DNA from: Candidatus Nomurabacteria bacterium
GTDB taxonomy: Bacteria; Patescibacteriota; WWE3; UBA101185; UBA10185
Length of the DNA: 64,000 nt
Assembly (NCBI GenBank): GCA_020631855.1
Contig: JACKGU010000001.1
Location: forward strand, 167,601-231,600
Direction: 5' to 3'
The notes below the pieces were generated by a model. It did not search any database and was not told where the DNA came from. It worked only from the letters and a program-made list of their open reading frames with translations. The position numbers were made by a program, and so were the translations under genes. This document shows positions 1-64,000 of this stretch, piece by piece; positions within the stretch are counted from its first letter, which is position 1, and the number at the start of each line of letters is the position of its first letter.

Positions 1-364
1 TATATTGTCAAACTTAGTTAAAGATAGGTCTAATCCGATGCTCGATGAAAAAGAAATCGCAAAAGTCTCTTCTTTAAAAGGTAACTTTAGCGGTAAGCCC
101 GCTGCAGTAAATGCGAACAATTTAATAGGCGAGGTTTATAAAAGATATGGCAAGGATCTTGTGATAGTAGGTTGTGGGGGTGTTTTTAATGCCAAAGATG
201 CTTATGAAAAGATAAAACTTGGTGCAAGCTTGGTTCAGTTGGTGACGGGGCTTGTTTATGAAGGGCCTACAGTTGCAGCAAATATAAATATGGGGCTGGT
301 TGAGTTGTTAAGAAAAGACGGATACGAAAACATTTCTGAAGCTATAGGTGTAGGTAATGCATAA
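1..364 (+). CDS. pyrD: Dihydroorotate dehydrogenase, C-terminal part. The gene is 5'-truncated by the window edge.
   Basis: The reading frame is open from position 2. The translation ends in the conserved DHODH C-terminus: ...GNFSGKPA...IVGCGGVFNAKDAYEKIKLGASLVQLVTGLVYEGP... Confidence 0.7.
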   Translation, partial: ILSNLVKDRSNPMLDEKEIAKVSSLKGNFSGKPAAVNANNLIGEVYKRYGKDLVIVGCGGVFNAKDAYEKIKLGASLVQLVTGLVYEGPTVAANINMGLVELLRKDGYENISEAIGVGNA

Positions 365-479
365 AAGCATTGAGTTAGAACATAAATTTGTCTATGCAGT
401 TTCGGATATGGCAGGCGAAGTATACTTTAAGCTTTAGTTTTGCTATTGCTGTATAGTTAGTTATAGAAAGGGAGGGCAC

Positions 480-944
480 GTGCAGATGTTAGTTTCGGTT
501 ATTAGCATCTTTTTAATAATAGCCGGTTTAGTTGTAGGATTAGGTGCAGTTACAGTTATAGATTTGCACGGTTTCTGTGCGAGGAAATCTTCTTATTGGA
601 CTGTGGCAACTATTGCTACGCATAAAATCACAAAGCCGTTAATCTGGCTAGGCATTTTATTACTTTCCTTGGGATTAACTTTTTTTTATTCGTCTTCAAT
701 TTTTTTGCCCCGGGTTGCAAAAATGCAACTTTTTCTTATAGCGGCGCTTGTACTTAACGGAGTGTATTTAAGTTTTGTAATTAGCCCTGCCTTGCTCATT
801 AAAGAAAAGCAGGGCAAAGCTTCAGAACTTCTTTCTTCGTCGATGCAGAGCAGGATAGCTGCCAGCATGCTAGTGTCTTTTTTTGGTTGGTGGGCGCTAG
901 TTTTATCTATAGCGTATATTTTTAGCAGACTATGGCAAAACTAA
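480..944 (+). CDS. Hypothetical polytopic membrane protein (154 aa).
   Basis: A GGAGG motif sits 7 nt upstream of a GTG/ATG start. The product has four predicted hydrophobic helices and no recognisable motif. Confidence 0.5.
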   Translation: MQMLVSVISIFLIIAGLVVGLGAVTVIDLHGFCARKSSYWTVATIATHKITKPLIWLGILLLSLGLTFFYSSSIFLPRVAKMQLFLIAALVLNGVYLSFVISPALLIKEKQGKASELLSSSMQSRIAASMLVSFFGWWALVLSIAYIFSRLWQN

Positions 945-1618
945 TAGGTTCTAAAATCAAACATGTTGTTCTAGATGCCGATGGCACGTTGTTTAAAACT
1001 GAAAACCCTTACTTATATGTAGCCCAGGCCTTGAACGTATACGAAGATGTCTTGGTTTTAATAAATAAATATCTCAGTAAAGATATCTCTTATGAAGAAC
1101 TGATAGAAAAAGAGACGTCTTTATTTTCTCGTACTTATAAAAAAATGACCGGCCGCCATCCCCATACAGGTGACTTGGAGAAGTACCTTCCTGTTCCCAA
1201 GCTGTTTGACGACGTTAAAGAGACCATAGAAGAGCTTCATCGGAGGCAAGTTCATGTTTATGTTATTAGTTCTGGGTTCTATTATTTAGTAGAGGATTTG
1301 GTTGCGTTGGGTATAAAACTAAGAGATATTCATGCAAATAAATTTTTGTATAACACGCACGGGGAGTTTGAAATGATAAAAATTGATGTTTCCGGAGAGA
1401 AAATTGATATCATGAAAAGTATATTTGGCAATTCTCTGGGTGATGTTGCTTATGTCGGTGATAATGCTTTTGATGAAAAGCTTTGCGAGTTTGTGCTATT
1501 ATCGGAAGGCACTGTTTTTTTTAAAACAACCGGTGAAAATTTATTTAAAATGAAGCACTCTTTTGCAAATAAAAATTTTCATAAAACTAAGACTTTGTCA
1601 GATATCTTATCTTTTTGA
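932..1618 (+). CDS. HAD-superfamily hydrolase.
   Basis: It has the N-terminal DxDGT motif (VVLDADGTLF) and a C-terminal GDxxxD-like motif (VGDNAFDEKL). These give the HAD motif I/IV architecture. Confidence 0.65.
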   Translation: MAKLIGSKIKHVVLDADGTLFKTENPYLYVAQALNVYEDVLVLINKYLSKDISYEELIEKETSLFSRTYKKMTGRHPHTGDLEKYLPVPKLFDDVKETIEELHRRQVHVYVISSGFYYLVEDLVALGIKLRDIHANKFLYNTHGEFEMIKIDVSGEKIDIMKSIFGNSLGDVAYVGDNAFDEKLCEFVLLSEGTVFFKTTGENLFKMKHSFANKNFHKTKTLSDILSF

Positions 1619-1622
1619 TTTA

Positions 1623-1745
1623 TTTATAATTTCGTTACTCAAACCTACTTACGCGAGCTAGTAGATATAGTTTACCCAACATCTTGAGCTCTGCAAGGCA
1701 AAGAAATTACAGTAAAACACCTGCTTCAGCTGGTGGTGGTTAATA
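1623..1745 (+). repeat. Conserved ~123-nt intergenic element, copy 1. Candidate structured sRNA or repeat family.
   Basis: It begins TTATAATTTCGTTACT, contains CTACTT..AGCTAGTAG and a CTYTGC-loop-GCAAAG hairpin, and ends CCACCTGC..GCTGGTGGTGGTTAAT. It aligns along its full length with copies at 5727, 8429 and 30918. Confidence 0.6.
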
Positions 1746-1782
1746 TCTGCACTGATCCGAAAATATATTGAAGTGTAAATTT

Positions 1783-2163
1783 TTAGTTAATTTTGAATTT
1801 TTCCATTTGTCTTAGTATTCCTCTGCCGTGCTGACTATTAAAAACGGCTGTCATATCTGTATTACATTCGAATATGTCTCCTCCACTGTGTAAGTCTTTA
1901 AAGTTTGTCACGTCGTATTTTTGTGAATTTATGGTTATTATGCAGGTTTCCAGATTTGAGAGGGTTTCTGGTTTTTGGCCGGTATCAAGAGTTTTGGTAA
2001 GGTTGTTGTCAATAGTAGTTTTTGTATTTTCTACTTCGGCTAAGTTTTGTAATTTTTCTTTATTTTGCGCTGTGTCCGGTTGATAGTAAGTATATATGGC
2101 CCCGGTGAGTAAAATTGTAATAATTACTACATTAGCTATTAAAATCTTATTTATGAGTTTCAT
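1783..2163 (-). CDS. Cytochrome b5-like haem-binding domain protein with an N-terminal signal anchor.
   Basis: YDVTNFKDLHSGGD...FNSQHGRG matches the cytochrome b5 pattern YDVTxFxxxHPGG...H, which supplies two His ligands. The N-terminus (IANVVIITILLTGAIY) is hydrophobic. Its ATG overlaps the stop codon of the upstream gene by 4 nt. Confidence 0.6.
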   Translation of the reverse strand: MKLINKILIANVVIITILLTGAIYTYYQPDTAQNKEKLQNLAEVENTKTTIDNNLTKTLDTGQKPETLSNLETCIITINSQKYDVTNFKDLHSGGDIFECNTDMTAVFNSQHGRGILRQMEKFKIN

Positions 2164-3488
2164 TTTAATGCAAAATCCTCAAAAACTATGTTTTTTCTTG
2201 GAACTCCTAATTCTATAAACTGTTTGGCTAGCGATGCCATCATTTCTGTTGGCCCACAGAGCATCACCAGCGTATTCCTTACGTCCTTGCGGGCATCTTG
2301 CATGAAAACTCCCATTTCCGGTGCTAGAGTTTTTGCGGCTTGAATTTTACCTTTAATGCTAGAATACCAAAAAATAATTTCAATATTGCTCGTTTCTTTC
2401 GTTGTCGCTATAAGTTCGTTTTTATATACAGCATCGGTCTCGTTATTGGTGCAGTAAAACAAATGCATTTTGGTAGCGGGATCTGTCATATTAGATCCCA
2501 GTATGCTTAAAAAGGGCGTTATGCCTATTCCACCGGCTATAGCTATTATCCGTGGGGTTGTATTTATTTTGGAGCTAAAATCCCCGTAGGGACCATACAG
2601 GTACAGTTTTGCGCCTTTTTGTATTTTGCTGAGCTGTTCGGTATAGTCGCCTAAAATCTTAATTGCCAGTCTAATTTTCTTTGAGTTTGTTGGAGACGAG
2701 ATAGAGAAGGGGTGCTCCTCAGGTCCGATTTTAAAATCAGCTGTTCTCATGAATACGTATTGCCCTGCCTCAAAAATCATAGGTCGATTCTCGTTTTTAG
2801 GATTTAGTATAAGCTCAAAAATTGAACCTTTTTTAATAATTTCATCGACTACATAGTTGTACTTCGAGGTGAAGTTCTTGTAAATTATCAGTTTATACAT
2901 ATAGGCACTTATGCCTACTGCTACAACGCTCAGCATCCAAATTTTAAGAGGCTCGTTTCGTGAAACATCGCTTGTTATTGTTCCAATGTGTAGGCCTACA
3001 AAAACGAGCACCACCCCCATAAATTGATGGCTTATTTTCCACAAATGGTAGGGTATTTTGTTATATAAAGTTAGTGCCAGAAGAGCAATAAGTAGGTAAA
3101 AAGCGACAACCCCAAAGTTGTTCTCTAGGGTTTTACCCACAAAAAAATACTGAAGCGGAGAGGTGTCGCCGCCCCATGCATTCAAAACAAGAAGAGTAGG
3201 GTGATACAAGACCAAAATGAAAGCTGTGATGCCGATCACATGATGCACTCTATAGATTCTGTCCAAGCTGCCAAAAAGTTTTTCCAGGAACCTAGCTCTG
3301 GTACTTAAGACGTATGCCCATGACAGCAAGGTCGCAGCAATAAGAGAGAAGTATTGCGATAGCGCCAGAAAAGGCTTGTCGGCAATAGCTAAGATTGAGT
3401 TCTTGGACATTAAGAATAGTGCGGTTGTTAAGAAACATGAGACTAGAACTACGTATGGTCCCAGATTTTTTAATCCTTTAAATAACAT
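2160..3488 (-). CDS. Ferric-reductase-domain (NOX/FRE-like) membrane flavocytochrome.
   Basis: Six transmembrane helices carry two bis-His pairs at i,i+13 spacing (HVIGITAFILVLYH and HQFMGVVLVFVGLH). It has the FAD motif HPFSISS and the NAD(P)H motifs GGIGITPF and CGP. Confidence 0.75.
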   Translation of the reverse strand: MLFKGLKNLGPYVVLVSCFLTTALFLMSKNSILAIADKPFLALSQYFSLIAATLLSWAYVLSTRARFLEKLFGSLDRIYRVHHVIGITAFILVLYHPTLLVLNAWGGDTSPLQYFFVGKTLENNFGVVAFYLLIALLALTLYNKIPYHLWKISHQFMGVVLVFVGLHIGTITSDVSRNEPLKIWMLSVVAVGISAYMYKLIIYKNFTSKYNYVVDEIIKKGSIFELILNPKNENRPMIFEAGQYVFMRTADFKIGPEEHPFSISSPTNSKKIRLAIKILGDYTEQLSKIQKGAKLYLYGPYGDFSSKINTTPRIIAIAGGIGITPFLSILGSNMTDPATKMHLFYCTNNETDAVYKNELIATTKETSNIEIIFWYSSIKGKIQAAKTLAPEMGVFMQDARKDVRNTLVMLCGPTEMMASLAKQFIELGVPRKNIVFEDFALK

Positions 3489-3517
3489 TAGGTAACATTA
3501 TACTCTCCTCGATTCCT

Positions 3518-4390
3518 TTATGCCGATACCTGCTTTGTATGTAAATTTGGATAAGCAGCTGCTACAACAATTACCGTGCCGCCTATAAGTGTAGAAATAG
3601 AAAATACTTCATAGAAAAACAGCCACCCAAAAATAACTCCGAATAGAATCTCAGCCAGGCCTATCAGACTTCCTATGCTACCCTCTAAATATTTAAAACC
3701 TTCAATAGCCGCAAAATTAGCTATGAGCATGCTTATTGCATAAAATAGCTGCGCAGCCCAAACCGATGTGTTGGTAAAAGAAGGTATCGAGTCGTGATTA
3801 AGCAGCGCGAGGGGGGTATTTATTAGTATTTGGAGTGCAAAATAGCCAAGCATTATTTGAAATTCCGAATAATTTCCTGAAAGTTTTTTAGTAAGAACCA
3901 CAGTTGCTGCTCCGAGCGCGCCTGCTATACATGTTAGGCCTGCAGCCACTAATTGTCCCGGACCAAGGGAGAATTTATAAATTAAAGCCATACCTAGCAC
4001 AGATAAAGCTAGGCTGAAAAGTTTGGTTTTACTTATTTTCTCACTTAAAAACGTTTTACTAAGAACGTAACCCCCTATTACTAGAGAGGCGTAAAAAAGT
4101 AAAGTTGCCGTGCCGATTTGCAAGTGTTGAAATCCAAAGTAATATGGGGCTTGATTTATACCCCCGGCGAGCGCAATGACAATAAACCAAGGTAAGTCTT
4201 CTCTTCTAATTCTTTTTAGAAATCGTAATTTGTAATTGAGTACTAGAACAACTACTAATAAAAATAATCCTCTAGTCCAGGCTTGTGAGAAAGAGCCGAA
4301 AGAAGCCCCCATTAAGCGCGACCACACTCCGTATGAAGCATAAAATAGCGCAGATATTAAGATGTAGATAGTTCCTTTTGTGGTTGACAT
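3518..4390 (-). CDS. DMT/EamA-family transporter.
   Basis: It has about ten transmembrane helices and two EamA-like halves. I chose the internal start MSTTKGTIYIL; the longer ORF N-terminus is non-hydrophobic junk. Confidence 0.6.
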   Translation of the reverse strand: MSTTKGTIYILISALFYASYGVWSRLMGASFGSFSQAWTRGLFLLVVVLVLNYKLRFLKRIRREDLPWFIVIALAGGINQAPYYFGFQHLQIGTATLLFYASLVIGGYVLSKTFLSEKISKTKLFSLALSVLGMALIYKFSLGPGQLVAAGLTCIAGALGAATVVLTKKLSGNYSEFQIMLGYFALQILINTPLALLNHDSIPSFTNTSVWAAQLFYAISMLIANFAAIEGFKYLEGSIGSLIGLAEILFGVIFGWLFFYEVFSISTLIGGTVIVVAAAYPNLHTKQVSA

Positions 4391-4430
4391 GTATTGGATT
4401 ATAGTGAGCAAATTGTGTATCATCAAACTG

Positions 4431-5246
4431 ATGTCCGATAAAACAGACAGATTTATATCTTTATTGTTACCTCTGGGTCTTAGCAGAGATGAAGCAGCTT
4501 TATACCTGTTTTTGAGAGAAAACTCTAGTTGTACCGCCTTACAGTTAAGCAAGAAACTTGCTATCCCCCGAACACGGGTGTACCGAATATTGGACAATTT
4601 ACTAAAACTGGGAATGGTAAAAATCCTTCTCGGCGCTCGGGGCCAAAAATATGAGGCTTCCGGTAAGGAACAGATTGACGCTCTTATTGCACAAAGAGAG
4701 CACGAAACAAATTCTCTAAAAAGAAGTGTGGAGATTATAGAGGATCATTTGTCTTTATTGCCAAATTCTGTGGGTACACAGTCAAAGGTGTTGTATTATC
4801 GAGGCTTAGAGGGATTAAAGCAAATAACTTGGAATTCTTTAAAAGCCAAAGACGGCCTTCTTACTTTAGAAGTTACAGATATGAATGCTTTTTTTGATAA
4901 AGCTTACGCCGAGGATATGCGCCTTAGATTTATTGAGAAGAAGATAAAAATAAGAACCCTGACAAATGCGCGAAAAATTCTTTCTTGGACAAATGTAGCT
5001 AGCGAAATGGTTGAAAAATATTGGGAAATTCGACACATTCCGGAAAAACAACTGCGCATAAATTTCGAAATCCTCATTTATAATGATGTATATACCCTTT
5101 ATCGCTACCAGGATTCGGAGATATTTTGTGTGGAAATTTACAATAAAGAGTTGGCTGAGATGCAAAAGCAGCTATTTGAGTTTATGTGGAAAAACGCAAG
5201 AAAGTTCAAAGTTTTAAACAGTAGTGGGGAGGCTTTTTTGTTGTAA
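4431..5246 (+). CDS. TrmB-family HTH transcriptional regulator.
   Basis: The N-terminus LGLSRDEAALYLFLRENSSCTALQLSKKLAIPRTRVYRILDNLLKLGMV is a TrmB-type winged helix. The gene is divergent from the EamA transporter. The start was chosen at MSDKTDRF. Confidence 0.6.
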   Translation: MSDKTDRFISLLLPLGLSRDEAALYLFLRENSSCTALQLSKKLAIPRTRVYRILDNLLKLGMVKILLGARGQKYEASGKEQIDALIAQREHETNSLKRSVEIIEDHLSLLPNSVGTQSKVLYYRGLEGLKQITWNSLKAKDGLLTLEVTDMNAFFDKAYAEDMRLRFIEKKIKIRTLTNARKILSWTNVASEMVEKYWEIRHIPEKQLRINFEILIYNDVYTLYRYQDSEIFCVEIYNKELAEMQKQLFEFMWKNARKFKVLNSSGEAFLL

Positions 5247-5446
5247 AGAGGCGCGGCAGGGACTAGTTAATTATGTTGCGGATTACTTTATGCACGAAGT
5301 AGGGACGTCTGCATAATTTTATACTTGGGGCGATGTATATTGATACTGATCGACAGAGATCATTAAGAGTGGAAGGCCTGCTGCTGCCTACCGAAAACCC
5401 GACGATATATTCCTTGATCCAGCGTATCGTTCTTCTTGGCAGGGGC

Positions 5447-5520
5447 GGAAGGAATCGAACCCTCACAAACGGTTTTGGAGACCGTTGTACTACCATTATA
5501 CGACGCCCCTACATTTTTAC
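5447..5520 (-). tRNA. tRNA-Trp (anticodon CCA).
   Basis: The reverse complement AGGGGCGTCGTATAATGGTAGTACAACGGTCTCCAAAACCGTTTGTGAGGGTTCGATTCCTTCCGCCCCTGCCA folds as a cloverleaf. The anticodon loop is CTCCAAA. Confidence 0.9.
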
Positions 5521-5595
5521 CCGCCTTATTAGCTCAAACTACTAACTGAACCAAAATGTGTTAAAAACTCAAAGTATCGAGTCTTTTTTTTAAGA

Positions 5596-5672
5596 TGGAG
5601 CCCGCTGGCAGAGTCGAACTGCCGACCTCATCCTTACCATGGATGCGCTCTAACCAACTGAGCTAAGCGGGC
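5596..5672 (-). tRNA. tRNA-Thr (anticodon GGT).
   Basis: The reverse complement is GCCCGCTTAGCTCAGTTGGTTAGAGCGCATCCATGGTAAGGATG...TTCGACTCTGCCAGCGGGCTCCA. The anticodon loop ATGGTAA sits in a CATCC/GGATG stem. Confidence 0.9.
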
Positions 5673-5726
5673 GCTGTCAACTACTATACAATCTAATCCC
5701 ATATTTTTCCACTTTTTGTTTGTAGT

Positions 5727-5850
5727 TTTATAATCTCGTTACTTTAATCTGCTTGTGCTATCTAGTAGATGCGGTTTACTTAGGATGCTCGGCTTTGCAG
5801 CGCAAAGAAATTACAGTAAGCCGCCTGCGTAAGCTGATGGCGGTTGATTA
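5727..5850 (+). repeat. Conserved ~123-nt intergenic element, copy 2.
   Basis: TTATAATCTCGTTACT...GGCTTTGCAGCGCAAAGAAATTACAGTAAGCCGCCTGCGTAAGCTGATGGCGGTTGATT. Its terminal hairpin uses CCGCC/GGCGG where the other copies have CCACC/GGTGG, which is a compensatory change. Confidence 0.6.
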
Positions 5851-5928
5851 GGCGGCCTCTTTACACCTTTTAGCCATAACTGAAGTTCTTGACCCAATCT
5901 AATAGTATTTGCTGCAGTCTTTGGTCGT

Positions 5929-7056
5929 TTGATTATTTCTCACGGTTTGCTAAAATGCGGACACCGCAAGACTAGTAAAATGTTAATAACAGGGTTTTTA
6001 ACACAGAAACATATAACAAAGCTAAAAAAACTTATTTTTAGCGAGGAGGAGAAATTTTTAGTAAATAAAATTGCTCATTTTTCAATCCGACTAGGGCAAA
6101 CCTCAATAATCACTGCAGTTATAAAATCTCTTGAGGTTGGAATGACCTTTTTACTATATGTATTTTTAAACAAAGTGCGTTTATTGGGACTCTCTGCTCT
6201 GTACCCTCTATTTTTTTTATATGTGGCAGTCTCTGTGCTCGCATTTTTTTTGAGAACCGTTGTTTTTGGCTACTATTCTAACGCTTATAGTCGCTTGATA
6301 GGTGCAGTTTTGGACAACTTGATCTCGTTTTTACTGGATGACTACAGAGTTTCTTTAGCCACCGTGTCGGCAAATTTTCCAAGCCCTAAAGATATTGCTA
6401 ATAAAATCTCTGACGCCAGTAAAAGTTTGCTTTATATTGTATCGGTGCTATCTTCGATTATCGGCTTGGTGTTAGGGTTGCTAGTCCTTCTTGTCGCCTA
6501 TTTGTTTGTTGGGGAGCCTTTTTTGATAAATGTTGTTCTTATGTCTTTGTTATTTCTTGGGGCCTTCGCAATTTACGTTAGATTCGGATCTTTATACTAT
6601 CCATCGCAGAAAGCCTTCATGTCTTTAGTGGATAAATTCGACATTGATTTTAGCGGTACTCGGCCTTTGTTAATTCGTACAAACCTGAATTTATACCCTA
6701 AAGAGCTTAATAAGGCCCTTGAAGATACGGTGCGTGTCACTACCAAAATTAATTTAATTTCCAATGCTACCGCCTATATAGGTCCGATGTTGTTGGTTTT
6801 ATCCTTTTTTATACCCGCTCTTTCGCAGGATCTCAGCCATTATATAATTGTTGCCCTGTTCGTTGTTTCTAACACATTTGGGCATTCTGGCATTGTGAGT
6901 CACTACTATGCGGTAAATTTGTCCCGTGAACGTTTGGTAGAGTTTGATGCCATGTTAGACACAGTTCTTGAGACAGGGGCCGAATTAACCCCCCTCAGAT
7001 ACGACGATATATCAAACCATTATTTCAAAGATAATCCCTTTAAATCTCGTATCTAA
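5929..7056 (+). CDS. ABC-exporter-type transmembrane domain protein (six helices with long cytoplasmic loops).
   Basis: Three helix pairs are separated by 60–70-aa loops, the type-I exporter topology. It lies immediately upstream of an ABC-like ATPase gene. The start is uncertain and could be at M18. Confidence 0.5.
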   Translation: MIISHGLLKCGHRKTSKMLITGFLTQKHITKLKKLIFSEEEKFLVNKIAHFSIRLGQTSIITAVIKSLEVGMTFLLYVFLNKVRLLGLSALYPLFFLYVAVSVLAFFLRTVVFGYYSNAYSRLIGAVLDNLISFLLDDYRVSLATVSANFPSPKDIANKISDASKSLLYIVSVLSSIIGLVLGLLVLLVAYLFVGEPFLINVVLMSLLFLGAFAIYVRFGSLYYPSQKAFMSLVDKFDIDFSGTRPLLIRTNLNLYPKELNKALEDTVRVTTKINLISNATAYIGPMLLVLSFFIPALSQDLSHYIIVALFVVSNTFGHSGIVSHYYAVNLSRERLVEFDAMLDTVLETGAELTPLRYDDISNHYFKDNPFKSRI

Positions 7057-7126
7057 AGAGTGTATCGATGAAAGCCAAGGTCTTGAGATAAAGTCTTTAG
7101 TTTATATTTCAGGCCGTGGCGATTCT

Positions 7127-8023
7127 ATGAAAAATGTTTATCTAGACCATCTATTTCTTGAGAAAAATAAAGTTCATTTTTTAATAGGTGATTCCGGAAT
7201 AGGAAAATCTATATTTGGCAGGCTTATTACACTCAGGTACGAAGCTTTTAAGTGTGATTTTTTGGGTATGGGGGATTGTGATTTTAGAACATTTGAAAAT
7301 TTGGACGACGGATTAAAGGAGCTTCACTTTAGTAGTATAAGAAACATTGATACTAGCTATAGAAACGCGATTGGGGCCTATTTGGCATCAGATTTTGAGT
7401 GTAGGTTCTTTTTAACGCAGCTTGTGGAAACATTAAAAAGTAAGGCCGAGGTGGCAGGCTTTTTTGATTCCAGTGTGGATTACTATGGATCTAAGACAGC
7501 CGAGATATTAAAAGTGATGGAAGGCTATGATTTTAAATTTTGTAAAGAGGATTTTCTTGGGCTATCTAAGCAAGAACTTCGTGAATTAAGAGAGTGTTTT
7601 AGATCCCGAATAGAGTGGTTCCCCTCATCTAAAATATTTGCACTTTCGGCAATTTTTGAATATATGACTTTTACACATCTAAGATCTTTTATACCTGAAG
7701 CTTCGCTGTATTTTATGGATGCGGTACTATCCGAGCCTCCTGTTTCTCAGGGGCAGAGGCGCAGGATTCTTTTGGCTCTTGATGTATTGCTTGGAGGAGC
7801 CGTGATGGTTATTGATGAGCCATTTAGCAATATTGATCTTGGGGCGTCAAAAAGCATTTTATACAAGTTAAAAAACTATAATCAGGTTAATAATTCAGTG
7901 CTGTTAGTTTTGGACCAAAAAATACATCCCGAATTACTAGAGGTGTGTCGAAGCGAAGGTAATTTAGGTAAAGTTTTAGGCTTTTCTGATGAAGGTAAGG
8001 GTCTTAAGATAGTCGAGTTGTGA
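7127..8023 (+). CDS. Degenerate ABC-type ATPase (nucleotide-binding domain) with an ~80-aa insertion.
   Basis: Walker A is GDSGIGKS at aa 21–28. The signature-like motif VSQGQRRRILLA is at aa 206–217. Walker B is VMVIDEP at aa 226–232 and the D-loop is SNIDL. The Walker A to signature distance is about 180 aa, against about 100 in canonical domains. Confidence 0.5.
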   Translation: MKNVYLDHLFLEKNKVHFLIGDSGIGKSIFGRLITLRYEAFKCDFLGMGDCDFRTFENLDDGLKELHFSSIRNIDTSYRNAIGAYLASDFECRFFLTQLVETLKSKAEVAGFFDSSVDYYGSKTAEILKVMEGYDFKFCKEDFLGLSKQELRELRECFRSRIEWFPSSKIFALSAIFEYMTFTHLRSFIPEASLYFMDAVLSEPPVSQGQRRRILLALDVLLGGAVMVIDEPFSNIDLGASKSILYKLKNYNQVNNSVLLVLDQKIHPELLEVCRSEGNLGKVLGFSDEGKGLKIVEL

Positions 8024-8124
8024 GGTGCGTAAGGATTGTGGCCGGCCAAGCCCGGGCAAGGTTTGTGTGGGCTTGTGTATAGGTCGTATTCTCTAGCGTT
8101 GTTAATCTTCGAAAAAGGTTAATT

Positions 8125-8210
8125 TGGTGCCGGGAGCAGGATTTGAACCTGCGTAGGCTTGCGCCAGCTGATTTACAGTCAGCCCCGTTTGGCCACTTCG
8201 GTATCCCGGC
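8125..8210 (-). tRNA. tRNA-Tyr (anticodon GTA).
   Basis: The reverse complement GCCGGGATACCGAAGTGGCCAAACGGGGCTGACTGTAAATCAGC...GGTTCAAATCCTGCTCCCGGCACCA has a long variable arm. The anticodon loop is CTGTAAA. Confidence 0.9.
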
Positions 8211-8283
8211 ACGTTAAGTCAGTAAGTCTGTGGCAGTAGCCTGCGACAGAACTATAGCACTTTTGCATGAGCAGAACTCTATC

Positions 8284-8358
8284 TGGAGCCAGCGGTGAGA
8301 GTCGAACTCACGACCTATCCCTTACAAGAGGATTGCTCTGCCACTGAGCTACGCTGGC
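8284..8358 (-). tRNA. tRNA-Thr (anticodon TGT).
   Basis: The reverse complement GCCAGCGTAGCTCAGTGGCAGAGCAATCCTCTTGTAAGGGATAGGTCGTGAGTTCGACTCTCACCGCTGGCTCCA is a perfect cloverleaf. Confidence 0.9.
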
Positions 8359-8428
8359 CTCTGTATGGTTTAAACCATAGTGCCTCTGCATTTTAACACA
8401 TGTTAGTTTTATGGGGAATTACTTGTTT

Positions 8429-8553
8429 TTTATAATTTCATTACTTGAAACTACTTGTGTAAGCTAGTAGATGTATTTTAACCAACATGTTGGGCTTTGC
8501 AACGTAAAGAAATTATAGTAAACCACTTGTGTAGGCCGGTGGTGGTTGATTTC
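8429..8553 (+). repeat. Conserved ~123-nt intergenic element, copy 3.
   Basis: TTATAATTTCATTACT...CTACTTGTGTAAGCTAGTAG...CCAACATGTTGG...GCTTTGCAACGTAAAGAAATTATAGTAAACCAC...GGTGGTGGTTGATT. Confidence 0.6.
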
Positions 8554-8590
8554 GGACTTTTTCTATTTATGTTGATTTATTGGCAGGATT

Positions 8591-8935
8591 TCATTTTGAG
8601 GGTTTATCAGTTTGCAAAGTTTGTATAACTTCTTCTGTTTCTTTTTCCATAATTTTAAGAAGTTTTTCTTGGCGAGCTTCTATAATCTCAATTTTCTTTT
8701 CCCAGTCGCTTTGGGCGGCATGCAGTAAAGACATCATCAAAAAGGTTAGAATGGTTGTGGCCGTATTTATGAGAAGGTGCCAAATAGCATTAAATCCTAT
8801 AATGAGCCCAGAGGGAAGCCAGATGACAACCATTAAAAGCGAAATCCCGAACCAATACGGACTGCCTACGATTTTTGATACTCTTGTTGATAGCCCTTCA
8901 AATGCTTTACGTGTTTTACTTTGTGTTTTTGGCAT
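8591..8935 (-). CDS. Small two-helix membrane protein resembling the low-affinity iron permease (Fet4-like, PF04120-type) family.
   Basis: GSPYWFGISLLMVVIWLPSGLIIGFNAIWHLLINTATTILTFLMMSLL matches the family pattern (G.P..F......W......F...W.L.INT.TTI.TF). The opposite-strand ORF 8580–8942 is low-complexity and was rejected. Confidence 0.5.
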   Translation of the reverse strand: MPKTQSKTRKAFEGLSTRVSKIVGSPYWFGISLLMVVIWLPSGLIIGFNAIWHLLINTATTILTFLMMSLLHAAQSDWEKKIEIIEARQEKLLKIMEKETEEVIQTLQTDKPSK

Positions 8936-9124
8936 TACATAAATGTTAATGTTATTTTAACGCCAAGTCAAGGTAAAAATACGTCTGTGACAATTGCGTT
9001 TATAGAAATTCAACCTTTGTACAAGCATTTTTAGTTAAATAAGGCTTTAGGCTTGTAGTTTCTACTACCAGCGCTCCTTCAGCTCATTGACAGCAGCAGT
9101 GCTGTGTGTTTTAATCTCAAAGCT

Positions 9125-9400
9125 ATGTCAGTTATATGTGAAATTTGCGGAAAAGGCTATTTGAAGGGGAACCTCATATCTACAGGTATAGGTAAGCGCG
9201 TGTCTCGAAGAACAAATAGAACTCAAAAACCAAACATTAGAAATAAAAGAGTTGAAATAAATGGTCAAAAGGTTCTTGTAAAAATGTGCGCTTCTTGTTT
9301 AAAGAGAATAAAGTACGAAGAGAAAAAGCTTTTAGCTCAAAATGTTGCAGATTCCGCAGGTAGCGCAGAGACTGTAGCCGTTTCCGATACCCAGGCATAG
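9125..9400 (+). CDS. rpmB: 50S ribosomal protein L28 with a C-terminal extension.
   Basis: MSVICEICGKG...KPNIRNKRVEINGQKVLVKMCASCLKR fits the L28 pattern (C.ITGK..GN..S......NL...RV..NG....V.C..CLK). Confidence 0.7.
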   Translation: MSVICEICGKGYLKGNLISTGIGKRVSRRTNRTQKPNIRNKRVEINGQKVLVKMCASCLKRIKYEEKKLLAQNVADSAGSAETVAVSDTQA

Positions 9401-9432
9401 AAATTTCCGATCTTAAATTATCCTTGTAAGTT

Positions 9433-10446
9433 TTAGCCCCCAATTCTTTTTGAAGAATATCCAGATAGAAAGCTTTTCCAGTCTGTTATATTTTTCCCTT
9501 CGACCTGTATCCTCTTTATCACTAATACATTAGAGTTATTTATTTCCGCTTCGTATATTTTTATAACCTTATTGTTTTTTACATTTAGATCAAAAGTGTC
9601 AAACGCATTTGTTGTATTTTTATCATTGTTTAGGATTATTCCCTCAGATGTAAGAGTAATGCTGTCCTGCCTCATGTCTTGCAAGGTACTCCAGCAAACT
9701 GGCCATGGAAAATAAGCACGTATCATATTATTTATAATATTGACATTCTTTGACCAATTAATTCTCGCATCATCTCTGTATATGTATGTGCTTTTTGGGT
9801 GTGTAGGGGAGTAGCAGTAGGTTGCACTTGCGTGATCTTGTTCTTTTGGAGAAATTATATTTTTAACATAATCTTGGATTGTTTGCGGGAGCAAGTCGGC
9901 AGCAAAAATAAATAGTTTGTCATACAGTGACGCAGTAGTATCAAGTTTTTCTATTGGGAAGGAGCGTTGCGTAAGTATGTCCCCTGTGTCCATTCCCTCG
10001 TCCATGAGAATAAATGTAACCCCTGTATACTCGTCGCCGTTTAGCAATGATTGTTGCACCGGACTCGCGCCCCTATATTTTGGTAGTAATGAAAAATGTA
10101 CATTTATCATGCCATATTTTGCCTCTTGTATAATCTCTAGCGGTATTATGTAGCTGAAATCCGCAACAATGGCTATATCTACGTTATTCATTAATAGAGA
10201 CTTTTTTACAGTGTCAATGTTTTTCCTATCTTTTAAATTATCTACCTCAATGTAATGCACATTTTTACCCAGAGCCCATTTTTTTACACCGGTTTGCCTA
10301 ATATCTCTATTTCTTCCTACCTTTGTATCTGACTTTGTCACACATAAACATAGATTAAACTCAGAATAAAGGGCTTTTAAAATGGGTTCTGATTTATCTG
10401 ACGTGCCAAAAAAAGCGACATTAAGTGAATTAGTCTCATTCGTCAT
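9433..10446 (-). CDS. fmt: Methionyl-tRNA formyltransferase.
   Basis: It has the formyltransferase N-domain (HFSLLPKYRGASPVQQSLLNGDEYTGVTF) and a C-terminal domain. It is adjacent to def. Confidence 0.85.
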   Translation of the reverse strand: MTNETNSLNVAFFGTSDKSEPILKALYSEFNLCLCVTKSDTKVGRNRDIRQTGVKKWALGKNVHYIEVDNLKDRKNIDTVKKSLLMNNVDIAIVADFSYIIPLEIIQEAKYGMINVHFSLLPKYRGASPVQQSLLNGDEYTGVTFILMDEGMDTGDILTQRSFPIEKLDTTASLYDKLFIFAADLLPQTIQDYVKNIISPKEQDHASATYCYSPTHPKSTYIYRDDARINWSKNVNIINNMIRAYFPWPVCWSTLQDMRQDSITLTSEGIILNNDKNTTNAFDTFDLNVKNNKVIKIYEAEINNSNVLVIKRIQVEGKNITDWKSFLSGYSSKRIGG

Positions 10447-10958
10447 ATTAAATGATCTACCTCCTCCTCGGTGTATACTTTTCCGATAGTTTTTGTTGTA
10501 AATAGTATTCCATCCAGATGGTCAATTTCATGCTGAATTACTCTTGCCAGAAAGCCGGAAGCCTTAATCTTGTGCTTCCGACCTTTTATATCATAGAAAG
10601 ACACAGTAATGTTTGTTGAACGTTGTACATAGCCATAGACGTTAGGGATGCTAAGACACGCCTCAAGATCGACTTTTTTTGTAGAGCTTTTTGAAGTAAT
10701 GTCAGGGTTTATCATTATTATTTCAAGCTCTTGTGACTCGGAGATATACTTTTTAACTAAGCAAATTCTTTTCAGCACGCCAATTTGTGGGGCGGCAAGT
10801 CCTGCCCCTTCAGGGTGATTTTTTGCGTTTAAAGTGTCAATTAAGTCCTGAGCAAGCGACTCGGTCTCGGTGTCAAAGTTGCTTACCGCGGCGCACTGTT
10901 TTAAGAGCACTTCGGGTGTTTTTTCCTTGTTAACTTTGACTATTTCCTTAATTGCCAT
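10443..10958 (-). CDS. def: Peptide deformylase.
   Basis: It carries the motifs GAGLAAPQIG, EACLSIP and QHEIDHLDG. Confidence 0.9.
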   Translation of the reverse strand: MAIKEIVKVNKEKTPEVLLKQCAAVSNFDTETESLAQDLIDTLNAKNHPEGAGLAAPQIGVLKRICLVKKYISESQELEIIMINPDITSKSSTKKVDLEACLSIPNVYGYVQRSTNITVSFYDIKGRKHKIKASGFLARVIQHEIDHLDGILFTTKTIGKVYTEEEVDHLI

Positions 10959-11266
10959 GGGTCTATTTTATCATACTGAAATAGATTCTGTGCTTATACT
11001 GCTGCAAGGCCAACGTAAATACCGCCTTTATTTAAGAACATTCTTCAATGTAATAGAAGATTTTTGACTTTTGCTCATCTGATTGAGTTTAAAGCATTTT
11101 TTAAACGCTTTTTTGACAATTATTATGTTTCATGTATTCTTTTTTAAATAGAGCGAGAGATTTTTCTCTAGGTATCTGTTGAATTAGTAATTTTTGTCTG
11201 AGAATCTAATAAATCTCAGCGTTGTTATAAAGTGGTGCTTGAAAGGCCATTTATATAAAGGTAGAA

Positions 11267-13474
11267 ATGTCTAAACTTGTCATAGTAGAATCGCCTACAA
11301 AAGCAAAGACTTTATCTAAGATTTTAGATAAATCTTATGTGATAGAAGCCTCAATGGGTCATATCAGGGATTTGCCTAAAAAAGGTTTAGCAGTTGATGT
11401 AGAGCATAATTTTGAACCTAGTTATGAGGTTCCGGAAAAAGCTCAAAAAGTTGTTAATGCTTTAAAAAAGAAGTTAGCAGACACGGATGTGGTAGTGCTG
11501 GCAACAGACCCTGATAGGGAAGGGGAGGCAATAGCCTGGCATTTACAGCAGATTCTGACTTCAGTTAAAAAATACAAGACTATGAGATACGAAAGGGTGG
11601 TTTTTCACGAGCTTACACGAGATGCCGTATTAGAAGCTTTTACACACCCAAGCGAGCTTAACCTAAATTTAGTTGATGCACAGCAGGCAAGAAGAGTTTT
11701 AGATAGGCTGGTTGGCTATAAGCTGTCGCCTTTATTGTGGAAGAAAGTACGTTTTGGGCTTTCGGCCGGTAGGGTTCAGAGCGTGGCTGTAAGATTAATT
11801 GTTGAAAAAGAGAGAGAGCGTTTAGCTTTTATTCCTGAGGAATATTGGACTTTAATTTCTAATTTAGCTTTCGGGGTAGGAGAAAAAAAGCATTCTATAA
11901 AGGCGGAGCTTGAGAAAAAAGACGATAAAAAAATTACAATTGATAATCAAAAAGATGCTCAAAAAGCACAGAATGACCTTGAAAAAGCACTTTATACCCT
12001 TTCTGCAGTTGATAAAATAGAACGAAAAAGACAAGCAAACCCGCCATTTAGAACTTCGACGCTGCAGCAGGCAATGTCAAATTTATACGGTTTCACGGCA
12101 TCCAGAACAATGAGTGCCGCGCAAAAACTTTTTGAACAAGGTCTGATAACGTACCACAGAACAGATTCTTTTAATTTAGCTCCTCAATTTGTGGCCAGTG
12201 CTAGGGCGTATGTTAAAGATAATTATGGACAAGAGTATTTGCCGACTGATCCCGTTTTTTACAAAACAAAGTCAAAAAATGCCCAAGAGGCACACGAAGC
12301 CATTAGGCCTACAGATGTATTTTTACACCCTTCCAAGCTTAAAAAAACTATTGCTGAAGATGCACGAAAAGTTTATGTAACAGTTTGGCGCAGGGCGCTA
12401 GAGTGCCAGATGGCGCCGGCTATTTATGATCAAACAACTTTTAAAATAACAACCAATAACAATTATGGATTAAAAACAACCGGCTCAATAATCAAGTTTT
12501 CCGGCTGGATGGCGATTGGGGAGAAGTTGGGTTTGAAGATGTCGGGAGATGATGTAGCTCTGCCCGATATTAAAGAGGGCTCGGCTTTAGATTTAGTTTC
12601 TGTTGAATCAACTCAGCACTTTACGCAGCCTCCGGCACGCTATTCTGATGCCACTTTAATTAAAAAAATGGAAGAACTGGGTATCGGCAGGCCTTCCACC
12701 TACGCACCAACACTAAGTACGATACAAAGACGCGGATACGTTGAAAAAGAGGGTAAATACTACAAACCAAAGCCCGTTGCATTAGTAGTTACTGATTTAT
12801 TGGTTGGTAATTTCCCTAATATTGCCGGTTATGATTTTACGGCTGAAATGGAAAACGAGCTGGATTTAATAGCTGAGGGTGAAAAAAAATGGGTCCCGGT
12901 TGTTAAAGCCTTTTACGAACCTTTTGAAAAACAGGTTGAAGAAAAAGATAAGACATTAAGTAAGCACGACATTACAAATTTGGGAGAAACTGATGAAAAA
13001 TGCCCTGAATGCGGAAAGACTTTGATAATTAAACTTGGAAAATTTGGCACTTTTTTAAGTTGTTCCGGTTATCCCGAATGCGAGTATGCCAGGCCAATTG
13101 AAGGCTCGTCTTCGGAAAACGAGAACGGAGAGACTGTTGATTATGGTAAGTGCACAGTTTGCGAAGATGGTATTTTTGTATTAAAACAAGGGCGTTTTGG
13201 CAAATTTTTAGCTTGTTCGAATTATCCAAAATGTAAAACAACAAAGCCTTTCTTGGAAAAAATTGGCATGCATTGCCCCGATTGTAGCGATGGGGAGGTT
13301 ATCGTGAAAAAAGCCAAGGGCCGTTCTTTTTATGGATGCAGTAATTACCCAGAGTGCAAGTACGCCAGTTGGAAAAACCCTTTGCAAAAGGATGCGAAAG
13401 ATCGAAGCACGCAGGATTCTTCTTTAGTTGAGATTGAGTCTGATGTTGCTGTTGATGAGTCAGAAGAAAGCTAA
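11267..13474 (+). CDS. topA: DNA topoisomerase I with C-terminal C4 zinc ribbons.
   Basis: It has a Toprim N-terminus (LVIVESPTKAKT), the catalytic region TYHRTDS, and repeated CxxC...CxxC ribbons (CPECGK..., CTVCEDG..., CPDCSDG...). Confidence 0.9.
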   Translation: MSKLVIVESPTKAKTLSKILDKSYVIEASMGHIRDLPKKGLAVDVEHNFEPSYEVPEKAQKVVNALKKKLADTDVVVLATDPDREGEAIAWHLQQILTSVKKYKTMRYERVVFHELTRDAVLEAFTHPSELNLNLVDAQQARRVLDRLVGYKLSPLLWKKVRFGLSAGRVQSVAVRLIVEKERERLAFIPEEYWTLISNLAFGVGEKKHSIKAELEKKDDKKITIDNQKDAQKAQNDLEKALYTLSAVDKIERKRQANPPFRTSTLQQAMSNLYGFTASRTMSAAQKLFEQGLITYHRTDSFNLAPQFVASARAYVKDNYGQEYLPTDPVFYKTKSKNAQEAHEAIRPTDVFLHPSKLKKTIAEDARKVYVTVWRRALECQMAPAIYDQTTFKITTNNNYGLKTTGSIIKFSGWMAIGEKLGLKMSGDDVALPDIKEGSALDLVSVESTQHFTQPPARYSDATLIKKMEELGIGRPSTYAPTLSTIQRRGYVEKEGKYYKPKPVALVVTDLLVGNFPNIAGYDFTAEMENELDLIAEGEKKWVPVVKAFYEPFEKQVEEKDKTLSKHDITNLGETDEKCPECGKTLIIKLGKFGTFLSCSGYPECEYARPIEGSSSENENGETVDYGKCTVCEDGIFVLKQGRFGKFLACSNYPKCKTTKPFLEKIGMHCPDCSDGEVIVKKAKGRSFYGCSNYPECKYASWKNPLQKDAKDRSTQDSSLVEIESDVAVDESEES

Positions 13475-13493
13475 CTGAGGCCTAATAAGGCTT

Positions 13494-14822
13494 TTACTCT
13501 ATTGTTGGATAGATCGGAAACCTTGATGCAAAATCTGCAACTTCTTTCTTAATCTCTTTTAAGTAGGTATCTGTTTTCAATTTTTTCAAAAACACGGCTC
13601 TCTTTTCTTTATTTTCCCCTTTTGAATTATTGCTGAAGTTGGTATCCATGGATCTAACGGTATAGTTAAGTGTTTTGTCTATTATTGTAGCCACATATTC
13701 CATTTGCTCCTCTTTCATGCCCCTGGATGTTAGCGCCGGTGAGCCTAGCCTTATTCCGGAAGGGTAGAATGGGGTCTTTGTATCAAAAGGAATTATATTG
13801 CGGTTTACGATTACGCCTGCATACTCTAAGGCCCAAGCTGCGGCCCACCCATCTATATTCTTTGCAGATACATCTAGCAATAATAGATGGGTATCGGTTC
13901 CGCCGGAAATTATCGTGTATCCTTTTTTTATAAACACATTGCAGAGTGCTTTAGAGTTCAGGACTACCTGATTAATGTATTCGGTGAATTGAGGGCTTTG
14001 GGCTTCGCCCAAAGCCACAGCAATACCCGCAATGTTGTTTAGATGTGGGCCCCCTTGGGTGCCGGGGATAATTGCCTTATCAATTTTACTTGCTAGCTCA
14101 GGGTCTTTGTTAGTACCGGCGTCAGTAGTTAAAATTAAGGCACCTCGGGGGCCCCTTAATGTTTTATGTGTCGTGGTGGTTATTATGTCGGCGAAAGGAG
14201 TTGGGGAAGGGTGTGTTTTTGCAACTACAAGGCCTGCAATATGTGAGATGTCCGCCATATGATACGCCCCGACCTCTTTTGCTATTTCTCCTATTAATTT
14301 AAAATCTATTGTTCTAGAATATGCGCTGCCTCCGGATATAATAAGTTTGGGCTTATGTTGGTGCGCCATCTCTCTCATCACTTTGTAGTCAATAAAACCT
14401 TCAGGACTCACCCCATACTGAATTGAGTTAAAAAACTTTCCTGATAGTGTTACCTTGGGGTGGCCGTGAGTTAAGTGCCCTCCTGACGACAAGCTCATGC
14501 CCATTATCGTATCTCCAACATCTAAAAGTGCAAATAATACTGCAAGGTTCGCAGGGGAGCCGGAATTTGCTTGGACATTGGCAAAGGGTGTATCAAATAA
14601 AATTTTCGCTCTCTGTATAGCCAGTTTTTCTATTTGATCGGCATACTTATTCCCTTGGTAATATCTTTTTTCGGGGTATCCTTCGGCATATTTATTGGTA
14701 AAAACTGATCCCAAAGCCCTAAGTACGTTTTTTGATACGTAATTTTCGCTTGGAATGAGCTGAAGTTCTGCTCGTTGTCTACGAGTTTCCATTTTTATAA
14801 TCCGATTTACATTTTTATCCAT
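13494..14822 (-). CDS. glyA: Serine hydroxymethyltransferase.
   Basis: It has the PLP-lysine region TTTTHKTLRGPRG and SHMT signature similarity throughout. Confidence 0.9.
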   Translation of the reverse strand: MDKNVNRIIKMETRRQRAELQLIPSENYVSKNVLRALGSVFTNKYAEGYPEKRYYQGNKYADQIEKLAIQRAKILFDTPFANVQANSGSPANLAVLFALLDVGDTIMGMSLSSGGHLTHGHPKVTLSGKFFNSIQYGVSPEGFIDYKVMREMAHQHKPKLIISGGSAYSRTIDFKLIGEIAKEVGAYHMADISHIAGLVVAKTHPSPTPFADIITTTTHKTLRGPRGALILTTDAGTNKDPELASKIDKAIIPGTQGGPHLNNIAGIAVALGEAQSPQFTEYINQVVLNSKALCNVFIKKGYTIISGGTDTHLLLLDVSAKNIDGWAAAWALEYAGVIVNRNIIPFDTKTPFYPSGIRLGSPALTSRGMKEEQMEYVATIIDKTLNYTVRSMDTNFSNNSKGENKEKRAVFLKKLKTDTYLKEIKKEVADFASRFPIYPTIE

Positions 14823-14964
14823 TGTTTAGCGATTATATAATGATTTCAAATTTATTTACAGATTATCACGGTTATTGTTGACACCTGCCAGAATTGCTTC
14901 TCACAGACCTCCTTTTATGCTATAAGTTACATATGTATACAGAAAATGCCGAAGGCCATTTTAT

Positions 14965-15939
14965 ATGGAAAGCGGTCGCATTATAGGACGCGCTGGGAAT
15001 GAGAGAAGAGCCCCAAGTGCGGTCGTTAATGAGCGACCCACTGAGGATGCGGTAATAGCGCTAGAAAATGAAGAAGAGTCTTATAAAATTCGAGCAGCGT
15101 TTCTAACTCTATTAATAGGTGCGGTGGATTTAAAAGGCCGAACAAAGGGACCCGATACCCCGAGCATTAAGCTTAGTCGGATATTTCATAAAGTTGTAGC
15201 TTTACACCGCTTTGGTTTTACTCGAGAAGCATTCGAGCTCATTATAAGTGCCGCTATAACAAACAGCCTTTCTTGCGCTCAGGATAATAAGGAGGCGATA
15301 GTGACTAGTGCTCTAGTAAACTTTGATGCCGAGGAATTAGGGCTTCCTCCTTGGCAGGCAAAATTTTATTTGAGTGTCTGTTTTGATCTTTTGGAACAAG
15401 ATTGCCGTGTTCTCGAAGAAGGAAATACTGCAATTTTCGGCAGTAGTGAGCGACAAGCACTGGCCTTTGCCTTAAATAATAACTTAACCCCAGATTTTAT
15501 AAATTCTGCGCTAGAAGAAATTTTTTTTCCACGCCTTAGGCAAGAAGGTAGCAGTATCCTGCCCCCTGCTGATTCTCTGGGAAAGGCCTACTTCAGTGCA
15601 AGCCTGGGCCTGTACCGTATTTTTTTACATCATTATCGCGCTATAAAAAATAGCTCAGGTGGTAGCGCCCCTGTTGAGTTGGAGTCGGGTACAATAGTGC
15701 CCGCGGGTAATCCGCCTCCCTTTACTGGAGATTCTATGAGGGCTATGTTTAATAGGGTGTCTGCGCGCCTTTTGGGTATAGTTACTTGGGCCGAACAAGG
15801 CCCCCTTTCACTCCCAAGAGGTACAACACCCCCTCTGATCGGCGAAGAGAGGGGTGACCTGTATGAGGCTTGCCTTACACTAACTGATTTGTTCCCTGGC
15901 TTTGGTCGCTCAAGTCTCAGGAAAATCATAAGTCGGTAG
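14965..15939 (+). CDS. Hypothetical protein (324 aa) with compositionally atypical, GC-rich coding sequence.
   Basis: The 975-nt uninterrupted ORF is in a ~50% GC segment, against about 38–40% for neighbouring genes. It uses CGC/GGC/CCC-rich codons. No motif was recognised and the C-terminal part is Pro-rich. Confidence 0.45.
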   Translation: MESGRIIGRAGNERRAPSAVVNERPTEDAVIALENEEESYKIRAAFLTLLIGAVDLKGRTKGPDTPSIKLSRIFHKVVALHRFGFTREAFELIISAAITNSLSCAQDNKEAIVTSALVNFDAEELGLPPWQAKFYLSVCFDLLEQDCRVLEEGNTAIFGSSERQALAFALNNNLTPDFINSALEEIFFPRLRQEGSSILPPADSLGKAYFSASLGLYRIFLHHYRAIKNSSGGSAPVELESGTIVPAGNPPPFTGDSMRAMFNRVSARLLGIVTWAEQGPLSLPRGTTPPLIGEERGDLYEACLTLTDLFPGFGRSSLRKIISR

Positions 15940-16260
15940 ACATTATTTCTGGCTCATGCTACTATCCATGCTAGAAGTTGTGAGTCTAAAGATTCGCAAG
16001 CTAGGTCCCGAAGGTCCCTGGCAATAGCCTTTTAGTATTTAATGAAAAGGCACAGCTTTCGGGTGATGGTTTATTTATAAACCCAATTAGTAAAAGGGAA
16101 GCAGTAGGTAAGATTTAATCTTTGCTGTAAGAATGTAATTATTAAACACCTCTCCTTTCTCTTTAAATTATTGCCAAGTGCAGATTTTTATAAATACTGC
16201 TAAATGCTAATTTGTGTAAAAACGAATTTGCAGTTTATAAATATTAATTTTAAGGAAATT

Positions 16261-17391
16261 ATGTCAAAACCATATAAGTTACCAAAAGTCGAAGATCTTT
16301 TTTCAGCAGGGGTGCACTTTGGCCATCAAGTCCGAAGGTGGAATCCTGCGATGTCGGAATATATCTACGACACAAGAAGAAACGTACATATTATAGATTT
16401 ACAAAAAACCCACGCTAAGCTCGAGGAGGCTTGCGATTATTTATACGATTTGGCGTCTAAGGGAGAGAAAATAATTTTTGTCGGTACAAAAAGACAGGCA
16501 AAAGAGATGCTCGAAGTAGAGGCCAAAAGATGCGGAGCATTATTCGTTTCAGAGCGGTGGTTGGGTGGAATTATAACTAATTTCCAAGAAGTTAAGAAGA
16601 ATATAGATAGGTTTCTTATGCACATTAGAAAAATGGAAAGCGGAGAATATCAATCTTACACAAAGAAAGAACGCTTGTTGATTGAGAGAAAAATTGAAAA
16701 ATTACGCAAAGCAATTGGCGGCCTTGTGGGCTTACATTCGAGTCCTGCGGCACTGTTTGTTATTGATTCAAAAAGAGAAAAAACAGCTATAAGAGAAGCA
16801 AAGGCAAGCGGTGTAAAAGTTGTAGCTCTTGTTGATACAAACTCAAATCCTCGAGATGTTGATTATGTAATTCCGGGTAATGACGATGCAATAAAATCTG
16901 TTGCTTTAATATTAAATGCAGTCTCTGATGCCATTGAGGCAGGGTATAAGGTTTTTGAAAAAGATGCCGCAAAAATAGCTGATGAAAAAAAGCAAAATGA
17001 TTCGGATAAAGCAAAAGATGAGGTCTCTCTCGATAAGGTTGTGCCTGTTGTAGTTACATCAACTGAATCTCCTGTGGCTTCGTCCGAAGCAGGAAAGAGG
17101 CTAATCGAAAGAGTTAATAAAGGCGATGTTTCGGATCTAGACAGCGCTAAAGGCATAGAAGATACCGTAGAAGATACAGAAAAGTCTACCAGCAAGACAG
17201 ATAGAGAGCCTGTTGCAAAGAAAGTAGAAAAAAAAGAGAGTTCAAGGGAGAAAAAGGTTGTAGAAAAAGTATCAAAGACTAAAGCTGAAGAAAAGGCAAA
17301 AAAACCTGTCAAGAAGGCTACAGCAAAGGTAGCGGGAAAAAAGCCAGAAAAAACCCCAGTAAAAAAGTCAACTAAAAAAAGTAATAAATAA
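16261..17391 (+). CDS. rpsB: 30S ribosomal protein S2 with a ~140-aa K/E-rich C-terminal tail.
   Basis: The N-terminus AGVHFGHQVRRWNPAM... is the S2 core. Residues 250–376 form a lysine/glutamate-rich low-complexity tail. Confidence 0.9.
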   Translation: MSKPYKLPKVEDLFSAGVHFGHQVRRWNPAMSEYIYDTRRNVHIIDLQKTHAKLEEACDYLYDLASKGEKIIFVGTKRQAKEMLEVEAKRCGALFVSERWLGGIITNFQEVKKNIDRFLMHIRKMESGEYQSYTKKERLLIERKIEKLRKAIGGLVGLHSSPAALFVIDSKREKTAIREAKASGVKVVALVDTNSNPRDVDYVIPGNDDAIKSVALILNAVSDAIEAGYKVFEKDAAKIADEKKQNDSDKAKDEVSLDKVVPVVVTSTESPVASSEAGKRLIERVNKGDVSDLDSAKGIEDTVEDTEKSTSKTDREPVAKKVEKKESSREKKVVEKVSKTKAEEKAKKPVKKATAKVAGKKPEKTPVKKSTKKSNK

Positions 17392-17404
17392 GGAGAAAAA
17401 GAAC

Positions 17405-17860
17405 ATGAATTTAGATGTACAGACAATTAAAAAACTACGTGAAGAAACTGGAGCAGGTGTTTTAGAGGTGAAACAAGCTCTCGAAAAATACGATGGGGAC
17501 TATGAAAAGTCAAAAGCTGAGCTTATGGAAAAGGGTCTTGCTAAGGCGGCAAAGAAATCGGAACGTGTAACAAGAGATGGATCGATCGTGTCTTATATAC
17601 ATAATGGCGCCAAGGTTGGAAGTTTGGTTAATGTTGCGTGCGAAACCGATTTTGTTGCTAAGACAGACGACTTCCAGAAGCTTTGCAGAGAAATTGCAAT
17701 GCAAGCAGCTACTGAAGATTATGAAAGTGTAGAAGACTTATTAAACGCCGAATACATAAGAGATACAAGCAAAAAAATTAAAGATCTAATTCAGGAAACA
17801 ATAGCAAAAGTCGGTGAAAATATTGAACTAAAAGCAATTTGCAGATTTTCTGTCAGATAA
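17405..17860 (+). CDS. tsf: Elongation factor Ts (short form, 151 aa).
   Basis: The UBA-like N-terminus is IKKLREETGAGVLEVKQALE and the core contains TDFVAKTDDF. It follows rpsB directly. Confidence 0.85.
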   Translation: MNLDVQTIKKLREETGAGVLEVKQALEKYDGDYEKSKAELMEKGLAKAAKKSERVTRDGSIVSYIHNGAKVGSLVNVACETDFVAKTDDFQKLCREIAMQAATEDYESVEDLLNAEYIRDTSKKIKDLIQETIAKVGENIELKAICRFSVR

Positions 17861-17885
17861 AGTTGTTTGGTGTTATTATATTTTT

Positions 17886-18434
17886 ATGACTAATTCTGAA
17901 TTAAAAGCTAAACTTCAAAGTTCTTTAGATTTTCTTAAAGAAGAACTGTCGTATGTGCGTACAGGTCGCGCTACGCCAACCATGCTTGATGAGATTAAAG
18001 TTAATGCCTACGGATCAATGCTGACCTTAAAAGAGGTTGGAACCTTGAGCGTATTAGATGCTCAGACCTTGTCTGTTGTTCCTTGGGATAAAAGCTTGCT
18101 GAAAGAAATCGCTAAAGCTATTAGAGAGAGCCAGCTTAAACTTAATCCCGCAGAGCAGGGCGGTAGTGTTATAGTTCCTATTCCTCAGTTAACCGAAGAG
18201 CGCAGACTTGAATTTGTAAAGATTGTGTCTGTGAAAGTTGAGGAATGCAAAGTTGCCATCAGACATGTACGAAATGATGCTATGAAAGACATAGACCAAG
18301 CTTTCGCAAGGAAAGAATTTGGGGAAGACGAAAAGTTCTCTTTTAAGGAGGAGGTTGAGGACACAGTTAAAGATTTTATTAGTAAGGCCGACGAACTTGG
18401 GGATTCTAAGAAACAAGACTTGCTTGCCAAATAG
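17886..18434 (+). CDS. frr: Ribosome recycling factor.
   Basis: RRF family similarity (VRTGRATPTMLDEIKV...EERR). It lies in the tsf-frr gene order. Confidence 0.85.
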   Translation: MTNSELKAKLQSSLDFLKEELSYVRTGRATPTMLDEIKVNAYGSMLTLKEVGTLSVLDAQTLSVVPWDKSLLKEIAKAIRESQLKLNPAEQGGSVIVPIPQLTEERRLEFVKIVSVKVEECKVAIRHVRNDAMKDIDQAFARKEFGEDEKFSFKEEVEDTVKDFISKADELGDSKKQDLLAK

Positions 18435-18455
18435 CTCGGTCTGGAACTTACAAAT

Positions 18456-19622
18456 ATGGTAGCAATAGCGATTTTTATATTAATATTCTCCTTGCTGGTT
18501 ATAATTCACGAGTTTGGTCATTTTATTGTTGCCAAAAAGTTAGGAGTGCGAGTTGATGAGTTTGGGTTTGGCATGCCTCCCAGAATATTTGGTAAAAAGG
18601 TTGGGGAGACTATATATTCTATAAATTTGCTTCCTTTTGGAGGCTTTGTCCAGCTACTAGGCGTTGATGAGAATGAGGGCCCTGTTGCAGAGGCTAAAAA
18701 AAACCCTCGTAATTTTTTATCTAAAAAACCTTTTCAAAAATTAGCAATATTATTAGGTGGTGTGATAATGAACCTATTACTGGCTTTTGTGCTATACGCT
18801 GTTTTCTTTTCGATCAGTGGTTATAAGTCCTCCCTCATCCCCTTAATTAGTGATTATCGATTTAAATACGGCGAGGTTTCGAAATTAAGTAACTTAATTG
18901 TCGATGTGCAGGATAATTCTCCGGCTGCGCAAGAAGATCTTGTTCCAGGAGAAGCTATTATTGAGATAGATCAAATTCCGGTTTATAATATAGGAGATAT
19001 TCAAGCCGCTCTGAGAAATAAAGCGGGCCAGGCTGTAACCTTATTAATTACCGACGCAAGATCTTCCGAATATAATGTAAGAAAAGTGGAAATTACCCCT
19101 TCGTCTAATCAAGCAGGGGAGGGAATAATAGGTGTTTACATTGGAGAGGCTGTAAATATTGATTACAGCAGAGGGTCCTCAAAATACCTAGCAGGCCCAA
19201 TGCATTCTTATAATATGCTCGCATATTCGGCCAACGTTATAGGCACGCTTTTTCAATCTTCTCTGGCTTATAAAAGTCTTGAGCCTGTTTCTTCGGGATT
19301 TTCCGGTCCTGTCGGTATATATTCCGTTGTTAAAGGGATTATTGCTTATGCAAGTCAGCTTGAGAACCCCGCTCAAAGAGTCCAAGTATTAACTTTGGCA
19401 CTAATTGACTTAACCGCCCTTCTATCCCTTTCTTTAGCACTTCTAAACGCGATGCCGTTTCCAGCCTTAGATGGAGGTCGCGTTGTTTTTGTAATCTTTG
19501 AGGCAATTACAAAAAAACAAATTAGCCAGGCAGCAGAAATGCGAATACACAAGTTTGGTATCATTTTTCTTATGGGCTTATTGGCGTTGGTAACTGTTAA
19601 AGACTTGCTCAATATATTTTAG
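18456..19622 (+). CDS. rseP: RIP metalloprotease RseP (site-2 protease).
   Basis: It has HEFGHF at the N-terminus, a PDZ domain and a C-terminal NAMPFPALDGGR (LDG motif). Confidence 0.85.
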   Translation: MVAIAIFILIFSLLVIIHEFGHFIVAKKLGVRVDEFGFGMPPRIFGKKVGETIYSINLLPFGGFVQLLGVDENEGPVAEAKKNPRNFLSKKPFQKLAILLGGVIMNLLLAFVLYAVFFSISGYKSSLIPLISDYRFKYGEVSKLSNLIVDVQDNSPAAQEDLVPGEAIIEIDQIPVYNIGDIQAALRNKAGQAVTLLITDARSSEYNVRKVEITPSSNQAGEGIIGVYIGEAVNIDYSRGSSKYLAGPMHSYNMLAYSANVIGTLFQSSLAYKSLEPVSSGFSGPVGIYSVVKGIIAYASQLENPAQRVQVLTLALIDLTALLSLSLALLNAMPFPALDGGRVVFVIFEAITKKQISQAAEMRIHKFGIIFLMGLLALVTVKDLLNIF

Positions 19623-19681
19623 TAAGTTTTTTATCTGTTTTAGATTTGTCAAATCTACCCCATCTGTAATATACTAGGACT

Positions 19682-20035
19682 GTGTACGACCAAAATTGCT
19701 TATTTTGTAAAATTGTGCAAGGCCAGGAACCGTGCGTTAAAGTGCTTGAAACTGAAGACTTTTTAGTTATAGAGAATAAGTTTCCTACGGCTCCTATTCA
19801 TTTGCTGGTTTTGGACAAGCAGCATCGTGAAAAAAATGATACTATATCAGGTGCGTATAAGAACGTTGGTTACTGGGATAGCCTGTTTACTGCCATAAAT
19901 GAAACTATAAGGTATAAAAACCTTGACAAAACGGGCTACAAACTGGTAAACAATGGGGCTGGGTATAACCATTTTGAACACGAGCATTTTCATATTTTGG
20001 GAGGCTCCGAAAATGAGCCCGGCGGAACCACCTAA
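19682..20035 (+). CDS. HIT-family protein.
   Basis: It has the histidine triad HEHFHILGG and the N-terminal CLFCKIV motif. The start is GTG. Confidence 0.75.
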   Translation: MYDQNCLFCKIVQGQEPCVKVLETEDFLVIENKFPTAPIHLLVLDKQHREKNDTISGAYKNVGYWDSLFTAINETIRYKNLDKTGYKLVNNGAGYNHFEHEHFHILGGSENEPGGTT

Positions 20036-20126
20036 CCTTAGGGGTTAGGTTTTTGTTGACGCTCCGGTACGTATGTGCCTGAGTTCAGTCTAAATTAAAC
20101 AGATAACGGAGGTGTTTTTTAATTTT

Positions 20127-20321
20127 ATGGCGAAAATTAAAGTCAGAAACAACGAGTCTTTAGAGCAGGCCCTTAGGAGGTTTAACAGAGAAGTTCTTAA
20201 AGCAGGAATTATAAGAGAGATTAATAACCGCAGACACTATCGAAAGCCTAGCGAGATCAAAGCGGAGAAGGTTAAAGAGAAGAATCGGAAGATTATGTTT
20301 GAGAAAAGAAAGAATAGCTAA
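20127..20321 (+). CDS. rpsU: 30S ribosomal protein S21.
   Basis: MAKIKVRNNESLEQALRRFNREVLKAG... matches the S21 consensus. Confidence 0.85.
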   Translation: MAKIKVRNNESLEQALRRFNREVLKAGIIREINNRRHYRKPSEIKAEKVKEKNRKIMFEKRKNS

Positions 20322-20323
20322 AG

Positions 20324-20626
20324 ATGCTTATAGAACAATTAAAAAATGATATGAAAGAAGCAATGAAGAGCAAAGACTCTTTCAAGCTCTCTGTTATAAG
20401 GTTTTTATTGGCTCAAATAAAGAATAAGGAAATAGAGCTTAGATCCGAAGACCGCTCATTGGAAGAGTCGGATGCTGTTTCTGTGTTAAAAAAGCAGATA
20501 AAGCAACGAAATCAATCTATTGAACTTTACTCAAAAGGCAACAGACACGATTTAGTAGAAAAAGAAAAGCTTGAGCTGGAAGTGCTGAACGCTTACTACG
20601 AGAAGTTTGCACCTGCAGTAGAGTAG
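20324..20626 (+). CDS. GatB/YqeY-domain protein.
   Basis: YqeY family similarity (MLIEQLKNDMKEAMKSKD...LEVLNAYY). Confidence 0.7.
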   Translation: MLIEQLKNDMKEAMKSKDSFKLSVIRFLLAQIKNKEIELRSEDRSLEESDAVSVLKKQIKQRNQSIELYSKGNRHDLVEKEKLELEVLNAYYEKFAPAVE

Positions 20627-20632
20627 GTAAGC

Positions 20633-21040
20633 ATGCCAGCAATAAATTTACCAGAAAATGTTTACATTACAGTAAAGATATCCGGGGACTCAGAGATAAG
20701 AAAATTAAATAAAAAATACCTAAAAAGAGATTGTCCTACAGATGTTTTATCTTTCAATTTGGATCAAGAAACAGACCAAGGATATTTGTTGGGTGAGATT
20801 ATAGTTAATAAGCAGCAAGCTTTGAAACAAGCCGGGAAATATGGAAATGATTTAGAGCACGAGATTGCGGCACTTGTCGAGCATGGCGTTCTTCATCTTC
20901 TAGGGGTTCACCACTCACATGACGACGAAAATTCTGTTCACGGTGTTAGCACAAAAAAAGCTACTAACGAAAATACTAATGACGGTTCCAAACAAGACGC
21001 AAGAGAAGTTATTAAAGACGAGGGAGAAGGATCTTTATAA
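20633..21040 (+). CDS. ybeY: Endoribonuclease YbeY.
   Basis: It has DVLSF and the metal site HGVLHLLGVHH (H..LH...G..H). Confidence 0.8.
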   Translation: MPAINLPENVYITVKISGDSEIRKLNKKYLKRDCPTDVLSFNLDQETDQGYLLGEIIVNKQQALKQAGKYGNDLEHEIAALVEHGVLHLLGVHHSHDDENSVHGVSTKKATNENTNDGSKQDAREVIKDEGEGSL

Positions 21041-21573
21041 TGCTGGTTGTTGGTTTAGGTAATCCTGGAGAGAAATACACCACTACTCGACACAATGTCG
21101 GGTTTATGCTATTAGATCAACTTGCACGTAAGTACGACTTAGCTTGGAGTTTTAATAAAAAAATTAATGCTGAGATTGCAACTTATTTTTCTACCCATGA
21201 CGTTGGAAAAAATAAGGTAATTTTGTTAAAACCTCAAACTTTTGTAAACGAATCCGGTACTGCTGTGAAAGCAGCAATGAACTTCTTTAACATTTCAATG
21301 CAGGATTTGCTAGTTGTTCATGACGATCTGGACTTTGATTTTGGTACTGTGAAGAAAGTTAAGGATCGGAGCGATGCGGGGCACAATGGCGTAAAAAGTA
21401 TAACCAAATATTTGGGTTCCAGTGACTATGGAAGATTGCGTTTTGGTATTGGTAGGCCTGAAGATTCTAGAATTAATTCTGTTGATTATGTTTTAGGTAA
21501 TTTTACCGATAAAGAGCTACGCGCGGTAAAAGAATATGATCTTGAACCCATCATTGCCTCGAATTTATATTAG
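21040..21573 (+). CDS. pth: Peptidyl-tRNA hydrolase.
   Basis: The N-terminus is LVVGLGNPGEKYTTTRHNVGF and it has the HNG motif. Confidence 0.9.
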   Translation: MLVVGLGNPGEKYTTTRHNVGFMLLDQLARKYDLAWSFNKKINAEIATYFSTHDVGKNKVILLKPQTFVNESGTAVKAAMNFFNISMQDLLVVHDDLDFDFGTVKKVKDRSDAGHNGVKSITKYLGSSDYGRLRFGIGRPEDSRINSVDYVLGNFTDKELRAVKEYDLEPIIASNLY

Positions 21574-21609
21574 TTGAATAATTTTTAGAAATAGAAGTAT
21601 ACTGATTAG

Positions 21610-23307
21610 GTGTACTATACAAAATATCGACCCCAAAAATTTAGCGAAATAATCAAACCAAATCTTGCTGCTGAAGTTCTTATGAAACAAGCTGTTGAAG
21701 GCAAGATAGGCCATGCGTATCTTTTTATAGGTTCCAGAGGTACAGGGAAAACAACTACAGCTAGGATTTTGGCTAAAGCCATAAATTGTTTAAATTTGGA
21801 AAAAAACGGCGACCCGTGTAATAAATGTAAGAATTGCGTGTCTATAGCTAAAGGTGCTTTTATGGATTTGATAGAGATAGATGCCGCAAGTAACAGAGGC
21901 ATTGATGATATTAGAACTTTGCGCGACATGGTGAATTTAGCTCCTACCTCAGGTAAAGGCAAAGTTTATATAATCGACGAAGTGCACATGTTAACCAACG
22001 AAGCCTTTAATGCTTTGCTCAAAACTTTAGAAGAGCCCCCTGCGAGGGTTACATTTATTTTATGTACTACCGAAGCCCACAAAGTTCCCGACACCGTAAG
22101 ATCCAGATGTCAGGTTTTAAAGTTTAAGAGAGCGACGATAGAGCAGATTGTAGAGAAGCTGGAAAACATATTAAAGGAGGAAGTAAACAAGGATCTCTCT
22201 AAGCAAGATCTTACAAAGATAGCGCAGGCCGCCTTTGGGGGCTTTAGGGATGCTGAAACTCTCCTACAGCAAGTAATTGAAGGTAGTATGGAGATCAGCT
22301 CTTTTGTCGGCTTAAATTCCAGCCAAACCATAGTAGATTTTATTGAAAACCTAATTTCAAAAGATTCGAGTTCGGCTTTGCTATTGCTAAACAAATTAGT
22401 GGATGAAGGGCTGGATATAAATGTTTGGTTAATGGACGTTCTTTCTTATTTGAGAGATATGTTGTTTATAAAACAGGGAATAGACTCTGCCTTGGTTGAT
22501 ATGCCTGCTGAAACTATGAAGGAAATAATTCAGCAAGCCAAAAAAATATCTTCAGCTGAGCTCGTCTTTTATATCGAGTCCTTATTAGAATCACAGATAA
22601 AAATGACAAGGTCTTTTATAGCACATTTGCCTTTAGAGATAGCAGTAGTAAAAATTTGTTCCAAATCTTTTGACTCGGAATCTGTAAGCAGAAACGCGCA
22701 CGATTTGCCAAGCGTACCCCCGGAAGTTTTAAGAACAGCTAAAAACACAAAAAATGAATCTATAAAAACTGCCACAAGGGGCAATCGGAAAGAAGCGCCC
22801 GGCGTTTCTTCTTCGCTCGTCGAAAGGTCCGGAGCAGTGTCGGTATTAGCGGCCCAACCCGACGTTCCTGAATCAGTGATTCCAGAAATAGAGGCTTTAA
22901 TTAACGAAGAAGATTGTGTTATTGCTTTAGAAGAAATACAGCAAACCTGGAATGAGCTACTAAAAAATATTTCAACAATTAATAGTTCAATCTCTGCATT
23001 GTTAAAGAATGCTCGTCCTACAAAGGTTGTAGGTGCAAAGGTCGTGATTCAAGTTGCATTTTCTTTTCATAAAGAAAGGCTAGAAGCTCAGAAAAATAGA
23101 CAGATTGTTGAACGCGCTCTGCTTTCTTTGATGAACCGGCCTTTAACCTATGAATGTCATGTTGGTGGGGAGAGGCCTGTAAGAAAAAACAAAGGGGAAA
23201 CCGGAGATCTAACTGATAAAAATATTTCTGCACCAATTTTCTCCGGTACTTCAGAGGAGTTAAAAAATAATATATTAGAAGTTTTTGATGGGGGACTGCC
23301 GTTATAG
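21610..23307 (+). CDS. dnaX: DNA polymerase III subunit gamma/tau.
   Basis: It has the AAA+ Walker A GSRGTGKTT, a CxxC zinc module (CNKCKNC) and the box VIILCTTE-like sequence. Confidence 0.9.
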   Translation: MYYTKYRPQKFSEIIKPNLAAEVLMKQAVEGKIGHAYLFIGSRGTGKTTTARILAKAINCLNLEKNGDPCNKCKNCVSIAKGAFMDLIEIDAASNRGIDDIRTLRDMVNLAPTSGKGKVYIIDEVHMLTNEAFNALLKTLEEPPARVTFILCTTEAHKVPDTVRSRCQVLKFKRATIEQIVEKLENILKEEVNKDLSKQDLTKIAQAAFGGFRDAETLLQQVIEGSMEISSFVGLNSSQTIVDFIENLISKDSSSALLLLNKLVDEGLDINVWLMDVLSYLRDMLFIKQGIDSALVDMPAETMKEIIQQAKKISSAELVFYIESLLESQIKMTRSFIAHLPLEIAVVKICSKSFDSESVSRNAHDLPSVPPEVLRTAKNTKNESIKTATRGNRKEAPGVSSSLVERSGAVSVLAAQPDVPESVIPEIEALINEEDCVIALEEIQQTWNELLKNISTINSSISALLKNARPTKVVGAKVVIQVAFSFHKERLEAQKNRQIVERALLSLMNRPLTYECHVGGERPVRKNKGETGDLTDKNISAPIFSGTSEELKNNILEVFDGGLPL

Positions 23308-23427
23308 CGACTTTTTCCCGAAGTCCCTGACTGCCTAGCTTTGTTACATAATATTTTTACTAAGCCGCCTTCGCGACATTCCTGTTTTAAATAGAAAATA
23401 GCCTTATAAATATGCTAAACTCATCAT

Positions 23428-24057
23428 GTGAAAACTCCAAAACCAATTTCTGATTTAATACAAAACTTCGAACGTTTGCCGGGCATTGGACCTAAAACTG
23501 CCCAAAGACTGGTTTTTTATATGTTAAGGTTTCCCCAAGAAGAGCTTGATAAATTTGGGCAGAACATTGCAGAGTTAAAAACTAAAACTAAGATTTGCAG
23601 TGTATGTAAAAACATTGATCAAGAAGACCCCTGTTGCATATGCTCTGATAGTAGTAGGGATATTGACTTGATAGCCGTAGTGACAACCCCGCTGGATTTA
23701 TATGCTCTAGAGAGGGCAGGTTTTAAAGGCTTGTATCATGTTTTACACGGCGTGATAGACCCATTAAATAACATTGGTCCCGAAGAAATTTATTTGAAAG
23801 AACTTCTATCAAGAATAGACGATATTTCTCCCACAGCAGATGCCCCTTTGGAATTATTAATGGCAACAAATACGGGAATGGAAGGCGAATCTACTGCCAT
23901 TTATATAAGCAGGGCCATTAGGGAAAAAGGTTATTCGAATGATATTATAAAAATAACTAGAATTGCTCGTGGGCTTCCTGTTGGGGGAGACGTTGAATAT
24001 GCTGACGACCTTACCCTTCATAGAGCTTTAGAGGGGCGGAGTAATTTTGATTTATGA
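23428..24057 (+). CDS. recR: Recombination protein RecR.
   Basis: It has an HhH motif (LPGIGPKTAQRL), a C4 zinc finger and a Toprim domain. Confidence 0.9.
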   Translation: MKTPKPISDLIQNFERLPGIGPKTAQRLVFYMLRFPQEELDKFGQNIAELKTKTKICSVCKNIDQEDPCCICSDSSRDIDLIAVVTTPLDLYALERAGFKGLYHVLHGVIDPLNNIGPEEIYLKELLSRIDDISPTADAPLELLMATNTGMEGESTAIYISRAIREKGYSNDIIKITRIARGLPVGGDVEYADDLTLHRALEGRSNFDL

Positions 24058-25427
24058 TTAAAATATATAATTCTTTAACCAAAAAGGTAGAAGATTTTAA
24101 GCCGATACACGAAGGAACGGTGTCCATGTACACTTGTGGGCCCACAGTCTACTCATATGCCCATATTGGTAATTTTAGAACTTATGTTTCGGCTGATATT
24201 ATTTACAGAACTTTCTTAGTCAATGATTATAAGGTTCGTTACATCATTAACCTTACGGATGTAGGCCATTTATCTGATGATGCGGATGATGGGGACGACA
24301 AGGTTGAAAAAATGGCTAAAGAAGAAGGTAAAAGCGCAAGAGACATTACTGACTTTTACATTAAAAGATTTTTAATCGATTATGAAAAATTGCGTATAAT
24401 CAAGCCTAAGAAATTCACAAGGGCTACCGAATATATTAAAGAACAGGTAAGTCTTGTTAGTGAGTTAGAGAAGAGGGGCTATACATATAGAACTTCAGAT
24501 GGGGTTTATTTTGATACTTCTAGGTTTGAAAAATACGGAGAACTCTCTGGTCATTTTGCAGAAGATATTTTGGAGGGTGCCAGGGTTGAGATAAATCCTG
24601 AGAAGCGAAATCCTACGGATTTCGCTCTCTGGAAACTTTCTCCTAAAGATGAGAAAAGATGGCAAGAATGGGAATCACCGTGGGGAATCGGTTTTCCGGG
24701 ATGGCACATTGAATGTTCGGCCATGGCACTAAAGGAGCTGGGTCAAACAATAGACGTTCATTTAGGAGGAGAAGACTTATTAATGCATCATCAGAATGAG
24801 ATTGCACAAAGTGAGTGTGCTACCGGCAAAGAGTTCGTTCATTACTGGATGCACGCTGCTTTCTTGAAAATAGATGGGGGAAAGATGTCTAAAAGTTTGA
24901 ATAACATGTATACCTTGGAAGATATTGAGGCAAAAGGGTTTGATCCTTTATCCTTGAGGTATTTTTATCTAAGTGGCCATTATCGAACTTCTTTAAATTT
25001 TACTTGGGAAGCTTTGCAGTCTGCTCAAACAGCTTTAAAAAAGCTATATCAAGTTGTTGAGGGCTACTCCCCAATTCAGGAAGAAACGTTTGCCAAGGAC
25101 TACCTGTCACGTTTTATGGACGTTGTAAATAACGATTTCAATATGCCCCAGGCACTTGCAACAATGTGGGATTTACTAAAAAGTGATGTTAGTGAGCAGA
25201 CCAAGATCTGCACTTTGTTGAAGATGGATGAGGTTTTGGGGCTGGATATTGAGAGTCATGTTGGAATGACTATTCCTGAGGAGATAGTAAATTTAGCTGA
25301 AACCCGAAATACCTATCGAAGAAATGGTATTTGGGATAAGGCCGATCAGTTGCGAAAGCAGTTAGAGGCGTCCGGCTACTTGGTAGAGGATAGGGGAGAT
25401 TCCTATAAAATCAGAAGAAGGATCTAA
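24054..25427 (+). CDS. cysS: Cysteinyl-tRNA synthetase.
   Basis: It has the class-I HIGH-like motif (YAHIGN) and KMSKS. Confidence 0.9.
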   Translation: MIKIYNSLTKKVEDFKPIHEGTVSMYTCGPTVYSYAHIGNFRTYVSADIIYRTFLVNDYKVRYIINLTDVGHLSDDADDGDDKVEKMAKEEGKSARDITDFYIKRFLIDYEKLRIIKPKKFTRATEYIKEQVSLVSELEKRGYTYRTSDGVYFDTSRFEKYGELSGHFAEDILEGARVEINPEKRNPTDFALWKLSPKDEKRWQEWESPWGIGFPGWHIECSAMALKELGQTIDVHLGGEDLLMHHQNEIAQSECATGKEFVHYWMHAAFLKIDGGKMSKSLNNMYTLEDIEAKGFDPLSLRYFYLSGHYRTSLNFTWEALQSAQTALKKLYQVVEGYSPIQEETFAKDYLSRFMDVVNNDFNMPQALATMWDLLKSDVSEQTKICTLLKMDEVLGLDIESHVGMTIPEEIVNLAETRNTYRRNGIWDKADQLRKQLEASGYLVEDRGDSYKIRRRI

Positions 25428-25435
25428 TCTTCTGG

Positions 25436-27433
25436 CTAGTTTACTTGCCACCTCGTGTTGGTGGGTTTAAATAAACTTTTCAATTGTACTAAGTATTTAG
25501 GCTCGTACGTAAAGTTCTCTGACGGGGTAATTTCGTTATTTGTGCCTTGTAGGGTGCGTTGGAAATCTATTGTTTCTGCAACATAAAAACCTTTAAGATT
25601 TAAGGTAGCTGTTGTATTAACAATATCATACGCGGTGTATATTGTGCCGTTAGTGATTATAGCTGCAGTGAGATCCGTGACCGTTCTTCGTATTAGCACA
25701 TCCCCGCTAACAACAAACAGAAGTGCTGATTCATTGCGTATGTTCAGGTTAGTGCTAATTGTGAGATCTCCGTTTATGAAAATAACTTGGTTGAAGGTTG
25801 CTGTACTGTGGTTGTTGGGGACCCTTGAACTGCTAAGTGTGTAGCTCCCGTTTCGTACAAAAACCCCTGAAGTAGTTGGTAGATTGGTGGTGGCGCCCAT
25901 CGAGGTTTTAGTGTCTATTGTGTTGTTGTAAATTTCTTCGTAGGAAGTATGGTAAGCTTGAGAATTTCTAATGTACCAGTCTTGGGTTGAGGTAAAAAAA
26001 TCAATCCCGTATCCCGCCACTTCTACAAGAGCATCTGTATTAGGTAATTCGGGCTCTGCCAGCATGTCAATGTTGTTATTGGATTTTACTGCCCCATTTC
26101 CCCTAAGTTTTATCCAGGGACCGTTTATACAGTAGTTTTTAGTTGTGGCATTTCCCGCCATGTCTTGGGCATAGAATTTAACGGTTTTACATATTCTCCA
26201 GGTTGAGTTACAGAAGTTAGTGTGTTGGGTTTGTAGATATGCATCTGAGTCTTCGTCGGCTAAAACCCCATATTCTAAATCCGCAAAACCTCCTGCTATC
26301 CAGGGCGTGTTACATCTTTCCAAATCCGTATATACCCCATAAGGGCTGGTAGTATTTGTTACATACTGATATTTGTTAACTTCTGTTGATAATCCCGATA
26401 CGAAATCACTAACGTTGGTGAAAACATATAGATGGTGATCGCTGGGCCCACCTACTTGTCTAAAAGCCCCTGAGTCGTGCCAGTTGGATGGGGGCGTCTG
26501 GTCTACTTTGAAGGTTGTACAGTTTTTTACCGGTTCGTTGCAAGAGTAGGTTTCGGTGTTACCTTGGTTGTCTACGCTGTAGTACTGTATGGTGTGTAAT
26601 ACGCTGTCGCTGCCAACAGTAAGACTTGTGCTGGTGTCTTGAATCGAAGAGTTGATATTCGTACCGTCAATATATAGCGCGCCAGGACCTTCGAGCCCTA
26701 TTTCTAGATAAACCCCCTTAGTACTAATGTTTGGAATCGTAAAATTAAGTGATTTTCTAATCCACCCTGTAGTTCCGGAAATTACGGAAGTTCTAGCAAT
26801 TTCGTATGTTGAATTATCGTTCTTTACACCCATAATTTTTACGTATGCATTTCCTTCCGCATTATCAACTTTTAGCCAAGCAGAAGCGCTCATGCTGTCG
26901 TAAGGGGTCGCAGATGCGTAGGCAGAAAAATTTGATATTGCATGCCATGTTCCGCCTGTAGTTTCTAATAAAGCTGAAGAAACTTCATATCCTGGGGCAT
27001 AGTCTTTAACGTATTGCGACGCCTGAACCTCAGGATCGTCCACAGACAACTCCCAAGACTCGATTCCTGTATTTGTTGCACCCGGTGTTTCAAAAGATGA
27101 GTTTTGTATTAAATTTTGTGTATCACTAAAAGTAGTTGTTTGCCATGACCCGTTATTGAGCTTGTAGTTTATAGATTTGATTCCACTTAGGGTATCTGAC
27201 GCCGTAAGTTTTATGTTTACCGGAGTGGTGTACCAGCCGTTATCTCCATTCGGCGTGCTTGGTGTGAGCTCTATGGTTGTTATGGGCGGGGTGTTGTCTA
27301 ACTCTTCTGCCATCACAGAAGACCTTGTCGGCTTTTCATTCAAGATAGAATTTATTGTCAGGATAAAGATTGAGCATAGAGTAATAAACTTTTCAAATTT
27401 TTTGAGGTCGTGTTGAATATACGAGTTGGGCAT
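25436..27433 (-). CDS. Large secreted or surface protein (665 aa) with an N-terminal signal anchor.
   Basis: The N-terminus has a hydrophobic segment (FITLCSIFILTINSIL). The rest is S/T/N-rich and beta-rich with no catalytic motif. Confidence 0.55.
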   Translation of the reverse strand: MPNSYIQHDLKKFEKFITLCSIFILTINSILNEKPTRSSVMAEELDNTPPITTIELTPSTPNGDNGWYTTPVNIKLTASDTLSGIKSINYKLNNGSWQTTTFSDTQNLIQNSSFETPGATNTGIESWELSVDDPEVQASQYVKDYAPGYEVSSALLETTGGTWHAISNFSAYASATPYDSMSASAWLKVDNAEGNAYVKIMGVKNDNSTYEIARTSVISGTTGWIRKSLNFTIPNISTKGVYLEIGLEGPGALYIDGTNINSSIQDTSTSLTVGSDSVLHTIQYYSVDNQGNTETYSCNEPVKNCTTFKVDQTPPSNWHDSGAFRQVGGPSDHHLYVFTNVSDFVSGLSTEVNKYQYVTNTTSPYGVYTDLERCNTPWIAGGFADLEYGVLADEDSDAYLQTQHTNFCNSTWRICKTVKFYAQDMAGNATTKNYCINGPWIKLRGNGAVKSNNNIDMLAEPELPNTDALVEVAGYGIDFFTSTQDWYIRNSQAYHTSYEEIYNNTIDTKTSMGATTNLPTTSGVFVRNGSYTLSSSRVPNNHSTATFNQVIFINGDLTISTNLNIRNESALLFVVSGDVLIRRTVTDLTAAIITNGTIYTAYDIVNTTATLNLKGFYVAETIDFQRTLQGTNNEITPSENFTYEPKYLVQLKSLFKPTNTRWQVN

Positions 27434-27502
27434 TAATTAAATTCTAGATACCCGAACCATTAATGTCAAAGATTATTAGGTATTGGTTTTAGTTTTTTTA
27501 TC

Positions 27503-28813
27503 CTACAGCTTGATCGTGTCTTGTTTTTGTTTTCCGGTTTCAAGATCTTTTATAATGGCGGATTTTGTAGCTATTTCCTCAGGGCCAATTAAAACTACGT
27601 TTTTAACACCCATTTTATCAGCATATTTTAGTTGTTTTTCCAGTTTCGTATTTTGTTCTAACCAAGTTAGAACCTTAAAGCCCTTAGATCTTAAATAATT
27701 AGCATAGCTTTGAGATATAGAAAAATAAGAATCGCTTTCTTCCTTATTTTCAACAGGCCACAGAGTTACAAGGTAGTCAAAAGCGCTGTCAAAATGGGGC
27801 AAAAGATTCCACCCTACTAAAAATTCCAACAAGGTCATGTCTCCTAAGGCAAAGCCGGTAGATGGAAGTTCCACATCAGCAAATATTTCAATAAGTTTAT
27901 CAAAACGTTCTCCGCCAAATAGGGACCTTCTATTATCCGGGCTTAGGTCAAAAACCTCGTAGACCATGCCGTCGCTGTAATCAAAGCCTCTGATTATTGA
28001 GGGGTCAAACTCACAGTAAGGCTTTAATCCGGCATTTTCGATCAGTTTAAATACTTCGGTAATTGCAACGTATCCCTTGTTTTCATATAAAGTATTTTGA
28101 GGTATTATGCTCGGTAATCCTTCAAGATTAGAGTTCATAAAGCCGACCACTTTTTCTGTCTGCTCTTCGTTTAGTCCTATTTCTCTAAGGCCTTCTCTAA
28201 AGTCCTTCTCAGGCATTTTAGTTTTCTTATCCATAAATTTTCTAGTTTGAAGTTGTATATTTTCTTCGAGTTTTAAAACGTCTTGAAGTAGCGCCGAAAT
28301 AAGTCTTCTATCGCTTATTTTTAATCTAAACATATTAGAAGTTGCTCCAAAAGTTTGCATTAGGAAAATTATGATTGAGAAGATTTCAAAATCGGCAGTA
28401 ACTGCCCCCACCCCAAAAATGTTAACTTCTAGTTGGTAGAATTCTCGGCCCCGGCCTTTTTGTGGCTTCTCATATCTCCAATTGTTGCCTATCATGTACC
28501 ATCTTAGAGGCTTAGTAAGAGCCTTGTATCGTTGCGCAATCATTCTTACTGTTCCTGGAGTAAGTTCGGGTCTGATCGCTATCTTGCGGTTTCCTGCATC
28601 AACTAGTGAAAGCAGCTGGTTGTTTACTATTTCTTCTCCGGTTTTTGCCGCAAAGATCTCAAAAGGTTCCAGAATGGGAAAGCTGTATTCTTGGTATCCA
28701 AAGCTTTTGCAGACCTTTTTCCATGTATCGAAGATATAGTTTTGAATAAGCATGTCCTCAGGATAAAAATCTCTAGCTCCTTTGTAAGGTTGAGTTGATA
28801 ATTTATCTTTCAT
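27503..28813 (-). CDS. hisS: Histidyl-tRNA synthetase.
   Basis: It has class-II aaRS motifs (RPELTPGTVR, FYQLEVNIFG, GGERFDKL) and an anticodon-binding C-terminus. Confidence 0.85.
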   Translation of the reverse strand: MKDKLSTQPYKGARDFYPEDMLIQNYIFDTWKKVCKSFGYQEYSFPILEPFEIFAAKTGEEIVNNQLLSLVDAGNRKIAIRPELTPGTVRMIAQRYKALTKPLRWYMIGNNWRYEKPQKGRGREFYQLEVNIFGVGAVTADFEIFSIIIFLMQTFGATSNMFRLKISDRRLISALLQDVLKLEENIQLQTRKFMDKKTKMPEKDFREGLREIGLNEEQTEKVVGFMNSNLEGLPSIIPQNTLYENKGYVAITEVFKLIENAGLKPYCEFDPSIIRGFDYSDGMVYEVFDLSPDNRRSLFGGERFDKLIEIFADVELPSTGFALGDMTLLEFLVGWNLLPHFDSAFDYLVTLWPVENKEESDSYFSISQSYANYLRSKGFKVLTWLEQNTKLEKQLKYADKMGVKNVVLIGPEEIATKSAIIKDLETGKQKQDTIKL

Positions 28814-28964
28814 ATTTAATCCTTCTTTAATTTTGCAGACTGAAGTTTGTGTCGAGTGCTACAATTTTGCCTGCTTTCTTTATTATATTACATAAAATTA
28901 GAATAATTTACACCGAAGCATTCTATAATTAATTTTCAGAGCAAGCTGATTCTGAGAATAGCCA

Positions 28965-29492
28965 CTAATCCTGATTTAGGCTTAAGATTTCTACAACCTC
29001 AAATTCTTTGCCAAGCGCTTTTTCCGCTTTTTCTATTTGCGACAGCTGTCTTGGAAAGTTTACGAGGGTTCTATCCGGAATGATTATTACATCGGGATTT
29101 AGCTGTACATATCTTTGAGTTTGAATCTCAAACGAGGCGTCGGAGTTGTAGTCATTGAGGCTAGAATCCAACCTCACTACGTAATCGACGCTTTTTTGCT
29201 GAAGCATCATTTGGAGCCTATTCTCGTAAGAATTGATGGCCGTGGGAACTTTTTTGATTGCTTTGAGGGTTTCGGTTGTCTCCATGCCGACAAAGAGTGT
29301 GTCGCAGTAATTTTTGGCTATCGTTAGATAGTTTATGTGCCCGATATGTAGCATATCAAAAATACCCGAGAGGTAGCCACATTTGATTTTTTGTTTTTTA
29401 AGTATGTTTATACGTTTTATAGCTGTTGAAAACGACAGTATGTTTGTGTTTAAAAAAAGAAAATTATCGGTATTCGCTGTAAGCAAGTGCAT
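28965..29492 (-). CDS. HxGH nucleotidyltransferase of the cytidylyltransferase type (TagD/RfaE-domain-II-like).
   Basis: GIFDMLHIGHINYL..AKNYCDTLFVGM matches G.FD.LH.GH...L..A......L.VG. Confidence 0.5.
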   Translation of the reverse strand: MHLLTANTDNFLFLNTNILSFSTAIKRINILKKQKIKCGYLSGIFDMLHIGHINYLTIAKNYCDTLFVGMETTETLKAIKKVPTAINSYENRLQMMLQQKSVDYVVRLDSSLNDYNSDASFEIQTQRYVQLNPDVIIIPDRTLVNFPRQLSQIEKAEKALGKEFEVVEILSLNQD

Positions 29493-29534
29493 GTTTTTAT
29501 TTTATCAAATCGGCTTTTATTGTATGCTTTAGAA

Positions 29535-30917
29535 ATGGATATTGTTCATAGATCGCGTCGGTTGGCAGCAGGCAGGGCAGGGAAGGAGTCTTTCTCCGGA
29601 CCTGTTGTGTATTGGATGAGTAGAGACCAGCGGGTGGGGGGCAACTGGGCCCTGTTATTTGCTCAGAAAATAGCCCTGGAAGCTCGCAAGCCTTTATTGG
29701 TGGTGTTTTGTCTTGTAGACTCGCATTTGACTTCTCAGCGAGGCGATAGGAACTATTCTTATATGCTTGGCGGACTGTCGCTGGTTCGAGAAGATCTTGC
29801 AGACCTAAATATACCCTTTATTATCCTAAATGGAGAGCCTCCCCAGAAATTACTGCAGTTTGTCGAGAAGTTCAGCGTTTCTGCTTTAATAAGCGATTTT
29901 TCCCCTATCAGAGAAGGGAGGGAGTGGCGAAATGGTGTAGCAAAGAAGATTAATTGCTCTTTTTACGAAGTTGACACACATAACATTGTTCCCGCATGGG
30001 TGACGTCGGACAAACAGGAATACTCAGCAAGAACCATAAGAAGCAAGCTTGTCAAAAAGCTGCCAGACTATCTTGTACCATTTAAGGTTGTACAAAGGCA
30101 GAATAGGGAAGTTACCGAAGACTTCCTAACTTTGATACCGAATGAGATTGGTTTTACAAATAAAATATTAAGTGTGAAATCTTACGAAGGTTTAAGTGCA
30201 GTTTCTCCCGAGAGGTTATTACAGGAATTTATAGACTTGAAATTAGACTCATACTCTAGGTCTAGAAACAACCCTTTAGTAGATGGTACCTCTAATCTGT
30301 CAGCCGCACTTCATTTCGGCCATATCTCATCTCAAGGTGTAATTCTAAAGATTATAGAGGAGTTTGGAAAAACGAACAAATATGATGTTCAAAAGTATCT
30401 TGAAAACCCCAAGGGTAACTTTTTCGATGAAATTATAGTGAGAAAGGAGCTGGCGGATAATTTTTGCTTATATAATAAAAACTATGACAATTATCTCGGC
30501 TTTCCCAATTGGGCGCAAAAATCTCTGAACGCGCACCGTGGCGATAAACGAGATACAGTTTATACTATAAGGCAGCTGGAGCAGGCTGAAACACACGATG
30601 ATCTTTGGAATGCGGCTCAGGTTCAGATGGTTTCGACAGGAAAAATGCATGGATATTTGAGAATGTATTGGGCAAAAAAAATTCTCGAGTGGAGCTCGTC
30701 TCCGGAAGAGGCTATTATTTCGTCTATCTATTTAAACGATAAATATGAGCTAGATGGAAGAGATCCAAATGGTTATGCCGGCATTGCGTGGTCGATCGGG
30801 GGACTGCATGATAGGCCTTGGTTCGACCGGCCGATTTTCGGACAAGTAAGATACATGAGTTATAGTGGAATGAAAAGAAAGTTCGATGTTGAATCCTTTG
30901 TAAAGCTTTATGTTTGA
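29535..30917 (+). CDS. phr: Deoxyribodipyrimidine photolyase (class II-like).
   Basis: VVYWMSRDQRVGGNWAL is the hallmark of class II photolyases. The C-terminal FAD-binding region is SAALHFGHIS...W..L. The start at M17 avoids overlap with the divergent upstream gene. Confidence 0.75.
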   Translation: MDIVHRSRRLAAGRAGKESFSGPVVYWMSRDQRVGGNWALLFAQKIALEARKPLLVVFCLVDSHLTSQRGDRNYSYMLGGLSLVREDLADLNIPFIILNGEPPQKLLQFVEKFSVSALISDFSPIREGREWRNGVAKKINCSFYEVDTHNIVPAWVTSDKQEYSARTIRSKLVKKLPDYLVPFKVVQRQNREVTEDFLTLIPNEIGFTNKILSVKSYEGLSAVSPERLLQEFIDLKLDSYSRSRNNPLVDGTSNLSAALHFGHISSQGVILKIIEEFGKTNKYDVQKYLENPKGNFFDEIIVRKELADNFCLYNKNYDNYLGFPNWAQKSLNAHRGDKRDTVYTIRQLEQAETHDDLWNAAQVQMVSTGKMHGYLRMYWAKKILEWSSSPEEAIISSIYLNDKYELDGRDPNGYAGIAWSIGGLHDRPWFDRPIFGQVRYMSYSGMKRKFDVESFVKLYV

Positions 30918-31043
30918 AATCAACCACCACCAGCTTATGCAGGTGGTTTGCTGTAATTTCTTTGCACTGCAAAGCACAACGTGTTGGGCAAACTACACCG
31001 ACTAGCTTACGCAAGTAGTATTAAGTAACGAAACTATAAAACT
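30918..31043 (-). repeat. Conserved ~123-nt intergenic element, copy 4, in inverted orientation.
   Basis: The reverse complement reads TTTATAGTTTCGTTACT...CTACTTGCGTAAGCTAGT...GCTTTGCAGTGCAAAGAAATTACAGCAAACCACCTGCATAAGCTGGTGGTGGTTGATTT. It abuts the photolyase stop codon. Confidence 0.6.
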
Positions 31044-31151
31044 AGGGGACGCAGTCTCTTGAGCCTTGTTGGTTTTTGTCGTTATTTTTTTTTGGTATTT
31101 AGAAGAGGGAAGTTTTGCAGAGAAAAATAAAGTGGGGGGGGCTTTGGGGAG

Positions 31152-31181
31152 AAGAGGGCTACGGCCTTCGGCCGTAGCCCC
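31152..31181. terminator. GC-rich stem-loop between convergent genes.
   Basis: GGGCTACGGCC-TTCG-GCCGTAGCCC is a perfect 11-bp stem with a tetraloop. There is no clean U-tract, so it may act as a bidirectional terminator or a stability element. Confidence 0.4.
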
Positions 31182-31201
31182 TCACTTCTCTACAGTGTGA
31201 G

Positions 31202-34200
31202 TTAGGAAAGCTTTCTTCTAACTCTTATACCTGCTACTGCTGAGGTTAAGCCCAGTACAGTAAGTGCAAGGTTAGTTTCGGCTCCTGTCTCTGGAAGCTC
31301 AGTTATCTCTTTGTTTACGTAACAAACTTTTGCATCTTCGCTTCCTACCTCATCTCCGTCGTAGTAGACTTCGACTTTGTTCTTTACACACTTATCTACG
31401 TTCTCTTTGTCAAATTCAGAGTCTCTGACCTTGACTTCGATTATGAAGGTCTTGGTTTTTCCTTCTTTGAAGTTTTCCCAGTATTCAGTCAGTCCTGATC
31501 CGCCTATTTTCTTAAGTTCGTCAGGTAGGAAGTCTTCCATCTTCATGTTGTCAAGTTCGTCTTTACCTTCGTTTTTAACTCTAATTCTGAACTCTAAGAC
31601 GTCGTCTTTTTTGACATTGGTTACTTTATCTAACCATTCATCGTCGCCCTTGATTCTAACTTCTTTATCAACATCTATCTTTATTTCCTTTTCTTCTTCC
31701 TCTTCATCTTCTATTACTTTCAAGTCAAAATCAGCGTCGTCACATACCTTTTCGTCTTTAGGCATTCCGGCAACTATACATACGATGTTCTCTGAGTCTA
31801 AATTGTGACTTCCTGTATTGTCGTAGTCGACAACTGTGGACACAAAATATACTACTTTAGTTTCACCGATTTTTAATGTGCCTATATCTAAGGTACAGTC
31901 TTTTCCTGCACCTATGCCGTTGCTACATGACCAATCAAATCCGTACGCTTTACTCTTTTCTGCATTATACTCAGTATATGCAGGTACTTTGTCGCTAATT
32001 ACCACATTGGCCAATTCGGTTTCACCGGTGTTTCTTACGCTTATCTTAAAGGCTATATCGTCACCTTTTTCGTATGTAGTGTCGTCTCCGGTTGACTTAG
32101 AGATATCTATATCTTTTTTGATGTCGATTCCCGGTACAGGTACAATATCGTCATCCCAAACCAGCGTATTTGTTACGTCGTCGCAGTATACTTTTTCAAA
32201 GTCCCCTGCTACTTGATCTGTAATACATGCTTGGTTGTAGATTTCATCATCTTCAGATTTTTCGATATCCGATTTGATTTTAGCAACTACTTTTAATGTA
32301 ATTCTTCCGCCTGCATCTAAATCGAACCCGTCTGAGTCTGATCTAATAACCCCTGTAGATTCGTTGTACACAAAATCATTTCTGAAGCTCTCAGGAGATA
32401 CTGACAGAGCAACAGTAGCGTAGTCTATTTCACTAGGTACTGCGTCGTTGAAGGCAACGTCTGTTGCATCGCCCTTACCGACATTTGCAATTCTGATCTC
32501 GTATCTTATCTGTTCGCCTGGTTTGTATACTTTGTTACCATCAAGGTTGACCTTCTCTATTGTTAGTTCAGGTTCTTCTACCACTATGTCTTCCATCATG
32601 CAAAGGTAGTCTTCAGTACACTGAGGATCGCTTGCATTAAATGGGTTGCTACAATCTTGAGTTTCACCTGCAAGATTTGTAAACTCTAGGCTTGCGTGGT
32701 TAGTATACTTTACTGAATTTGCTGGGCAAATTCCATTGCTGTTGTTGTCAGGCATGTCTGTTACTTTAACCTGTGCATATATATCAAACTTAGCATCAGG
32801 CTGTAAGTCTACTGTAGTTATGTTACATACAAGCTCGCTGTTATTTGTAATAAAGTTACACTGGTTGTAGTTGAAACCATCGTAATCGGTTGTCAATTTA
32901 CCTGTGTACTCAAGTACATTGTTATCCACTTCATTTAGGTCATCGTTAATCAACATCGGGTTAGCTCTAACTACTCCTCCGTCTTGCCATGATCCAAAGT
33001 ACGCACCTTCTCCTGTGTTAGTTACACGGAATTTTATCCATGCCTTGTCGTCTACTTTGACTTGGGTAATTTCATTCTGTGAAGGTTTGTCGTTACTATC
33101 TCCATAGAATTTTTTTACTATATCAAGATCAAAGTCTTCTTCTTCAACTCTAAGCAGACAAATGTCTGTAATTGAGCATGAAGGGTCGTTGGCGTCGTCT
33201 GTACAAGTCATTGTGTCGTCGTTTAAGAATACTGTGTTAGGTACTTCGCAGTCCTCGTTTGTTAGGTATCCTTCAAGCACGTTAACTTTGAAATATACTT
33301 TGCTTGTTTCGCCTTTATCTATAGAACCTTCGAATACACAGCTGACATCCTGCCCGCTATTTGTACAAGTAAAGTCGCTGTTTTCAGGCTGATACTGCCC
33401 TTCATATCTAAAGTTATTGGCTAATGTGTCAGACAGTGTTCGTGTTTCGTTGTATACATACTGTCCCTTGGTGTTGTCCAAAGTGAATTCGACCCAAACA
33501 TTTTCGCCTTCGTAAGCTGTTTCTTTTACCTGTGAAGGGTTAGGCTGCCCGTTATTATCGGCAACAAATCTTTTTTGAACTTCGATTTCGCAAGAACCTG
33601 TGTACCAAACAAAGGCATCTTTAGCTAAACAGAAGGTAGGAACCCCGTTTGGATCCAAAGGCCAGTTTGCAGGATCAGAAGGATCTCCACCATTATCTAT
33701 TACTAAGTAGTGTTGGGTAATCATGTCGGTTGTACAGGTTGCGTTGAATATATCCATCTGTACTGTACTTCCGCATGTAAGTCCGGTTCCGGTTTCAATC
33801 TTTTTCTTTTCGTCTAATTGACCTAAGCTTAAAGATCTTCCACTTAATGCTTTATACACATAGTTAGCTGATTTTCCACAGGCTAACCAAGGGTTGCCTC
33901 CGGTGACTTCAGCATCGCAAACGTACGCATGTGCCTTTTCGTTAATGCTGCCGGCTTGGCAATAAGGTGCATTAACATCCAGTTCATATGCTGTTCCGCC
34001 TTCGTATCCTGGGAATGTATAACACTGGCCTTCCTGATTTACAGGGTAGCCTCGGTCGTTACACATAGTTTTACTTAAATCTAACCATCCCGGGTTCCAG
34101 TTGGTGGCTCTAACATCTGTGACGTCATTGAACGGAGGTATAAAGGTAATGTTATTACCGTCTACGTCGTGTGTTCCACAAACGTCTGTGAAGCCGTATT

Positions 34201-34432
34201 CCATGCTTCTCGCCAATACTGGCCCGCCTTGTGTCTGTCTTCCTCCAAAGCTTATATCTAGTGAGCTGATAAGCCCAGCAGAGTAAGCTGCGGTGGCTGA
34301 GGACACTACTGCAACAACAGCAATGACGCTCACGACAGTAGCGCGGCTAAATTTTTTACTTCTTTTTCTGTGAGTCATAGATTTGAACACAGAGAATATT
34401 TTAGAAAAAATACTTTCTTTTCTTTTATTCAT
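31202..34432 (-). CDS. Giant LPXTG-anchored cell-surface protein (1076 aa) with repeated DUF11-like beta-sandwich modules.
   Basis: The C-terminus is LPETG (nt 31283–31297), then a hydrophobic stretch, then RVRRKLS. The N-terminal signal peptide is MNKRKESIFSKIFSV...VVSVIAVVAVV. Internal modules repeat (e.g. VYKPGEQIRYEIRIANVGKGDATDVAFNDAVP and VRNTGETELANVVISDKVP). Confidence 0.8.
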   Translation of the reverse strand: MNKRKESIFSKIFSVFKSMTHRKRSKKFSRATVVSVIAVVAVVSSATAAYSAGLISSLDISFGGRQTQGGPVLARSMEYGFTDVCGTHDVDGNNITFIPPFNDVTDVRATNWNPGWLDLSKTMCNDRGYPVNQEGQCYTFPGYEGGTAYELDVNAPYCQAGSINEKAHAYVCDAEVTGGNPWLACGKSANYVYKALSGRSLSLGQLDEKKKIETGTGLTCGSTVQMDIFNATCTTDMITQHYLVIDNGGDPSDPANWPLDPNGVPTFCLAKDAFVWYTGSCEIEVQKRFVADNNGQPNPSQVKETAYEGENVWVEFTLDNTKGQYVYNETRTLSDTLANNFRYEGQYQPENSDFTCTNSGQDVSCVFEGSIDKGETSKVYFKVNVLEGYLTNEDCEVPNTVFLNDDTMTCTDDANDPSCSITDICLLRVEEEDFDLDIVKKFYGDSNDKPSQNEITQVKVDDKAWIKFRVTNTGEGAYFGSWQDGGVVRANPMLINDDLNEVDNNVLEYTGKLTTDYDGFNYNQCNFITNNSELVCNITTVDLQPDAKFDIYAQVKVTDMPDNNSNGICPANSVKYTNHASLEFTNLAGETQDCSNPFNASDPQCTEDYLCMMEDIVVEEPELTIEKVNLDGNKVYKPGEQIRYEIRIANVGKGDATDVAFNDAVPSEIDYATVALSVSPESFRNDFVYNESTGVIRSDSDGFDLDAGGRITLKVVAKIKSDIEKSEDDEIYNQACITDQVAGDFEKVYCDDVTNTLVWDDDIVPVPGIDIKKDIDISKSTGDDTTYEKGDDIAFKISVRNTGETELANVVISDKVPAYTEYNAEKSKAYGFDWSCSNGIGAGKDCTLDIGTLKIGETKVVYFVSTVVDYDNTGSHNLDSENIVCIVAGMPKDEKVCDDADFDLKVIEDEEEEEKEIKIDVDKEVRIKGDDEWLDKVTNVKKDDVLEFRIRVKNEGKDELDNMKMEDFLPDELKKIGGSGLTEYWENFKEGKTKTFIIEVKVRDSEFDKENVDKCVKNKVEVYYDGDEVGSEDAKVCYVNKEITELPETGAETNLALTVLGLTSAVAGIRVRRKLS

Positions 34433-34890
34433 TTTTTTACGTGGAGGGCAAATCCTACGTCCAAAAACTATAGACCAAAAAGGGTTATTGAAATGGGGCC
34501 TATAGTTCATATAATTTTGAACTGTTGAGATTGTATCATAGAACCCTATAGCAGTCAACTCTAAGGTATAAAGCAATTTCAACATCCCGATGTGGTCTGT
34601 TTCTCGCATTTCTTATTCAGAAATTTATTGTTATATAGTTATTCCCAACTTATTTGTAGATGTCTTTTTGGGGCTCTGTTGCAGCGTTCTCACAGATTGT
34701 CTCTCTGCGTCTAGTTCCCGGAGCTTGGCGGGCGCTTGTGGTTTTATGGCACCCCTCACCCTCGGTCTTATGGCACATATTTGAAATATTTGCTTGTAAT
34801 AATGTAGTACAGAAGTTGAACTTTTAAGTTGGGCCGGGGCACTAAGTAAGTACTTTGAACTCTTCTCTTTATGAAGTAAAATACCTCTGT

Positions 34891-36000
34891 ATGTCTTTAT
34901 CAATAGGGATCGTAGGTCTTCCAAATGTAGGTAAGTCAACTTTATTTAACGCAATGCTTAAAAGGCAAGTAGCGCTAGCGGCTAATTACCCTTTTGCAAC
35001 CATTGAGCCAAATATTGGTATTGTAGACCTTCCTGATGAAAGACTTAATAAACTGGCTGAGGTTGTACTTAAGGAATTTAGGGTGTCTCCCGAAAGAATT
35101 GTGCCCGCGACCGTAAAGTTCGTTGATATAGCGGGCCTTGTTGAAGGTGCCTCTGCCGGAGAAGGATTGGGGAATCAGTTTCTGGGGCATATAAAGGACG
35201 TGAGCGCTATTGTACAGGTTGTTAGGGATTTTTCAGATGAGAATGTAATACGAGAGGGCTCGATAGAGCCGAAGTCTGACATTGAGGTTATAAACACGGA
35301 ACTCATGTTGGCCGACCTCCAGACTATTAATAGTAGAATTGAGCGCCATGCGGGTGTGTTAAAGAAGGAAAAAACTCTTGAAAATCTTCATAAGCAGGAG
35401 CTGTATCTATCTATCAAGGTTGCTTTGGAGAAAGGAGCTTCACTTTTATCTTTAGGTTTTTCATCCGAGGATCTGGAGCTTTTAAAGGATTTACATTTAT
35501 TAAATTTAAAACCTAAAATATATGTTCTGAACTGTGATGAAGATGCTGTAGCGGACGGCACATCTATTCCAAGCCTAGATTTTTTGGAAAGTCACGATAG
35601 TCATGTTGTGAAGTTGTGTGCAAAGATTGAATCCGAGCTATGTTCCCTTTCCGACGAGGACAGAAGTGCTTATATGCGGGAACTGGGGTTATCTGAGAGC
35701 GGCTTGGACGTAGTTATTAAGACAGGCTTTGCTTTGTTGGGACTTCAGACTTATTTTACAGCTGGGCCGAAAGAGGTACGTGCTTGGACTATAAAAAAAG
35801 GAGACAAGGCTCCAAAAGCGGCCGGCGTGATTCACACAGACTTCGAAAAGGGCTTTATTAAGGCTGAGGTTTTTTCATTTGAGGATTTGGTCATGTACGG
35901 TAGCTTCAAGGAGTGTAAGGCCCGTGGGGTAGCTCGCATCGAGGGCAAGGATTATATTATGCAAGAAGGGGATGTAGTGGAATTTAGAGTTAATGCTTAG
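34891..36000 (+). CDS. ychF: Ribosome-binding ATPase YchF.
   Basis: The G1 motif is GIVGLPNVGKST. It has the YchF-specific coiled-coil region and a TGS domain. Confidence 0.9.
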   Translation: MSLSIGIVGLPNVGKSTLFNAMLKRQVALAANYPFATIEPNIGIVDLPDERLNKLAEVVLKEFRVSPERIVPATVKFVDIAGLVEGASAGEGLGNQFLGHIKDVSAIVQVVRDFSDENVIREGSIEPKSDIEVINTELMLADLQTINSRIERHAGVLKKEKTLENLHKQELYLSIKVALEKGASLLSLGFSSEDLELLKDLHLLNLKPKIYVLNCDEDAVADGTSIPSLDFLESHDSHVVKLCAKIESELCSLSDEDRSAYMRELGLSESGLDVVIKTGFALLGLQTYFTAGPKEVRAWTIKKGDKAPKAAGVIHTDFEKGFIKAEVFSFEDLVMYGSFKECKARGVARIEGKDYIMQEGDVVEFRVNA

Positions 36001-36078
36001 GATACTATCTTTAATCTAGTTAGGGTAGAATATCTATAGTAGACATTTAAGAAATCTTTTGTATAATCAATTTGCGTT

Positions 36079-36363
36079 ATGAAACAATACGAATTAATGA
36101 CAATAACAGATATTGATCTTGGTGAAGACGGCTCAAGAGATATATCCAATAAAATTAAAGACTTAATAGCTTCCAAAAAAGGTAAAGTCCTCGATAGTGA
36201 TTTCTGGGGCAAAAGACGATTTGCTTACGAAATAGATCACAAATCGGAGGGTTTTTATGAGGTTATGAATTTCGAGCTACCTGCCGATGCAGTTTCAGCT
36301 TTAAAATCAGAATTAAATTATATTACCGGCTTGGTTAGGTATTTAGTTACAGCAACAAATTAA
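36079..36363 (+). CDS. rpsF: 30S ribosomal protein S6.
   Basis: MKQYELMTI...WGKRRFAYEI matches the S6 consensus. It is in the S6-SSB-S18 gene order. Confidence 0.85.
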   Translation: MKQYELMTITDIDLGEDGSRDISNKIKDLIASKKGKVLDSDFWGKRRFAYEIDHKSEGFYEVMNFELPADAVSALKSELNYITGLVRYLVTATN

Positions 36364-36392
36364 CAGCATATACATATTGCTAAGGAGGTCAA

Positions 36393-36857
36393 ATGACTGC
36401 AAGAGATGTTAACAAAGTTATTTTAATCGGAAATCTTACAAGAGATCCTGAAGTTAGATATACCCCTCAGGGTACTGCTGTTGCAAATTTTACTATTGCA
36501 ACAAATAGATCCTGGTCCATTGATGGTGAGAAAAAGGAAGCTGTAGATTTCCATAATGTTGTAGCATGGAACAAGTTGGCCGAACTTTGTGGCCAGCTTC
36601 TTACAAAAGGTACAAAAGTCTATGTTGAAGGCAGACTTCAAACTAGAAACTGGGTAGGCGATGACGGTGTAAAAAGATATAGAACAGAGATTAATATTGA
36701 TGAAATGATAGTGCTAATCTCAAAAGGATCTTTGGCCGAAGAAGATTCTTACGATGAGACGCATGCTGTAGGAGAAGAGAGGTCCGAAGAGTCAGTAGAT
36801 GGAGTCGATATTGATGATTTATTGAATGAATTAGAAGAAAATTCGGTTGAAGAATAA
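36393..36857 (+). CDS. ssb: Single-stranded DNA-binding protein.
   Basis: It has an OB fold (NKVILIGNLTRDPEVRYTPQGTAVANFTIATN) and an acidic C-terminal tail (DDLLNELEENSVEE). Confidence 0.9.
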   Translation: MTARDVNKVILIGNLTRDPEVRYTPQGTAVANFTIATNRSWSIDGEKKEAVDFHNVVAWNKLAELCGQLLTKGTKVYVEGRLQTRNWVGDDGVKRYRTEINIDEMIVLISKGSLAEEDSYDETHAVGEERSEESVDGVDIDDLLNELEENSVEE

Positions 36858-36858
36858 T

Positions 36859-37095
36859 ATGGCAAAAAGAACAAAACAGAAACAAGTAGAGACTGAATGC
36901 TACTTCACAAAAACAAATACAACTCCTAACTATAAGGATGTACTAATACTTAGAAGATTCATTTCCGATAGGGGCAAGATTATACCTCAGGGTAGGTCCG
37001 GTGTAACTGCAAAGAACCAGAGAGTTCTTTCCCAGGAGATAAAAAAAGCTAGATACATGGCTTTACTTCCTTATACCGATCAACATTCGATATAG
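36859..37095 (+). CDS. rpsR: 30S ribosomal protein S18.
   Basis: It has DVLILRRFISDRGKIIPQGRSGVTAKNQRVLSQEIKKARYMALLPY. Confidence 0.85.
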   Translation: MAKRTKQKQVETECYFTKTNTTPNYKDVLILRRFISDRGKIIPQGRSGVTAKNQRVLSQEIKKARYMALLPYTDQHSI

Positions 37096-37129
37096 TTGCT
37101 CGATCTTTTCGCAAGATAGATGATTTATG

Positions 37130-37166
37130 GGGGCCCCGATCTATGATCGGGGCCCCTCAATTTTTC
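37130..37166 (+). terminator. Rho-independent terminator after rpsR.
   Basis: GGGGCCCCGATC-TAT-GATCGGGGCCCC is a perfect 12-bp stem. It is followed by TCAATTTTTC. Confidence 0.75.
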
Positions 37167-37210
37167 TTGATTTGCTTTCAACACACAGCGTCAAATGTTA
37201 TTATTTTTAC

Positions 37211-38236
37211 ATGCCCGTTTTGTCATTCTACGAAGGCTACTCTGAGCTGACATTTGTATATTCTGAATCCGATAAATCCAAGGTGGGGAACGAGTTGTTG
37301 GAGCTTGACGCTAAGCCGGAGATCTTTAAGTTGCCCTTCGTTTACAGCGCAAATCTTTATTCCTGCTCGTTTTCAAAAGAGCAGTTTTATAAGGAAGTTT
37401 TTTCTTTGGTTTATAGTCAGTTGGGAATTACAAAAGACCAACTACCCGGTCTAGAATTTTACGCTTCCGGTTATATTAAGGTGCCTGATTCTCTTCCTCT
37501 TAAACCGAAAAAGTCCTTTTGCGTATCCGACTTTATACACGAGCCATATTTATTTGTAGGTTCGGATTTTCTAATCCAACAAGGCTGCTTTACTTCTCTT
37601 TTGCCCGTGTCCTATTTGACTCAGTACGCAAACTTCTATTCTAATTACAGTATCTATCCGGGCATGAAACTAACAGAGCCTAGAGACATTGTTTTAACAG
37701 ACCAGCTTGTAAGAGATTCTATGTATTTCTCTTCCTTATCTTCTTCTCTAAACTTGAAACCGAAAAAACCTGTAACAAAAAAGGCTGTTTTCACAGGCGA
37801 GAGGCTTTCCAACTACGAGGAAAACAAGGCCCTTTCGTTGTTACTTATGCTTGATTTGTTGATATATCCTGGTATGTATCAACTACAGCTTGATAAATCA
37901 AACCTTTTGCCGGCACTTTTTGCGTTAGATATTACCAATTTCGGCCTACTTTCAATAGGTTCCGCAATAGTATCCCCGGGTTATAACGAGGTGTTATTTA
38001 AATCTGAAGCCGCAAGCCAGCAATTTTTTGAAATTTCGGAAGATTCAATTTTTATATTGCCTCTGGATGCCGAAGAGCAGGGGGTTGTGGCGGTTAAATC
38101 GGAGTTAGGAACTATGGAATATGAAGTTAAGGGCGGCGAGGTGGGTTTGGTGTTTGACGCTCGTAGGCGAGATATGGGGCCGGTTTATAAAGATGTGTAT
38201 ATTAACATGATTGAACAAAATTTATTGAGAATATAA
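37211..38236 (+). CDS. Hypothetical protein (342 aa).
   Basis: The ORF starts after the terminator. The longer ORF-track start at 37127 lies inside the terminator stem. No motif was recognised. Confidence 0.5.
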   Translation: MPVLSFYEGYSELTFVYSESDKSKVGNELLELDAKPEIFKLPFVYSANLYSCSFSKEQFYKEVFSLVYSQLGITKDQLPGLEFYASGYIKVPDSLPLKPKKSFCVSDFIHEPYLFVGSDFLIQQGCFTSLLPVSYLTQYANFYSNYSIYPGMKLTEPRDIVLTDQLVRDSMYFSSLSSSLNLKPKKPVTKKAVFTGERLSNYEENKALSLLLMLDLLIYPGMYQLQLDKSNLLPALFALDITNFGLLSIGSAIVSPGYNEVLFKSEAASQQFFEISEDSIFILPLDAEEQGVVAVKSELGTMEYEVKGGEVGLVFDARRRDMGPVYKDVYINMIEQNLLRI

Positions 38237-38237
38237 T

Positions 38238-39230
38238 ATGGCTTATTACATACCTGTATACAGAAAAATGAACCTTCACAGAGAAAGCTTAGTAAGAAGA
38301 GAACTTCCTATTGAAGGTGATTTGATAGTGAAGGTGGGGGATTCGGTTTTGCCTTTTACGAAGATCGGCCGTGCAACCATATCGAAAGATTTTCTGGTTC
38401 TTCCTCCTAAAATAAAAATTCAGAGGTCAATGTTGCCGAAACCATTAATTTACGAAGGCGAGGTGCTCGGTAGAGCCGGCTTTAGGAGTTTTAAAGCCCC
38501 GTTCAATGGCTATTTCGAAGAAGATTCTATTAACGGCCTTGTTTACAAGAGAGAGAAGCAGGATTATTGGATGTTGGCCGGTGTTTGGGGGGTAGTTAGT
38601 GAGGTCGTTGGTGGCCGAAGTGTCACTATTAAAGCCCAAGTTATTGATATAAATTTTTCTGCCGCTTGCGGCACAGACCATATGGCCGAATTGATAGTTT
38701 TTCCAAACCCGTCAAAGCTTTTGGATTTAGAATATTTACAAAATTTTTCAAAAGGAATTAAGGGCAAGATCGTATATGTTGGTGATTTTTTACGTAAAGA
38801 GCTGGTACTCAAGGCAATTGAACTAAAGGTAGGCGCGTTGATTGGGGGCAGTATAGAGAAAGATATTTTTAACTTGGCGAAAAGCAGGGGTTTAGGAGTT
38901 GGTATAACGACCGGATTTGGCCAGCTACAAACACCAAGCAAAGTTTTTGATTTTCTTAAGACAGTCTCCAATCGACACGTTTTCATAGATGTTTCGGATG
39001 GCAAATTAACTATTCCAATTCCGTCCGAATTCAATACCTCCTCTTTTGCAGAGAATGGAGAATCTATTTGCGAGGTTAAAAAAGAGGTTCCTGTGTTAGT
39101 TTTGCAGAGCCCATACTTTGGAAGAGAGGGAAAAGTAGACGATATACAGAATGATAAAATTTATGTTAAACTCAACGAGTCAGAAGAGGTACACGAGATT
39201 AATAATTCCAACCTTCTGGCCCTCTTATAA
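38238..39230 (+). CDS. Hypothetical protein (330 aa) with N-terminal barrel-sandwich-like segments.
   Basis: It is separated by 1 nt from the upstream ORF. EGDLIVKVGDSVLPFTKIGRA resembles a lipoyl/hybrid-barrel motif. No catalytic motif was found. Confidence 0.5.
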   Translation: MAYYIPVYRKMNLHRESLVRRELPIEGDLIVKVGDSVLPFTKIGRATISKDFLVLPPKIKIQRSMLPKPLIYEGEVLGRAGFRSFKAPFNGYFEEDSINGLVYKREKQDYWMLAGVWGVVSEVVGGRSVTIKAQVIDINFSAACGTDHMAELIVFPNPSKLLDLEYLQNFSKGIKGKIVYVGDFLRKELVLKAIELKVGALIGGSIEKDIFNLAKSRGLGVGITTGFGQLQTPSKVFDFLKTVSNRHVFIDVSDGKLTIPIPSEFNTSSFAENGESICEVKKEVPVLVLQSPYFGREGKVDDIQNDKIYVKLNESEEVHEINNSNLLALL

Positions 39231-39234
39231 AGCT

Positions 39235-40458
39235 ATGCAACAGAATCGAAAATCTTCATTTCAATACATATTCACCATATTCATAGTAAGTGTATTGATG
39301 TTTTTTTTAGGGCTGTATTTTGGCCAAAGGGGTTATTCAGTTAACCTGGTAAATAATCCTCCAAAAATTGAGATTTTAAATAAACGGCCGATAAGTTCTG
39401 AAGTCGATTTTTCGTTGTTTTGGGAAGTTTGGGACGAGGTTAACGCCTCTCACCTAGAAAGACCTCTTGATCCCGAAAAACTCCTTTACGGAGCAATTTC
39501 AGGCATGGTAGATGCAATTGGCGATCCTTATACTTCTTTTTTGCCGCCGGAGTTGAATGAGAGTGTTAACGCTTCGTTGGACGGGAAGTATGAGGGAATA
39601 GGGGCCGAGTTAGGTTTTCGAGAAGATCAGCTCATCATTGTAGCTCCTTTTGAAGGCTCTCCTGCGATAAAATCCGGAGTACGAGCCGGAGATAAGATTA
39701 TTAAAATTAACGGCGAAATGACTGTGGGTTTGAGTATTACCGAAGCAGTAGCAAAAATACGAGGCGCAGCCGGTACAGAGGTTGTATTGACTTTGCAGAG
39801 AGGCGATGCTACTTCGTTTGACATCAGTATTGTAAGAGGAGTTATAACAGTAGATAGCGTTACCTGGGAATACAAGGGTGACGGCATCGCCTACATTCGC
39901 GTAAGTAGATTTGGCGGATCGACAAATGCCGAGTGGAGTAAAGCAGTAGAGGAGATCACCGTGCAAGTTCCTCAGCTTGATTCTGTTGTTTTAGATTTGC
40001 GCGGAAATCCGGGCGGTTACCTCCAATCAGCCGTATATTTGGCTGAAGAATTCTTAAATAAAAAGGTTGTTGTTATTGAGCAATTCCCCGATGGCAATGA
40101 AATTACGCTCAAGGCGGATAGAGTTGGTAAATTCGAGAAGCTCCCCAAAATAATCATCTTGCTTGATGGGGGAAGTGCTTCTGCTTCAGAAATTTTAGCT
40201 TCAGCCCTAAAAGATAATTTGGATACTGTGACTATTGTTGGTACAACTTCTTTTGGAAAGGGAACAATCCAAGATGTTCGAGAATTTAAAGAAGATGGAT
40301 CTGCTTTGCATGTTAGTATTGCTAAGTGGCTCACGCCCAATAAAGAATGGGTTCACAAAAAAGGCATTGAGCCGGACGTTTTAGTTGAAGTAAGTGACGA
40401 GGATCTGGCAAATGAGTTAGATCCTCAGCTCGATAGAGCTTTGGAGCTTGCAAAATAA
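39235..40458 (+). CDS. ctpA: Carboxyl-terminal processing protease (S41 family) with a PDZ domain.
   Basis: It has an N-terminal membrane anchor, a PDZ domain (GDKIIKINGE) and the S41 core (LRGNPGG..., GGSASASEILA). Confidence 0.8.
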   Translation: MQQNRKSSFQYIFTIFIVSVLMFFLGLYFGQRGYSVNLVNNPPKIEILNKRPISSEVDFSLFWEVWDEVNASHLERPLDPEKLLYGAISGMVDAIGDPYTSFLPPELNESVNASLDGKYEGIGAELGFREDQLIIVAPFEGSPAIKSGVRAGDKIIKINGEMTVGLSITEAVAKIRGAAGTEVVLTLQRGDATSFDISIVRGVITVDSVTWEYKGDGIAYIRVSRFGGSTNAEWSKAVEEITVQVPQLDSVVLDLRGNPGGYLQSAVYLAEEFLNKKVVVIEQFPDGNEITLKADRVGKFEKLPKIIILLDGGSASASEILASALKDNLDTVTIVGTTSFGKGTIQDVREFKEDGSALHVSIAKWLTPNKEWVHKKGIEPDVLVEVSDEDLANELDPQLDRALELAK

Positions 40459-40502
40459 AGGTTATGTTTTGCATATTTTATTAATAATTCTATAATTTTT
40501 AT

Positions 40503-41645
40503 ATGGAACAAGGTTTTATTTCAAGAATAATAGGTAATTCAAAGAGGTTTATAAAGGGATTTTTCTGGTTCGGTGCATTTTTATCTATTGTTTTGGCGGC
40601 ATTTTTTTACAACAGGTCGGCGCAAAAAAGTGACCACGACTTAGAAGTTCCCGCTCGTCAAAAAATAATTTTACAAAATAAAGATGTTGAAGAAGAGTCC
40701 GCTCTAATACAAATGATAGATAAGGTCTCACCTTCTGTTGTTTCTATAGTAGTTAAAACTACCGGTTTTGACATTTTCAACGGAAGTTACTCTGTGGAAG
40801 ATGGTATTGGTACGGGTTTTATTGTTGATGAAAAGGGATTAATTGTTACAAACGATCATGTCGTTGACTCTGTCAAGTCCAACTATGCGGTTGTGACCTC
40901 TGATGGTACTACATATGATGTAAAAAGAATCAGTAAAGACCCTTACGCTGATTTGGCGATATTGGAAATAGATGCCTCCGGACTCCCGGTTGTTGAGTTA
41001 GGGGATTCTTCAATATTAAGGCTTGGTCAGACAGCTGTAGCAATAGGTAATGCACTAGGGACTTACGATAACACAGTTACTTCCGGAGTGGTTTCAGGAA
41101 TTGCCAGGCAAGTGGTTGCATCTTTAGGTTTTGGTGACAGTAAAACATACGAAGACGTTATTCAAACCGATGCGGCTTTAAACCCCGGTAATTCGGGAGG
41201 GCCACTTTTAAACTTGGAGGGGCAGGTAATTGGAATTAATGTAGCTACAATATGGGGAGCTGAAAATATCGGCTTTGCCATACCTGTAAATACTTTAAAA
41301 CCTTTACTTGAAGTTTATATGAGCGAGGGCCGTCTTATTAGGCCCTATTTAGGAGTTTCATATAACATGGTAAGTAAAAATCTTGCTGAATTAAGAGATC
41401 TTCCTGAGGGCGCTTTTATCTTATCTGTGTCTCCCAATTCCCCTGCTGAGGAAGGTGGCTTACGAAGAGGAGACATAATTATTAAAATTGATGACGTTAA
41501 CATTACGGAATCAAGCACTCTAAGCGCAGTTATCGCCAATAAGAGGGTAGGGGACAAATTAACCATTCGGGTAGTTCGTGAAGATGAGGAGCTTGAAATT
41601 TCAGTAGTTTTAGCTGAGTTTCCGGATACGTCAGTTTTTGAGTAA
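40503..41645 (+). CDS. htrA: HtrA/DegP-family serine protease with a PDZ domain.
   Basis: The trypsin-like catalytic triad context is TNDHVV, DLAILEI and GNSGGPLLN. It has a C-terminal PDZ domain. Confidence 0.85.
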   Translation: MEQGFISRIIGNSKRFIKGFFWFGAFLSIVLAAFFYNRSAQKSDHDLEVPARQKIILQNKDVEEESALIQMIDKVSPSVVSIVVKTTGFDIFNGSYSVEDGIGTGFIVDEKGLIVTNDHVVDSVKSNYAVVTSDGTTYDVKRISKDPYADLAILEIDASGLPVVELGDSSILRLGQTAVAIGNALGTYDNTVTSGVVSGIARQVVASLGFGDSKTYEDVIQTDAALNPGNSGGPLLNLEGQVIGINVATIWGAENIGFAIPVNTLKPLLEVYMSEGRLIRPYLGVSYNMVSKNLAELRDLPEGAFILSVSPNSPAEEGGLRRGDIIIKIDDVNITESSTLSAVIANKRVGDKLTIRVVREDEELEISVVLAEFPDTSVFE

Positions 41646-41765
41646 ATCGAACACTAGTTTTTTCTAAATTTTTTTACTGCAATAGAGGCGCAAACTTCAG
41701 TTTTTGGATTTAGATAAAAGTGGGTAGCAATAAAGAAGAGCCTAAGAGCTTAGATCCATTGTAAT

Positions 41766-42734
41766 TCAAGCTTTATCAAATTCAGTGGTCATTAATGTTG
41801 TTAACATGGATTTGATGTCCCCATCCATAATAGCTTCGAGGTTATGCCAGCTCTGCTTAATCCTATGATCTGTAACTCTGCTTTGTGGGAAATTATATGT
41901 CCTAATTTTTTCATGTCTTTCGCCTGTCCCAATAGACGACAGCCTTAGATCTGCCAGTTTTTGCACTCTTTGTTCTTGCATAGAAGTAAACAGCTTAGAT
42001 TCAAGCATTGTCATGGCTTTAGCCCTGTTCTTGCCTTGTGTGCGTTCTTCTTGACACTCTACTACCACTCCTGTTGGAACGTGAGTTAGTCTTACTGAAG
42101 TACTGACTTTGTTTACGTTTTGACCTCCCGAGCCTCCTGAACGGAAAAAGTCCATTTTCACGTCTTCCGGCTTTATATCTATGTTTACGTTTTTAAGTTC
42201 CGGGAGTACAGCAACCGTTGCAGTCGACGTATGTATTCTGCCTGCGCTTTCTGTTTTTGGAACCCTTTGCACCCTGTGAACCCCGGCCTCGTTAGCCAAA
42301 AGCCTATAAGCGCCTAAGCCCCGAATAGAAAATATAGCAGTCTTTATCCCTCCAACCTCGTTGTCTGAGTAAAATAATTCCTCAACTCGCCAGTTCATTC
42401 TCTCTGCGAATCGTATGTACATTCTGTAAAGGTCGTGTGCAAATAGGCCTGCTTCGTCCCCTCCTGTGCCCGATCTAATTTCTATTGTTGCAACATTTTG
42501 ATTAATTGTTTCTTGCGAATTCTCGCTTTCGGATTCTTCTTCTGCATACTCTCCTTTAAGCGAGCCAATAGAGTTGGAAATATCTTTTATTTGTTTGTAT
42601 AACGAGGACAGCTCTTCCTGATAAAGTTTTAACATTTGTTGATCTTTTTCTTGAGATAACAGAGGATTTATTTCTGAGGCACGTTTTTGCAACACTTCTT
42701 TTTCGTGCTCAAGGTTGTTTATTATTTCATCCAT
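41766..42734 (-). CDS. prfA: Peptide chain release factor 1.
   Basis: It has the GGQ motif ([12 protein letters not shown]) and the PKT (PxT) anticodon-mimic motif in [19 protein letters not shown], which identifies RF1. Confidence 0.8.
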
Positions 42735-42773
42735 ATGTGAATTATAGCAGAGAAGAGGTGCCTGTTTTTTCTT

Positions 42774-43085
42774 TTAGCTCTTTTTTGAGGCCTCTTCCAT
42801 TAGCTCTTTTAGTGTTTTTGGTTCATCTGTAACTTTCTCTTTCTCTTTTGATTTTTTATTTTTTGCGGCTGCTTTTTTCTTTTGCGATTCATCAAGCTTC
42901 TTTTGAAATTTATCTATTCTTCCTTCTGTGTCAACAAACTTCTGTTTGCCAGTATAGTATGGGTGGCAGTTACTGCAGATATCTACCTTGAAATCATCGA
43001 GCGTAGAGCTTGTTGTAAAAACAGTTCCGCAAGCACATGTAATCTTAATATTTTTATTCACCTGTGGGTGTATGTCTTTTTTCAT
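42774..43085 (-). CDS. rpmE: 50S ribosomal protein L31 with a K-rich C-terminal extension.
   Basis: [10 protein letters not shown]...CACG...[12 protein letters not shown] is the L31 zinc ribbon. Confidence 0.85.
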
Positions 43086-43110
43086 GCAAGAAGTAGTATA
43101 GCAGATTATA

Positions 43111-44928
43111 TTATTTGTTCAACCTAATTACTATCTTTCCAAGATTTCTGTCTTCAACTATGTAGAAAATTCCTTGCCTGGGTCTTGCGGATCTGCCCAC
43201 TATATGGGTGCCGGAAAATTCTGCGGTTCTTTGGGTCTTGTCTGTTTTGTTTACTACAACCATCAACTCCCCCCGCCCCGGTCTATCAGGTTCTGGAGTA
43301 TCTTTTATTTTCTTAGCTGTCTGTTGAGAAAAAACTACCACAGTACCGTCGAGATCGTAAAAGAATTTCTCTAGGGTGACTTGCGCCTCTCCAGATTCTC
43401 CTGTTCTTACAAAGCTAGCTTTCATAAATACCTCACGGTGTACCCCACAGAAGCTTGTTTCTCCTACGTGGATTCCCAATCTATTATGTGAGAAGGGGGT
43501 TTGTCTTCCTGTAATTTTAGTAGTAGCCAGATAAGTAACATCTTCGATTTCGGTTAGGAGATATTTTTTAGTTCGTCTTCCGCATAACCCCTCTATTGAA
43601 AGCCTTTGATCTACAGCCTTGTACAGCAGTAGCTCTCTAGCCTTTAACATGCCGGCGAGTAGAAATTGTTGCTCGCTATTCCCCATTTGTTGCGGGCTGT
43701 GTTTTTGTTGTAGGTCTTGTATGGTTTTATCAAGTTCTTGCAAAAAAATTTGACGAGCGGAGACGTAACTTGGTATAAGTACTCTGGCAATTGTATCGAG
43801 TGGCTCGCTCCTTCTGGGGCCTTCCGGTAACTGAAAATTTTTATGATTCTGTTGTTGTAAAATAGCTGGTTCGGTGAATAGGCTTCCAAGCCCTGCGATC
43901 ACGTTCGCAAATCTCTCCAGCACCCGTGTTTGTTCATTAACTCCATCTTCGCAAAATCTCATTATTATGGGCAGTTTACTATGTACTAGTTCGTGTATAA
44001 ATTCTTTGAGTTCTTGGTGAAGTTTCTCTCTCGGTTTTTTCCAGAGATCCACTATCGCCCCATGGGCCATTCCTGCAAAGAAACCCATATTTGTTTGTAA
44101 ACCGGCATCGTCAATAATTTTTTTAGTCGCTATAGCATTTATTGCCATTACAAGATTTCTAAGCTCTATCCCGAATACCGTTTCTGTAAAAATAACTTCC
44201 GGTTCTAAACTTTCTTCTTTTTCTATTTTTATTTTTGCAATAGCTTCCACAGGGGCGACTCTTTTTATTGGCGTGTGTGGAAGTGCTGAAGTTCGTGCCA
44301 AACTAAAACCTAAGGCAGCAGTTGCCAACGAGAATCTGAATAAGAATTCTCTTCTACCTATTGTATTCGTAGCGCAGTAAATTGGGGTTGGTATATTTGT
44401 TGCAGATAAGTCGTCATTTTTTTTTATTTCAATTAAATCTGTTCCTGCTAAGATAGCTAGTAGCAATAATTCTGTGTTTCTCCAGGGACCCATATCGCCA
44501 CCTCCTTCAGCAGCGATTCTTGCACCTTGTTTACTAAGTCCCTCGTAATAAAGCTGGGCAGCCAGGCCATCTATTCTGGCATCAAAAGCACATATTGCGC
44601 CGCCATTACGATAAAGCTCGCGAAGAAGTTCCTCGTGCTTCGTACGTTCTCTATGTGTCGATCCGTATCCGATGTTTTCTCTTCTGATTTGTGCCAGAGC
44701 ACTCCAAGCTCTCACAGTGTCTCTGAGGCCCATTCTACGTATGGTTTCTAGTTGGTTGGTTCTAAGAATAGATCCAAGAGAATATAATTCCAATTCTCCG
44801 CAAAGAAGAGAATTTATGGGATTTTCTGGATCTATGTCTAATTCCCTTAGCAATGCTGCGGTTACAGCATGATTCCAGAATTTATAATTGCAGGGTGGTT
44901 CATTTCCTGATCTTTTTTCATTAGACAT
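43111..44928 (-). CDS. Hypothetical HExxH-motif protein (605 aa) with an internal twin-arginine-like motif; GC-rich.
   Basis: HELVH at aa 312–316 is followed by Glu at +12, +16 and +22, which is a gluzincin-like arrangement. [25 protein letters not shown] at aa 190–214 resembles a Tat signal or a transmembrane anchor. Local GC is about 45–50%. Confidence 0.5.
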
Positions 44929-44963
44929 GTTTTTGTTGTTAATGAAGCCAAAATGGCTCTAGT

Positions 44964-45947
44964 TTACTTTCTGTTGGTCTCTGCTCCTACAACACCTATT
45001 ACAATTATTATTATGCCTAAAAATGCAGCCGGAGTAGGGGATTCTTGCAAAAGTACAAACGAGATAGGTATAGTAAAAAGAGGCCCTAAATAGCTGAAAA
45101 TAGCAGTATCTGCGGCTTTGGCTCTTTTTAGCCCCCATTCAAACGCTACATACGCAACAATAGAAGACAAGATAGCCATATACAAAATACCGGCTATAGG
45201 TATTATTGTTAGATTTGTAAGATCAAAGGCTTTCATATACCTATTCTCGATAAGCATTAATGGAAATATTGATACAAGGCTCACATAAAAGGTAAAACCG
45301 GTATGAAGGGTAGGGGAGTAACTTCGTGTCATTCGATTAAGCCGGAGTCTCTTTAAGATTGTTGTCAGGGTTGATGAATTTTCGCCCATGACGTGCTTGG
45401 ATACAATTATATAGGCTGTGAAAGCAACATTATAAATAAGCACTGCCAGGTTGCCTAAAACTCGAAGCCCCTGCTCTAGCTCCGTATGTTGACCTTTAAA
45501 CAGCATCGGCTCGAGCATTATTAGCAAAGTACCCAGAGTTGCAATAAAAACTCCCAGCTTTGCTTTATAGTTCAGTTTTTCGTTGTAGAAAAAATGACCC
45601 GCAGCAATAACCATAATAGGTGCAGATGTTCCTAGAATTGCAGCATCCAGAGATGTTGTGTATTTTACACCCACAAATACAAATGCCAGCGCTGTCTGTC
45701 CAAGTAAACCCAGTATTACAAGATTTTTTATATCTTTTGTTGCTATCGGAGTTTTTTTAAGTTCAACAATCATCACAGGCAACATAAGGATGCATACAAG
45801 CAGAAAGCGTAAAAATAAAAATGTAAAAACAGGTATATACTGCTCTGTTATTTTTATAATCGGAAGGGCTCCGCCCCATATTGCGGTAGCAAGTATTAAT
45901 GCTCCGTAGGCACGAAGTTTAAGGTTGTTGTGTGTTCTATTAGGCAT
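44964..45947 (-). CDS. DMT/EamA-family transporter.
   Basis: It has ten transmembrane helices and the EamA N-terminus LRAYGALILATAIWGGALPIIK. The start is at MPNRTHN. Confidence 0.65.
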   Translation of the reverse strand: MPNRTHNNLKLRAYGALILATAIWGGALPIIKITEQYIPVFTFLFLRFLLVCILMLPVMIVELKKTPIATKDIKNLVILGLLGQTALAFVFVGVKYTTSLDAAILGTSAPIMVIAAGHFFYNEKLNYKAKLGVFIATLGTLLIMLEPMLFKGQHTELEQGLRVLGNLAVLIYNVAFTAYIIVSKHVMGENSSTLTTILKRLRLNRMTRSYSPTLHTGFTFYVSLVSIFPLMLIENRYMKAFDLTNLTIIPIAGILYMAILSSIVAYVAFEWGLKRAKAADTAIFSYLGPLFTIPISFVLLQESPTPAAFLGIIIIVIGVVGAETNRK

Positions 45948-45995
45948 TGTTTTAATTATACATAAATCGAAAAAGTTATGTGATAATATATCAAT

Positions 45996-46649
45996 ATGGA
46001 AATTACATACATAGGGCATTCGTGCTTTAAAATCAAAGGAAAAAATATTTCATTAGTTATTGACCCTTACGACCCTACTATGCTTGGTTACAAATTACCG
46101 ACTCTTAGTGCTGACGCTGTTTTATTGACACACGATCATCCGGACCACGCAAATGTTCAAGGCGTGAAGGATTACAGGTTAGTTATTTCGGCTCCGGGAG
46201 AGTATGAAATTTCTGATGTTTTTGTTTATGGACTTCAAACATTTCATGATGAATCGGAAGGCTCCAAGCGAGGCAATAATACTATTTATTCAATAGAAAT
46301 AGATGATTTTAGTTTAATGCATCTTGGAGACTTGGGGCATATATTATCTGCCGAAACCTTAGAAAAGATAGGTACTGTAGATGTTTTGATGATCCCGGTG
46401 GGCGGAGTTTACACTATTGATTCTGCAGCTGCGGTAAAGGTAATTTCTTCAATAGAACCGGGGATCATTATTCCCATGCATTATCAAACAGCGGATCTAA
46501 AAATGGCCGGAGACAAATTAGACTCCTTGGATAAGTTCTTAGACGAGATGGGTATTGAAAAGCCAAGAACTGAAGGGAAGTTAAAGTTGTCATCGCGTAG
46601 CGATGTGCCGGCTGAGTCTACTGTGACTGTTCTAACCCCGGAACACTAA
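45996..46649 (+). CDS. MBL-fold metal-dependent hydrolase.
   Basis: It has the HxHxDH motif (LTHDHPDHAN). Confidence 0.7.
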   Translation: MEITYIGHSCFKIKGKNISLVIDPYDPTMLGYKLPTLSADAVLLTHDHPDHANVQGVKDYRLVISAPGEYEISDVFVYGLQTFHDESEGSKRGNNTIYSIEIDDFSLMHLGDLGHILSAETLEKIGTVDVLMIPVGGVYTIDSAAAVKVISSIEPGIIIPMHYQTADLKMAGDKLDSLDKFLDEMGIEKPRTEGKLKLSSRSDVPAESTVTVLTPEH

Positions 46650-46681
46650 AAGTATTCGTAGTTTTCGTGAGAGGTTAATTT

Positions 46682-48037
46682 ATGGCAAGCTCTAATAAAC
46701 ACAAAGCAAGTGACCCAGTAAATATGGGAGTTCCTCCTCATGATCTTGATACAGAAAAATCTGTTTTAGGGGCGTTATTGCTGGATCAAGATGCAATTGT
46801 TAAAGTTGTTGAATTTTTAAGACCCTCTAATTTTTATAAAGAAGCCCACGCTAATATTTATCAGGCTATACTAAACTTATACGAAAAAAGAGATCCGGCC
46901 GATCTTATAACTGTTCCGAACGAGCTTAAAAAAATGAAACTGCTAGAAGCTTCAGGAGGCGTGTCTTACTTAACAGATCTTGTAAACTCTGTTCCTACTG
47001 CGGCGAACATAGAGCACTATGCTCAGTTAATTTCAGAGTATTCTATAAAGAGATCTTTGCTTTCTGTGTCTGGAGAGATAGGAACACTTGTGTTTTCCGA
47101 ACCCGATGTTGAAGAGCTTTTAGACAAATCCGAACAACTTTTGTTTTCAGTTTCACAAGACCGCCTTCATCAAGATTTTTTTTCAGTCAAAGATATTTTG
47201 GAAATTACTTTCGAAAGATTAGATGAGTTGAGTAAAACCAGAGGTGCTTTGCGTGGTGTTTCAACCGGGCTGCCAAACCTTGACAAGATGCTATCAGGTT
47301 TAAGAGAAGGAGAGTTAATTATTTTAGCTGCACGTCCGTCTGTAGGAAAATCAAGTTTGGCTATTAATATTGCCCAGCACGCGGCGACAAAAAATAAAAC
47401 GGGAGTTGTAATTTTTTCTTTAGAAATGGGTAAAGAGGCAATTGTTGACCGCATGGTTTCTACACAAGGAGATATTGATAACTGGCGAATTGCCACCGGT
47501 AATCTTGAAGAAGAGGATTTTGAAAAATATTCTATAGCTTCGGGGGAGCTTGCTGAGGCGCCTTTGCTGATAGACGACACTCCTGGGATGAGCGTGTTGG
47601 AAATGAGAACCAAAGCCCGCAGGCTAAGTTTGGAGAGAGACATTGGTCTTATAATAATTGACTACCTACAGCTTATTAAAGCACCTTCAGCCGAGAGCCG
47701 AGTTCAAGAGGTATCTAAGATTTCTCAGGCTTTAAAAAATCTCGCCAGAGAGCTAAATGTTCCTGTTCTTGCTTTATCTCAGCTTTCAAGGGCTGTCGAA
47801 CAGCGTGGAGGCGACAAGCGGCCCCAACTAAGTGACCTTAGAGACTCAGGTTCTATTGAACAAGATGCAGATGTCGTTATGTTTTTGTATCGACCTGACG
47901 AAGAGGATCGTTCGTCGCTTAATCTAATAGTTGCAAAGCACCGTAATGGACCTACCGGAGAGCTTGATCTGTTCTTCAGAGGTGATAGAACGAAGTTTTT
48001 TGAAGTAACAAGGCAGAAAGACGAAGCTCAAAGCTAA
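46682..48037 (+). CDS. dnaB: Replicative DNA helicase DnaB.
   Basis: It has the DnaB N-terminal domain (LGALLLD), Walker A ARPSVGKSS, Walker B IIIDYLQL and an arginine finger. Confidence 0.9.
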   Translation: MASSNKHKASDPVNMGVPPHDLDTEKSVLGALLLDQDAIVKVVEFLRPSNFYKEAHANIYQAILNLYEKRDPADLITVPNELKKMKLLEASGGVSYLTDLVNSVPTAANIEHYAQLISEYSIKRSLLSVSGEIGTLVFSEPDVEELLDKSEQLLFSVSQDRLHQDFFSVKDILEITFERLDELSKTRGALRGVSTGLPNLDKMLSGLREGELIILAARPSVGKSSLAINIAQHAATKNKTGVVIFSLEMGKEAIVDRMVSTQGDIDNWRIATGNLEEEDFEKYSIASGELAEAPLLIDDTPGMSVLEMRTKARRLSLERDIGLIIIDYLQLIKAPSAESRVQEVSKISQALKNLARELNVPVLALSQLSRAVEQRGGDKRPQLSDLRDSGSIEQDADVVMFLYRPDEEDRSSLNLIVAKHRNGPTGELDLFFRGDRTKFFEVTRQKDEAQS

Positions 48038-48119
48038 CCGCTGTATTTTTGTGATGCCGGTAACGCACGGTGTCGACATTCTCCAAATAACTTGATATAA
48101 CATATACGCAAATGTTCGT

Positions 48120-48206
48120 GCCGTGGTGGCGGAATGGTATACGCGTTGGTCTCAAAAACCAATGGGATTTTTTCCCGTGTGGGTTCGACTCCCACCCACG
48201 GCACCA
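48120..48206 (+). tRNA. tRNA-Leu (anticodon CAA), type II with a long variable arm.
   Basis: GCCGTGGTGGCGGAATGGTATACGCGTTGGTCTCAAAAACCAATGGGATTTTTTCCCGTGTGGGTTCGACTCCCACCCACGGCACCA. The acceptor stem is GCCGTGG/CCACGGC. The anticodon stem is TTGGT/ACCAA with loop CTCAAAA. Confidence 0.85.
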
Positions 48207-48225
48207 GTCACAGAAAGGGGACAAT

Positions 48226-48777
48226 ATGATAGCAACAGAACTAAAAACAGGCACAATATTCAAGGAAAACGAAGTTCCTTATTTAGTCTTGAAGTACACG
48301 CATACTAAAGTTGCCAGATCAGGGGCAAATGTAAAGGTTAAAGCAAAGAGCCTTTTAAACGGCTCCGTTATAGAGAAAAGTTATAACGGCACAACAAAGC
48401 TGGAAGAAGCGGATATATTTAGAAAAAGCGCCCAGTATCTTTATAAAGAAGGCGGTTATATTTTTATGGATCCTGATACTTTTGAGCAATTTACAATTCC
48501 TGAAGATATATTAGGAGAGTCGGCGCAGTTTTTGCGAGAAGGGGAGAGTGTGCAAGTACTTTATTTTGAGGACGCCCCTATTTCTGTTGAGCTTCCGATA
48601 AGTATGCTTTTTGAAGTAACTTACACCGAGCCTGGTTTTAAGGGTAACACTGTTTCAAATGTCTATAAAGACGCTACAGTTGATAACGGGGCTGTTGTGA
48701 AAGTTCCTTCCTTTATTAATATTGGCGAAAAGGTTAAAATAGATACAAGAACAGGCGAGTACATTTCCAGAGCTTAG
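48226..48777 (+). CDS. efp: Elongation factor P.
   Basis: MIATELKTGTIF...VKPGKGGAF-like region (TKVARSGANVKVK) and three OB/KOW domains. The ORF-track N-terminus overlaps tRNA-Leu and was trimmed to M39. Confidence 0.9.
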   Translation: MIATELKTGTIFKENEVPYLVLKYTHTKVARSGANVKVKAKSLLNGSVIEKSYNGTTKLEEADIFRKSAQYLYKEGGYIFMDPDTFEQFTIPEDILGESAQFLREGESVQVLYFEDAPISVELPISMLFEVTYTEPGFKGNTVSNVYKDATVDNGAVVKVPSFINIGEKVKIDTRTGEYISRA

Positions 48778-48858
48778 GAATGGTATTTATTTGGAGATGT
48801 TTCTGAGCAATATTTGCTCATGTTCGATTTGCCGCACCTCGAACTATTCTAATAACTT

Positions 48859-49776
48859 ATGTTACCCGCTATTTTAACTATCAACACTTTTACTCTTTCT
48901 ACGTACTATATTTTTGGGTTTATAGGATTCTTGTTCTCACTTTTTATTGTTTGGTATGAGGCGAAGCGAGATGGTTTCGAGCTTGAAAAAGCTTTAGATA
49001 TTTTTTTTGTGTCTTTTGGGGCTGCAGCACTTTCCGGGTACTTTTTTAAGCTTGAGATCGCATACTTTGTTTTTTGGCTTATTGTTTATATTTGGGCTAA
49101 GCATATTAATTGGTCACACTTTAGGTTGTATGATATTTTTTCTACTGCTCTGTACATCGAATTTATTTGGGTATTTGCAGGGTTAATATTAACTAACAGT
49201 TTCCCGGACTATTCAGTGCAGATTTACCTGTTTTCCTTGGTTTTACTGGTTTTATTTATTTTCGGTTTTTTATTTAGGGTAAAACTTACTTCCGGTTTTA
49301 CTTTCTCGCTTTCAACCATTGTGGCCGGCTCAGGGCTGTTTCTTTTATTTCGCAGTGTGCTGGTATTGCCTTTTTACATATCCTTATTTACAATAAGCAT
49401 AGTAACTCTTTATTTAAGGCAAAAAAGCATGAGTAGTCTACCACAAACTTTTATAGACAGAATGAAATCTCTTTTAAAAAGGAAAAACGCCCAGCTTGAA
49501 GCTGAGCAAAAATCTCTATTGGATAAAGATCCGTATTTAGCTCCAGGAAGAACCGAGGAGAATGAAATATTGGATGATGTCAACGAAGATCTTGAAAAAG
49601 AGCTTTACGATAAAAAAGTGAATTTTATTCGTTCTCTTCAGTCCCAAGTTCAAAGAGCCTTGGCTCGAATGCGCGCAGGGAAGTACGGTGTGTGCGAGGT
49701 CTGTGGTAAGGAAATAGGCAAAGAGCGGTTGGAAGCTCTTCCAGAGGCTACAAGATGCGTTCAGCATGCTGAGTAA
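48859..49776 (+). CDS. Lgt-like polytopic membrane domain fused in frame to a DksA/TraR-family C4 zinc-finger domain. It may be two genes.
   Basis: Residues 1–190 form about six transmembrane helices. The N-terminus resembles Lgt TM1–TM2 (FIVWYEAKRDGF..ALDIFFVSFGAAALSGYFF), but the Lgt signature GNFxNxE was not found. Residues 191–305 (MSSLPQTF...GKYGVCEVCGKEIGKERLEALPEATRCVQHAE) are a YteA/DksA-like domain. An internal ATG at 49429 has AAGG upstream. Confidence 0.5.
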   Translation: MLPAILTINTFTLSTYYIFGFIGFLFSLFIVWYEAKRDGFELEKALDIFFVSFGAAALSGYFFKLEIAYFVFWLIVYIWAKHINWSHFRLYDIFSTALYIEFIWVFAGLILTNSFPDYSVQIYLFSLVLLVLFIFGFLFRVKLTSGFTFSLSTIVAGSGLFLLFRSVLVLPFYISLFTISIVTLYLRQKSMSSLPQTFIDRMKSLLKRKNAQLEAEQKSLLDKDPYLAPGRTEENEILDDVNEDLEKELYDKKVNFIRSLQSQVQRALARMRAGKYGVCEVCGKEIGKERLEALPEATRCVQHAE

Positions 49777-50098
49777 CTTAGCTCAATCTGTGTTTTTTCT
49801 CAACCCTAATTGCAAGGGCGTTGCGTTTCTTCTCATTAATCCATATGTCGGTTTTGTGTTAAACGCGTTGTCGTTGTTGGTTATAATTATTCTTCTTAGC
49901 ACCCGGTTTAGAAATCGTGGTGAAAGGTTTTTTGCGCTGCTTATTTTTTCCGGAGGATTGTTCCATCTCTTATCGCGTTTAGTGTCGGGGTGTGTTTATG
50001 ATTACTTTAATGTTTTTGGAATAAGCTTTGACTTGGCCGATGTATTTATAAATTTAGGGCTTTTTGGTTTAACACTGTGTATTTTAAAACAGAAATAA
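49766..50098 (+). CDS. lspA: Lipoprotein signal peptidase II (short form, 110 aa).
   Basis: The N-terminus has LNPNCKGVAFLL (N.G.AF). The C-terminus GGLFHLLSRLVSGCVYDYFNVFGISFDLADVFINLG fits the LspA pattern G..GNL.DR...G.V.D......FN.AD..I..G. Confidence 0.65.
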   Translation: MLSNLAQSVFFLNPNCKGVAFLLINPYVGFVLNALSLLVIIILLSTRFRNRGERFFALLIFSGGLFHLLSRLVSGCVYDYFNVFGISFDLADVFINLGLFGLTLCILKQK

Positions 50099-50116
50099 TT
50101 AGGTTAATATATTAAC

Positions 50117-50506
50117 ATGGGTGATACATTTATAAACAAAACAATTCTCCTTGTAGAAGATGAAGATGATATAAGATCAGTATATGCTGAAGTGCTTAAA
50201 GACGACGGCTTTACTGTTATAGAAGCTTCAGACGGCTTGTCGGCATATGATTTGGCCGTGAATAAATTTTGGGATTTAATGCTTTTGGACATCATGATCC
50301 CAAAACTTGACGGTATAGGTTTAATGAAAAGATTGGCTAGGGAAGATAAGCTGGATTCACGCCCGGTAATTTTGCTTACAAATCTAGGTAATGACAGTGT
50401 TATAGCTGAAGCTTTTGACTTAGGTGCCTCCGGTTACTTAATGAAGGCGGAAATTACGCCGGACAAGATTCTGCAGGAGATAAAGGCTTATCTAAAAATA
50501 AGCTAA
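50117..50506 (+). CDS. Stand-alone response-regulator receiver (CheY-like) domain protein.
   Basis: ILLVEDEDDIR...DLMLLDIMIPKLDG carries the phospho-acceptor Asp. The conserved Lys region is LTNLG. Confidence 0.8.
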   Translation: MGDTFINKTILLVEDEDDIRSVYAEVLKDDGFTVIEASDGLSAYDLAVNKFWDLMLLDIMIPKLDGIGLMKRLAREDKLDSRPVILLTNLGNDSVIAEAFDLGASGYLMKAEITPDKILQEIKAYLKIS

Positions 50507-50566
50507 TTTGATTCAGATTTTTGTTATAATAACCTTTGGTATTAATATATGAGGAAAGGAAGTAAG

Positions 50567-50935
50567 ATGGCGAAAATAATTCTCATAGAGGATGAACAGG
50601 CTCTTTCAGAGGTATATTCCGAAGTATTAAGAGATGCGGGGTATGAGGTGTCGCAATGCTTTGACGGCGAGGAAGGCCTAAAGACTTTAAGAGCAGGTTC
50701 TTGGGATTTACTTTTGCTGGACTTAATGTTGCCTAAAATTGATGGAATAGAGATTTTGCAGCAGCTTGTGAATGAAGGCTTGCTTGAGGGTAGAAGTGTT
50801 ATAATGCTGACAAATTTAGGCAGCGATGAACTTGTAAATAAATGTTCGGTACTTGGCGCAAAAGAGTTTTTGATCAAATCTGATATTGACCCTAAGGTGT
50901 TGGTTGAGGCTGTAGGAAAGGCGCTCTCAAAATAA
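50567..50935 (+). CDS. Stand-alone response-regulator receiver domain protein (paralogue).
   Basis: MAKIILIEDEQ...DLLLLDLMLPKIDG...MLTNLG. A good RBS GAGGAAAGGAAG sits upstream. No output domain and no histidine kinase is present in the window. Confidence 0.8.
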   Translation: MAKIILIEDEQALSEVYSEVLRDAGYEVSQCFDGEEGLKTLRAGSWDLLLLDLMLPKIDGIEILQQLVNEGLLEGRSVIMLTNLGSDELVNKCSVLGAKEFLIKSDIDPKVLVEAVGKALSK

Positions 50936-51024
50936 ACTCGGATTTACTAGAGAATTTTATCCAATTCAATAAGAACGTTTTTACATCTTTAAGATTGCCT
51001 TTGCTTCTTTCGCTAAAATAATTT

Positions 51025-51714
51025 ATGAACTTAAAAGACAGAATAATTTTTGAAGATGATTTGATTTTAGTTTTAGACAAACCGGCAGGTGTTGTGGTGA
51101 ATATATCTCAAACCTCTCCCGAGTCAACTGTTCAGAACTTTGTGGCGGAATATCTAAATCTACATCCATATAAAGATAGAGAAGATGATTTTTATCAAAG
51201 ATGTGGCATTGTGCATAGGCTAGATAAAGCAACTTCCGGAGTTCTGGTTGTGGCAAAGACACCGGATTCTTTTGTTGACATTCAAAGTTTATTTAAAGAT
51301 AGAAAAATTCAAAAAGTTTATGTAGCCATTGTTCACGGGAAGATAGAAGACGCAAAAATTATTATTGACGCGCCCCTTTCCAGAGATCCAAAAAGACGAA
51401 CAAAGTTTGCAGTAGTTAAGGGAGGCAAAGAAAGTTCCACTGATATATCGGTTATTAAAAACTTTGCTTTAAGGGGCGAAGAGTTAACTGAAGTCGAAGT
51501 TAAACCTCTAACAGGCAGAACACACCAAATACGTGTGCATTTGGCCGCAATTAATAGCCCGATAGTGGGAGATGTTCTATATTCCACACGTAAAAAACTG
51601 ATTTGGTCCCAGGAGTGCGGCATTAATAGAATGTTATTACATGCAAAAGCACTAACTATTCCCGGATACGGGGAGTTCCAAGCTTCGGTGCCTTCTGATT
51701 TTAACCTAATTTAA
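51025..51714 (+). CDS. RluA-family pseudouridine synthase.
   Basis: It has the catalytic motif HRLDKATSGVLVVAKT. Confidence 0.8.
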   Translation: MNLKDRIIFEDDLILVLDKPAGVVVNISQTSPESTVQNFVAEYLNLHPYKDREDDFYQRCGIVHRLDKATSGVLVVAKTPDSFVDIQSLFKDRKIQKVYVAIVHGKIEDAKIIIDAPLSRDPKRRTKFAVVKGGKESSTDISVIKNFALRGEELTEVEVKPLTGRTHQIRVHLAAINSPIVGDVLYSTRKKLIWSQECGINRMLLHAKALTIPGYGEFQASVPSDFNLI

Positions 51715-51826
51715 AGAGATCTGATTTACATGATAATGTGTGAGATGGCCAAAACATACTTAAATGGTCTGTTCTAGGTTGGATAACTTTACACAACATG
51801 GGTTATTGCAGTAGAATCAAAACAGT

Positions 51827-52984
51827 ATGCCCACTACTGCCAAATCGCTAAGCAAAAACAAATCTTTTAAAGCAAAAACCTTAAGAGGTTCTAAAGGTAA
51901 AACAAAGGCATCTGCGTTAAAAAGAAACTCACGATCCTTAAAGATTAAATCTAAATCCACTTATAAAAATAAAAAAATTGCTAAAAAAAGAAGTTTTGCA
52001 TCGTATTTTCCTTTATTTGTGTTGTTTGTTGCGTCATTAGTAATTTTATCTGCAACTGTCATGTATAAAAATTATTTACAAGGATTTGCTTCAGCATCTT
52101 CTATTTCTGCATTTTCTCTGCAAGACACCGACATTTTTTCAGCGGCGGTTGTTTATGTAGACTCCATGCCACAGCTAGGTAAAGACTATACTCCAGATGT
52201 AATTTCGGCAGTAATATACATTTATGACACGAACAATATGTCAATAAATGTTTTTAACATCGATAATGATTTAGAGATCGACATGCCGGGCAGGCTTGGG
52301 GACGACACATTAGAAAAAATTTATGCGCTTTCTCTAATGATAACAAACGGCGACACGGCGGAATCGGATCATTATATTAAGCATTCTCTATCCAGATTAA
52401 TAGGTTTTCCTATAGACAGGCTAGTTGTTGCTTCGGATGAAGATCGTTCTGACGTAGAGAGCCTTCTATTAAGAGGGGCAGAAATTTCACCCTTGCTCAT
52501 AAAAGACATAAATTTGTATGTAAATGAGGTTAGCACCGATCTAACCAAACAGGAAATACTTTACATTGCAAGAGAAGCAAATAAGTCCCAAGGAAACATT
52601 TCGGAAATTGATTTAACATCTGATTTGTCTCAAAGTTCTGATAGTTTGATTCAGGAAATTACATTTGGATCGGAGATCTCGGTTGAGGGAAAGACCGTAG
52701 CAGTTTTAAACGGTACAACAACAGTAGGTGCGGCAAATGATGTTGCACGGGCAATAGAGAACATGGGAGGCAGAGTTATTACCGTTGGAAATGCAGATAG
52801 GCAGCACGACACAACCACTCTTTTGATTGATGACCCGGATAGTGCTGCAGCAAGAGGCATATACCGTTTCTTTGACATTTCTGATATAAGGCTTAAAGAT
52901 AATCCTGGAGATATTATAGACGCTGAAGTTAATAGAGCCGACATAGTTTTTATTGTCGGAGTTGACATGCTAGATCAGCTTTGA
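51827..52984 (+). CDS. LytR-CpsA-Psr (LCP) family protein with a LytR_C domain.
   Basis: The N-terminus is K-rich followed by one transmembrane helix. The LCP-like core is VIYIYDTNNMSINVFNIDNDLEIDMPGRLG..KIYAL. The C-terminus VAVLNGTTTVGAANDVARAIENMGGRVITVGNA is a LytR C-terminal domain. Confidence 0.65.
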   Translation: MPTTAKSLSKNKSFKAKTLRGSKGKTKASALKRNSRSLKIKSKSTYKNKKIAKKRSFASYFPLFVLFVASLVILSATVMYKNYLQGFASASSISAFSLQDTDIFSAAVVYVDSMPQLGKDYTPDVISAVIYIYDTNNMSINVFNIDNDLEIDMPGRLGDDTLEKIYALSLMITNGDTAESDHYIKHSLSRLIGFPIDRLVVASDEDRSDVESLLLRGAEISPLLIKDINLYVNEVSTDLTKQEILYIAREANKSQGNISEIDLTSDLSQSSDSLIQEITFGSEISVEGKTVAVLNGTTTVGAANDVARAIENMGGRVITVGNADRQHDTTTLLIDDPDSAAARGIYRFFDISDIRLKDNPGDIIDAEVNRADIVFIVGVDMLDQL

Positions 52985-53014
52985 GAGACTTAGACAAGAG
53001 TCTTTCGAGCCTCT

Positions 53015-55558
53015 TTGTTTTGTCGAAAAGTCCGATCCACATCACCTAAAAACATGTTTGAATTGTTATACGTATTAGTGCCCATACTTACTGTTGTAGG
53101 TATTGTATATGTCCTTTTTTTTAATCGTAGAGTCTCGAAAGGCTATATAGTTGCCGATTCGGTTTTTCCCGATTTTAAGCTACTTGAGATTCAGGTTCCC
53201 AAGAACGAAGATGCGTCGAAGGATTCCGCAATCTCTTCTTTATCGGCCGAACATTTATTTGCAGCTCTGCACGGAATACTAAAAGAAGAATCAAATATTC
53301 AAGAGCACGTATCTTTGGAGATAAAAGGTGATAAAGAAGGTATTAAGTTCTACGTTGGTGCCCCTGCAAGTATTTTAAAATACATCGAGAGCCAAATTTA
53401 TGCCCAATACCCCCAGGCTCATATTAGTGTTTACAACGGCCATAACTATTTAGGCGATCGCACAGGTATTTTTGAGGTCGGATCTATGAGCTTGGAAAAA
53501 GATTTCATTTTTCCAATAAGGGTTTTTAGGGATTTTGAGATAGATCCTCTTGCTAACATTGCTTCAACACTCTCTGAAATTAAAGAAGATGATCAAATAA
53601 TTATTCAAACGCTTTTTAAACCTGTGCCCGATGGTTGGCAAGAGAAGGGCTATAAATATTTGGCGGCTGTTACAGGAGGAAATTCTGTAGAATCTGACCC
53701 TTTTTTAAAAGACATTTCTCGCAGTTTATTTACGGAAATATTAAGTATATTAAAAAATATTCCTGTTATTATGATTCGTGGCTATGCAGATGAACCACAG
53801 GGCCAATTTAAGGTAAGAGAAGGAGGCGGGGTAAGGCTCTCGGCTTTTCAAGAGTTAGAGATTAAGGCTGTTGAGCACAAACTCACGCACATGGGCTTTG
53901 CGGTTCAAATGCGCGTGTACATAGCCTCGGCGACTTCCGGAAGAATAGATGACCTGAAACGTTCGGTTGGCTCTGCGTATAAACAGTTCAGCATGACAGG
54001 TCTTAACAGCATGAACCTGACATTGGAGTCGAACAGGCGCTCGGCATTAGACGACTTTAGAGTAAGGCAATTCGATGCTTATAAGTCTTTTATTCTAAAT
54101 TCCGAAGAGTTGGCGACTATTTTTCATCTCCCGTCAGCCTCTTCGGATCTTCCAAGTATTTCGTGGGTATATTCCAGAAAATCAGAACCGCCTTCAGTTT
54201 TGCCCACCGAAGATTGTACTTACATTGGCGATACTGTGTACCGCGGAAAAAAAGTTCGTTTTGGCCTTTCTAATGGAGACGACAGGCTTCGCCATATGTA
54301 TCTTATTGGTAAATCAGGTACCGGAAAATCTACTTTGATGGAGGCGATGGTTTTGCAGGATATTATAAGAGGGGAGGGGGTCTGTTTACTTGATCCTCAC
54401 GGCGAGACTATTGATAAGGTTTTGGATCGTATTCCCGATCATAGAATTGAAGATGTAGTCGTTGTTGACCCTTCTGATACGGAAATGCCCGTCGGGATAA
54501 ATTTATTAGAGTTGTCGCATCCCGATCAAAAAAATTTGATGGCTTCAGGGTTGGTTTCTGCAATTAGGCATCACTTTGATTATTCTTGGGGGCCCAGGCT
54601 GGAGTATTTATTAAATTACTCACTTTTAACATTGTTGGAGGTTCCCGGAACATCTATGCTTGGCGTGACAAGGTTATTGGAGGATGTAAACTATCAAAAA
54701 TATATTTTACACAATGTAAAAGATCCCGTTATTCAAGCATTTTGGGACAAGGAATACAAGGAAATGAGGGGCAATGCTAAGTTAGTTACTGAGGCTATAG
54801 CGCCAATTCAGAACAAAGTAAACCGCTTTCTATCTTCAAGCACAATTAGAAATATTCTTGTTCAGAGAAGATCCACTATTGATATTTGGGACATAATGAA
54901 TTCGGGCAAAATTTTGTTGATAAACTTATCAAAAGGAAAGATAGGAGAAGACAATGCCAATCTCTTAGGGGCTTTGTTGGTTTCTCGAATTCAGTTTTAC
55001 GCTTTACAAAGAGCAAATATAACTTACGACAAGCGGAAGCCCTTTTATCTTTATGTAGACGAGTTTCAAAATTTTGCCACCGGCAGCTTTGAGTCAATTC
55101 TATCTGAATCGAGAAAATATAAGTTAGGTTTATACCTGACTCATCAGTACACCGCACAGCTTCCCGAGGATCTCCAGAAGGCGGTTTTCGGTAATGTTGG
55201 TACAATTGCGGCTTTTTCACTTGGAGCCCCGGATGCTCGCATATTACAAAGTGAGTTCGCCCCGTATTTTGACTCCGAGGACATCATTTCTCTAGAGAGA
55301 TTTAATATATACATTAAACTTATGATTGATGGCATGACTTCTTTGCCGTTTTCAGCTAAAATATTATTGCCATGGGAAGAAGAAGGTCTCATACCAAAGA
55401 CAGGCAATAGAGAGAAAATTCTTGAGCTCAGTCGACGTAAGTACGGGGTGCCGAGAGATCGCGTAGAGTCAGCTGTCAATAAATGGATTGAAAGGCCTTT
55501 TGACAAAGGCATGGCAATAGCTGAACAAATTAAGAGAGGTGGTACAAATGGACAATAG
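53015..55558 (+). CDS. Membrane-anchored P-loop ATPase of the HerA/FtsK/VirB4 (DUF87-like) clade (847 aa).
   Basis: A transmembrane helix is at aa 17–36 (LLYVLVPILTVVGIVYVLFF). About 400 aa of N-terminal domain has unknown function. Walker A is LIGKSGTGKST and is followed by VCLLDPHGE, which resembles the HerA DPHGEY motif. Walker B is YLYVDEFQNF. The start could be M14. Confidence 0.6.
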   Translation: MFCRKVRSTSPKNMFELLYVLVPILTVVGIVYVLFFNRRVSKGYIVADSVFPDFKLLEIQVPKNEDASKDSAISSLSAEHLFAALHGILKEESNIQEHVSLEIKGDKEGIKFYVGAPASILKYIESQIYAQYPQAHISVYNGHNYLGDRTGIFEVGSMSLEKDFIFPIRVFRDFEIDPLANIASTLSEIKEDDQIIIQTLFKPVPDGWQEKGYKYLAAVTGGNSVESDPFLKDISRSLFTEILSILKNIPVIMIRGYADEPQGQFKVREGGGVRLSAFQELEIKAVEHKLTHMGFAVQMRVYIASATSGRIDDLKRSVGSAYKQFSMTGLNSMNLTLESNRRSALDDFRVRQFDAYKSFILNSEELATIFHLPSASSDLPSISWVYSRKSEPPSVLPTEDCTYIGDTVYRGKKVRFGLSNGDDRLRHMYLIGKSGTGKSTLMEAMVLQDIIRGEGVCLLDPHGETIDKVLDRIPDHRIEDVVVVDPSDTEMPVGINLLELSHPDQKNLMASGLVSAIRHHFDYSWGPRLEYLLNYSLLTLLEVPGTSMLGVTRLLEDVNYQKYILHNVKDPVIQAFWDKEYKEMRGNAKLVTEAIAPIQNKVNRFLSSSTIRNILVQRRSTIDIWDIMNSGKILLINLSKGKIGEDNANLLGALLVSRIQFYALQRANITYDKRKPFYLYVDEFQNFATGSFESILSESRKYKLGLYLTHQYTAQLPEDLQKAVFGNVGTIAAFSLGAPDARILQSEFAPYFDSEDIISLERFNIYIKLMIDGMTSLPFSAKILLPWEEEGLIPKTGNREKILELSRRKYGVPRDRVESAVNKWIERPFDKGMAIAEQIKRGGTNGQ

Positions 55559-56270
55559 AGATTTAAAAGAGAGGCTTTTAAATTTAAAATCAAACCTAGC
55601 AAAAGTTATTTCGGAGATAGATAAAATTTATGCGGCTTTGGATAGGGTTGAAGATTCACCTCCAGCAAAAAAGGACCCAAGTCTCTTAGTGGCCGCGCAG
55701 CTTCCGAGAGAGGTTGACCTCCCGGTGGCACCGGTTGCCGTTGAAGAAGCCGCGAACGCGATTGAAACATCTTATTTAAACCAAGTTGCAGAGACGGATG
55801 CCGGCATTCGAGGTAGTTTTGACGGCTTAAACTTGGTTACTCTAGAAGGGGAAACTTACGAGGTTCCTGCAAATTATGCAGCAAAAACAAAATTAGTTTG
55901 TGGAGACACTCTAATTATGCAGTCGCATGAAGGTCGTAACTTATTTAAGGTGATAGACAGGGTTCCGACCATAGAGATTTCAGGAATAGCAATGAAAAAA
56001 GATGATGGGTGGTTTATTTTAAACGCCGACAAGTCCTATAAAATCTCGGATGCTGCTGCTGACTTTAACAAGCTCAGTGAGCACTGTGAGGTTAAAGTTC
56101 TAATACCGGAAAATTCAAGTAATTGTAATTTTGCAACTTTTGTCGAGGCAGTGTGTGAGGACGAAAATAAAGGTTCTACATCCTCCGCTGATACTTCGGA
56201 AGGTAGTTCGGCCCCCAAAGACCTTTCTTTAGGAAATCTTCGCGTCATAGAAGATGATGATCTTCGTTAA
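55548..56270 (+). CDS. Hypothetical protein (240 aa) translationally coupled to the upstream ATPase.
   Basis: Its ATG overlaps the upstream TAG (ATGGACAATAG). The N-terminus is a coiled coil and the C-terminus is acidic and S-rich. No motif was found. Confidence 0.5.
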   Translation: MDNRDLKERLLNLKSNLAKVISEIDKIYAALDRVEDSPPAKKDPSLLVAAQLPREVDLPVAPVAVEEAANAIETSYLNQVAETDAGIRGSFDGLNLVTLEGETYEVPANYAAKTKLVCGDTLIMQSHEGRNLFKVIDRVPTIEISGIAMKKDDGWFILNADKSYKISDAAADFNKLSEHCEVKVLIPENSSNCNFATFVEAVCEDENKGSTSSADTSEGSSAPKDLSLGNLRVIEDDDLR

Positions 56271-56354
56271 GTAAGATATATTTACATGCCTGAGAGTCTC
56301 TAAGAGTTTTTCTATAATGTTAGTCTAAAGATTGTAGCTTTTTTCTTCTGAGTA

Positions 56355-57017
56355 TTATTCGTCGTCAAAACTATCAACTTCAATTTCGTGCTCTTCGATA
56401 GAGCCTTTTTTCATGTATGGCCTAACATCCTGTTTTTCTTGTTTGAAAATAGGCCTATCGGCTTTAAGCAGTATATCAACACAGTTTTTTGTCTCATTTG
56501 ATTGACCGATGTACTGTGCGCTCACCTTCGCGCCTTCCTTTGTGTGAAGATATATTTTTAGGGCCATGGGACCTCCGATTTGAGCTATTTCTTTTGAACT
56601 GTGTATTAGAAGTGTTTTAGTTTTTAAAATTCTCATACTAAACGTTTGTCCTTTTGCCAGCCTTTCCCATATCTTTGATTTACTTATAACTTCAGCTTTA
56701 ACTTCCTCAGATGTCCCGGGCTCTTTTATTACTGCGCCGGAGTTAATTGCAACTTTAGCTGATTTTGATTTTGCGAGTTCGTAGTTCTTTTTAGCTATTT
56801 GATTTATGGGGTCTTGTTCAAGAACCGCCTTAAACATCTTGCTGGCATTTCTGAAATCTTTAGATAGTAAATATGCCCTTCCAAGTCTAATTTTAGCTTG
56901 AAGGTTCGTGGGATCAAGGTCTAACAGCTCTTTGTTTGTGGCTATTGCTTCTGCCCAGTTTTCACATAGCGCTAACTTAATGGCCTTTTTTTCAAGTGCT
57001 GATAAGCTTTGTTGCAT
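56355..57017 (-). CDS. TPR-repeat protein.
   Basis: It has two or three TPR-like helical repeats (NWAEAIATNKELLDLDPTNLQAKIRLGRAYLLSKDFRNASKMFKAVLEQDP) and a C-terminal domain of unknown function. Confidence 0.5.
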   Translation of the reverse strand: MQQSLSALEKKAIKLALCENWAEAIATNKELLDLDPTNLQAKIRLGRAYLLSKDFRNASKMFKAVLEQDPINQIAKKNYELAKSKSAKVAINSGAVIKEPGTSEEVKAEVISKSKIWERLAKGQTFSMRILKTKTLLIHSSKEIAQIGGPMALKIYLHTKEGAKVSAQYIGQSNETKNCVDILLKADRPIFKQEKQDVRPYMKKGSIEEHEIEVDSFDDE

Positions 57018-57196
57018 GTGTATGAAGTTATCAAAAATACACCAAAAGTCAATAAACAGTTTTAAGTGTTTGGCCAAAAAAGCTTTTATAAAAGCTGAAA
57101 TTTAAAAATAGATTTTGCTGTCAGACTTTTCCTAGTAGCGCCTTAAATAAATTTTTCGGACTGCTTTAGAGAATAAAGCGTGGTAGAATATTATGT

Positions 57197-57733
57197 ATGT
57201 CGGGGCATTCAAAATGGTCAAATATTAAAAGAAAAAAGGAAATTACCGACGCAAAGAAGAGCAAAGTTTTTTCCAAAATGAGTCGATTAATAACTGTTGC
57301 TGCAAGAGACGGGGGCGCAGACCCTGATATGAACCCTACTTTGCGATTAGCAGTAGATAGGGCCAAGCAAGCGAATATGCCGAGTGAAAATATAGATAAA
57401 GCTATTAAGAAAGGCTCAGGGGCTTTAGAAGGTGCTAAATTTGAACGAGTAGTGTATGAGGGTTACGGACCCTATGGTGTGGCTTTCATGATAACGACCT
57501 TGACCGATAATAGAAACAGAACAGTGTCGGAAATTAAAAACATTTTCAGTAAAGCTGGAGGTTCTCTTGGGACCCCGGGTAGTACATCGTATATTTTTGA
57601 TTCTTTAACCTTCGAACCCTCATTCAGAATTGCACTAGAGTCTGAAGAGCAGTTAAAAAAAATAGAAAATTTGGAAGAAGCACTTGAAGATCAAGATGAT
57701 GTGCAAGAAATTTACTCGAACTACGAATTATGA
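57197..57733 (+). CDS. yebC: YebC/PmpR-family protein (short form, 178 aa).
   Basis: MSGHSKWSNIKRKK...KMSRLITVAARDGGADPDMNPTLRLAVDRAK...DVQEIYSNYE. It is about 65 aa shorter than the canonical protein. Confidence 0.8.
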   Translation: MSGHSKWSNIKRKKEITDAKKSKVFSKMSRLITVAARDGGADPDMNPTLRLAVDRAKQANMPSENIDKAIKKGSGALEGAKFERVVYEGYGPYGVAFMITTLTDNRNRTVSEIKNIFSKAGGSLGTPGSTSYIFDSLTFEPSFRIALESEEQLKKIENLEEALEDQDDVQEIYSNYEL

Positions 57734-58236
57734 TAATTATAGGAATAGATCCAGGAACGGCTAAAACCGGGTATGCAGTAATGGAATACCCTAAAAACTA
57801 CAATAAGAGCTCGAAAAGATCGGGCAATTTAATTGAATGCGCGTGTATTGATACTCCTTCGGAGGCAACGATGCACGATAGATTAAGTCAGTTATACGAT
57901 GAGTTGAAAAATATATCTTCTAGGACAAAACCAAAAATGATGGTTATTGAAAAGCTCTTTTTTAACACAAATATTAAAACAGCAATGACGGTAGGGCAGG
58001 CAAGAGGGGTATCTCTTTTGGTAGCTTCACAGCATGCCATGGAGGTTGTTGAGTATACAGCCCTGCAAGCCAAGCAGACCCTTACGGGATATGGACGTGC
58101 CTCAAAGAAGGAGATGCAAGAAGCGGTTCGAGAGTACATGCGGCTTGAAAAAGTCATTAAACCCGACGATGCCAATGACGCCTTAGCAATGATTTTGTGT
58201 CACGTAGAGAAAACACGCATTCCCGAACAAAATTAA
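57730..58236 (+). CDS. ruvC: Holliday-junction resolvase RuvC.
   Basis: IIGIDPGTAKTGYAV...MVIEKLFF and the acidic catalytic residues. The ATGA start/stop overlaps yebC. Confidence 0.85.
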   Translation: MIIIGIDPGTAKTGYAVMEYPKNYNKSSKRSGNLIECACIDTPSEATMHDRLSQLYDELKNISSRTKPKMMVIEKLFFNTNIKTAMTVGQARGVSLLVASQHAMEVVEYTALQAKQTLTGYGRASKKEMQEAVREYMRLEKVIKPDDANDALAMILCHVEKTRIPEQN

Positions 58237-58250
58237 GTATAATAATAGTT

Positions 58251-59147
58251 ATGGATCCCTTAACTCATTTAAAGAACGAAGTATCAAGACTCTTTATTGA
58301 AAGAAGGAAGAGTTTAGGCTATAAGGGAGCCCTTCTACAGTTTTTTAATGATCTTATAAACAAGAGGTCCATTTATATCGTGGCCTCTATATTAACTCCC
58401 GTAACATTATTTTTTGCTTCGCGGTACGCAACAACTGTAAGTTCGCTGATAATTATCTCCTTCGCACTTACGGCAACGATACTGGTAGCGATTGTGGCAC
58501 TCGCCTTGCTCAGCAGGGTGAGGGGATTCGCTTTCATATACTTTTTGATACCGGTTTCCTATTTGGTATTAGGGGTTCTATTCTCTTTATATTTTTTCCC
58601 TAATTTAGGATATTTAATAAAAATGGCATCTTTTATTGGTCTTGGTTTTGTTGTCTATGCTCTTTCTCTTGTCAATAATATTTTTGTTGTGGTCGAAGAA
58701 AAGCAGTCTGTTATTCCGCTATACAGCGCCGGACTGGCTTGGGTTCAAATTATTCTCATTTTAATCGCTATACCTTTTTATTCGGGAATATATAAAGTAC
58801 CCGCAAATTTTGTTGTACAGAACATTTTGTTATTTTTTTCAACCTTTTCTTTTTATATATACATGCATTGGGCGGTTAATTTAGATAAGGACCTAATTAA
58901 AACCCCACTTAAAGAGAAGGGAAGTTTAGCTTTTGTATTATCGTTGCTTCCGGTCGTTTTAAATACCGGCCTGCTATTTTACCCGGTAGAAGCTTTTCTA
59001 AAGGGTATTTTTAGCTCCACAGTGTTGTTGTCCGGCTTAATTTATATTCAAGCACACTATAAAAATAGAATAAATTCTAAACTTTTGTATAATTATTTTG
59101 TCTTAGGTAGCATTTTTTATATAATTCTTTTTATATTTAAACCTTGA
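58251..59147 (+). CDS. Hypothetical polytopic membrane protein.
   Basis: It has about eight hydrophobic helices and no motif. It sits where ruvA would be expected. Confidence 0.45.
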   Translation: MDPLTHLKNEVSRLFIERRKSLGYKGALLQFFNDLINKRSIYIVASILTPVTLFFASRYATTVSSLIIISFALTATILVAIVALALLSRVRGFAFIYFLIPVSYLVLGVLFSLYFFPNLGYLIKMASFIGLGFVVYALSLVNNIFVVVEEKQSVIPLYSAGLAWVQIILILIAIPFYSGIYKVPANFVVQNILLFFSTFSFYIYMHWAVNLDKDLIKTPLKEKGSLAFVLSLLPVVLNTGLLFYPVEAFLKGIFSSTVLLSGLIYIQAHYKNRINSKLLYNYFVLGSIFYIILFIFKP

Positions 59148-59427
59148 TTATCCTTTTAATACGGCCTTTAGATCAGGGAACAGGGAACTATATTCTAATG
59201 TAGATTGCACATTTGTCATAAACCCGATCACTATAGGGTAGCATCTGCTAACATTTTTCAAAAACCCCAAATAACTATAGGGTTATATATTTTAATAAAA
59301 AACACAAAATAATGAAGAAAGTTTTATATAAAAGTTGTTTTTAGCTTGTTGTTGAGCTTTAAAATGTATTTTACAGTTGAAAATAGTAAAAGATCTTTAC
59401 CCCAAAGAGAAGAGGGAGGGGGACGAT

Positions 59428-59502
59428 TGTCATACTTACCCTATAGTATGTTTGTCATACTTTTCTTTTTGTACGTTTGTCATACTTTTTTAAAGCGGTG
59501 CA
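59428..59502 (+). repeat. Three direct repeats (iteron-like) of TTGTCATACTT at exact 25-bp spacing.
   Basis: The copies start at 59428, 59453 and 59478. They lie within a 1.15 kb AT-rich gene-free region. Confidence 0.6.
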
Positions 59503-60308
59503 ATTATTGTATTGTGGATAATTCGGGTGGTCGTTTGTAGTTTTTGTTTGAGGGCCTGTTTTAAAAAATATAAATGAATAATAAATAGATCTATTTATAT
59601 ATAAAATGGTCAATTATTGTTTTCAATATTACTTTTAGATCTTTACACTCCCCATTTATCGTTTGTCTGGGTGCGTTAATAGTGCTTTTTACTTAAACAA
59701 GGTTTAACTAGATACCCTACGTCGTTAAACATACATTATACGACGTTACTCAAAGGTCTCAACTTGTGCCCTTTCTTAGCTTTTTAACGGTGTTATTTCT
59801 ACTAAATTCATTTTTAAATTTTTGCATTAATAAATACCATCGTAACTTTCCTATTACAATTTCCTTTTTAATTTTTATATTTTATTTTAAATTACGTTAT
59901 ACTTATTTATATTATTTTCCCCGCTTTTTTGCCGCCTTTGTTTTATCTACCCCCTCTTCCTAGTTTGCTTGCTGTTTTCTTACTTTTCGCGTAAAAGTAT
60001 ATCTTTATTTCTGCAACGGGAAGACCCCGTGCTTATCTCGTGGATGAAAGCGCGAGCTTTCAACCGCAAAAAAGAAGAGTCCGGAGACTTTAGTTCGCGG
60101 AGTCTTTATTCTTGGCTTTGTTAAGGCCTAAAATGGCTGTTTGGGCCTATTTTGACTTCTAAGGCATTTTTCCAAAAAAGTTGAGTTGCATATCTTTGAA
60201 TCTGGCTTCCTTGAGGATTCGGGCCAGGGAGATGGTGCTCATTGCAATATTGTTCGCTCTTAGTTAAGTATATTTCTGCTAATGTCGTTAAAGTGTTAAA
60301 ATTAGATA

Positions 60309-61328
60309 ATGAATAATTTCAAACATTATGTGTCGAACTATTTAGAGTACTGTGAAATAGAAAAAAATCTTTCTCAGAACACTATTAAAATGTACGACTT
60401 TTATTTAAATGATTATTTAACATGGGCCCAAGGATATTTAGGTAAGGATGAAATTCATATAGAAGACATTACATACGAAGTTGTAAAGAAATACAGGCTT
60501 TTTTTAAATAGAAGAAAAAGCACGAAATCGCATGAAGAATTCAAGAAATCGACCCAAAAGACTTTTTTGGTTGCTCTAAGGTCCTTCCTTAAGTATTTAA
60601 TAGTTGAGGAAAATTTGGCTGTTTTGTCGCCGGATCAAATAATTTTAGGTAAGCCGGAACCCTCGATTCCTAAAGTTTTGGATGAGACTCAGTTAGTGAG
60701 GTTGCTGGACGTGCAAAATCTAAGTAAGAAGTCGGGAATTAGAGACAGGGCTATACTTGAGACTCTTTTTAGCACAGGTTTGCGGGTGGGTGAGCTTGTG
60801 GCGTTGAACAGAGACGAAGTTAACACGGATTCAGGAGAATTTACGGTCATTGGTAAAGGCAAGAAGGTTCGAACAGTTTATCTAAGCGAGAATGCTAAAG
60901 TTTGGATACGTCGTTATTTAGATACGCGACGCGATGACTACGCTCCCCTTTTTTTGCGTTATTCCGGAAAAAAAATGGAACCGTCCGATATTGAAGGCGA
61001 ATCTTTAAGATTAACTGCCAGAAGTGTACAGCGTTTAGTTAAAAAATATGTTTTACGTTCGGGCTTAGCAGTTGATGCAACCCCTCATACTTTGAGGCAC
61101 ACTTTTGCCACCGGCCTATTGCAGGAAGGCGCCGACCTTAGAAGTGTTCAGGAGTTACTTGGTCATAGTAATGTTTCTACAACTCAAATCTATACCCATG
61201 TAACAAATCGCCAGCTTAAAGAAGCGCATAAAAAGTACCATAAAGATATTACAACAACTGCAGATTCTAAAAATGATTATGTTGAAAATGATCCTCGTCG
61301 AATAAAATCGGAAGAAGAGATAGAGTAA
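60309..61328 (+). CDS. Tyrosine recombinase (XerC/XerD-like integrase).
   Basis: It has an N-terminal SAM-like domain and a catalytic C-terminus: LRVGELVAL (the R), HTLRHTFATGLL (HxxR), and LLGHSNVSTTQIYTHV (H and Y). Confidence 0.85.
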   Translation: MNNFKHYVSNYLEYCEIEKNLSQNTIKMYDFYLNDYLTWAQGYLGKDEIHIEDITYEVVKKYRLFLNRRKSTKSHEEFKKSTQKTFLVALRSFLKYLIVEENLAVLSPDQIILGKPEPSIPKVLDETQLVRLLDVQNLSKKSGIRDRAILETLFSTGLRVGELVALNRDEVNTDSGEFTVIGKGKKVRTVYLSENAKVWIRRYLDTRRDDYAPLFLRYSGKKMEPSDIEGESLRLTARSVQRLVKKYVLRSGLAVDATPHTLRHTFATGLLQEGADLRSVQELLGHSNVSTTQIYTHVTNRQLKEAHKKYHKDITTTADSKNDYVENDPRRIKSEEEIE

Positions 61329-61365
61329 ATATTGTACCCACGATATTTAGTCTTTTGGCACATTT

Positions 61366-63024
61366 CTATGCTTGAGTAGAGTGTTCGACAAGCAAATCAT
61401 CCAAGGCTGCTTTTTCTTGATTTTCGAGTTTGTCGGCATTTATCAAGATGCTGCGCTCGCGTCGGCTAGATTTTTCATTGGCGTTCATATAGTCAAATTT
61501 GCTTTCAGTCGTATCTACAAGTATAAATTTAGCTGAGTCTATTAAGAAGTTTGAGAAAGAATACTCAGCATTTATTTGGGTGCTTATTCCTAGTCCTGAT
61601 CTTGTTTCTTTAACGCTTTTATCTTCAAGTCTTTTGCGAGTAAGTATTTTTAAGCCATCGGTGTCGGAGATTTCTACCACCCTAGACTCTTTTTTTAATG
61701 TTGAATCATCTCTAGTCATGTCATGATCTTTTAGCGAATCTGTATTTTGATTTTGGTCTTGGGGTGCAGCTCCATAATTGCTGTTTCCATTAGGATAGGC
61801 CCCGTAGCCGTAGTTGTTATAGGGATCGTTGGCATTTAGTCCATAATTTCCTTGCGAATTTAAGCCATTATTAGTTCCATACGAAGGGTAGTTATTGTTG
61901 AAGTCGTCGTAGAGGTAAGGGTCGTCAAAACCATTATTAAAGCCCTGGTTTGAAGTTGCAAAAGGATCTCCGTTGTTTGCCGGTTGTTGTAACGGTTGTA
62001 TGCCCTGTTTCTGAGATACGTTTGTTGTTGTTTTTGTTCCAAAGGTTACTACTTGGTTAAGTTTGCAAGTTTCAACGGATACCATTTTTTTATTTTTGAT
62101 GATGTGTATATTTACTATGTCAAATACATTTTGCAGGTTTCCCATTGAAGATAGAAGTTCTTCCTTGTCGTAGTAATTATTTGGCGAGGCCACAACTTTT
62201 GCAACAAAAACGTTAAAGGCTTGTATAGCTACAGGGTGCATTGAGCTGAATATTAAGTTGGTGTCGGTCGGAAAGCTTACGATGTTTGCAGCCTGTTTGG
62301 CATGTAAATCTGGTTCGTAAAGCTCTTCTCTTACGAGAATGTCCCAATACTCATAAGCTACTTTATTTGTTTCACGGTGTGCAACTGTGGTTTGAATAAC
62401 AACAAAGTCCGGCTCACCTTCAATTGCCACCGGTCTGTATTCGCAGAACTTTGGATTAAGTTTGTAGCGCTCGTCTAGCTTCCTGTTTCTGGGAATATCG
62501 AACGGGTGTAATGAGCCTTCGTACATAGAAGTTCCTTTTCTATAGTTCTTCGGAGTTAGTTTGTGCAGTTTTTTATCTCCGTGAACATAAAATATACCTT
62601 GTTGAACTCTATGCTTACTCCCAACCCCCTCCACAAGATCCGTATAGAACATTTTGTTTGTTTTAGTACTTCCGGTAGTAGGATCTGTAGTGCGGCCCCG
62701 CTCCTGTATATGTGGCATTACATCTATTGAAACCTTGATTCTGGATGAAAAAGCGAACATGAGGATTCTCTTTAATATTTCAGCTGTATTCTTTCCTCTA
62801 GAGAAAAAGTCATACTCTGTTTCGAAGTCACATGGTACGCAGTTGTAATTTTCAGTTAATAACGGAGATAACTCTGCTTCAATTTCAGAAAGAGATTCGT
62901 CCCCGGTTGCTAAAGGATTCTCCAAGGTAAACTTGAAGTTCCCACGTCTGTTTTCAGAATATCCGAACTCTGATCCTGATTGTCCGTAACCTTTATTTCC
63001 AAAGCTATTAAAAGAATTAAACAT
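61366..63024 (-). CDS. Hypothetical protein with a central N/Y/G-rich low-complexity region.
   Basis: The start was chosen at MFNSF... because of a GAGGT RBS. Residues ~355–440 are QPANNGDPF...NNYGYGAYPNGNSNYGAAPQDQNQN. The flanking domains have no recognisable motif. Confidence 0.5.
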   Translation of the reverse strand: MFNSFNSFGNKGYGQSGSEFGYSENRRGNFKFTLENPLATGDESLSEIEAELSPLLTENYNCVPCDFETEYDFFSRGKNTAEILKRILMFAFSSRIKVSIDVMPHIQERGRTTDPTTGSTKTNKMFYTDLVEGVGSKHRVQQGIFYVHGDKKLHKLTPKNYRKGTSMYEGSLHPFDIPRNRKLDERYKLNPKFCEYRPVAIEGEPDFVVIQTTVAHRETNKVAYEYWDILVREELYEPDLHAKQAANIVSFPTDTNLIFSSMHPVAIQAFNVFVAKVVASPNNYYDKEELLSSMGNLQNVFDIVNIHIIKNKKMVSVETCKLNQVVTFGTKTTTNVSQKQGIQPLQQPANNGDPFATSNQGFNNGFDDPYLYDDFNNNYPSYGTNNGLNSQGNYGLNANDPYNNYGYGAYPNGNSNYGAAPQDQNQNTDSLKDHDMTRDDSTLKKESRVVEISDTDGLKILTRKRLEDKSVKETRSGLGISTQINAEYSFSNFLIDSAKFILVDTTESKFDYMNANEKSSRRERSILINADKLENQEKAALDDLLVEHSTQA

Positions 63025-63113
63025 ATATTGACCTCGTTTTTTAAGATAAGCGGATTTTACCACAAATTACTATAAGGTGCAATTTATCTATCAACTTGAC
63101 TTTGAAGGCCGCT

Positions 63114-63848
63114 TTAGCCTTCTATAAAGGACTTTAATGGCTCAAAGGTTGCGCGGTGATGCTCGCATGGACCTAAGAGTCTAATTTGTTCTATATGCAG
63201 TTTAGTGCCGTAACCTTTGTTTTTGTCAAAGCCGTATAGGGGAAATTCATCGTGTATCTTAAGCATCAAGCCATCCCTATAGGTCTTGGCTAGAATTGAT
63301 GCTGCCCCGATCGTAAGGCTTAGTTGGTCCCCTCTCGTAACATTTGTCTGCTTGCTCGAATTGAAAGCGTTTATCTTGTATTGGTCTGTTAATACATGTT
63401 CAACATCTATATTTAGATTTTTTAATGCACTGAAGAACCCGGCTTGTGTTGCTTTTGCCAGTCCTATGTTGTCTAGTGTGTGGTTGTCTATCTCGAAAAT
63501 GCTGTATTTAAGAGCACTTTGCTTAATAAAAACAGCACTTTCCTCCCTTTTTTTAGCAGATAACTTCTTGGAATCGTTGATTTGCGCTGTTTGTTCCAGG
63601 AATAGTGTAACGTCGTTATTTATGTTTTCGTCGGTTTTGTGAGCCAGATCCTGGATTTTATTGATGCTGTTGAATATTTGTTGTAAATCTAGCGCAACTG
63701 CAGAAAAAACCATCGGTCCTGCTAAAGGTCCCCGCCCGACTTCGTCTATTCCTACGATATGACGCAAACCCTTGTTATACAGCTCTTTTTCATAAACAAG
63801 CCTTTTTTTGAGAGATTCGATGGTTGTAAATATTTTTTTATGCGTCAT
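63114..63848 (-). CDS. rnhB: Ribonuclease HII.
   Basis: IVGIDEVGRGPLAGPMV carries the DEDD catalytic residues. Confidence 0.9.
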   Translation of the reverse strand: MTHKKIFTTIESLKKRLVYEKELYNKGLRHIVGIDEVGRGPLAGPMVFSAVALDLQQIFNSINKIQDLAHKTDENINNDVTLFLEQTAQINDSKKLSAKKREESAVFIKQSALKYSIFEIDNHTLDNIGLAKATQAGFFSALKNLNIDVEHVLTDQYKINAFNSSKQTNVTRGDQLSLTIGAASILAKTYRDGLMLKIHDEFPLYGFDKNKGYGTKLHIEQIRLLGPCEHHRATFEPLKSFIEG

Positions 63849-64000
63849 TTATAATTTATTTATTGAGATAATCCTGCGAACTCAATTTTTAGATAAAAGC
63901 TTAGGTACAGGCATCAAAGAAGGTCCCTTGAATTTGACTAGTCGTGCCTTATTAATGTTGTTATTTGAAGATGAAAAGAGGGCTATTCTTCCTCATTTTC

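Follow-up and report, generated by a model that had tools for sequence, protein, structure and literature searches.

A dispersed 117-nt repeat in a Candidatus Nomurabacteria genome is most likely a relic of PATE type

What is the nature of a sequence of little more than one hundred nucleotides that recurs four times between the genes of a member of the CPR/Patescibacteria? The question arises from a 64,000-nt stretch of a Candidatus Nomurabacteria genome (contig JACKGU010000001.1, positions 167,601 to 231,600; hereafter the window), the sequence of which is 100% identical to assembly GCA_020631795.1, contig JACKGV010000006.1. A preliminary description had interpreted the four copies as a candidate family of structured small RNAs, pointing to a compensatory base change in the terminal hairpin of one of them. 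We find that the four repeats form a real family, that they most likely represent a relic of PATE type, which is a kind of element already known, and that a small RNA family is unlikely.

With a profile built from the four copies, nhmmer detects full copies at 1622-1749 (plus strand), 5725-5852 (plus), 8428-8556 (plus) and 30915-31042 (minus), with E-values from 1e-39 to 1e-42. Repeat finding in the window reported the same family, which confirms four related copies at these loci. The four-copy profile has no further match below E = 1 in the window, and a 14-copy profile recovers the same set of four. A truncated fifth head had been proposed at 59737-59756; its letters are present, but they find no match with nhmmer even when E-values as high as 100 are allowed, or as high as 1 for the 14-copy model. 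The copies in the window are mutually 74-81% identical over a 117-nt core (72-86% by BLAST). Among all dispersed copies the identity of the core is 67-89%, while it is 93-99% inside tandem pairs. The sequence motifs said to be shared by every copy are present but less uniform than had been claimed: copy 4 starts with TTATAGT, the inverted pair of copy 2 reads CTGCTT...ATCTAGTAG, copies 1 and 3 carry CTCTGC/GTAAAG variants of the hairpin motif, and copy 1 ends with TTAAT.

At least 10 additional copies occur elsewhere in the same organism, and the designation as a repeat family is borne out by dispersed copies both in the window and on other contigs. Within 10 kb beyond the right end of the window (L111) there are three more copies, one single and one head-to-tail pair, all oriented like copies 1-3. 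This amounts to seven copies per ~84 kb of contiguous sequence, or about one per 12 kb. With a specific 22-base pattern, at least six more full copies and three fragments were found on other contigs, which come from metagenomes of two samples, one of them also containing the window's own sequence. The element is the sole sequence that these contigs have in common with the window. Contig L094 has one copy directly after a tRNA-Val gene, L095 has a head-to-tail pair and a 72-nt left fragment, L098 and L103 have one copy at the same locus, and L101 has two full copies and two fragments. The genes around the repeat copies are unrelated housekeeping genes. All samples represent essentially one clone (99.96-100% identical), and the closest homologue of fmt shows 50% identity. 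Among the GTDB representative genomes, a pattern scan found no true copy, only two chance matches in Flavobacterium, and three pattern scans of viral contigs found no real copy. Plasmid, phage and viral collections showed no sequence similarity (including distant blastn searches against plasmids and phages), and the element has no sequence match to any catalogued IS.

Twelve of the 14 copies have a core of exactly 117 nt, and a reading frame that stays open in all 14 does not exist. Among independent copies, similarity ends exactly 5 nt to the left of AATTTCG and immediately to the right of TTGAT. The five bases on the left are TTTAT in 10 of 13 independent insertions (CTTAT in two, TTTGT in one). 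The 3' tip is TTGAT in 10 of the 14 copies, the others having TTAAT, CTGAT or, in two cases, a degenerate tip. The element has no terminal inverted repeats: when its first 25 nt are set against the last 25 in reverse complement, only four positions match. Target duplication is absent, with TTTAT on the left and 3' flanks of unrelated sequence.

In the consensus (slashes mark the element boundaries), the left part reads TTTAT / AATTTCGTTACTT-AAAA, followed by a first imperfect palindrome, IPL (CTACT T GC GTAA GC T AGTAG, that is CTACT-T-GCGTAAGC-T-AGTAG). The middle consists, in this order, of ATGTAGTTTA CCCAACATGTTGGG CTTTGCAACGCAAAG AAATTACAG-CAAA. The right part begins with a second imperfect palindrome, IPR (CCACC T GC GTAA GC T GGTGG, that is CCACC-T-GCGTAAGC-T-GGTGG), and ends with TGG TTGAT /. 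IPL and IPR are identical at 16 of 20 positions, are in direct orientation and lie 72 nt apart throughout. They differ at four positions, which form two compensated pairs (T-A to C-G), and the internal T.T mismatch is kept in both. The distance to the left end is 17 nt for IPL, and that to the right end is 8 nt for IPR. By consensus, the tetranucleotide 5' of the hairpin is AAAA on the left and CAAA on the right.

In copy 1, the target pentanucleotide TTTAT (C_L/TAM), which is flanking sequence outside the mobile unit, is at 1623..1627 and the 117-nt element at 1628..1744 of the plus strand, with IPL at 1645-1664, IPR at 1717-1736 and the right tip TTAAT at 1740-1744. The guide-like tetranucleotides of this copy are AAAC (1641-1644) and TAAA (1713-1716). 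Copy 2 (plus strand) has its TTTAT at 5727..5731 and the element at 5732..5848 (IPL 5749-5768, IPR 5821-5840, tip TTGAT 5844-5848). The corresponding positions in copy 3 (plus strand) are 8429..8433 and 8434..8550 (IPL 8451-8470, IPR 8523-8542, tip TTGAT 8546-8550). Copy 4 is read on the minus strand, with TTTAT at 31036..31040 and the element at 30919..31035 (IPL 30999-31018, IPR 30927-30946); its tip TTGAT (30919-30923) is 1 nt away from the stop codon of a photolyase gene (30915-30917). The TTTAT target and the first AAT of the element together create a TATAAT hexamer at nearly every insertion. In the window, this hexamer is at 1625-1630, 5729-5734, 8431-8436 and, as TATAGT in copy 4, at 31033-31038 (minus). 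It could be a hybrid -10 box, perhaps the promoter of an ancestral transposase.

This anatomy matches that of the ends of IS200/IS605 elements. These insert 3' of a T-rich tetra- or pentanucleotide that is left outside the element, and they have neither inverted repeats nor target duplications (PMC4227781, PMC2806898). Documented targets are TTGAT, ATTAT and TTTAT (PMC4227781; TTGAT also in PMC2806898). The transposase TnpA binds subterminal imperfect palindromes of the top strand, the feet of which are 19 nt (left) and 10 nt (right) from the cleavage sites in IS608 (PMC3201880). In IS608, guide and cleavage sequences pair as TTAC/AAAG and TCAA/GAAT (PMC5934647, PMC3201880). The element described here shares with IS608 from Helicobacter pylori and ISDra2 from Deinococcus radiodurans the top-strand imperfect palindromes with an unpaired T at both ends (PMC3201880, PMC5934647, PMC2806898), comparable hairpin-foot distances (19/10 nt in IS608, 17/8 nt here) and a T-rich target (TTAC in IS608, TTGAT in ISDra2, TTTAT here). 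In the consensus, the four bases 5' of each foot could pair with the cleavage motif, as the guides of those elements do. In contrast to IS608 and ISDra2, there is no tnpA or tnpB gene between the ends, and the target TTTAT and the hairpin sequences differ.

The guide rule of IS608 can be transferred to the element. In the IS608 scheme, the first base of the motif pairs with the second base of the guide, the second with the first and the fourth with the fourth. By this scheme the motif (T)TTAT calls for AAAA and the motif (T)TGAT for CAAA; the consensus has both. The single position that separates the left motif from the right one (T versus G) is mirrored in the guides (A versus C). The right-side guide pairs are kept in 93% of cells, and copy 1 has changed on both sides (TTAAT with TAAA). 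Support is weak on the left side, where 71-86% of cells keep the pairs and the A/T-rich context makes chance pairing frequent. The top strand is located on the G-rich strand in ~8 of 11 copies, the direction expected of a top strand that prefers the lagging-strand template. This bias is only suggestive; the contigs are short and give weak skew.

Three independent tandem pairs (on L095, L101 and L111) have a junction that is exactly ...TTGAT/AATTTCG.... The second unit of each pair is devoid of its own TTTAT; it comes after TTGAT, which is mismatched to its own left guide. This joint equals the RE-LE junction of the circular intermediate known from IS608 and ISDra2.

Each copy is probably a non-autonomous miniature of the IS200/IS605 family (PATE), a gene-less unit in which a left end is fused to a right end. 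The assignment to the PATEs is made by architecture; from it, we infer mobility, a transposase acting in trans and a single-strand mechanism. PATEs from Haloquadratum walsbyi and PATE-like elements from Geobacillus stearothermophilus are likewise too small to encode any protein, lack terminal inverted repeats and target duplications, and have a conserved targeting oligonucleotide of 4-5 nt beyond the 5' end (PMC3119063, PMC10055086). Their palindromes near the termini are similar to each other and lie at asymmetric distances (PMC3119063), the 5' distance being longer than the 3' distance, as is the case here (PMC3119063, PMC10055086). The element differs from the described PATEs by the lack of any sequence similarity, by its host, a member of the CPR/Patescibacteria with a very small genome, and by the three exact RE-LE tandem dimers. 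A further difference is that the ~130 kb examined of this organism yielded no IS605-type parent and no transposase with ends that match.

A mechanism modelled on IS608 and ISDra2 would run as follows. TnpA, a Y1 HUH enzyme supplied in trans, would bind IPL and IPR on the single-stranded top strand. The guide tetranucleotides AAAA and CAAA would pair with the cleavage motifs TTTAT (left flank) and TTGAT (right tip), and the top strand would be cut after each motif, resulting in a single-stranded circle with an RE-LE junction. This circle would then re-insert 3' of another TTTAT without target duplication. A length of 117 nt may be sufficient, since ~40 nt of each ISDra2 end are enough in vitro (PMC2806898). 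The family looks old in this genome and is probably inactive, as the dispersed copies are 67-89% identical and show neutral decay. Neutral decay is what the substitutions suggest. Private substitutions, which occur in one copy only, are evenly spread (dispersion p=0.94; coldest 13-nt window P=0.27), while differences shared by subfamilies avoid the start of the left end and the stretch 5' of IPR (P<=0.001). Even private mutations together with block-avoiding shared ones fit constrained master elements that decay neutrally after insertion, and are at odds with paralogous RNA genes each under selection.

Several points count against the assignment to the PATEs. Some have appeared above: the weakly supported guide pairs of the left side, the TTGAT in front of the second tandem units, and the lack of any match in plasmid, phage and viral collections. 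The strict conservation of length at ~80% identity exceeds what simple neutral decay would lead one to expect. In addition, neither a Y1 transposase (Y1_Tnp) nor an OrfB/TnpB domain was found in the ~130 kb examined (Pfam searches of the window ORFs of at least 70 aa, the flanks, and the concatenated ORFs of L094, L095, L098 and L101), and no full-length IS with matching ends was seen there.

The missing cognate TnpA in these ~130 kb is the starting point for the alternative that the repeat has moved by another route, its likeness to IS200/IS605 being partly coincidental. Another HUH or REP/RAYT-like enzyme might be responsible, or a site-specific recombinase acting at a TT(T/G)ATAA core, or recombination and slippage alone. 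A gene for a Xer-type tyrosine recombinase is indeed present at 60309-61328. Tandem mates are 93-99% identical, as expected of local duplication, and since head and tail have TTKAT in common, the tandem units can formally be phased in more than one way. However, a 5-nt target is, to our knowledge, too short for tyrosine recombinases, and the left motif is consistently TTTAT and the right one TTGAT, so that they can represent neither duplicated targets nor identical att cores. In contrast to REP/BIME elements, no hairpin is found by itself or in an inverted pair. The asymmetric hairpin distances and the guide rule point specifically to IS200/IS605 (PMC3201880). We therefore consider a different route of movement unlikely.

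The position of the copies relative to genes brings up a second alternative, a cis-acting element exapted by the host, whatever its origin: a 3'-end hairpin cassette that stabilizes or terminates transcripts, or one that insulates neighbouring genes. Five of 11 sites are between convergent genes, and a co-oriented gene precedes seven of the 11. Copy 1, copy 4 and the L101 copies L101a and L101b abut stop codons within 0-4 nt. As had been described, copies 1 and 4 are located between convergent genes, copy 1 between those for a HAD hydrolase and a cyt-b5-like protein, copy 4 between those for a DUF11/LPXTG protein and the photolyase. The strict length conservation would also fit an exapted cassette. 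Four sites, however, are in divergent (promoter) regions, none of the hairpins is followed by a T-run on either strand, and the private mutations carry no signal of purifying selection. Moreover, a seemingly safe intergenic placement also results from selection against harmful insertions. Exaptation is therefore an improbable explanation.

A third alternative asks if the element is really an inert relic. Each copy might fire a transcript of ~110 nt from the hybrid TATAAT through the hairpins into the right flank. Such a transcript might serve as a minimal omega-RNA-like guide with which a TnpB-type nuclease works in trans, or the element might be a domesticated sRNA or 3'-end module. It would be maintained at exactly 117 nt in a CPR genome that is streamlined and may no longer encode the transposase. 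We regard this proposal as unlikely.

The reading from which the question arose, that of multi-copy genes for small regulatory RNAs, has slender prospects. In this reading, each copy would run from a promoter of its own, in which the TATAAT of the head would be the -10 box, to the 3' hairpin. Multi-copy sRNA families such as the tandem PrrF, LhrC and Qrr likewise consist of intergenic paralogs of ~120 nt, and tandem sRNA paralogs occur in other bacteria. TATAAT or a one-off variant heads nearly every copy. Four hairpins can be drawn, and in the plausible helices of the 14-copy alignment 87% of cells pair, compared to 29-47% when the partners are slid. G-U pairs are more common on the written strand, which folds slightly better than its complement in 9-10 of the 14 copies.

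Selection for pairing is nevertheless unsupported. When 14 copies were aligned, every measure of covariation was reached by 391-481 of 500 column shuffles. Changes on both sides were found twice in 36 pairs, which 470 of 500 shuffles equal, and the RNAalifold covariation term of the consensus is -0.05 kcal/mol. The compensatory pair reported for copy 2 (CCGCC with GGCGG) is there in its letters, but it requires the 3' arm to be shifted by 3 nt (to the GGCGG at columns 117-121 of alignment A4), and other copies contradict this: the shifted register is broken in L111b/c, L101a and L094, which keep the unshifted one. Beyond this single pair there is no covariation, which the preliminary description had itself named as the mark of a plain REP/MITE-like DNA repeat. 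Alternative helices (the start of the left end with GAAATT; TGTAGTTT with AAATTACA) were rejected, being invariant or broken without compensation.

Comparison to Rfam also failed to assign a family. The whole window was searched at gathering score and two copies at E up to 10. Only tRNAs exceeded the gathering score, and the best match at a copy was STnc350, which scored 19.7 bits (E=0.19) where the cutoff is 60. Nor did consensus scans call shared signals for transcription. A consensus-based promoter scan, from which CPR promoters may differ, found a -35/-10 pair only at copy 2, and there the -35-like hexamer belongs to unique flanking DNA. A consensus scan for terminator-like sites found none at any copy on either strand. 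The would-be -10 box is TGTAGT in L094 and GATAAT in the second tandem units. Private mutations are uniform over stems and loops. In contrast to the sRNA families, fragments, one chimeric copy and exact head-to-tail fusions are present. A family of RNA genes would also leave unexplained that one hairpin duplicates the other, and that guide and cleavage motifs are complementary. An sRNA family is therefore highly unlikely.

Several known classes of repeats can be set aside. REP/BIME elements with their RAYT (TnpA-REP) are similar in being high-copy extragenic hairpins with a Y1 HUH enzyme (a presumed one here) and GTAG/CTAC at the hairpin foot, but REPs are single palindromes of 20-40 nt, often in inverted pairs, whereas here two direct hairpins are held at a fixed 72-nt spacing in a 117-nt unit, and a fuzzy search found the hairpin solely within full elements, neither solitary nor as an inverted pair. 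Classical MITEs, ERIC and Correia elements are likewise ~100-150 nt long, intergenic, high-copy and foldable, but have the terminal inverted repeats and target duplications that are absent here; attC sites were ruled out on anatomy.

The most tangible present role of the family is that of dispersed repeats that break assemblies; the copies may also mediate rearrangements. The contigs of several public short-read assemblies stop inside the element (L106, L109, L113 and the contig ends of L101), and the repeat limits the assembly of this genome. The MAGs GCA_020631795.1 and GCA_020427845.1 are identical until 33 nt into an element copy just past the end of the window (L111 7156 versus L112 7156). 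Past this point, they lead into separate parts of the genome by way of another copy, one in which 10 nt are deleted. Either copies have recombined with each other, or the join is chimeric.

The genomes of CPR/Patescibacteria are small and as a rule considered repeat-poor; here, a gene-less derivative of a single-strand transposon would be found about once per 12 kb. The case also calls for caution in RNA discovery, as transposon-end hairpins with strand-specific G-T pairs can mimic structured sRNAs. Should the lineage possess a TnpA or TnpB that matches, the left and right ends, the target TTTAT and the guide positions are ready for testing.

Some observations concern the surroundings of the copies. 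The two tRNA-Thr genes that had been noted near copies 2 and 3 occupy 5596-5672 and 8284-8358 of the minus strand, at distances of 54 and 70 nt (57 and 73 had been stated). Copies 2 and 3 are direct repeats that flank a 2.6-kb segment (window 5732-8550). This segment contains a 375-aa ORF, a 298-aa AAA_21/ABC-like ATPase (weak PADLOC match to mad3/AriA), tRNA-Tyr and tRNA-Thr(tgt). It interrupts what we take to be a usually single Thr-Tyr...Thr-Trp tRNA cluster. The segment may represent an island, or else a composite with a left end at one side and a right end at the other. The 375-aa ORF beside copy 2 was considered as a TnpB or defence gene and rejected, having no Pfam or PADLOC match. Downstream of copy 3, two ORFs overlap on opposite strands (8580-8942, plus; 8591-8935, minus). 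Only the one on the minus strand has a family match (low-affinity iron permease), and the plus-strand ORF is probably spurious.

Further ORFs in the window that have no Pfam or PADLOC match are at 25436-27433 (minus, 665 aa), 37127-39230 (plus, 369+330 aa), 43111-44928 (minus, 605 aa) and 61366-63063 (minus, 565 aa). An 847-aa DUF87/TrwB-like ATPase that resembles the coupling protein of type IV secretion is encoded at 53015-55558 (plus), and small unknown genes adjoin it. On L101, an RNase H (RVT_3) gene and a gene weakly similar to Pol-beta nucleotidyltransferases (11203-12525, minus) end 1 nt before a copy of the element. Behind this copy lies a 35-nt piece of another one.

Follow-up and report, generated by a model that had tools for sequence, protein, structure and literature searches.

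SpNOX, the NOX of Streptococcus pneumoniae, is the closest characterized relative of the flavocytochrome described here. This NOX-type enzyme can pass electrons from NAD(P)H to O2, and its haems are ligated by H69/H83 and H129/H142 (PMC11564096). A canonical O2 site has not been found in it, and its outer haem lies highly exposed. Cytochrome c is reduced directly, under anaerobic conditions, at 124.7/min; the corresponding rates are 48/min with O2 and 3.6/min with iron. The authors doubted that O2 is the physiological acceptor and proposed an as yet unidentified protein in that role (PMC11564096).

Related reductases have been described in CPR bacteria. According to a preprint from 2021, 1427 of 7645 CPR genomes encode a ferric reductase domain (FRD), and 185 of these contain a Cyt-b5 gene within 10 kb, a colocalization that was not seen outside CPR (bioRxiv 10.1101/2021.11.17.468889). 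The cluster was termed 'pFre / cytb5MY / CBLA / CBLB / two-component', and its function was stated to be unknown (section 3.5 of the preprint). Its proposed ancestral state comprises a two-component system and, besides a MAPR-like cytb5MY, two more b5-like genes (bioRxiv 10.1101/2021.11.17.468889). A literature search found no functional follow-up of this work. Since the colocalization in CPR had already been reported, the locus analyzed here adds a minimal instance of a known, uncharacterized pairing. The same survey corrects a preliminary description of this DNA, in which such a system was regarded as unusual in a reduced genome; with FRD in 1427 of 7645 CPR genomes, it is not rare.

The window, that is, the whole 64-kb stretch of DNA analyzed, belongs to a Candidatus Nomurabacteria (CPR) genome according to its source record. 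The ORF listing of its minus strand contains two overlapping ORFs of 442 and 126 aa, with the following features:

2160..3488, minus strand: reductase gene, 442 aa plus stop, for a SpNOX-like ferric-reductase-domain/FNR-type flavocytochrome (ORF, Pfam, SpNOX match, AF2)
2871..3461, minus strand: predicted six-helix transmembrane haem domain, residues about 10-206 (model helices, invariant His)
3243-3245, 3201-3203, 3027-3029, and 2988-2990, minus strand: codons of the putative haem ligands H82, H96, H154, and H167 (alignment)
2574..2864, minus strand: FAD-binding beta-barrel, residues about 209-305, with HPFS at 2703-2714 (Pfam FAD_binding_8, conservation, model)
2163..2552, minus strand: NAD(P)H-binding domain, residues about 313-442, with GGIGITPF at 2511-2534, CGP at 2250-2258, and the C-terminal F439 (Pfam NAD_binding_1/NAD_binding_6)
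2160..2163, minus strand: ATGA stop/start overlap between the reductase and b5 genes (sequence; recurs in related loci)
1783..2163, minus strand: partner gene, 126 aa plus stop, for a predicted membrane-anchored, extracytoplasmic, shortened cytochrome b5 (ORF, profile matches)
2086..2160, minus strand: predicted N-terminal signal-anchor helix, residues 2-26, N-in (model pLDDT 89-96; positive-inside rule)
1954..2085, minus strand: disordered low-complexity linker, residues 27-70 (pLDDT about 50-56)
1786..1953, minus strand: shortened b5 haem domain, residues 71-126 (pLDDT 86-95; Foldseek)
1888-1890 and 1828-1830, minus strand: codons of the b5 ligands H92 and H112 (alignment, invariance)
1942-1944 and 1864-1866, minus strand: codons of the b5 cysteine pair C74 and C100 (family conservation)

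The overlap of the 442-aa stop codon with the 126-aa start codon, on which the preliminary description had based translational coupling, is present, and overlaps of the same 4-nt length occur in 26 of 40 reductase-to-b5 junctions from related metagenome loci. No paralogue of either gene was found elsewhere in the window. Promoter and terminator scans returned 10 matches where 10.8 were expected; these are at chance level and were therefore left out as evidence.

The larger protein has the architecture of the FRD plus FNR ('NOX/FRE-type') flavocytochromes. All relevant Pfam models exceed their cut-offs: Ferric_reduct (51 bits against 28), FAD_binding_8 (32.1 against 22), NAD_binding_1 (51 against 22), and NAD_binding_6 (26.6 against 22.2). 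Its closest solved relative is SpNOX (8qt6, E 1.2e-25 over residues 50-442), which is also the best fold match of the AF2 model (pLDDT 89.9, TM 0.77-0.86). The model places six helices at residues 10-28, 39-61, 75-104, 121-141, 147-170, and 179-206, followed by strands within 209-301. The HPFS, GGIGITPF, and CGP motifs lie at residues 259-262, 319-326, and 411-413, and are invariant or nearly so among 35 homologues. Within HPFS, P260 never varies, with H259, F261, and S262 nearly invariant; in the NAD(P)H domain, G320, G322, T324, P325, C411, G412, and F439 do not vary. The assignment of this protein to the ferric reductase domain/NADPH-oxidase superfamily, together with its cofactor motifs, is thus borne out.

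The histidine pairs required one correction. H82, H96, H154, and H167, located in helices 3 and 5, are invariant in the 35 homologues and are the putative ligands of two b haems. Because H82, and not H83, is invariant and aligned with the SpNOX ligand, the spacings are 14 (H82/H96) and 13 (H154/H167); the two bis-His pairs announced beforehand exist, whereas their placement at i,i+13 holds for the second alone. By alignment with SpNOX, the inner haem would be held by H82/H154 and the outer one by H96/H167. In the sequence alignment, F439 falls opposite the SpNOX residue third from the C-terminal end, and it would by numbering correspond to F397, a residue mutated in SpNOX studies.

The 126-aa partner at first appeared to be an orphan, as a word-indexed search returned only the protein itself; an exhaustive search then found 697 related representative clusters at E <= 1e-3. 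Taken alone, the protein scores just below the Pfam Cyt-b5 (PF00173) cut-off, with 22.2 bits against 23.7. The Pfam model is nevertheless matched by all 17 partner ORFs (best E 9e-44), and the partner-family profile matches cytochrome b5 structures with E values down to 1.7e-26, the best being 1cxy. H92, within HSGG, and H112 align with both haem ligands of flavocytochrome b2, and they are invariant in sets of 17 and of 26 family members; the ligands expected of a b5 pocket are therefore in place. The AlphaFold model of residues 71-126, searched against the PDB with Foldseek, has cytochrome b5 domains as all of its top 50 matches, most at an rmsd of 1.5-2.3 A over 58-61 columns. Ligand alignment, family profile, and model together make a solid case for a b5-fold protein behind an N-terminal anchor helix, as had been proposed. 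Compared with classical b5, the domain lacks the initial strand-helix and the greater part of a pocket helix, and for this reason haem binding by residues 71-126 can be called plausible and not more.

Several features suggest that this domain faces the outside. Summed over 42 family members, the flanks of the anchor carry a charge of +120 on the N-terminal side and +15 past the anchor; since the N-flank is strongly positive in every member, an N-in/C-out orientation is predicted, in agreement with the extracytoplasmic location first suggested. The linkers of the family span 34-101 residues and are rich in S, T, P, N, Q, A, and G. C74 is invariant and C100 nearly so, and the same two positions are cysteines in periplasmic cytochrome b558 (1cxy). 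A C74-C100 disulfide is conceivable from this conservation and the matching 1cxy positions; a literature search for a disulfide in b558 found nothing. In three of the 17 partner ORFs the C-terminus is extended, and visual inspection suggests a similarity of this extension to PepSY-type extracellular domains. The positive-inside rule, the low-complexity tether, and 1cxy as the best profile match with the same Cys pair thus all predict an extracytoplasmic b5.

The pairing of both genes recurs in related genomes. Among the reference loci, a b5 gene adjoins the reductase in 9 of 16 from CPR, 3 of 5 from DPANN, 5 of 9 from unclassified MAGs, and 1 of 47 from other phyla. These counts leave out one locus (L002), whose match came from anchor and linker only and disappeared with a domain-only profile, and three loci with a divergent b5-like domain (L020, L021, L024) were counted separately. 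In the reciprocal, b5-seeded survey, a reductase adjoins in 49 of 60 assessable metagenome loci. The pairing is not due to chance. As the remaining 11 b5 loci have no adjoining reductase and several close reductase homologues have no b5 gene, the linkage is strong and not obligatory. Divergence in the reductase is correlated with that in the b5 partner (Mantel r 0.56, reached by 0 of 2000 permutations), although shared phylogeny alone can produce such a value. The DPANN archaea with the pair are those of L006, L009 (with an archaeal aIF-2 nearby), and L027. Outside CPR and DPANN, the sole case among classified loci is a gammaproteobacterial MAG (L070), in which a b558-like gene adjoins the reductase homologue. 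In other lineages the homologue is followed by multi-cytochrome-c proteins of about 1100 aa (L029, L034, L044), by a cytochrome c (L062), or by a cytochrome b561 (L023). These loci would fit a general pattern in which the reductase is accompanied by a dedicated extracytoplasmic haem-protein acceptor.

The surroundings of the pair were compared by clustering 337 neighbour ORFs from 67 related loci. Recurrent neighbours are a sensor kinase, a response regulator of the OmpR type, and a MAPR-like b5 protein; the same neighbours characterize the CPR cluster, which likewise has an FRD protein colocalized with membrane-anchored cytochrome-b5-domain proteins. The window holds the two-gene core, without cytb5MY, a second b5-like gene, or an adjoining two-component system; no sensor kinase, MAPR-like protein, or second b5 was found anywhere in its 64 kb, and its sole two ORFs with a receiver domain, both stand-alone, lie about 47 kb from the pair. 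The locus therefore fits the core of the pFre/cytb5 cluster and departs from its proposed ancestral gene set; it is a reduced form of that cluster. Its own value is modest, as a minimal version showing which two parts constitute the core. Beyond the preprint, the present analysis adds the occurrence in DPANN and in the gammaproteobacterial MAG, and also the predicted outside topology, the 4-nt coupling, and the link to SpNOX, none of which the preprint discusses. EamA, TrmB, and a HAD hydrolase were considered as further partners and rejected, as none has a counterpart among the 337 neighbour ORFs, and the earlier suggestion that EamA and TrmB belong to the same unit is not supported by the 67 loci. 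EamA lies on the same strand only 29 nt upstream of the pair, so its co-transcription in this particular genome is possible.

The reading that we favor, with a probability of roughly 60%, takes the products of both genes as a trans-membrane electron relay of two components, leading from NAD(P)H through FAD and two haems to a tethered b5 on the outside. Cytoplasmic NAD(P)H would be oxidized at the FAD domain of the reductase, and single electrons would pass from FAD to the inner and then to the outer haem. Short outer loops, a feature shared with SpNOX, should leave the outer haem exposed to solvent. From this haem, electrons would move directly to the co-translated partner. Its b-type haem domain, of the bis-His kind, would sit outside the membrane on a flexible tether of about 45 residues, and the partner might in turn reduce an acceptor beyond the membrane surface. 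The haem loading of the partner, the step from outer haem to b5, and a physiological role are what we infer from this arrangement; as to the role, our guess would be that reducing equivalents are discharged in a regulated manner to an oxidant outside the cell, such as Fe(III), ferric haem, O2, or others. The lineage of the organism is generally described as devoid of respiratory chains, and the 64-kb window encodes none. CPR bacteria usually lack haem biosynthesis as well, so the three haems would have to be scavenged, which counts against the relay.

Haem or iron acquisition is an alternative that we consider rather unlikely. Under this explanation, b5-type proteins, whether single, tandem, or MAPR-like, would handle haem or iron at the surface like haemophores or NEAT-domain relays, and electrons from the reductase would reduce ferric haem or Fe(III) for release and import by a haem-auxotrophic organism. 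The superfamily does include true ferric reductases, and the pair is often found beside the OmpR-type regulator and the sensor kinase and in some loci beside MacB/FtsX-type ABC components, a set of neighbours that we take to resemble the HssRS-HrtAB systems of haem sensing and efflux. The fuller operons contain several haem-binding b5-type proteins, including tandem forms with 2-4 domains and a MAPR-like protein with a Tyr-containing FY..GG.YH motif, and tyrosinate-ligated MAPR binds ferric haem tightly and ferrous haem weakly (bioRxiv 10.1101/2021.11.17.468889). Yet six-coordinate b5 domains with two His ligands classically carry electrons without exchanging their haem, and iron is the poorest of the SpNOX acceptors listed above. 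No extra haem-binding proteins, regulators, or obvious uptake transporter stand beside the pair in the window. This explanation also overlaps the relay, as it describes the same electron path with its end use specified.

That the reductase is a true NADPH oxidase, releasing superoxide or H2O2 from O2 at the outer haem for signalling or for attack on a host or competitor, with the b5 as accessory or scavenger, is distinctly unlikely. The NOX-like fold, the complete set of cofactor motifs, and the O2-dependent activity of SpNOX speak in its favor, and the rubrerythrin gene directly after b5 in one DPANN locus (L027) hints at an oxidant context. In eukaryotic NOX enzymes, the centre of O2 reduction combines an Arg with a His located four positions past the ligand of the outer haem (NOX2 numbering). 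No such NOX2/NOX5-type centre is found at the outer haem here, where the position four residues past H96 is L100, an invariant Leu in the 35 homologues. SpNOX itself lacks a canonical O2-reduction centre, and its authors doubt that O2 is the acceptor used in the cell (PMC11564096). An oxidase would also leave the very tight, coupled linkage to a haem protein at the electron exit unexplained. Moreover, many of the host genomes come from metagenomes of anoxic groundwater or sediment.

It is highly improbable that the pair works as a cytoplasmic b5 reductase and b5, in which the FNR domain would reduce an anchored b5 on the cytoplasmic face for a desaturase or oxygenase. In its favor, the C-terminal domain shows homology to cytochrome b5 reductases (PDB 7rom, 2eix, 1ndh, and others), and relatives of the partner bear the JGI label 'cytochrome b involved in lipid metabolism'. 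However, the positive N-flank in 42 of 42 members, the Ser/Thr/Pro-rich stalk, the Cys pair as in periplasmic b5, and the PepSY-like extension in 3 of 17 all point to the opposite face, the conserved di-haem membrane domain would be left without a role, and no desaturase or P450 linked to the pair was found. An ordinary MsrQ is ruled out, as the preliminary description had also held, because the reductase has its own fused FAD/NAD(P)H domain, and because neither MsrP nor any other molybdopterin oxidoreductase (Oxidored_molyb) is detected by Pfam among the window ORFs of at least 120 aa. No cytochrome other than the pair was found in the window.

The relay from NAD(P)H to a tethered b5 invites a wider proposal, which we regard as tentative and on the doubtful side. 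Tethered b5 proteins might be the physiological protein acceptors of SpNOX-type NOX enzymes and, together with the tandem multi-b5 proteins, form an extracellular b-haem conduit for NAD(P)H electrons. Through it, host-attached CPR and DPANN organisms without respiratory chains might discharge electrons to external oxidants or to acceptors on the host surface. If true, this would represent a minimal form of extracellular electron transfer, dependent on neither quinones nor cytochrome c, and common to both domains via gene transfer. For the protein acceptor postulated by the SpNOX authors, CPR and DPANN genomes encode a candidate within the reductase operon, often with a 4-base overlap, so that two small recombinant proteins offer a direct test of the idea. 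Both CPR bacteria and DPANN archaea are generally regarded as fermenters without electron-transport chains, and a conserved exit for NAD(P)H electrons would alter current models of their redox balance, their iron and haem economy, and their interaction with hosts.

Several known systems may be compared with this pair. CYBDOM proteins (cytochrome b561-DOMON) and the multi-haem c-type conduits provide an analogy only, in which a di-haem module passes electrons to an extracytoplasmic haem domain and on to acceptors such as Fe(III); folds, haem types, and donors (ascorbate, quinol) bear no relation to those of the pair, and no homology is claimed. Eukaryotic NADH-cytochrome b5 reductase and cytochrome b5, as well as the fused Ncb5or, likewise combine an FNR-type flavoprotein with a b5 haem carrier. 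In eukaryotes the pair acts on a single side of the membrane, the cytosolic one, and is anchored by a C-terminal tail, whereas here two transmembrane haems are interposed and the b5 is predicted on the opposite face.

Cytochrome b558 of Ectothiorhodospira vacuolata (1cxy) is closer to the partner, as an extracytoplasmic protein in which both Cys and both His positions recur. It is a soluble protein exported by means of a signal peptide and a full-length b5, whereas the window partner is tethered to the membrane, begins its b5 domain without the 'LTxxEVAKHN' element, and is shorter in the stretch from HxGG to the second Cys. The MsrQ-MsrP (YedZ-YedY) system shares with the pair the principle of a di-haem FRD membrane protein serving a dedicated extracytoplasmic redox partner encoded alongside it. 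MsrQ, in contrast, has no FAD/NAD(P)H domain and uses quinol or the separate flavin reductase Fre, and MsrP is a molybdoenzyme and not a haem protein.

The closest resemblance by both sequence and fold is to SpNOX (PDB 8qt6, 8qq7, 8qta). At about 23-24% identity, the two reductases share domain order, size class, the 14/13 His spacing, the FAD and NAD(P)H motifs, the conserved Phe near the C-terminus, and the short outer loops. They differ in their genomic company: no b5 gene adjoins the reductase in the two Streptococcus loci retrieved (L069, L078), whereas the window reductase has a candidate acceptor in its own operon.

The window is from Candidatus Nomurabacteria, a member of the Candidate Phyla Radiation (CPR). 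The two genes lie on the minus strand of the window, the stop codon of the first overlapping the start codon of the second in ATGA:

2160-3488, minus strand, reductase ORF, 442 aa
1783-2163, minus strand, partner ORF, 126 aa

A preliminary description had reported this arrangement, which was confirmed with a corrected histidine spacing. The reductase exceeds the Pfam cut-offs for Ferric_reduct, FAD_binding_8, NAD_binding_1 and NAD_binding_6. Its best solved sequence relative is the NOX of Streptococcus pneumoniae, SpNOX (8qt6, E 1.2e-25, residues 50-442 aligned). An AlphaFold model using 35 homologues as input (pLDDT 89.9, pTM 0.85) has six long membrane helices and, after them, an FNR-type domain, and three SpNOX structures lead its fold matches (TM 0.77-0.86), before NOX2, DUOX1 and NOX5. 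The motifs HPFS (259-262), GGIGITPF (319-326) and CGP (411-413) are present and conserved, as is F439, a Phe close to the C-terminus. Four histidines, H82, H96, H154 and H167, are invariant in the 35-sequence alignment. Both ligand pairs had been described at i,i+13, which holds for H154/H167. The other pair is H82/H96, since H82 is invariant and aligns with an SpNOX ligand whereas H83 is not conserved. The resulting spacing of 14 and 13 is identical to that of SpNOX, where the ligands are H69/H83 and H129/H142 (PMC11564096). By analogy, the inner haem would be held by H82/H154 and the outer haem by H96/H167. Four positions past the outer ligand H96, an invariant Leu is found in the same alignment; eukaryotic NOX enzymes carry the His of their O2-reduction centre there. 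The outer-face loops of the model are short, likewise in SpNOX.

The partner alone scores 22.2 bits against Pfam Cyt-b5, below the cut-off of 23.7. A word-indexed homology search matched only the protein itself, and an orphan was considered; this was rejected because an exhaustive HMMER search retrieved 697 representative clusters at E <= 1e-3, 168 of them at E <= 1e-10. Most members begin with a short positive N-terminus and a single hydrophobic helix, which a low-complexity linker (34-101 residues) connects to a core of ~53 residues (C-I-I-T-x-x-G-x-x-Y-D-V-T-x-F-R-x-x-H-S-G-G-D-I-F-x-C-G-T-D-M-T...Q-H). In the family alignments H92, H112 and C74 are invariant and C100 nearly so; both haem ligands of flavocytochrome b2 align with H92 and H112. 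In the partner model, an anchor helix (2-26) and a domain (71-126, pLDDT 86-95) are predicted with confidence, and the linker between them is disordered. The top 50 fold matches of this domain in the PDB are all cytochrome b5 domains, mostly at 1.5-2.3 A over 58-61 columns. A profile of reductase-adjacent partner ORFs matched b5 structures strongly, best of all periplasmic bacterial cytochrome b558 (1cxy, E 1.7e-26), which shares the two Cys positions. In the window partner, the 'LTxxEVAKHN' element at the N-terminus of classical b5 is missing and the segment after HxGG is shorter, which makes it a trimmed b5. It is likely to bind haem.

Ahead of the anchor, the net charges of 42 family members add up to +120; for the 15 residues that follow it the sum is +15. 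This asymmetry predicts an N-in/C-out topology. The stalk of the partner is rich in Ser, Thr, Pro and Asn, and some relatives bear acidic tails or a C-terminal extension of PepSY-type resemblance (by eye only). Together with the Cys pair and the affinity to periplasmic b5, these features point to a predicted extracytoplasmic b5 domain, on the face expected to bear the outer haem of the reductase.

The two genes are linked in both directions. Among 80 reference-genome loci encoding reductase homologues, a b5 gene directly adjacent on the same strand was sought. A clear one adjoins the reductase in 9/16 CPR loci, beyond which three Saccharimonadales loci have a divergent b5-like domain; the counts are 3/5 for DPANN, 5/9 for unclassified MAGs, 0/3 for Thermoplasmatota and 1/47 for other phyla. 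The archaeal occurrences are real, since L009, one of the loci, carries an archaeal aIF-2 gene. Conversely, of 80 metagenome loci seeded with the partner family, 20 were too short to judge, and in the 60 assessable ones the reductase was adjacent in 49 and not in 11. Gene orders were reductase-b5 (31 loci), b5-reductase-b5 (9) and b5-reductase (9), with a 4-nt overlap at 26/40 reductase-to-b5 junctions. The pairwise divergences of both proteins correlate (38 pairs, Mantel r 0.56, 0/2000 permutations as high), as expected of genes inherited together, although part of this signal could come from shared phylogeny.

Variants of the b5 protein were also observed. Some relatives carry two to four tandem, shortened cores with Ser/Thr/Pro linkers and often an acidic tail (proteins P0122, P0123, P0129; loci L082, L087, L105, L126, L133, L142). 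Their genes precede the reductase gene in operons of the order b5-reductase-b5, and the proteins could line up b haems in a chain. In Saccharimonadales (L020:1675-2520, L021:7149-8204, L024:6667-7434), the reductase is followed by a gene whose product combines an anchor with an additional domain of ~100 residues and a divergent b5-like C-terminus, which has AYHKGKSG in place of the HPGG motif.

The neighbourhood was surveyed in 67 loci with both genes. An OmpR-type response regulator occurs near the pair in 19, a sensor kinase in 17, a ~120-aa anchored MAPR-like b5 protein in 16 and an ABC ATPase in 8. The MAPR/PGRMC-like protein (e.g., L004:5529-5894, L132:5628-5993; YNG...GxVYDVTxGxxFYxxGGxYHxLAGKDSS) is probably the cytb5MY of a 2021 preprint on CPR bacteria. 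Neither this protein nor the kinase was found in the window. The EamA transporter, TrmB-type regulator and HAD hydrolase beside the window pair match none of the recurrent families, and the suggestion that EamA and TrmB belong to the unit was abandoned. EamA lies upstream on the same strand as the reductase, its end 29 nt away, so co-transcription is possible in this genome; a promoter/terminator scan gave matches at chance level. MacB/FtsX-type ABC components lie near the pair at L009:2832-5798 and in eight CPR loci, with the OmpR-type regulator and kinase, a set presumably resembling the HssRS-HrtAB haem-sensing/efflux systems. In a Woesearchaeota locus (L027:1616-2194), a rubrerythrin gene follows b5 by ~150 nt (298.6 bits, cut-off 200), which may connect the system with the handling of peroxide or oxidants.

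The remainder of the window is housekeeping: translation factors, tRNA synthetases, topoisomerase, proteases and DNA repair. A Pfam search of its ORFs of at least 120 aa found no other cytochrome, molybdoenzyme, haem-synthesis gene or sensor kinase. The C-terminal end of a dihydroorotate dehydrogenase lies at the window edge (5-364, plus strand), ~1.4 kb from the b5 gene; some classes of this enzyme depend on a quinone or on an FNR-like PyrK partner. The weak PyrK-family matches of the reductase flavin domain probably reflect generic FNR similarity. A 375-aa multi-pass membrane protein without a Pfam family (5929-7056, plus) and a following 298-aa protein whose sole Pfam match, to ABC_tran, is weak and partial (7127-8023, plus) could represent an ABC-type pair that is degenerate or divergent; tRNA genes (5440-5672, 8128-8358) flank them. 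Two stand-alone response-regulator receiver domains without output domain stand side by side (50117-50506 and 50549-50935, plus; 129 and 128 aa), with no kinase among window ORFs of at least 120 aa. Ribosomal protein S2 (16204-17391, plus; 395 aa) extends ~150 residues C-terminally beyond its S2 domain (residues 32-247 only), and a 1135-aa protein with DUF11, DUF7507 and DUF7619 repeats (31202-34609, minus) is probably a large surface protein. Further genes are:

29487-30917, plus strand, DNA photolyase, which suggests exposure of the organism to light
44964-46019, minus strand, second EamA-family transporter
60309-61328, plus strand, tyrosine recombinase (Phage_integrase family)

In SpNOX, cryo-EM revealed an unusually exposed outer haem and no canonical O2 site, and rates were 124.7/min for cytochrome c (direct, anaerobic), 48/min for O2 and 3.6/min for iron; its authors suggested a protein acceptor, O2 possibly not being the physiological one (PMC11564096). 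Combined with the architecture, orientation and linkage described here, these results make a trans-membrane relay the best-supported model, with a probability of about 0.6. Electrons from NAD(P)H would enter the reductase FAD, pass through the inner to the outer haem, and then reach the tethered b5 outside and an external acceptor. Architecture, ligand conservation, the orientation signal and linkage are shown by the data; we infer haem loading, the transfer step and the end use. For the latter, we favour a regulated route by which reducing power leaves towards Fe(III)/ferric haem or oxidants. CPR bacteria are usually unable to make haem, so the three haems would need to be scavenged. Haem or iron acquisition is the main alternative end use, a rather doubtful one. 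A true ROS-generating oxidase is less probable still, and a cytoplasmic b5-reductase/b5 system is very improbable. As a relay, the pair would explain in a simple and testable way what bacterial NOX homologues reduce, and might give organisms thought to have no electron outlet a means of disposing of electrons. The earlier interpretation thus holds for architecture, coupling and conservation, fails for EamA/TrmB membership and rarity, and is a hypothesis as regards function.

Reductase homologues of other lineages are followed by genes for different extracytoplasmic haem proteins: a Rhodothermales MAG has a cytochrome c in this place, a Saprospiraceae MAG a cytochrome b561. In Rhizobium and other Pseudomonadota (L029:7223-10480, L034:7364-10648, L044:7085-10552), ~1100-aa proteins that contain multiple cytochrome c domains, with DUF4384 at the C-terminus, are encoded after the reductase, within ~100 nt of it or overlapping it; they may be another pairing of reductase and extracytoplasmic haem acceptor. 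A b558-type periplasmic cytochrome b5 (HPTPAS...WCGGDAT...HS) is encoded 18 nt after a reductase homologue in an uncultured Marinimicrobium MAG (L070:970-1362). The arrangement, seen at one locus and on a contig of 6.6 kb, hints that Ectothiorhodospira-type cytochrome b558 could have a NOX-like reductase as its partner.

The pair is not a new kind of system. A literature search found no functional follow-up of the 2021 preprint, which described a CPR cluster of a putative ferric reductase (pFre), a MAPR-like cytb5MY, the atypical b5-like proteins CBLA and CBLB, and a two-component system (10.1101/2021.11.17.468889, section 3.5), and called its function unknown (10.1101/2021.11.17.468889). The module had been considered unusual for a reduced genome, a claim that fails because a Cyt-b5 gene lies <=10 kb from the reductase in 185/1427 FRD-containing CPR genomes (10.1101/2021.11.17.468889). 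The window pair is a reduced form of this cluster, its minimal two-gene core. To it are added the predicted outside orientation of b5, the 4-nt coupling, reciprocal linkage statistics, the SpNOX connection and the other haem-protein partners in other lineages. The preprint did not see the colocalisation outside CPR (10.1101/2021.11.17.468889), whereas here it also occurs in DPANN archaea and one gammaproteobacterial MAG.

Follow-up and report, generated by a model that had tools for sequence, protein, structure and literature searches.

Two open reading frames (ORFs), one for a membrane protein and one for an ATPase, lie between two pairs of tRNA genes and two copies of a direct repeat in the genome of a Candidatus Nomurabacteria bacterium. 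Do they form an unrecognised two-component system on a mobile island, a divergent transporter, or something else? We analysed the window, a stretch of 64,000 nucleotides around these ORFs. The reading we favour, with a probability of roughly 0.7, is that the ORFs are the parts of a single half-size ABC exporter gene, split by a frameshift, most likely inactivated recently and standing at a conserved position in a tRNA cluster.

The earlier note on this DNA had described the bracketing of two ORFs by tRNA pairs and repeat copies 2 and 3, and ARAGORN, Rfam and the ORF calls bear it out. ORF A and ORF B are the only sizeable ORFs on the plus strand between these flanks (Table 1).

Table 1. Features of the exporter locus and its surroundings; positions are those of the window
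Feature	Position	Strand	Details
Repeat of about 125 nt, first of 4 copies	1618-1750	+	
tRNA-Trp(cca)	5437-5510	-	ARAGORN; Rfam tRNA 63.8 bits
tRNA-Thr(ggt)	5596-5672	-	ARAGORN and Rfam
Repeat of about 125 nt, copy 2	5722-5854	+	outside the gene
Promoter-like site	5929..5956	+	TTGATT, 16 nt, TG-TAAAAT; 24 nt upstream of ATG 5980
ORF A	5929..7056	+	375 aa from TTG; 358 aa from ATG at 5980
5' part of broken gene	5980..7056	+	transmembrane domain (TMD, 358 aa), ending in the linker to the nucleotide-binding domain (NBD)
Poly-T tract	6244..6251	+	codons FFL; T8 (in frame) in the window
Frameshift site	7050..7051	+	TCG-TA-TCT in the window, TCG-TATA-TCT in other assemblies
3' part of broken gene	7052..8023	+	linker and complete NBD, shifted frame
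ORF B	7127..8023	+	298 aa from ATG 7127
Walker A GDSGIGKS	7187..7210	+	ORF B residues 21-28
Family-specific all-helical NBD insertion	7394..7681	+	approximate boundaries; exceeds MsbA by about 90 aa
Signature VSQGQRRR through Walker B VMVIDEP	7742..7822	+	ORF B residues 206-213 and 226-232
H-loop region LVLDQKIH	7904..7927	+	ORF B residues 260-267
tRNA-Tyr(gta)	8125-8210	-	ARAGORN and Rfam
tRNA-Thr(tgt)	8284-8358	-	ARAGORN and Rfam
Repeat of about 125 nt, copy 3	8424-8556	+	outside the gene
Repeat of about 125 nt, last of 4 copies	30913-31045	-	

Two ORFs and one broken reading frame

An indel of 2 nt sets ORF A plus ORF B apart from one single ORF. The deletion (TATA to TA) puts the TMD and the NBD in different frames, and the stop codon TAA at 7054-7056 is a product of the frameshift. 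The frame of ORF B stays open upstream to about 7052, running into the end of ORF A; the annotated ORF B comprises only the downstream 298 codons of the 3' part. Two proteins from other assemblies of the same organism, P0001 (494 aa) and P0005 (591 aa), read ...NPFKSRI-S-KECIDESQGLEIKSLVYISGRGDS-MKNVY... across the junction. The reconstructed gene has 681 codons in the order TMD-NBD. Its product aligns end to end with relatives, through both the TA site and the poly-T tract, and the ATG at 5980 matches the N-termini of the full-length homologues. The split exporter-like pair proposed earlier hence keeps its exporter class and loses its second gene: there is one TMD-NBD gene with a 2-bp frameshift.

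A deletion in the TMD-NBD linker would lead gene callers to report a membrane ORF of 358 aa and an ATPase ORF of 298 aa, the latter beginning at the next in-frame ATG and so without strand beta1 and the adenine-stacking A-loop. In the alignment of the family profile with MsbA, these two elements (GLEIKSLVYISGRG, about 7073-7114) lie upstream of the ATG of ORF B. In four NCBI metagenome-assembled genomes (MAGs) the halves are listed as two hypothetical proteins; under our reading they should be annotated as one disrupted ABC exporter gene.

One could also argue that the break is a functional fission, the allele of the window yielding TMD and NBD polypeptides that assemble as a two-subunit exporter. 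This allele belongs to the commonest haplotype, the inter-domain linker is exactly where the break lies, and the halves are otherwise intact. We nevertheless consider a functional fission very unlikely. The only in-frame start, at 7127, would cost the NBD its beta1 and A-loop, since the NBD frame has no ATG, GTG or TTG upstream of it, and neither a Shine-Dalgarno-like signal nor a -10-like box was found before this position. Other alleles of the same population also destroy the TMD, and no relative is split. Upstream of the whole gene there is a promoter-like site (Table 1), which comes from a consensus scan in a region with no more such sites than shuffled sequence.

Recoding could likewise restore some full-length protein, either by ribosomal +1 frameshifting at AUC-UAA-A (the TA allele) or by transcriptional slippage on the U run (the T7 allele). 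Frameshifting is known to occur at stop codons, as is slippage on runs of A or U. At this locus recoding is highly improbable: a shift from AUC to UCU gives no re-pairing, the run spans only 7-8 nt, no stimulatory element is seen, and the site is not conserved, the relatives being in frame.

The frameshifts aside, neither half has a stop or a substitution. Hence, the gene must have been inactivated very recently, unless selection still acts on the halves. Judged from its sequence, the window's copy is most likely a pseudogene.

Frameshift alleles in near-identical genomes

The window and GCA_020631795.1 are 100% identical. A comparison with ENA contig k141_1090326 over about 58 kb shows three SNPs and two indels, and both indels fall inside the exporter gene. 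The poly-T tract is T7, a frameshift, in ERZ27248703, SRR8205411, SRR23493590 and SRR23493589. Three of the four possible combinations of the two sites are seen. The most frequent is T8+TA (the window, L013, five samples in L030 and four NCBI MAGs), T7+TATA occurs in L001, L016 and L017, and L018 carries both frameshifts (T7+TA). In sister populations of this near-clonal organism the gene has the other frameshift (T8 to T7), or both.

The frameshift is almost certainly not an artefact of assembly or sequencing confined to the consensus of this MAG. Indels in homopolymers and short repeats are typical of long-read assemblies, but the identical T8+TA is found in contigs that other software assembled independently (WANG18-1 scaffolds L013 and L032, and Logan contigs L030, from five samples, and L031). 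The alternative alleles, too, turn up repeatedly in different samples.

For three haplotypes to exist at two sites of a genome that otherwise hardly varies, mutation must have recurred or recombination occurred. Such a pattern also fits reversible switching, in which the exporter would be a phase-variable contingency gene, toggled by slippage at T7/T8 and TA/TATA, and the window its OFF state. Each indel falls in a short repeat, genomes that are otherwise near-identical carry one or the other allele of each site, and between the adjacent runs SRR23493589 and SRR23493590 the TA site varies. We still think phase variation unlikely, for the following reasons. First, the ON allele (T8+TATA) occurs in none of the assemblies, where a consensus would miss low-frequency alleles within samples, and the exact intact sequences of 681 and 698 aa are absent from a collection of 15 billion proteins. 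Second, T7/T8 and (TA)1/2 are shorter than one would expect of contingency tracts. Third, the window has 19 homopolymers of at least 8 nt, and length varies between assemblies only at 6244, the other 18 being invariant. Fourth, the poly-T tract merely encodes Phe-Phe-Leu of a membrane helix. Fifth, a switch has no need of two independent OFF lesions.

It is similarly doubtful that a clade-conserved exporter is repeatedly being switched off, or lost in parallel, through two short-repeat indels, in near-clonal WWE3-like populations. If this were true, the exporter would serve the envelope of an ultra-small episymbiont in a role that is either contingency-type or adaptively lost. When intact, it would then be an unusual homodimer, with a helical add-on of 90 residues and with both ATP sites lacking the Q-loop Gln and the H-loop His. 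Whatever its cause, this is a rare case of several frameshift alleles of one gene that can be traced across public metagenomes in a near-invariant uncultured bacterium. Exporter loss or switching can thereby be tested directly with read data.

A small exporter subfamily of the candidate phyla radiation

In an exhaustive HMMER search about 14 relatives are full-length (659-726 aa; E values from 1e-122 to 1e-71), and below them the scores drop to generic ABC matches at 1e-15. All family members are from the candidate phyla radiation (WWE3, Curtissbacteria and MAGs labelled Saccharibacteria). The full-length relatives are single ORFs, 699-716 aa long in the genomes inspected, and a split arrangement of TMD and NBD occurs in none of them; their neighbouring genes are housekeeping genes, which point to no particular substrate. 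They represent a small exporter subfamily, confined to bacteria of the candidate phyla radiation and previously uncharacterised. Seventeen members were tested against Pfam. ABC_tran (PF00005) is found in 14 (for ORF B at 29.1 bits, with a cut-off of 25), and ABC_membrane (PF00664) was detected in none.

The earlier note had taken the first ORF for a six-helix membrane protein of the type-I exporter kind, an architecture now called type IV, and structure prediction supports this. The full-length AlphaFold2 model (pLDDT 84.9, pTM 0.74) has a TMD of six long helices of 38-51 residues (22-61, 71-121, 136-177, 180-225, 240-277 and 283-332). Its top Foldseek matches are all type IV exporters (MsbA, Atm3, McjD, ABCB7, PCAT1, IrtAB and CydDC), aligned over about 700 columns with a probability of 1.00. 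The family profile matches MsbA unbroken from TM4-6 through the linker, beta1 and Walker A (E 1.7e-11), and matches it again over the signature and Walker B.

Like MsbA/ABCB-type half-transporters, the family has six TMD helices, a linker and an NBD in one polypeptide of about 600-700 aa. It shares with them Walker A, Walker B with its catalytic Glu, the D-loop and a "FIP..." motif before the signature. The differences are considerable. Sequence identity to MsbA-type exporters (McjD, Atm1, PCAT1, IrtAB, CydDC) is only 11-17%, the stretch from the Q-loop region to the signature is longer by about 90 helical residues, and the signature is SQGQ instead of SGGQ. Nearly all members also have Ser for the Q-loop Gln and Gln for the H-loop His, unlike MsbA-type exporters. 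All full-length relatives keep the single TMD-NBD polypeptide of that type, whereas the copy in the window is frameshifted at 7050-7051.

From fold and motifs, we would expect the intact relatives to be homodimeric type IV (MsbA/ABCB-like) exporters. ATP would be sandwiched by the Walker A of one NBD and the SQGQ signature of its partner, the NBD dimer would close, and closure would switch the TMDs from inward to outward facing. Both this transport mechanism and the ATPase activity are putative, in a family from which the canonical Q-loop Gln and H-loop His are generally absent.

An enlarged nucleotide-binding domain

The wide spacing between Walker A and the signature that drew attention to ORF B is real (185 aa), and the insertion behind it is shared by the relatives, with a length that varies among homologues. 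Between the strand that follows Walker A and the signature there are 160 positions in the family profile and 71 residues in MsbA. GDSGIGKS, VMVIDEP (with the catalytic Glu) and the D-loop SNID align to the matching motifs of FtsE, DppF and MsbA. Here the signature reads VSQGQ, and in the family ISQGQ; Ser, the second Gly and Gln are kept and the first Gly is replaced by Gln. The H-loop had rightly been called degenerate: its switch His is a Gln (LDQK). This is the family norm, with His kept in P0003 and Glu present in a few members. An invariant Ser (LHFSS) stands at the expected position of the Q-loop, a placement that is our reading of the alignment.

Long insertions between the lobes of an ABC ATPase recall SMC- or OLD-like proteins, and Walker A and the signature are likewise far apart in the SMC, Rad50, OLD and AbiEii (AAA_21-type) ATPases. 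The family differs from these in having no coiled coil, Toprim or dimerisation domain; its insertion forms a compact bundle of short helices, and it is membrane-anchored. DSSP assigns six to seven helices of 4-21 residues to the insertion in the models, the longest of 19-21 aa. In these models the insertion is an enlarged helical subdomain of the NBD and not the coiled coil or dimerisation domain that had been considered. The NBD model has a pLDDT of 91. Its top 50 structural matches are all transporter NBDs or EttA, and SMC, Rad50 and OLD structures are not among them.

Non-canonical residues at these positions have a precedent. In the heterodimeric exporter TAP1 the switch His and Q-loop residues are non-canonical at the degenerate site. 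The same holds for site 1 of TM287/288, which is among our structural matches. In these transporters one of the two sites is degenerate, whereas in the presumed homodimer the substitutions would be present in both. The enlargement by about 90 residues, together with the Q-loop Ser and the H-loop Gln, suggests slow or regulated hydrolysis. The family would thereby be a useful natural variant in which to explore the roles of the switch His and the Q-loop Gln.

Genomic position and tRNA cluster

Is the locus a variable island in a tRNA hotspot, as had been suspected? The order Trp-Thr(ggt)-gene-Tyr-Thr(tgt) is complete in three distant genomes (L020, L033/L034 and L035), where fmt and def also lie downstream of the gene, and partial in two more (L023 and L024). 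At the equivalent position tRNA-Thr(ggt) is beside the gene in the first three and in L024, and tRNA-Tyr(gta) in the first three and in L023. The exporters of the three genomes with the complete order show about 35% identity; in a comparison that puts the exporter at about 36%, its neighbours fmt and def reach 43%. The recurrence of this order in distant genomes means a conserved position and not a hotspot.

The repeat flanking the exporter region is a structured element of about 125 nt with four copies in the window (mutual likeness 75-83%), so that further copies lie elsewhere. It was not found in the relatives, including the spacer equivalent to that of copy 2. G+C is 0.36-0.42 both inside the region and in its flanks, and there is no integrase among the ORFs of the region. 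A mobile tRNA-flanked island was rejected on these grounds, together with the position kept in distant genomes that lack the repeats.

We give virtually no credence to a two-component system, a membrane protein with an SMC- or OLD-like ATPase, on such an island. The tRNAs and direct repeats on both sides and weak matches to AAA_21, mad3 and AriA would fit it. But Pfam AAA_21 scores 23.6 bits (cut-off 27), the PADLOC matches (mad3, AriA) are also sub-threshold, and all of them cover only generic Walker A or signature/Walker B motifs. Moreover, the TMD is fused to the NBD in all relatives, the NBD fold is that of transporters (or EttA) in its top 50 matches, and no helix of the insertion exceeds about 21 aa. 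Full-length homology to a standard exporter family, a helical subdomain as the site of the insertion, and a place in the conserved core genome were the observations by which the earlier note would see its proposal refuted, and in essence the locus shows them all. It reveals neither a new defence system nor a mobile island, and the fallback of the earlier note, a divergent exporter, named the right class.

In the reading we favour, the flanking tRNAs are what is left of an ancient Thr-Tyr-(Gly)-Thr-(tuf)-Trp cluster, and the exporter gene entered it in an ancestor of the clade, on the strand opposite to the tRNAs. In E. coli the order is thrU(UGU)-tyrU(GUA)-glyT-thrT(GGU)-tufB-secE-nusG. The minus strand of the window likewise reads Thr(UGU)-Tyr(GUA)-...-Thr(GGU)-Trp, with secE-nusG further along on the same strand. 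Unlike in E. coli, the place of glyT is taken by a protein-coding gene on the opposite strand, tuf lies outside the tRNA cluster, and tRNA-Trp and secE are about 9 kb apart, with other genes between them.

The Two Reading Frames Belong to One Gene

Only two sizeable open reading frames lie on the + strand between the flanking tRNA pairs: ORF A (5929..7056), encoding a membrane protein, and ORF B (7127..8023), encoding a 298-aa ATPase. Read from a TTG, ORF A has 375 aa; read from ATG 5980, where its homologues start, it has 358 aa. The arrangement described in the earlier note, two ORFs between tRNA pairs and flanked by repeat copies 2 and 3, is confirmed by ARAGORN, Rfam and our ORF survey, and the motif positions confirm the wide Walker A-signature spacing and the non-canonical H-loop of the ATPase. 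The two ORFs are not a pair of genes, as the note had proposed. They are a single gene, with a transmembrane domain (TMD) followed by a nucleotide-binding domain (NBD), that is split by a frameshift.

P0001, a 494-aa protein of the same organism from another assembly, came up in the first homologue search and is 100% identical to all of ORF B. Across its junction (...NPFKSRI-S-KECIDESQGLEIKSLVYISGRGDS-MKNVY...) the last 170 residues of ORF A and ORF B are read in one frame. In a three-frame translation of the window, the frame of ORF B is open upstream to about 7052, overlapping the end of ORF A. We aligned the contig that encodes P0001 (ENA ERZ27248703, k141_1090326) to the window over 18,025 bp and found 0 substitutions and 2 indels, both within the exporter gene. 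At 6244-6251 the contig has seven Ts (T7) versus eight in the window (T8), and at 7050-7051 it has TCGTATATCT versus TCGTATCT in the window. An alternative genetic code can be rejected as the cause of the split, since the junction is a plain 2-nt indel; ORF B ends at TGA, which is a stop in public gene calls too.

Combining T8 with TATA reconstructs an intact protein of 681 aa, which aligns with its relatives end to end, N-terminal motif and both indel sites included. The family profile aligns to MsbA without a break from TM4-6 through the linker and NBD strand beta1 to Walker A (E 1.7e-11). The segment GLEIKSLVYISGRG, which holds the A-loop aromatic residue and lies upstream of the ORF B ATG, pairs with 'GEVDVKDVTFTY-QG' of MsbA. 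The ORF B frame contains no ATG, GTG or TTG before 7127. In the 22 nt before 7127 there is also no SD-like motif and no TATAAT-like box of the kind common upstream of genes here. Given no upstream start, no start signals, and beta1 and the A-loop left outside, ORF B is not an independent gene; it is what stays readable after the frameshift.

The family emerged only from an exhaustive HMMER search against 1.84 billion representatives, which yielded about 14 full-length relatives (659-726 aa, E 1e-122 to 1e-71); below these, matches drop to generic ABC proteins at 1e-15. Word-index searches that started from ORF B, from ORF A or from the family alignment gave almost only the same gene. In their genomes the relatives are single ORFs of 699-716 aa, so that the one-gene state is the family norm. 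NCBIfam and PADLOC returned only generic, far sub-threshold motif matches for the NBD and none for the TMD, and our literature search found nothing on this exporter family or on frameshift polymorphism in candidate-phyla-radiation genomes. The gene is a frameshifted member of a rare, uncharacterised subfamily of MsbA-like exporters restricted to the candidate phyla radiation. Its points of modest interest are the NBD variant of the subfamily and the multi-allelic inactivation.

Features of the exporter locus and copies of the ~125-nt repeat (window positions unless stated otherwise)
Feature	Position	Strand	Remark
tRNA-Trp(cca)	5437-5510	-	ARAGORN and Rfam
tRNA-Thr(ggt)	5596-5672	-	ARAGORN and Rfam
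tRNA-Tyr(gta)	8125-8210	-	ARAGORN and Rfam
tRNA-Thr(tgt)	8284-8358	-	ARAGORN and Rfam
Walker A GDSGIGKS	residues 21-28 of ORF B
Signature VSQGQRRR	residues 206-213 of ORF B
Walker B VMVIDEP	residues 226-232 of ORF B
LVLDQKIH	residues 260-267 of ORF B		Gln at expected switch-His position
TrmB-family regulator, EamA transporter (in this order)	4380-5246, 3518-4597	+, -	neighbours
114-aa 'low-affinity iron permease' family protein	8591-8935	-	neighbour
Repeat copy	1618-1750	+
Repeat copy 2	5722-5854	+	flanks exporter region
Repeat copy 3	8424-8556	+	flanks exporter region
Repeat copy	30913-31045	-
Repeat relative	4247-4385 of contig L019	-	covariance model

Fold and Nucleotide-Binding Domain

The earlier note had weighed an SMC- or OLD-like system against a divergent exporter. 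The exporter is supported both by the profile match to MsbA and by the fold. The AF2 model of the reconstructed protein (pLDDT 84.9, pTM 0.74) has six long helices and then the NBD, and its best full-length Foldseek matches, over about 700 columns at probability 1.00, are all type IV ABC exporters (MsbA, Atm3, McjD, ABCB7, PCAT1, IrtAB, CydDC, BmrCD and TM287/288). When the NBD is modelled alone (window 7061-8020; pLDDT 91.0, pTM 0.87), its top 50 structural matches are transporter NBDs (OppD, HrtA, MsbA, DppF, BceA, MlaF, MacB, FtsE and others) or EttA, and none is an SMC, Rad50 or OLD protein. TM-scores normalised to the targets are 0.55-0.72; hence the canonical NBD is fully present, and what remains unmatched is the insert.

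This insert is located between the post-Q-loop helix (TSYRNA..AYL) and the 'FIPEA...SEPP-SQGQ' block. MsbA has 71 residues at this site, compared with 160 profile positions in the exporter family, and the length of the insert differs between family members. It is modelled as 6-7 short helices, the longest of 19-21 residues, and is thus an enlarged helical subdomain rather than a coiled coil. Family-wide, the H-loop position is occupied by Gln and the expected Q-loop position by an invariant Ser; neither is a sign of decay in this genome. Matches to PADLOC, AAA_21 and SMC_N are sub-threshold and confined to generic motifs. There is no defence system at this locus.

Chromosomal Position

The earlier note had described the locus as a tRNA- and repeat-bounded island and suggested a possible hotspot. 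The full order tRNA-Trp, tRNA-Thr(ggt), gene (+), tRNA-Tyr, tRNA-Thr(tgt) is repeated in the contigs L020, L033/L034 and L035 of distant relatives, and the truncated contigs L024 and L023 show part of it. The exporters of these relatives are just 30-44% identical to that of the window. Downstream of the exporter, fmt and def are found in L020, L033/L034 and L035. Between the window and L035, the fmt/def neighbours are 43% and the exporters about 36% identical. This similar divergence means that the gene has long been inherited vertically with its surroundings. In three further relatives (L019, L021 and L022) the neighbours are others, all housekeeping genes. G+C in the region (0.36-0.42) is the same as in the surroundings, and a terminator scan of 5200-8700 found none. 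The locus is no mobile island; the gene occupies a conserved chromosomal position.

The four tRNAs, at 5437-8358(-) in the window and at 1-578 of L001, a contig of the same organism, stand in the order Thr(UGU)-Tyr(GUA)-[gene]-Thr(GGU)-Trp, which matches the E. coli cluster thrU(UGU)-tyrU(GUA)-glyT-thrT(GGU)-tufB-secE-nusG. In the window, secE-nusG lies on the same strand as the tRNAs about 9 kb further along. Unlike the E. coli cluster, that of the window lacks glyT and tuf, and an opposite-strand protein gene stands at the glyT position. We infer that the four tRNAs are one ancient cluster, into which the gene was placed in an ancestor of the clade. One relative has a NUDIX hydrolase gene between tRNA-Trp and tRNA-Thr(ggt) (L033 1714-2316 and L034 1714-2154, both on the - strand), so the cluster took insertions more than once in the clade.

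The iron-permease-like protein also adjoins the tRNA cluster in L033/L034 (61% identity), where its gene lies downstream as in the window. We saw no evidence that it, the TrmB-family regulator or the EamA transporter is functionally linked to the exporter.

Alleles and State of the Gene

The window is 100% identical to NCBI GCA_020631795.1 (JACKGV010000006.1), a MAG that carries the label Candidatus Nomurabacteria or candidate division WWE3. Over about 58 kb, the differences from ENA contig k141_1090326 are 3 SNPs and the two exporter-gene indels. The sole other indel in any assembly of the organism is intergenic, G8/G9 at 31134-31141, and the 18 other homopolymers of at least 8 nt in the window are invariant between assemblies. 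The G9 form occurs in JGI 3300010350 contig L004; on one side of this site is repeat copy 4, on the other the 3' end of a 1135-aa CLIPPER-domain gene.

Three haplotypes are found. T8+TA is carried by the window's MAG, WANG18-1 scaffold L013, Logan contig L030 (5 samples) and four NCBI MAGs; T7+TATA by ERZ27248703, SRR8205411 and SRR23493590; and T7+TA by SRR23493589. The intact T8+TATA is in no contig examined, and exact look-up among 15 billion sequences found neither the intact 681-aa nor the 698-aa protein. JGI metagenome contigs scanned with patterns spanning each indel site gave no match and no additional alleles. One could argue that the indels are assembly or sequencing artefacts. This is unlikely, as the same alleles recur across samples and different assembly tools, and we consider them real.

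Most simply, frameshifts would be tolerated here alone because the gene has become dispensable; it would then be a young pseudogene, disrupted more than once. To account for three haplotypes at two sites, either a recurrent event or recombination is needed. Phase variation, a reversible switching of the exporter gene, is for this reason retained as a minority explanation. Recoding, by which the split gene would still be read, is unlikely. It is also unlikely that TMD and NBD are functionally split. From the TA allele of the window one would expect a TMD lacking its engine and, at best, a piece of the NBD without beta1 and the A-loop, and hence no transport.

The same genome, at 99.98-100% identity, occurs in many unrelated public metagenomes (NCBI, ENA, JGI and Logan; contigs L001-L018 and L029-L032), with about 8 distinct SNP sites in total over about 58 kb in all comparisons. 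The organism is an unusually clonal, widespread uncultured lineage.

Proposed Mechanism

Gene structure, frameshifts, fold class, motifs and synteny are established by our analysis, and a mechanism can be proposed for the intact relatives. Their protein would form a homodimeric type IV exporter, with ATP sandwiched between one NBD's Walker A and the SQGQ signature of its partner NBD. ATP binding would close the dimer and flip the TMDs outward, and hydrolysis by the Walker B Glu would reset the cycle. With the switch His and the Q-loop Gln replaced, this hydrolysis is probably slow. Predicted to lie beside the coupling-helix groove, the enlarged helical subdomain could tune the coupling to the TMDs or serve as a binding site for a partner. 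The neighbouring genes give no clue to the exporter's substrate.

The ~125-nt Repeat and Gene Starts

The four repeat copies in the window are 75-83% alike. Each begins with an invariant TTTATAAT (-10-like) box and has two hairpins with GUAA-type loops, another hairpin in the centre, and a 3' stem that leads into UUGAUUU. Rfam gave no match, whether at gathering or at permissive thresholds. Ten pairs are altered on both sides and 93.8% of cells are paired, matched by 0 of 500 shuffles; the G-U pairs favour the modelled strand. Our covariance model picked out a relative, scoring 43 bits, in a Curtissbacteria contig; it lies immediately 5' of tRNA-Leu and adjoins the exporter homologue of that genome. 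The repeat may encode a small RNA in several copies, or it may be a structured intergenic element of candidate-phyla-radiation bacteria. As island borders the repeats can be rejected, because relatives have the gene without them and two further copies lie elsewhere in the window. They are absent from the equivalent spacers of relatives and are later additions.

In the window, a TATAAT-like box stands 7-14 nt ahead of the ATG of many genes, for example 2160-3488(-), 13494-14822(-), 41766-42734(-), 57197-57733(+) and 60309-61328(+). An SD-like motif is present at just 8 of the 35 gene starts checked, a pattern that points to frequent use of leaderless or very short-leader mRNAs by this organism.

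Follow-up and report, generated by a model that had tools for sequence, protein, structure and literature searches.

On the minus strand of the stretch of DNA analyzed here (64,000 nucleotides, referred to as the window), one long open reading frame (ORF) combines an internal HExxH sequence with an internal twin-arginine segment, and the question is what such a protein is. An earlier note on this DNA had read it as a membrane-anchored zinc metallopeptidase of foreign origin, or else as two fused genes. The ORF itself was confirmed as described there: it is complete at positions 43111..44928 on the minus strand (stop codon included), starts with ATG, and encodes 605 aa. It corresponds to NCBI locus tag H6802_01890, annotated as "hypothetical protein" in the Candidatus Nomurabacteria MAG GCA_020631795.1, and its product is called P0001 below.

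A complete and native gene

The codon-position GC content of the ORF showed the periodicity GC1>GC2>GC3 (0.52/0.40/0.33). Ten independently assembled contigs, read from NCBI, ENA, Logan, and JGI samples, carried identical ORF DNA, while one further contig, Logan contig L024, had a 1-nt deletion in a G6 run that is probably an assembly error. Given the identical DNA in 10 assemblies and the collinearity of the homologues described below, the suspicion of an indel or frameshift artefact, for which a check of read support had been proposed, was rejected. The idea of a gene fusion, whether real or an error of annotation, was likewise refuted, since each of the four distant homologues is a single ORF collinear with P0001 across the N-domain, the helices, and the C-domain.

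An atypically high GC content of 45 to 50% had been the argument for horizontal acquisition. The measured value was 41.4%, which puts the ORF at z = +1.0 relative to 49 window genes (39.3 ± 2.2%); the window as a whole has 39.0%. The GC3 was 33.1%, compared with 35.6 ± 4.0% in the same 49 genes, and the codon-usage distance, with window genes as the reference, had a z of +0.5; a GC content of 48% was reached only in the block of aa 51-150. GC, GC3, and codon usage thus all lie within 1 SD of the window genes and give no sign of foreign origin. The genes beside the ORF are housekeeping genes (EamA, rpmE, prfA, and dnaB), and searches of viral contigs, phages, and plasmids returned no relatives. 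Horizontal acquisition was therefore discarded, and the ORF is a real, native, and vertically inherited gene.

A very small family with a common architecture

An exhaustive phmmer search of 1.84 billion cluster representatives returned only three relatives (E values from 1.6e-7 to 2.7e-4), and a metagenome scan added one more, giving a family of five including P0001. The four distant relatives are 584 to 643 aa long and show 17 to 25% identity in the alignment. A word-indexed homologue search found nothing beyond the cluster of the first sequence itself, and a scan of genome contigs for further members returned only the Saccharibacteria MAG that contains P0003, a near-identical variant outside the alignment of the five members (A5). 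By taxon name, P0001 belongs to Nomurabacteria and one relative to Saccharibacteria; the other three relatives are unbinned. The family to which P0001 belongs is very small, had not been described before, and is known to date only from CPR-like genomes of low GC; in itself, P0001 adds one more uncharacterised CPR protein.

Pairwise BLASTP gave single collinear HSPs spanning the N-domain, the helix hairpin, and the C-domain (for example, P0001 17-443 against P0007 50-454, E = 1e-18). As judged from these alignments, the architecture of the family is fixed, with a soluble N-domain of 110 to 190 aa, a central pair of hydrophobic helices joined by a short basic loop that has the RR consensus at its end, and a C-domain of about 390 aa. 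The order is N-domain, hydrophobic helix, (S/T/G)-R-R-x-(F/L/A)-L, weakly hydrophobic helix, and C-domain. The earlier proposal of a single protein, in which a soluble N-domain and a large C-domain flank a membrane segment with a Tat-like RR motif, was in this way supported in outline.

Searches of Pfam, NCBIfam, PHROGs, and PADLOC with P0001 and all five members gave no informative match; neither a peptidase nor any other family was matched at an E value of ≤10, apart from the weak TAT_signal matches described below. PDB searches by phmmer and with profiles (full-length, N-core, and C-core subalignments) yielded only noise, such as the RR-helix of PsaH at an E value of 0.28. AlphaFold2 modeling of P0001 reached a pLDDT of 34 with the single sequence and 38 with the five-sequence alignment, and the structural comparisons by Foldseek and against the PDB are therefore meaningless; all Foldseek matches to these low-confidence models had E values of ≥0.3. 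No conserved gene neighborhood was found among the homologues. As a separate observation, four of seven other window ORFs that were checked were also without a Pfam match.

A conserved twin-arginine motif between two hydrophobic helices

Helix 1 of P0001 (aa 152-166, positions 44431..44475, minus strand) is a short helix with charges on either side. In P0001 it is degenerate, with 13 hydrophobic residues between E152 and E166, while the four homologues have a credible TM segment of 19 to 21 residues with Kyte-Doolittle values of 1.6 to 2.6. The inter-helix loop that follows has a net charge of +3 to +5 in the homologues and +1 in P0001, and the flank on the N-terminal side is neutral or negative.

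A Tat-like segment had been noted at aa 188-216. It is indeed present but lies one residue further on, at aa 189-217. It opens with the twin-arginine consensus TIGRREFLF (aa 189-197, positions 44338..44364, minus strand), as aligned in A5. R192, R193, and L196 are invariant in A5 despite the 17 to 25% identity, with S/T/G at position -1 and F/L/A at +2. The five motifs, GRREFLF, SRRNALL, SRRELLQ, SRRKFLG, and TRREFLK, conform to the Tat consensus S/T-R-R-x-F-L-K; the near-identical variant P0003 has SRKEFLQ, that is, RK in place of RR. RR-x-F-L would be expected by chance 0.016 times per protein of P0001 composition, and, apart from the one in P0001, no RR-x-hydrophobic-hydrophobic site in the window has a hydrophobic stretch after it. 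Being both rare by chance and retained in the homologues, the motif is more than a chance occurrence.

The motif runs into the weakly hydrophobic helix 2, or h-region (aa 195-211, positions 44296..44346, minus strand), which is proposed to be an uncleaved signal-anchor. The uncharged stretch after the RR motif comprises 13 residues in P0001 (between R198 and R212) and 17 to 28 in the homologues, so that every member has an uncharged h-region of at least 13 residues, of moderate hydrophobicity (Kyte-Doolittle 1.1 to 1.7). Helix 2 is the last hydrophobic segment of the protein and is less hydrophobic than helix 1 in three of the five members. Its insertion energy, estimated with a crude Hessa scale, was positive in all five (sum of +3 to +5.6). 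The two helices are the most hydrophobic 19-residue windows of each protein, except for helix 1 of P0001. In P0001, a Pro-rich linker (LPHTP) comes next. Basic residues follow helix 2 in P0001 (R212, K222, and R223), P0007, and P0004, and the corresponding region of P0002 and P0008 is net negative within 20 residues.

Compared with classical Tat signals and signal-anchors (TIGR01409/PF10518), the family is alike in its motif, its Gly/Ala/Ser-rich uncharged h-region of at least 13 residues, and, in P0001, P0007, and P0004, the basic residue after it. It differs in position: the segment lies at aa 189-217 of P0001, and the RR pair at residues 192-193 (180 to 199 in the homologues), not within the first ~35 residues, with M146 and L155 (TTG) as the nearest in-frame starts. 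It also differs in that matches to the signal profiles were weak and confined to one or two of the five members, P0001 not among them (PF10518, two members, best E = 0.16; TIGR01409, one member, E = 0.037), and in the RK of the close variant.

Predicted topology and route to the membrane

The conserved twin-arginine segment probably anchors P0001 in the membrane. Our tentative preference, to which we give a little less than an even chance, is that the product of this native gene of a small family contains an internal, uncleaved signal-anchor of the Tat type, by which the C-domain of ~390 aa comes to lie outside the cell. Topology, Tat involvement, and export of the C-domain are inferences, whereas the integrity of the gene, its native composition, the architecture of the family, and the conservation or otherwise of the motifs were shown. 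In the predicted arrangement, the RR motif would remain on the cytoplasmic face, helix 2 would act as the internal signal-anchor in an N-in/C-out orientation, and TatC would recognize it, provided that the organism has a Tat system; the C-domain would then be exported and tethered outside the membrane via the Pro-rich linker. The N-domain of P0001 probably stays cytoplasmic, because helix 1 is degenerate. For the homologues, where helix 1 resembles a genuine TM segment, an N-out/C-out hairpin is possible as well. One true TM segment ahead of the RR loop would require signal-less export of the large N-domain, for which no precedent was found.

Among the closest known counterparts are the dual Sec/Tat membrane proteins, in which the same features have been reported for a Tat-dependent last TMD, also in a family with an N-out arrangement (PMC5449189). 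The present family resembles them in having an internal RR directly before the last, weakly hydrophobic segment, basic residues after that segment in P0001, P0007, and P0004, a large globular C-domain, and no conserved cleavage site. Unlike them, it has a single hydrophobic helix before the motif, degenerate in P0001, a conserved soluble domain of 110 to 190 aa ahead of helix 1, and no recognizable cofactor domain; there is also no sequence relationship.

Several observations count against a Tat anchor. The motif lies about 190 residues into the protein, with one hydrophobic helix before it, and the marginal hydrophobicity of helix 2 would also suit a helix buried inside a soluble protein. A cofactor-binding domain is the usual reason for Tat export, and none was detectable in P0001. 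Some Paceibacteria and Saccharimonadia are reported to have TatA and TatC (PMC9166423), and a complete Tat system is missing from most Saccharibacteria analyzed (PMC6031116). With E. coli sequences as queries, neither the flanks of the homologues nor the 64-kb window, itself part of a contig of 630 kb or more, showed a TatA- or TatC-like ORF, in a search that covered too small a share of the genome to be informative.

This patchiness of Tat in CPR, and the failure to find it in the sequence searched here, fit with insertion of the segment by Sec/YidC as a hairpin or single span, with the arginines serving as positive-inside determinants and any resemblance to a Tat signal being incidental. The RK of P0003 points the same way, as do the overall basic character of the inter-helix loop (K and R), which is that of any cytoplasmic loop, and the weak TAT_signal HMM matches (E = 0.037 to 0.16) in a minority of members. 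However, the positive-inside rule requires neither Arg-Arg nor S/T at -1 and F/L-L at +2/+3, and here the RR and its flanking residues are kept across proteins of 17 to 25% identity. The low hydrophobicity of helix 2 is, moreover, typical of Tat h-regions and not of Sec anchors. Insertion by Sec/YidC is considered rather unlikely, though it is the likeliest of the alternatives.

If the Tat-type signal-anchor is correct, the few known proteins with internal Tat signals would gain a new architecture, one in which a large soluble N-domain leads through one helix to RR and the anchor, in a tiny family restricted to CPR. It would also imply a surface-exposed protein in episymbiotic bacteria with minimal genomes.

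Invariant residues and the possible fold of the two halves

The N-terminal soluble domain (aa 1-145, positions 44494..44928, minus strand), delimited by A5 and the collinear BLASTP HSPs, contains the residues H20 (in FWNH), G44-E45 (in LCGE), N85, H98, and D116, all invariant in A5; the low-confidence AlphaFold2 model (pLDDT <50) places strands at residues 14-17, 40-44, and 111-114. The best-conserved core of the C-domain (aa 248-290, positions 44059..44187, minus strand) carries T248, R257-N-x-x-M-A262-x-N264, and G286-x-x-H289-G. The alignment suggests H20, E45, N85, H98, D116, R257, N264, and H289 as candidate catalytic, metal-binding, or ligand-binding residues, and the chemistry is tentatively taken to be hydrolase-like.

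Their arrangement recalls the TIKI/TraB superfamily, which includes YbaP and Vibrio RRSP and in which the site consists of two His and two Glu with a conserved Arg at strand ends (PMC6254334). The N- and C-halves could together form one alpha/beta hydrolase of the TIKI/TraB/GumN/ChaN/erythromycin-esterase type, split by the hairpin, and the protein would then be a membrane-tethered protease or esterase. In that case the two halves would lie on one side of the membrane, with the motif order His...Glu...Arg...His. The last residue of each of four strand-like hydrophobic segments is polar and invariant (FWNH20, LCGE45, AFD116, and FAGxxH289). R257-N-x-x-M-A, followed 32 residues on by G-x-x-H, approximates the "RN..w" and "VGalHL" motifs of TraB as seen in YbaP, in the general pattern R-(N/D)-x-x-M-A, ~30 residues, and a strand with G-x-x-H, with a His and a Glu at strand ends ~25 residues apart upstream. 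The spacing of the invariant residues, H20-25-E45...R257-32-H289, is comparable to H3902-28-E3930...R4001-29-H4030 in RRSP (PMC6254334); D116 would have to serve as the second acidic residue. Large insertions between the halves are tolerated in the superfamily, a further likeness.

These motif likenesses are not accompanied by a supported similarity. The profile for comparison combined YbaP of E. coli with eight TraB/GumN genes from plasmids. The C-core aligned to this nine-sequence profile in hhalign with the motifs in register, but the alignment was not significant (P = 0.13, probability 0.5%) and was not recovered in full-length, N-half, or concatenated-core comparisons. Over local, global, and low-mact modes, with the full-length, half, and concatenated-core alignments as queries against YbaP and the profile, the best P was 0.13 and the probability was ≤0.5%. 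None of the five members matched the TIKI superfamily in Pfam, NCBIfam, or PDB at an E value of ≤10, the first motif does not have the GxxH/ExH form, the hairpin splits the putative domain, and the fold could not be predicted (pLDDT 38). A single hydrolase domain of this type, split by the hairpin, is an unlikely reading.

Three further readings were dropped because no profile or neighborhood supported them: a metallophosphoesterase, considered from motifs or context; an ankyrin repeat, for which only aa 97-116 (H-x-E-x-L-x-x-L-x-x-x-G-x-x-I-x-x-x-D) matched a designed ankyrin protein, with an E value of 0.003 that sums four weak repeat matches and no Pfam Ank match in any member; and the anti-sigma or site-1 protease analogy of the earlier note, there being no sigma factor nearby and no conserved neighborhood of the homologues.

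Two improbable readings: internal initiation and joint translocation

M146 had been singled out as the only in-frame ATG near the twin-arginine segment, and it proved to be the sole one between aa 120 and 195. It is preceded by the Shine-Dalgarno (SD)-like sequence AAGGAGGTG with a 6-nt gap (positions 44491..44507 including the ATG, minus strand), a perfect but unconserved match whose GGAGG core sits 7 nt from the start codon. M146 is a possible internal start, and the ORF might give two products, the full-length protein and a 460-aa form that opens directly with helix 1. The perfect 9-mer occurs as a single copy in the window, and GGAGG-N4-9-ATG is found just nine times in the 64 kb, both strands counted, once at the start of SSB. 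Against this, an SD is used by only 1 to 3 of 22 genes in this region of a mostly SD-less genome, none of the four homologues has an equivalent start codon or SD, all members share a conserved, collinear N-domain, and the SD-like sequence may simply encode E-G-G. Two products are therefore regarded as very improbable.

Also very improbable is the reading in which the family is a new type of Tat substrate, with the mid-protein hairpin itself (helix 1, the cytoplasmic RR loop, and helix 2) as the targeting signal and both halves folding into one catalytic domain in the cytoplasm before being co-translocated to an N-out/C-out state that leaves the hairpin in the membrane. If true, Tat targeting would extend beyond N-terminal and last-TMD signals, and would do so in minimal genomes.

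HELVH is a chance occurrence

The weakest reading is that of a horizontally acquired, gluzincin-type zinc metallopeptidase built on HELVH and downstream Glu residues. HELVH is present at aa 312-316 (positions 43981..43995, minus strand). The Glu residues claimed at +16 and +22 were also found, while position +12 is Asp; relative to the second His, this one sequence has E+11, D+12, E+16, and E+22 as its acidic residues. The corresponding column reads RQIVN, MEFFG, HNILS, and EKLFS in the four homologues, so that the motif is absent from all of them. Around E327, D328, E332, and E338 the alignment is variable and gapped, and none of its columns is invariant and could supply a third-ligand Glu; the HELVH region as a whole is helical and varies between members. 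A protein of P0001 composition would contain HExxH 0.027 times by chance, and 3 of the 65 window ORFs of at least 100 aa have one, which makes HELVH no more than a chance occurrence; the activity of P0001 is not taken to use it.

P0001 shares with zincins (HExxH proteins such as gluzincins) and with site-1/anti-sigma proteases a single HExxH with nearby acidic residues and a membrane-associated architecture; it differs in that the motif is unconserved, no peptidase family or PDB structure is matched, and a sigma/anti-sigma context is lacking. With its composition also native, a zinc metallopeptidase is extremely improbable. The false call of a foreign zinc protease is removed, and what stands in its place is a topology that can be tested, together with a defined list of invariant residues.

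The 3' end of the ORF

The C-terminal part of P0001 (aa 480-605, positions 43114..43491, minus strand) is poorly conserved and is beta-rich in the low-confidence model. It includes the G6 run at 43270-43275 in which contig L024 carries its deletion. Consensus matching alone pointed to a promoter-like site at positions 43095..43122 on the minus strand (TTGAAC-16 nt-TATACT, in which a TG precedes the second hexamer). It overlaps the 3' end of the ORF and is placed to drive the downstream rpmE (L31).

A conserved internal twin-arginine segment

The window protein contains an internal twin-arginine segment whose conservation throughout a very sparse, CPR-restricted family makes it the most interesting feature. 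The protein is encoded by a real, complete, ATG-initiated ORF of 605 aa on the minus strand (43111..44928), as first described, with an exact match in the protein database (NCBI [quoted passage not shown]). An exhaustive phmmer search of 1.84 billion cluster representatives returned only three relatives, P0002 (627 aa; E = 1.6e-7), P0003 (584 aa; E = 5e-6), and P0004 (630 aa; E = 2.7e-4). A 643-aa form of P0003, P0007, was taken from the same 90% cluster, and a pattern scan of metagenome contigs yielded a fifth member, P0008 (L020:395-2248). P0003 originates from a MAG named "uncultured Candidatus Saccharibacteria bacterium"; the remaining three homologues lie on unbinned contigs of 34 to 42% GC, two of which carry housekeeping or cell-envelope neighbour genes, while the 2-kb contig of P0004 has no informative neighbour. 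No conserved gene neighbourhood was found among family members: P0002 is flanked by pheS and rplT, P0003 by an intein-containing gyrB and a DHH gene, and the window protein by EamA and rpmE. The intein (PF14890) was found in the gyrB at L013:4426-7707, on the Saccharibacteria contig.

Pairwise BLASTP produced single HSPs that extend collinearly from the N-domain across the hydrophobic centre to the C-domain (P0001, the window protein, 17-443 versus P0007 50-454, E = 1e-18; P0004 37-617 versus P0007 26-605, E = 6e-27), and the N-domain was never a separate gene. The proposal that two genes had fused, in the genome or in the annotation, is therefore refuted.

In an alignment of the five sequences, with 17 to 25% identity to the window protein, the invariant residues were H20 (FWNH), G44-E45 (LCGE), N85, H98, and D116 in the N-domain; R192, R193, and L196 in the centre; and R257, A262, N264, G286, H289, and a few others, e.g., T334, A391, and L399, in the C-domain. 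The central segment, placed by the earlier note at aa 188-216, is real and lies at aa 189-217. The members carry GRREFLF, SRRNALL, SRRELLQ (SRKEFLQ as the P0003 variant), SRRKFLG, and TRREFLK, which, read as sequence motifs, correspond to the Tat consensus S/T-R-R-x-F-L-K. In every member, the motif leads into 13 to 28 uncharged residues rich in Gly, Ala, and Ser, beyond which lies a Pro-rich stretch, and another hydrophobic helix (helix 1) is found 8 to 28 residues upstream of the motif. The TAT_signal models PF10518 and TIGR01409 matched weakly in two (E = 0.16) and one (E = 0.037) of the five members, respectively, and the best PDB profile match, which was non-significant, was likewise to an RR-helix segment. 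Since no small-x-small cleavage site past helix 2 is conserved in the alignment, an uncleaved anchor appears more likely than a cleaved signal.

Two of the five members have an additional RR/RK-x-F-(M/L) motif at the extreme N-terminus (P0007 aa 5-10, SRRDFM; P0004 aa 8-13, SRKQFL), with no hydrophobic region after it; this may be a vestige, or a further binding site for the factor that recognises the internal one.

Membrane topology

In each protein, the two helices near the motif form the most hydrophobic 19-residue windows; the exception is helix 1 of the window protein, which has just 13 hydrophobic residues between E152 and E166. Hessa insertion energies, calculated as crude sums without position terms, ranged from +3 to +5.6 for helix 2 across the five members; for helix 1, the homologues gave -1.5 to +5 and the window protein +10. 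The inter-helix loop carries a net charge of +3 to +5 in the homologues against +1 in the window protein, and the flank preceding helix 1 is neutral or negative. Under the established positive-inside rule, this distribution would leave the RR loop cytoplasmic and the C-domain on the outer side of the membrane. A peripheral helix 1, likely in the window protein, would keep the N-domain inside; a true hairpin of the two helices, possible in the homologues, would put it outside.

In dual Sec/Tat membrane proteins, which include an N-out family, Tooke et al. reported that the Tat-dependent last transmembrane domain is weakly hydrophobic, directly preceded by RR, and followed by basic residues (PMC5449189). 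The window protein is similar: RR immediately precedes its last helix, this helix 2 is weakly hydrophobic, and basic residues (R212, K222, and R223) come after it. Paceibacteria and Saccharimonadia are reported to have Tat components (PMC9166423), and the complete system was absent from most Saccharibacteria analysed (PMC6031116). No TatA/TatC-like ORF was found in the 64-kb window or the homologue flanks using E. coli query sequences. Motif conservation together with physico-chemical considerations makes an internal signal-anchor of Tat type, or at least of N-in/C-out orientation, the best mechanistic reading; such an anchor would display the uncharacterised C-terminal domain on the cell surface.

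HELVH and the fold

The pentapeptide HELVH, on which the proposal of a zinc metallopeptidase was based, is present at aa 312-316. Acidic residues do follow it, with Glu at +11 and Asp at +12 rather than Glu at +12, within a variable, gapped stretch of the alignment. The zincin identity is not supported, the most telling evidence being that HELVH is replaced in all four distant homologues (RQIVN, MEFFG, HNILS, and EKLFS). Moreover, HExxH is expected by chance 0.027 times per protein of the same size and composition (it occurs in 3 of 65 window ORFs of ≥100 aa), Pfam, NCBIfam, PHROGs, and PADLOC scans of the window protein gave zero matches at E ≤ 10, and a PDB sequence search returned only noise.

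Structure prediction reached a pLDDT of 34 from the single sequence and 38 from the five-sequence alignment, and Foldseek output for this low-confidence model was noise. Hydrophobic strand-like segments end in H20, G44-E45, D116, and G286-x-x-H289, and the C-domain contains R257-N-x-x-M-A. Because of this pattern, a relationship was tested to the TIKI/TraB/GumN/ChaN/Ere superfamily, which has a parallel-sheet core with 2His/2Glu plus Arg (PMC6254334). When compared by hhalign with a profile of E. coli YbaP and eight plasmid-borne TraB/GumN genes, only the C-core sub-alignment brought RN..MA and G..H into register with RN..w and VGalHL (P = 0.13; probability, 0.5%); the full-length, N-half, and concatenated-core alignments did not recover the relationship. 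Membership is therefore unsupported, and the relationship remains a lead. A designed-ankyrin PDB match was spurious, explained by one ankyrin-consensus-like stretch (aa 97-116); Pfam Ank matched no family member. All that can be defended is a candidate site for catalysis, metal binding, or ligand binding, indicated by the invariant His, Glu, Asp, Arg, and Asn residues and not involving HELVH.

Internal start and translation signals

M146 was confirmed as the sole in-frame ATG across residues 120-195. It is preceded by AAGGAGGTG, a 9-mer present once in the window, and a 6-nt gap, a perfect Shine-Dalgarno arrangement in which the GGAGG core ends 7 nt before the ATG. Most of the 22 gene starts examined (window 41600-46700 and contig L001) lacked a Shine-Dalgarno sequence, just 1 to 3 having one; the SSB gene (AAGGAGGTCAA-ATG) is an exception. 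Many genes, e.g., prfA, the EamA gene, and the MBL-fold gene, have a TATAAT-like box no more than 6 to 12 nt ahead of the ATG, a spacing suggestive of mRNAs that are leaderless or have very short leaders in this Nomurabacteria genome. No equivalent start was found in the homologues, and a second, 460-aa product from M146 would be possible but unlikely.

Gene integrity, composition and surroundings

Seventeen contigs carrying the window protein were read (NCBI, ENA, Logan, and JGI samples). A suspected indel or frameshift around 44350-44500 was excluded because the gene DNA was identical at all 10 places listed. One Logan contig reached via the neighbouring L31 gene (L024:1149; SRR17907852) lacks 1 nt of a G6 run near the ORF 3' end (gene nt 1654-1659; window 43270-43275), with predicted truncation at about residue 552. 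This is probably a homopolymer assembly error, or may be slippage-prone variation.

The GC content of the ORF is 41.4% (whole window, 39.0%), not the atypical 45-50% once claimed; 48% is reached solely in the block encoding aa 51-150. Against 49 non-overlapping window genes, GC lies at z = +1.0 (39.3 ± 2.2%) and GC3 is 33.1% versus 35.6 ± 4.0%; synonymous-codon distance to the remaining window genes is z = +0.5. The order GC1 > GC2 > GC3 (0.52/0.40/0.33) is typical of a true coding region in a low-GC genome. On the same strand, an EamA-family transporter gene adjoins the ORF (35-bp gap), with rpmE-prfA on the other side (gaps of 25 bp and 39 bp); other genes in the vicinity encode HtrA-like and S41 peptidases, DnaB, and an MBL-fold protein. 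With native composition and codon usage, no adjoining mobile-element gene, and no tblastn match in phage and plasmid collections, the proposed foreign origin is unsupported.

About 15 kb from the ORF, a tyrosine recombinase gene (60309-61325, plus strand; Phage_integrase PF00589, E = 4e-42) lies immediately downstream of a sharp AT-rich dip (29% GC; 59001-60000) and may represent XerC/D or the boundary of an integrated element. A 324-aa ORF without a Pfam match (14965-15936, plus strand) has the highest GC in the window (46.4%) and would deserve the label "compositionally atypical" more than the 605-aa ORF does. Two neighbouring ORFs of about 340 and 330 aa (37127-39227, plus strand), also without a Pfam match, adjoin the S41 (Tsp-like) and HtrA-like PDZ protease genes. 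A 1,135-aa surface protein (31205-34609, minus strand) has DUF11/CLIPPER repeats and an LPXTG cell-wall anchor motif, and the codon-usage distance of its gene is among the largest in the window.
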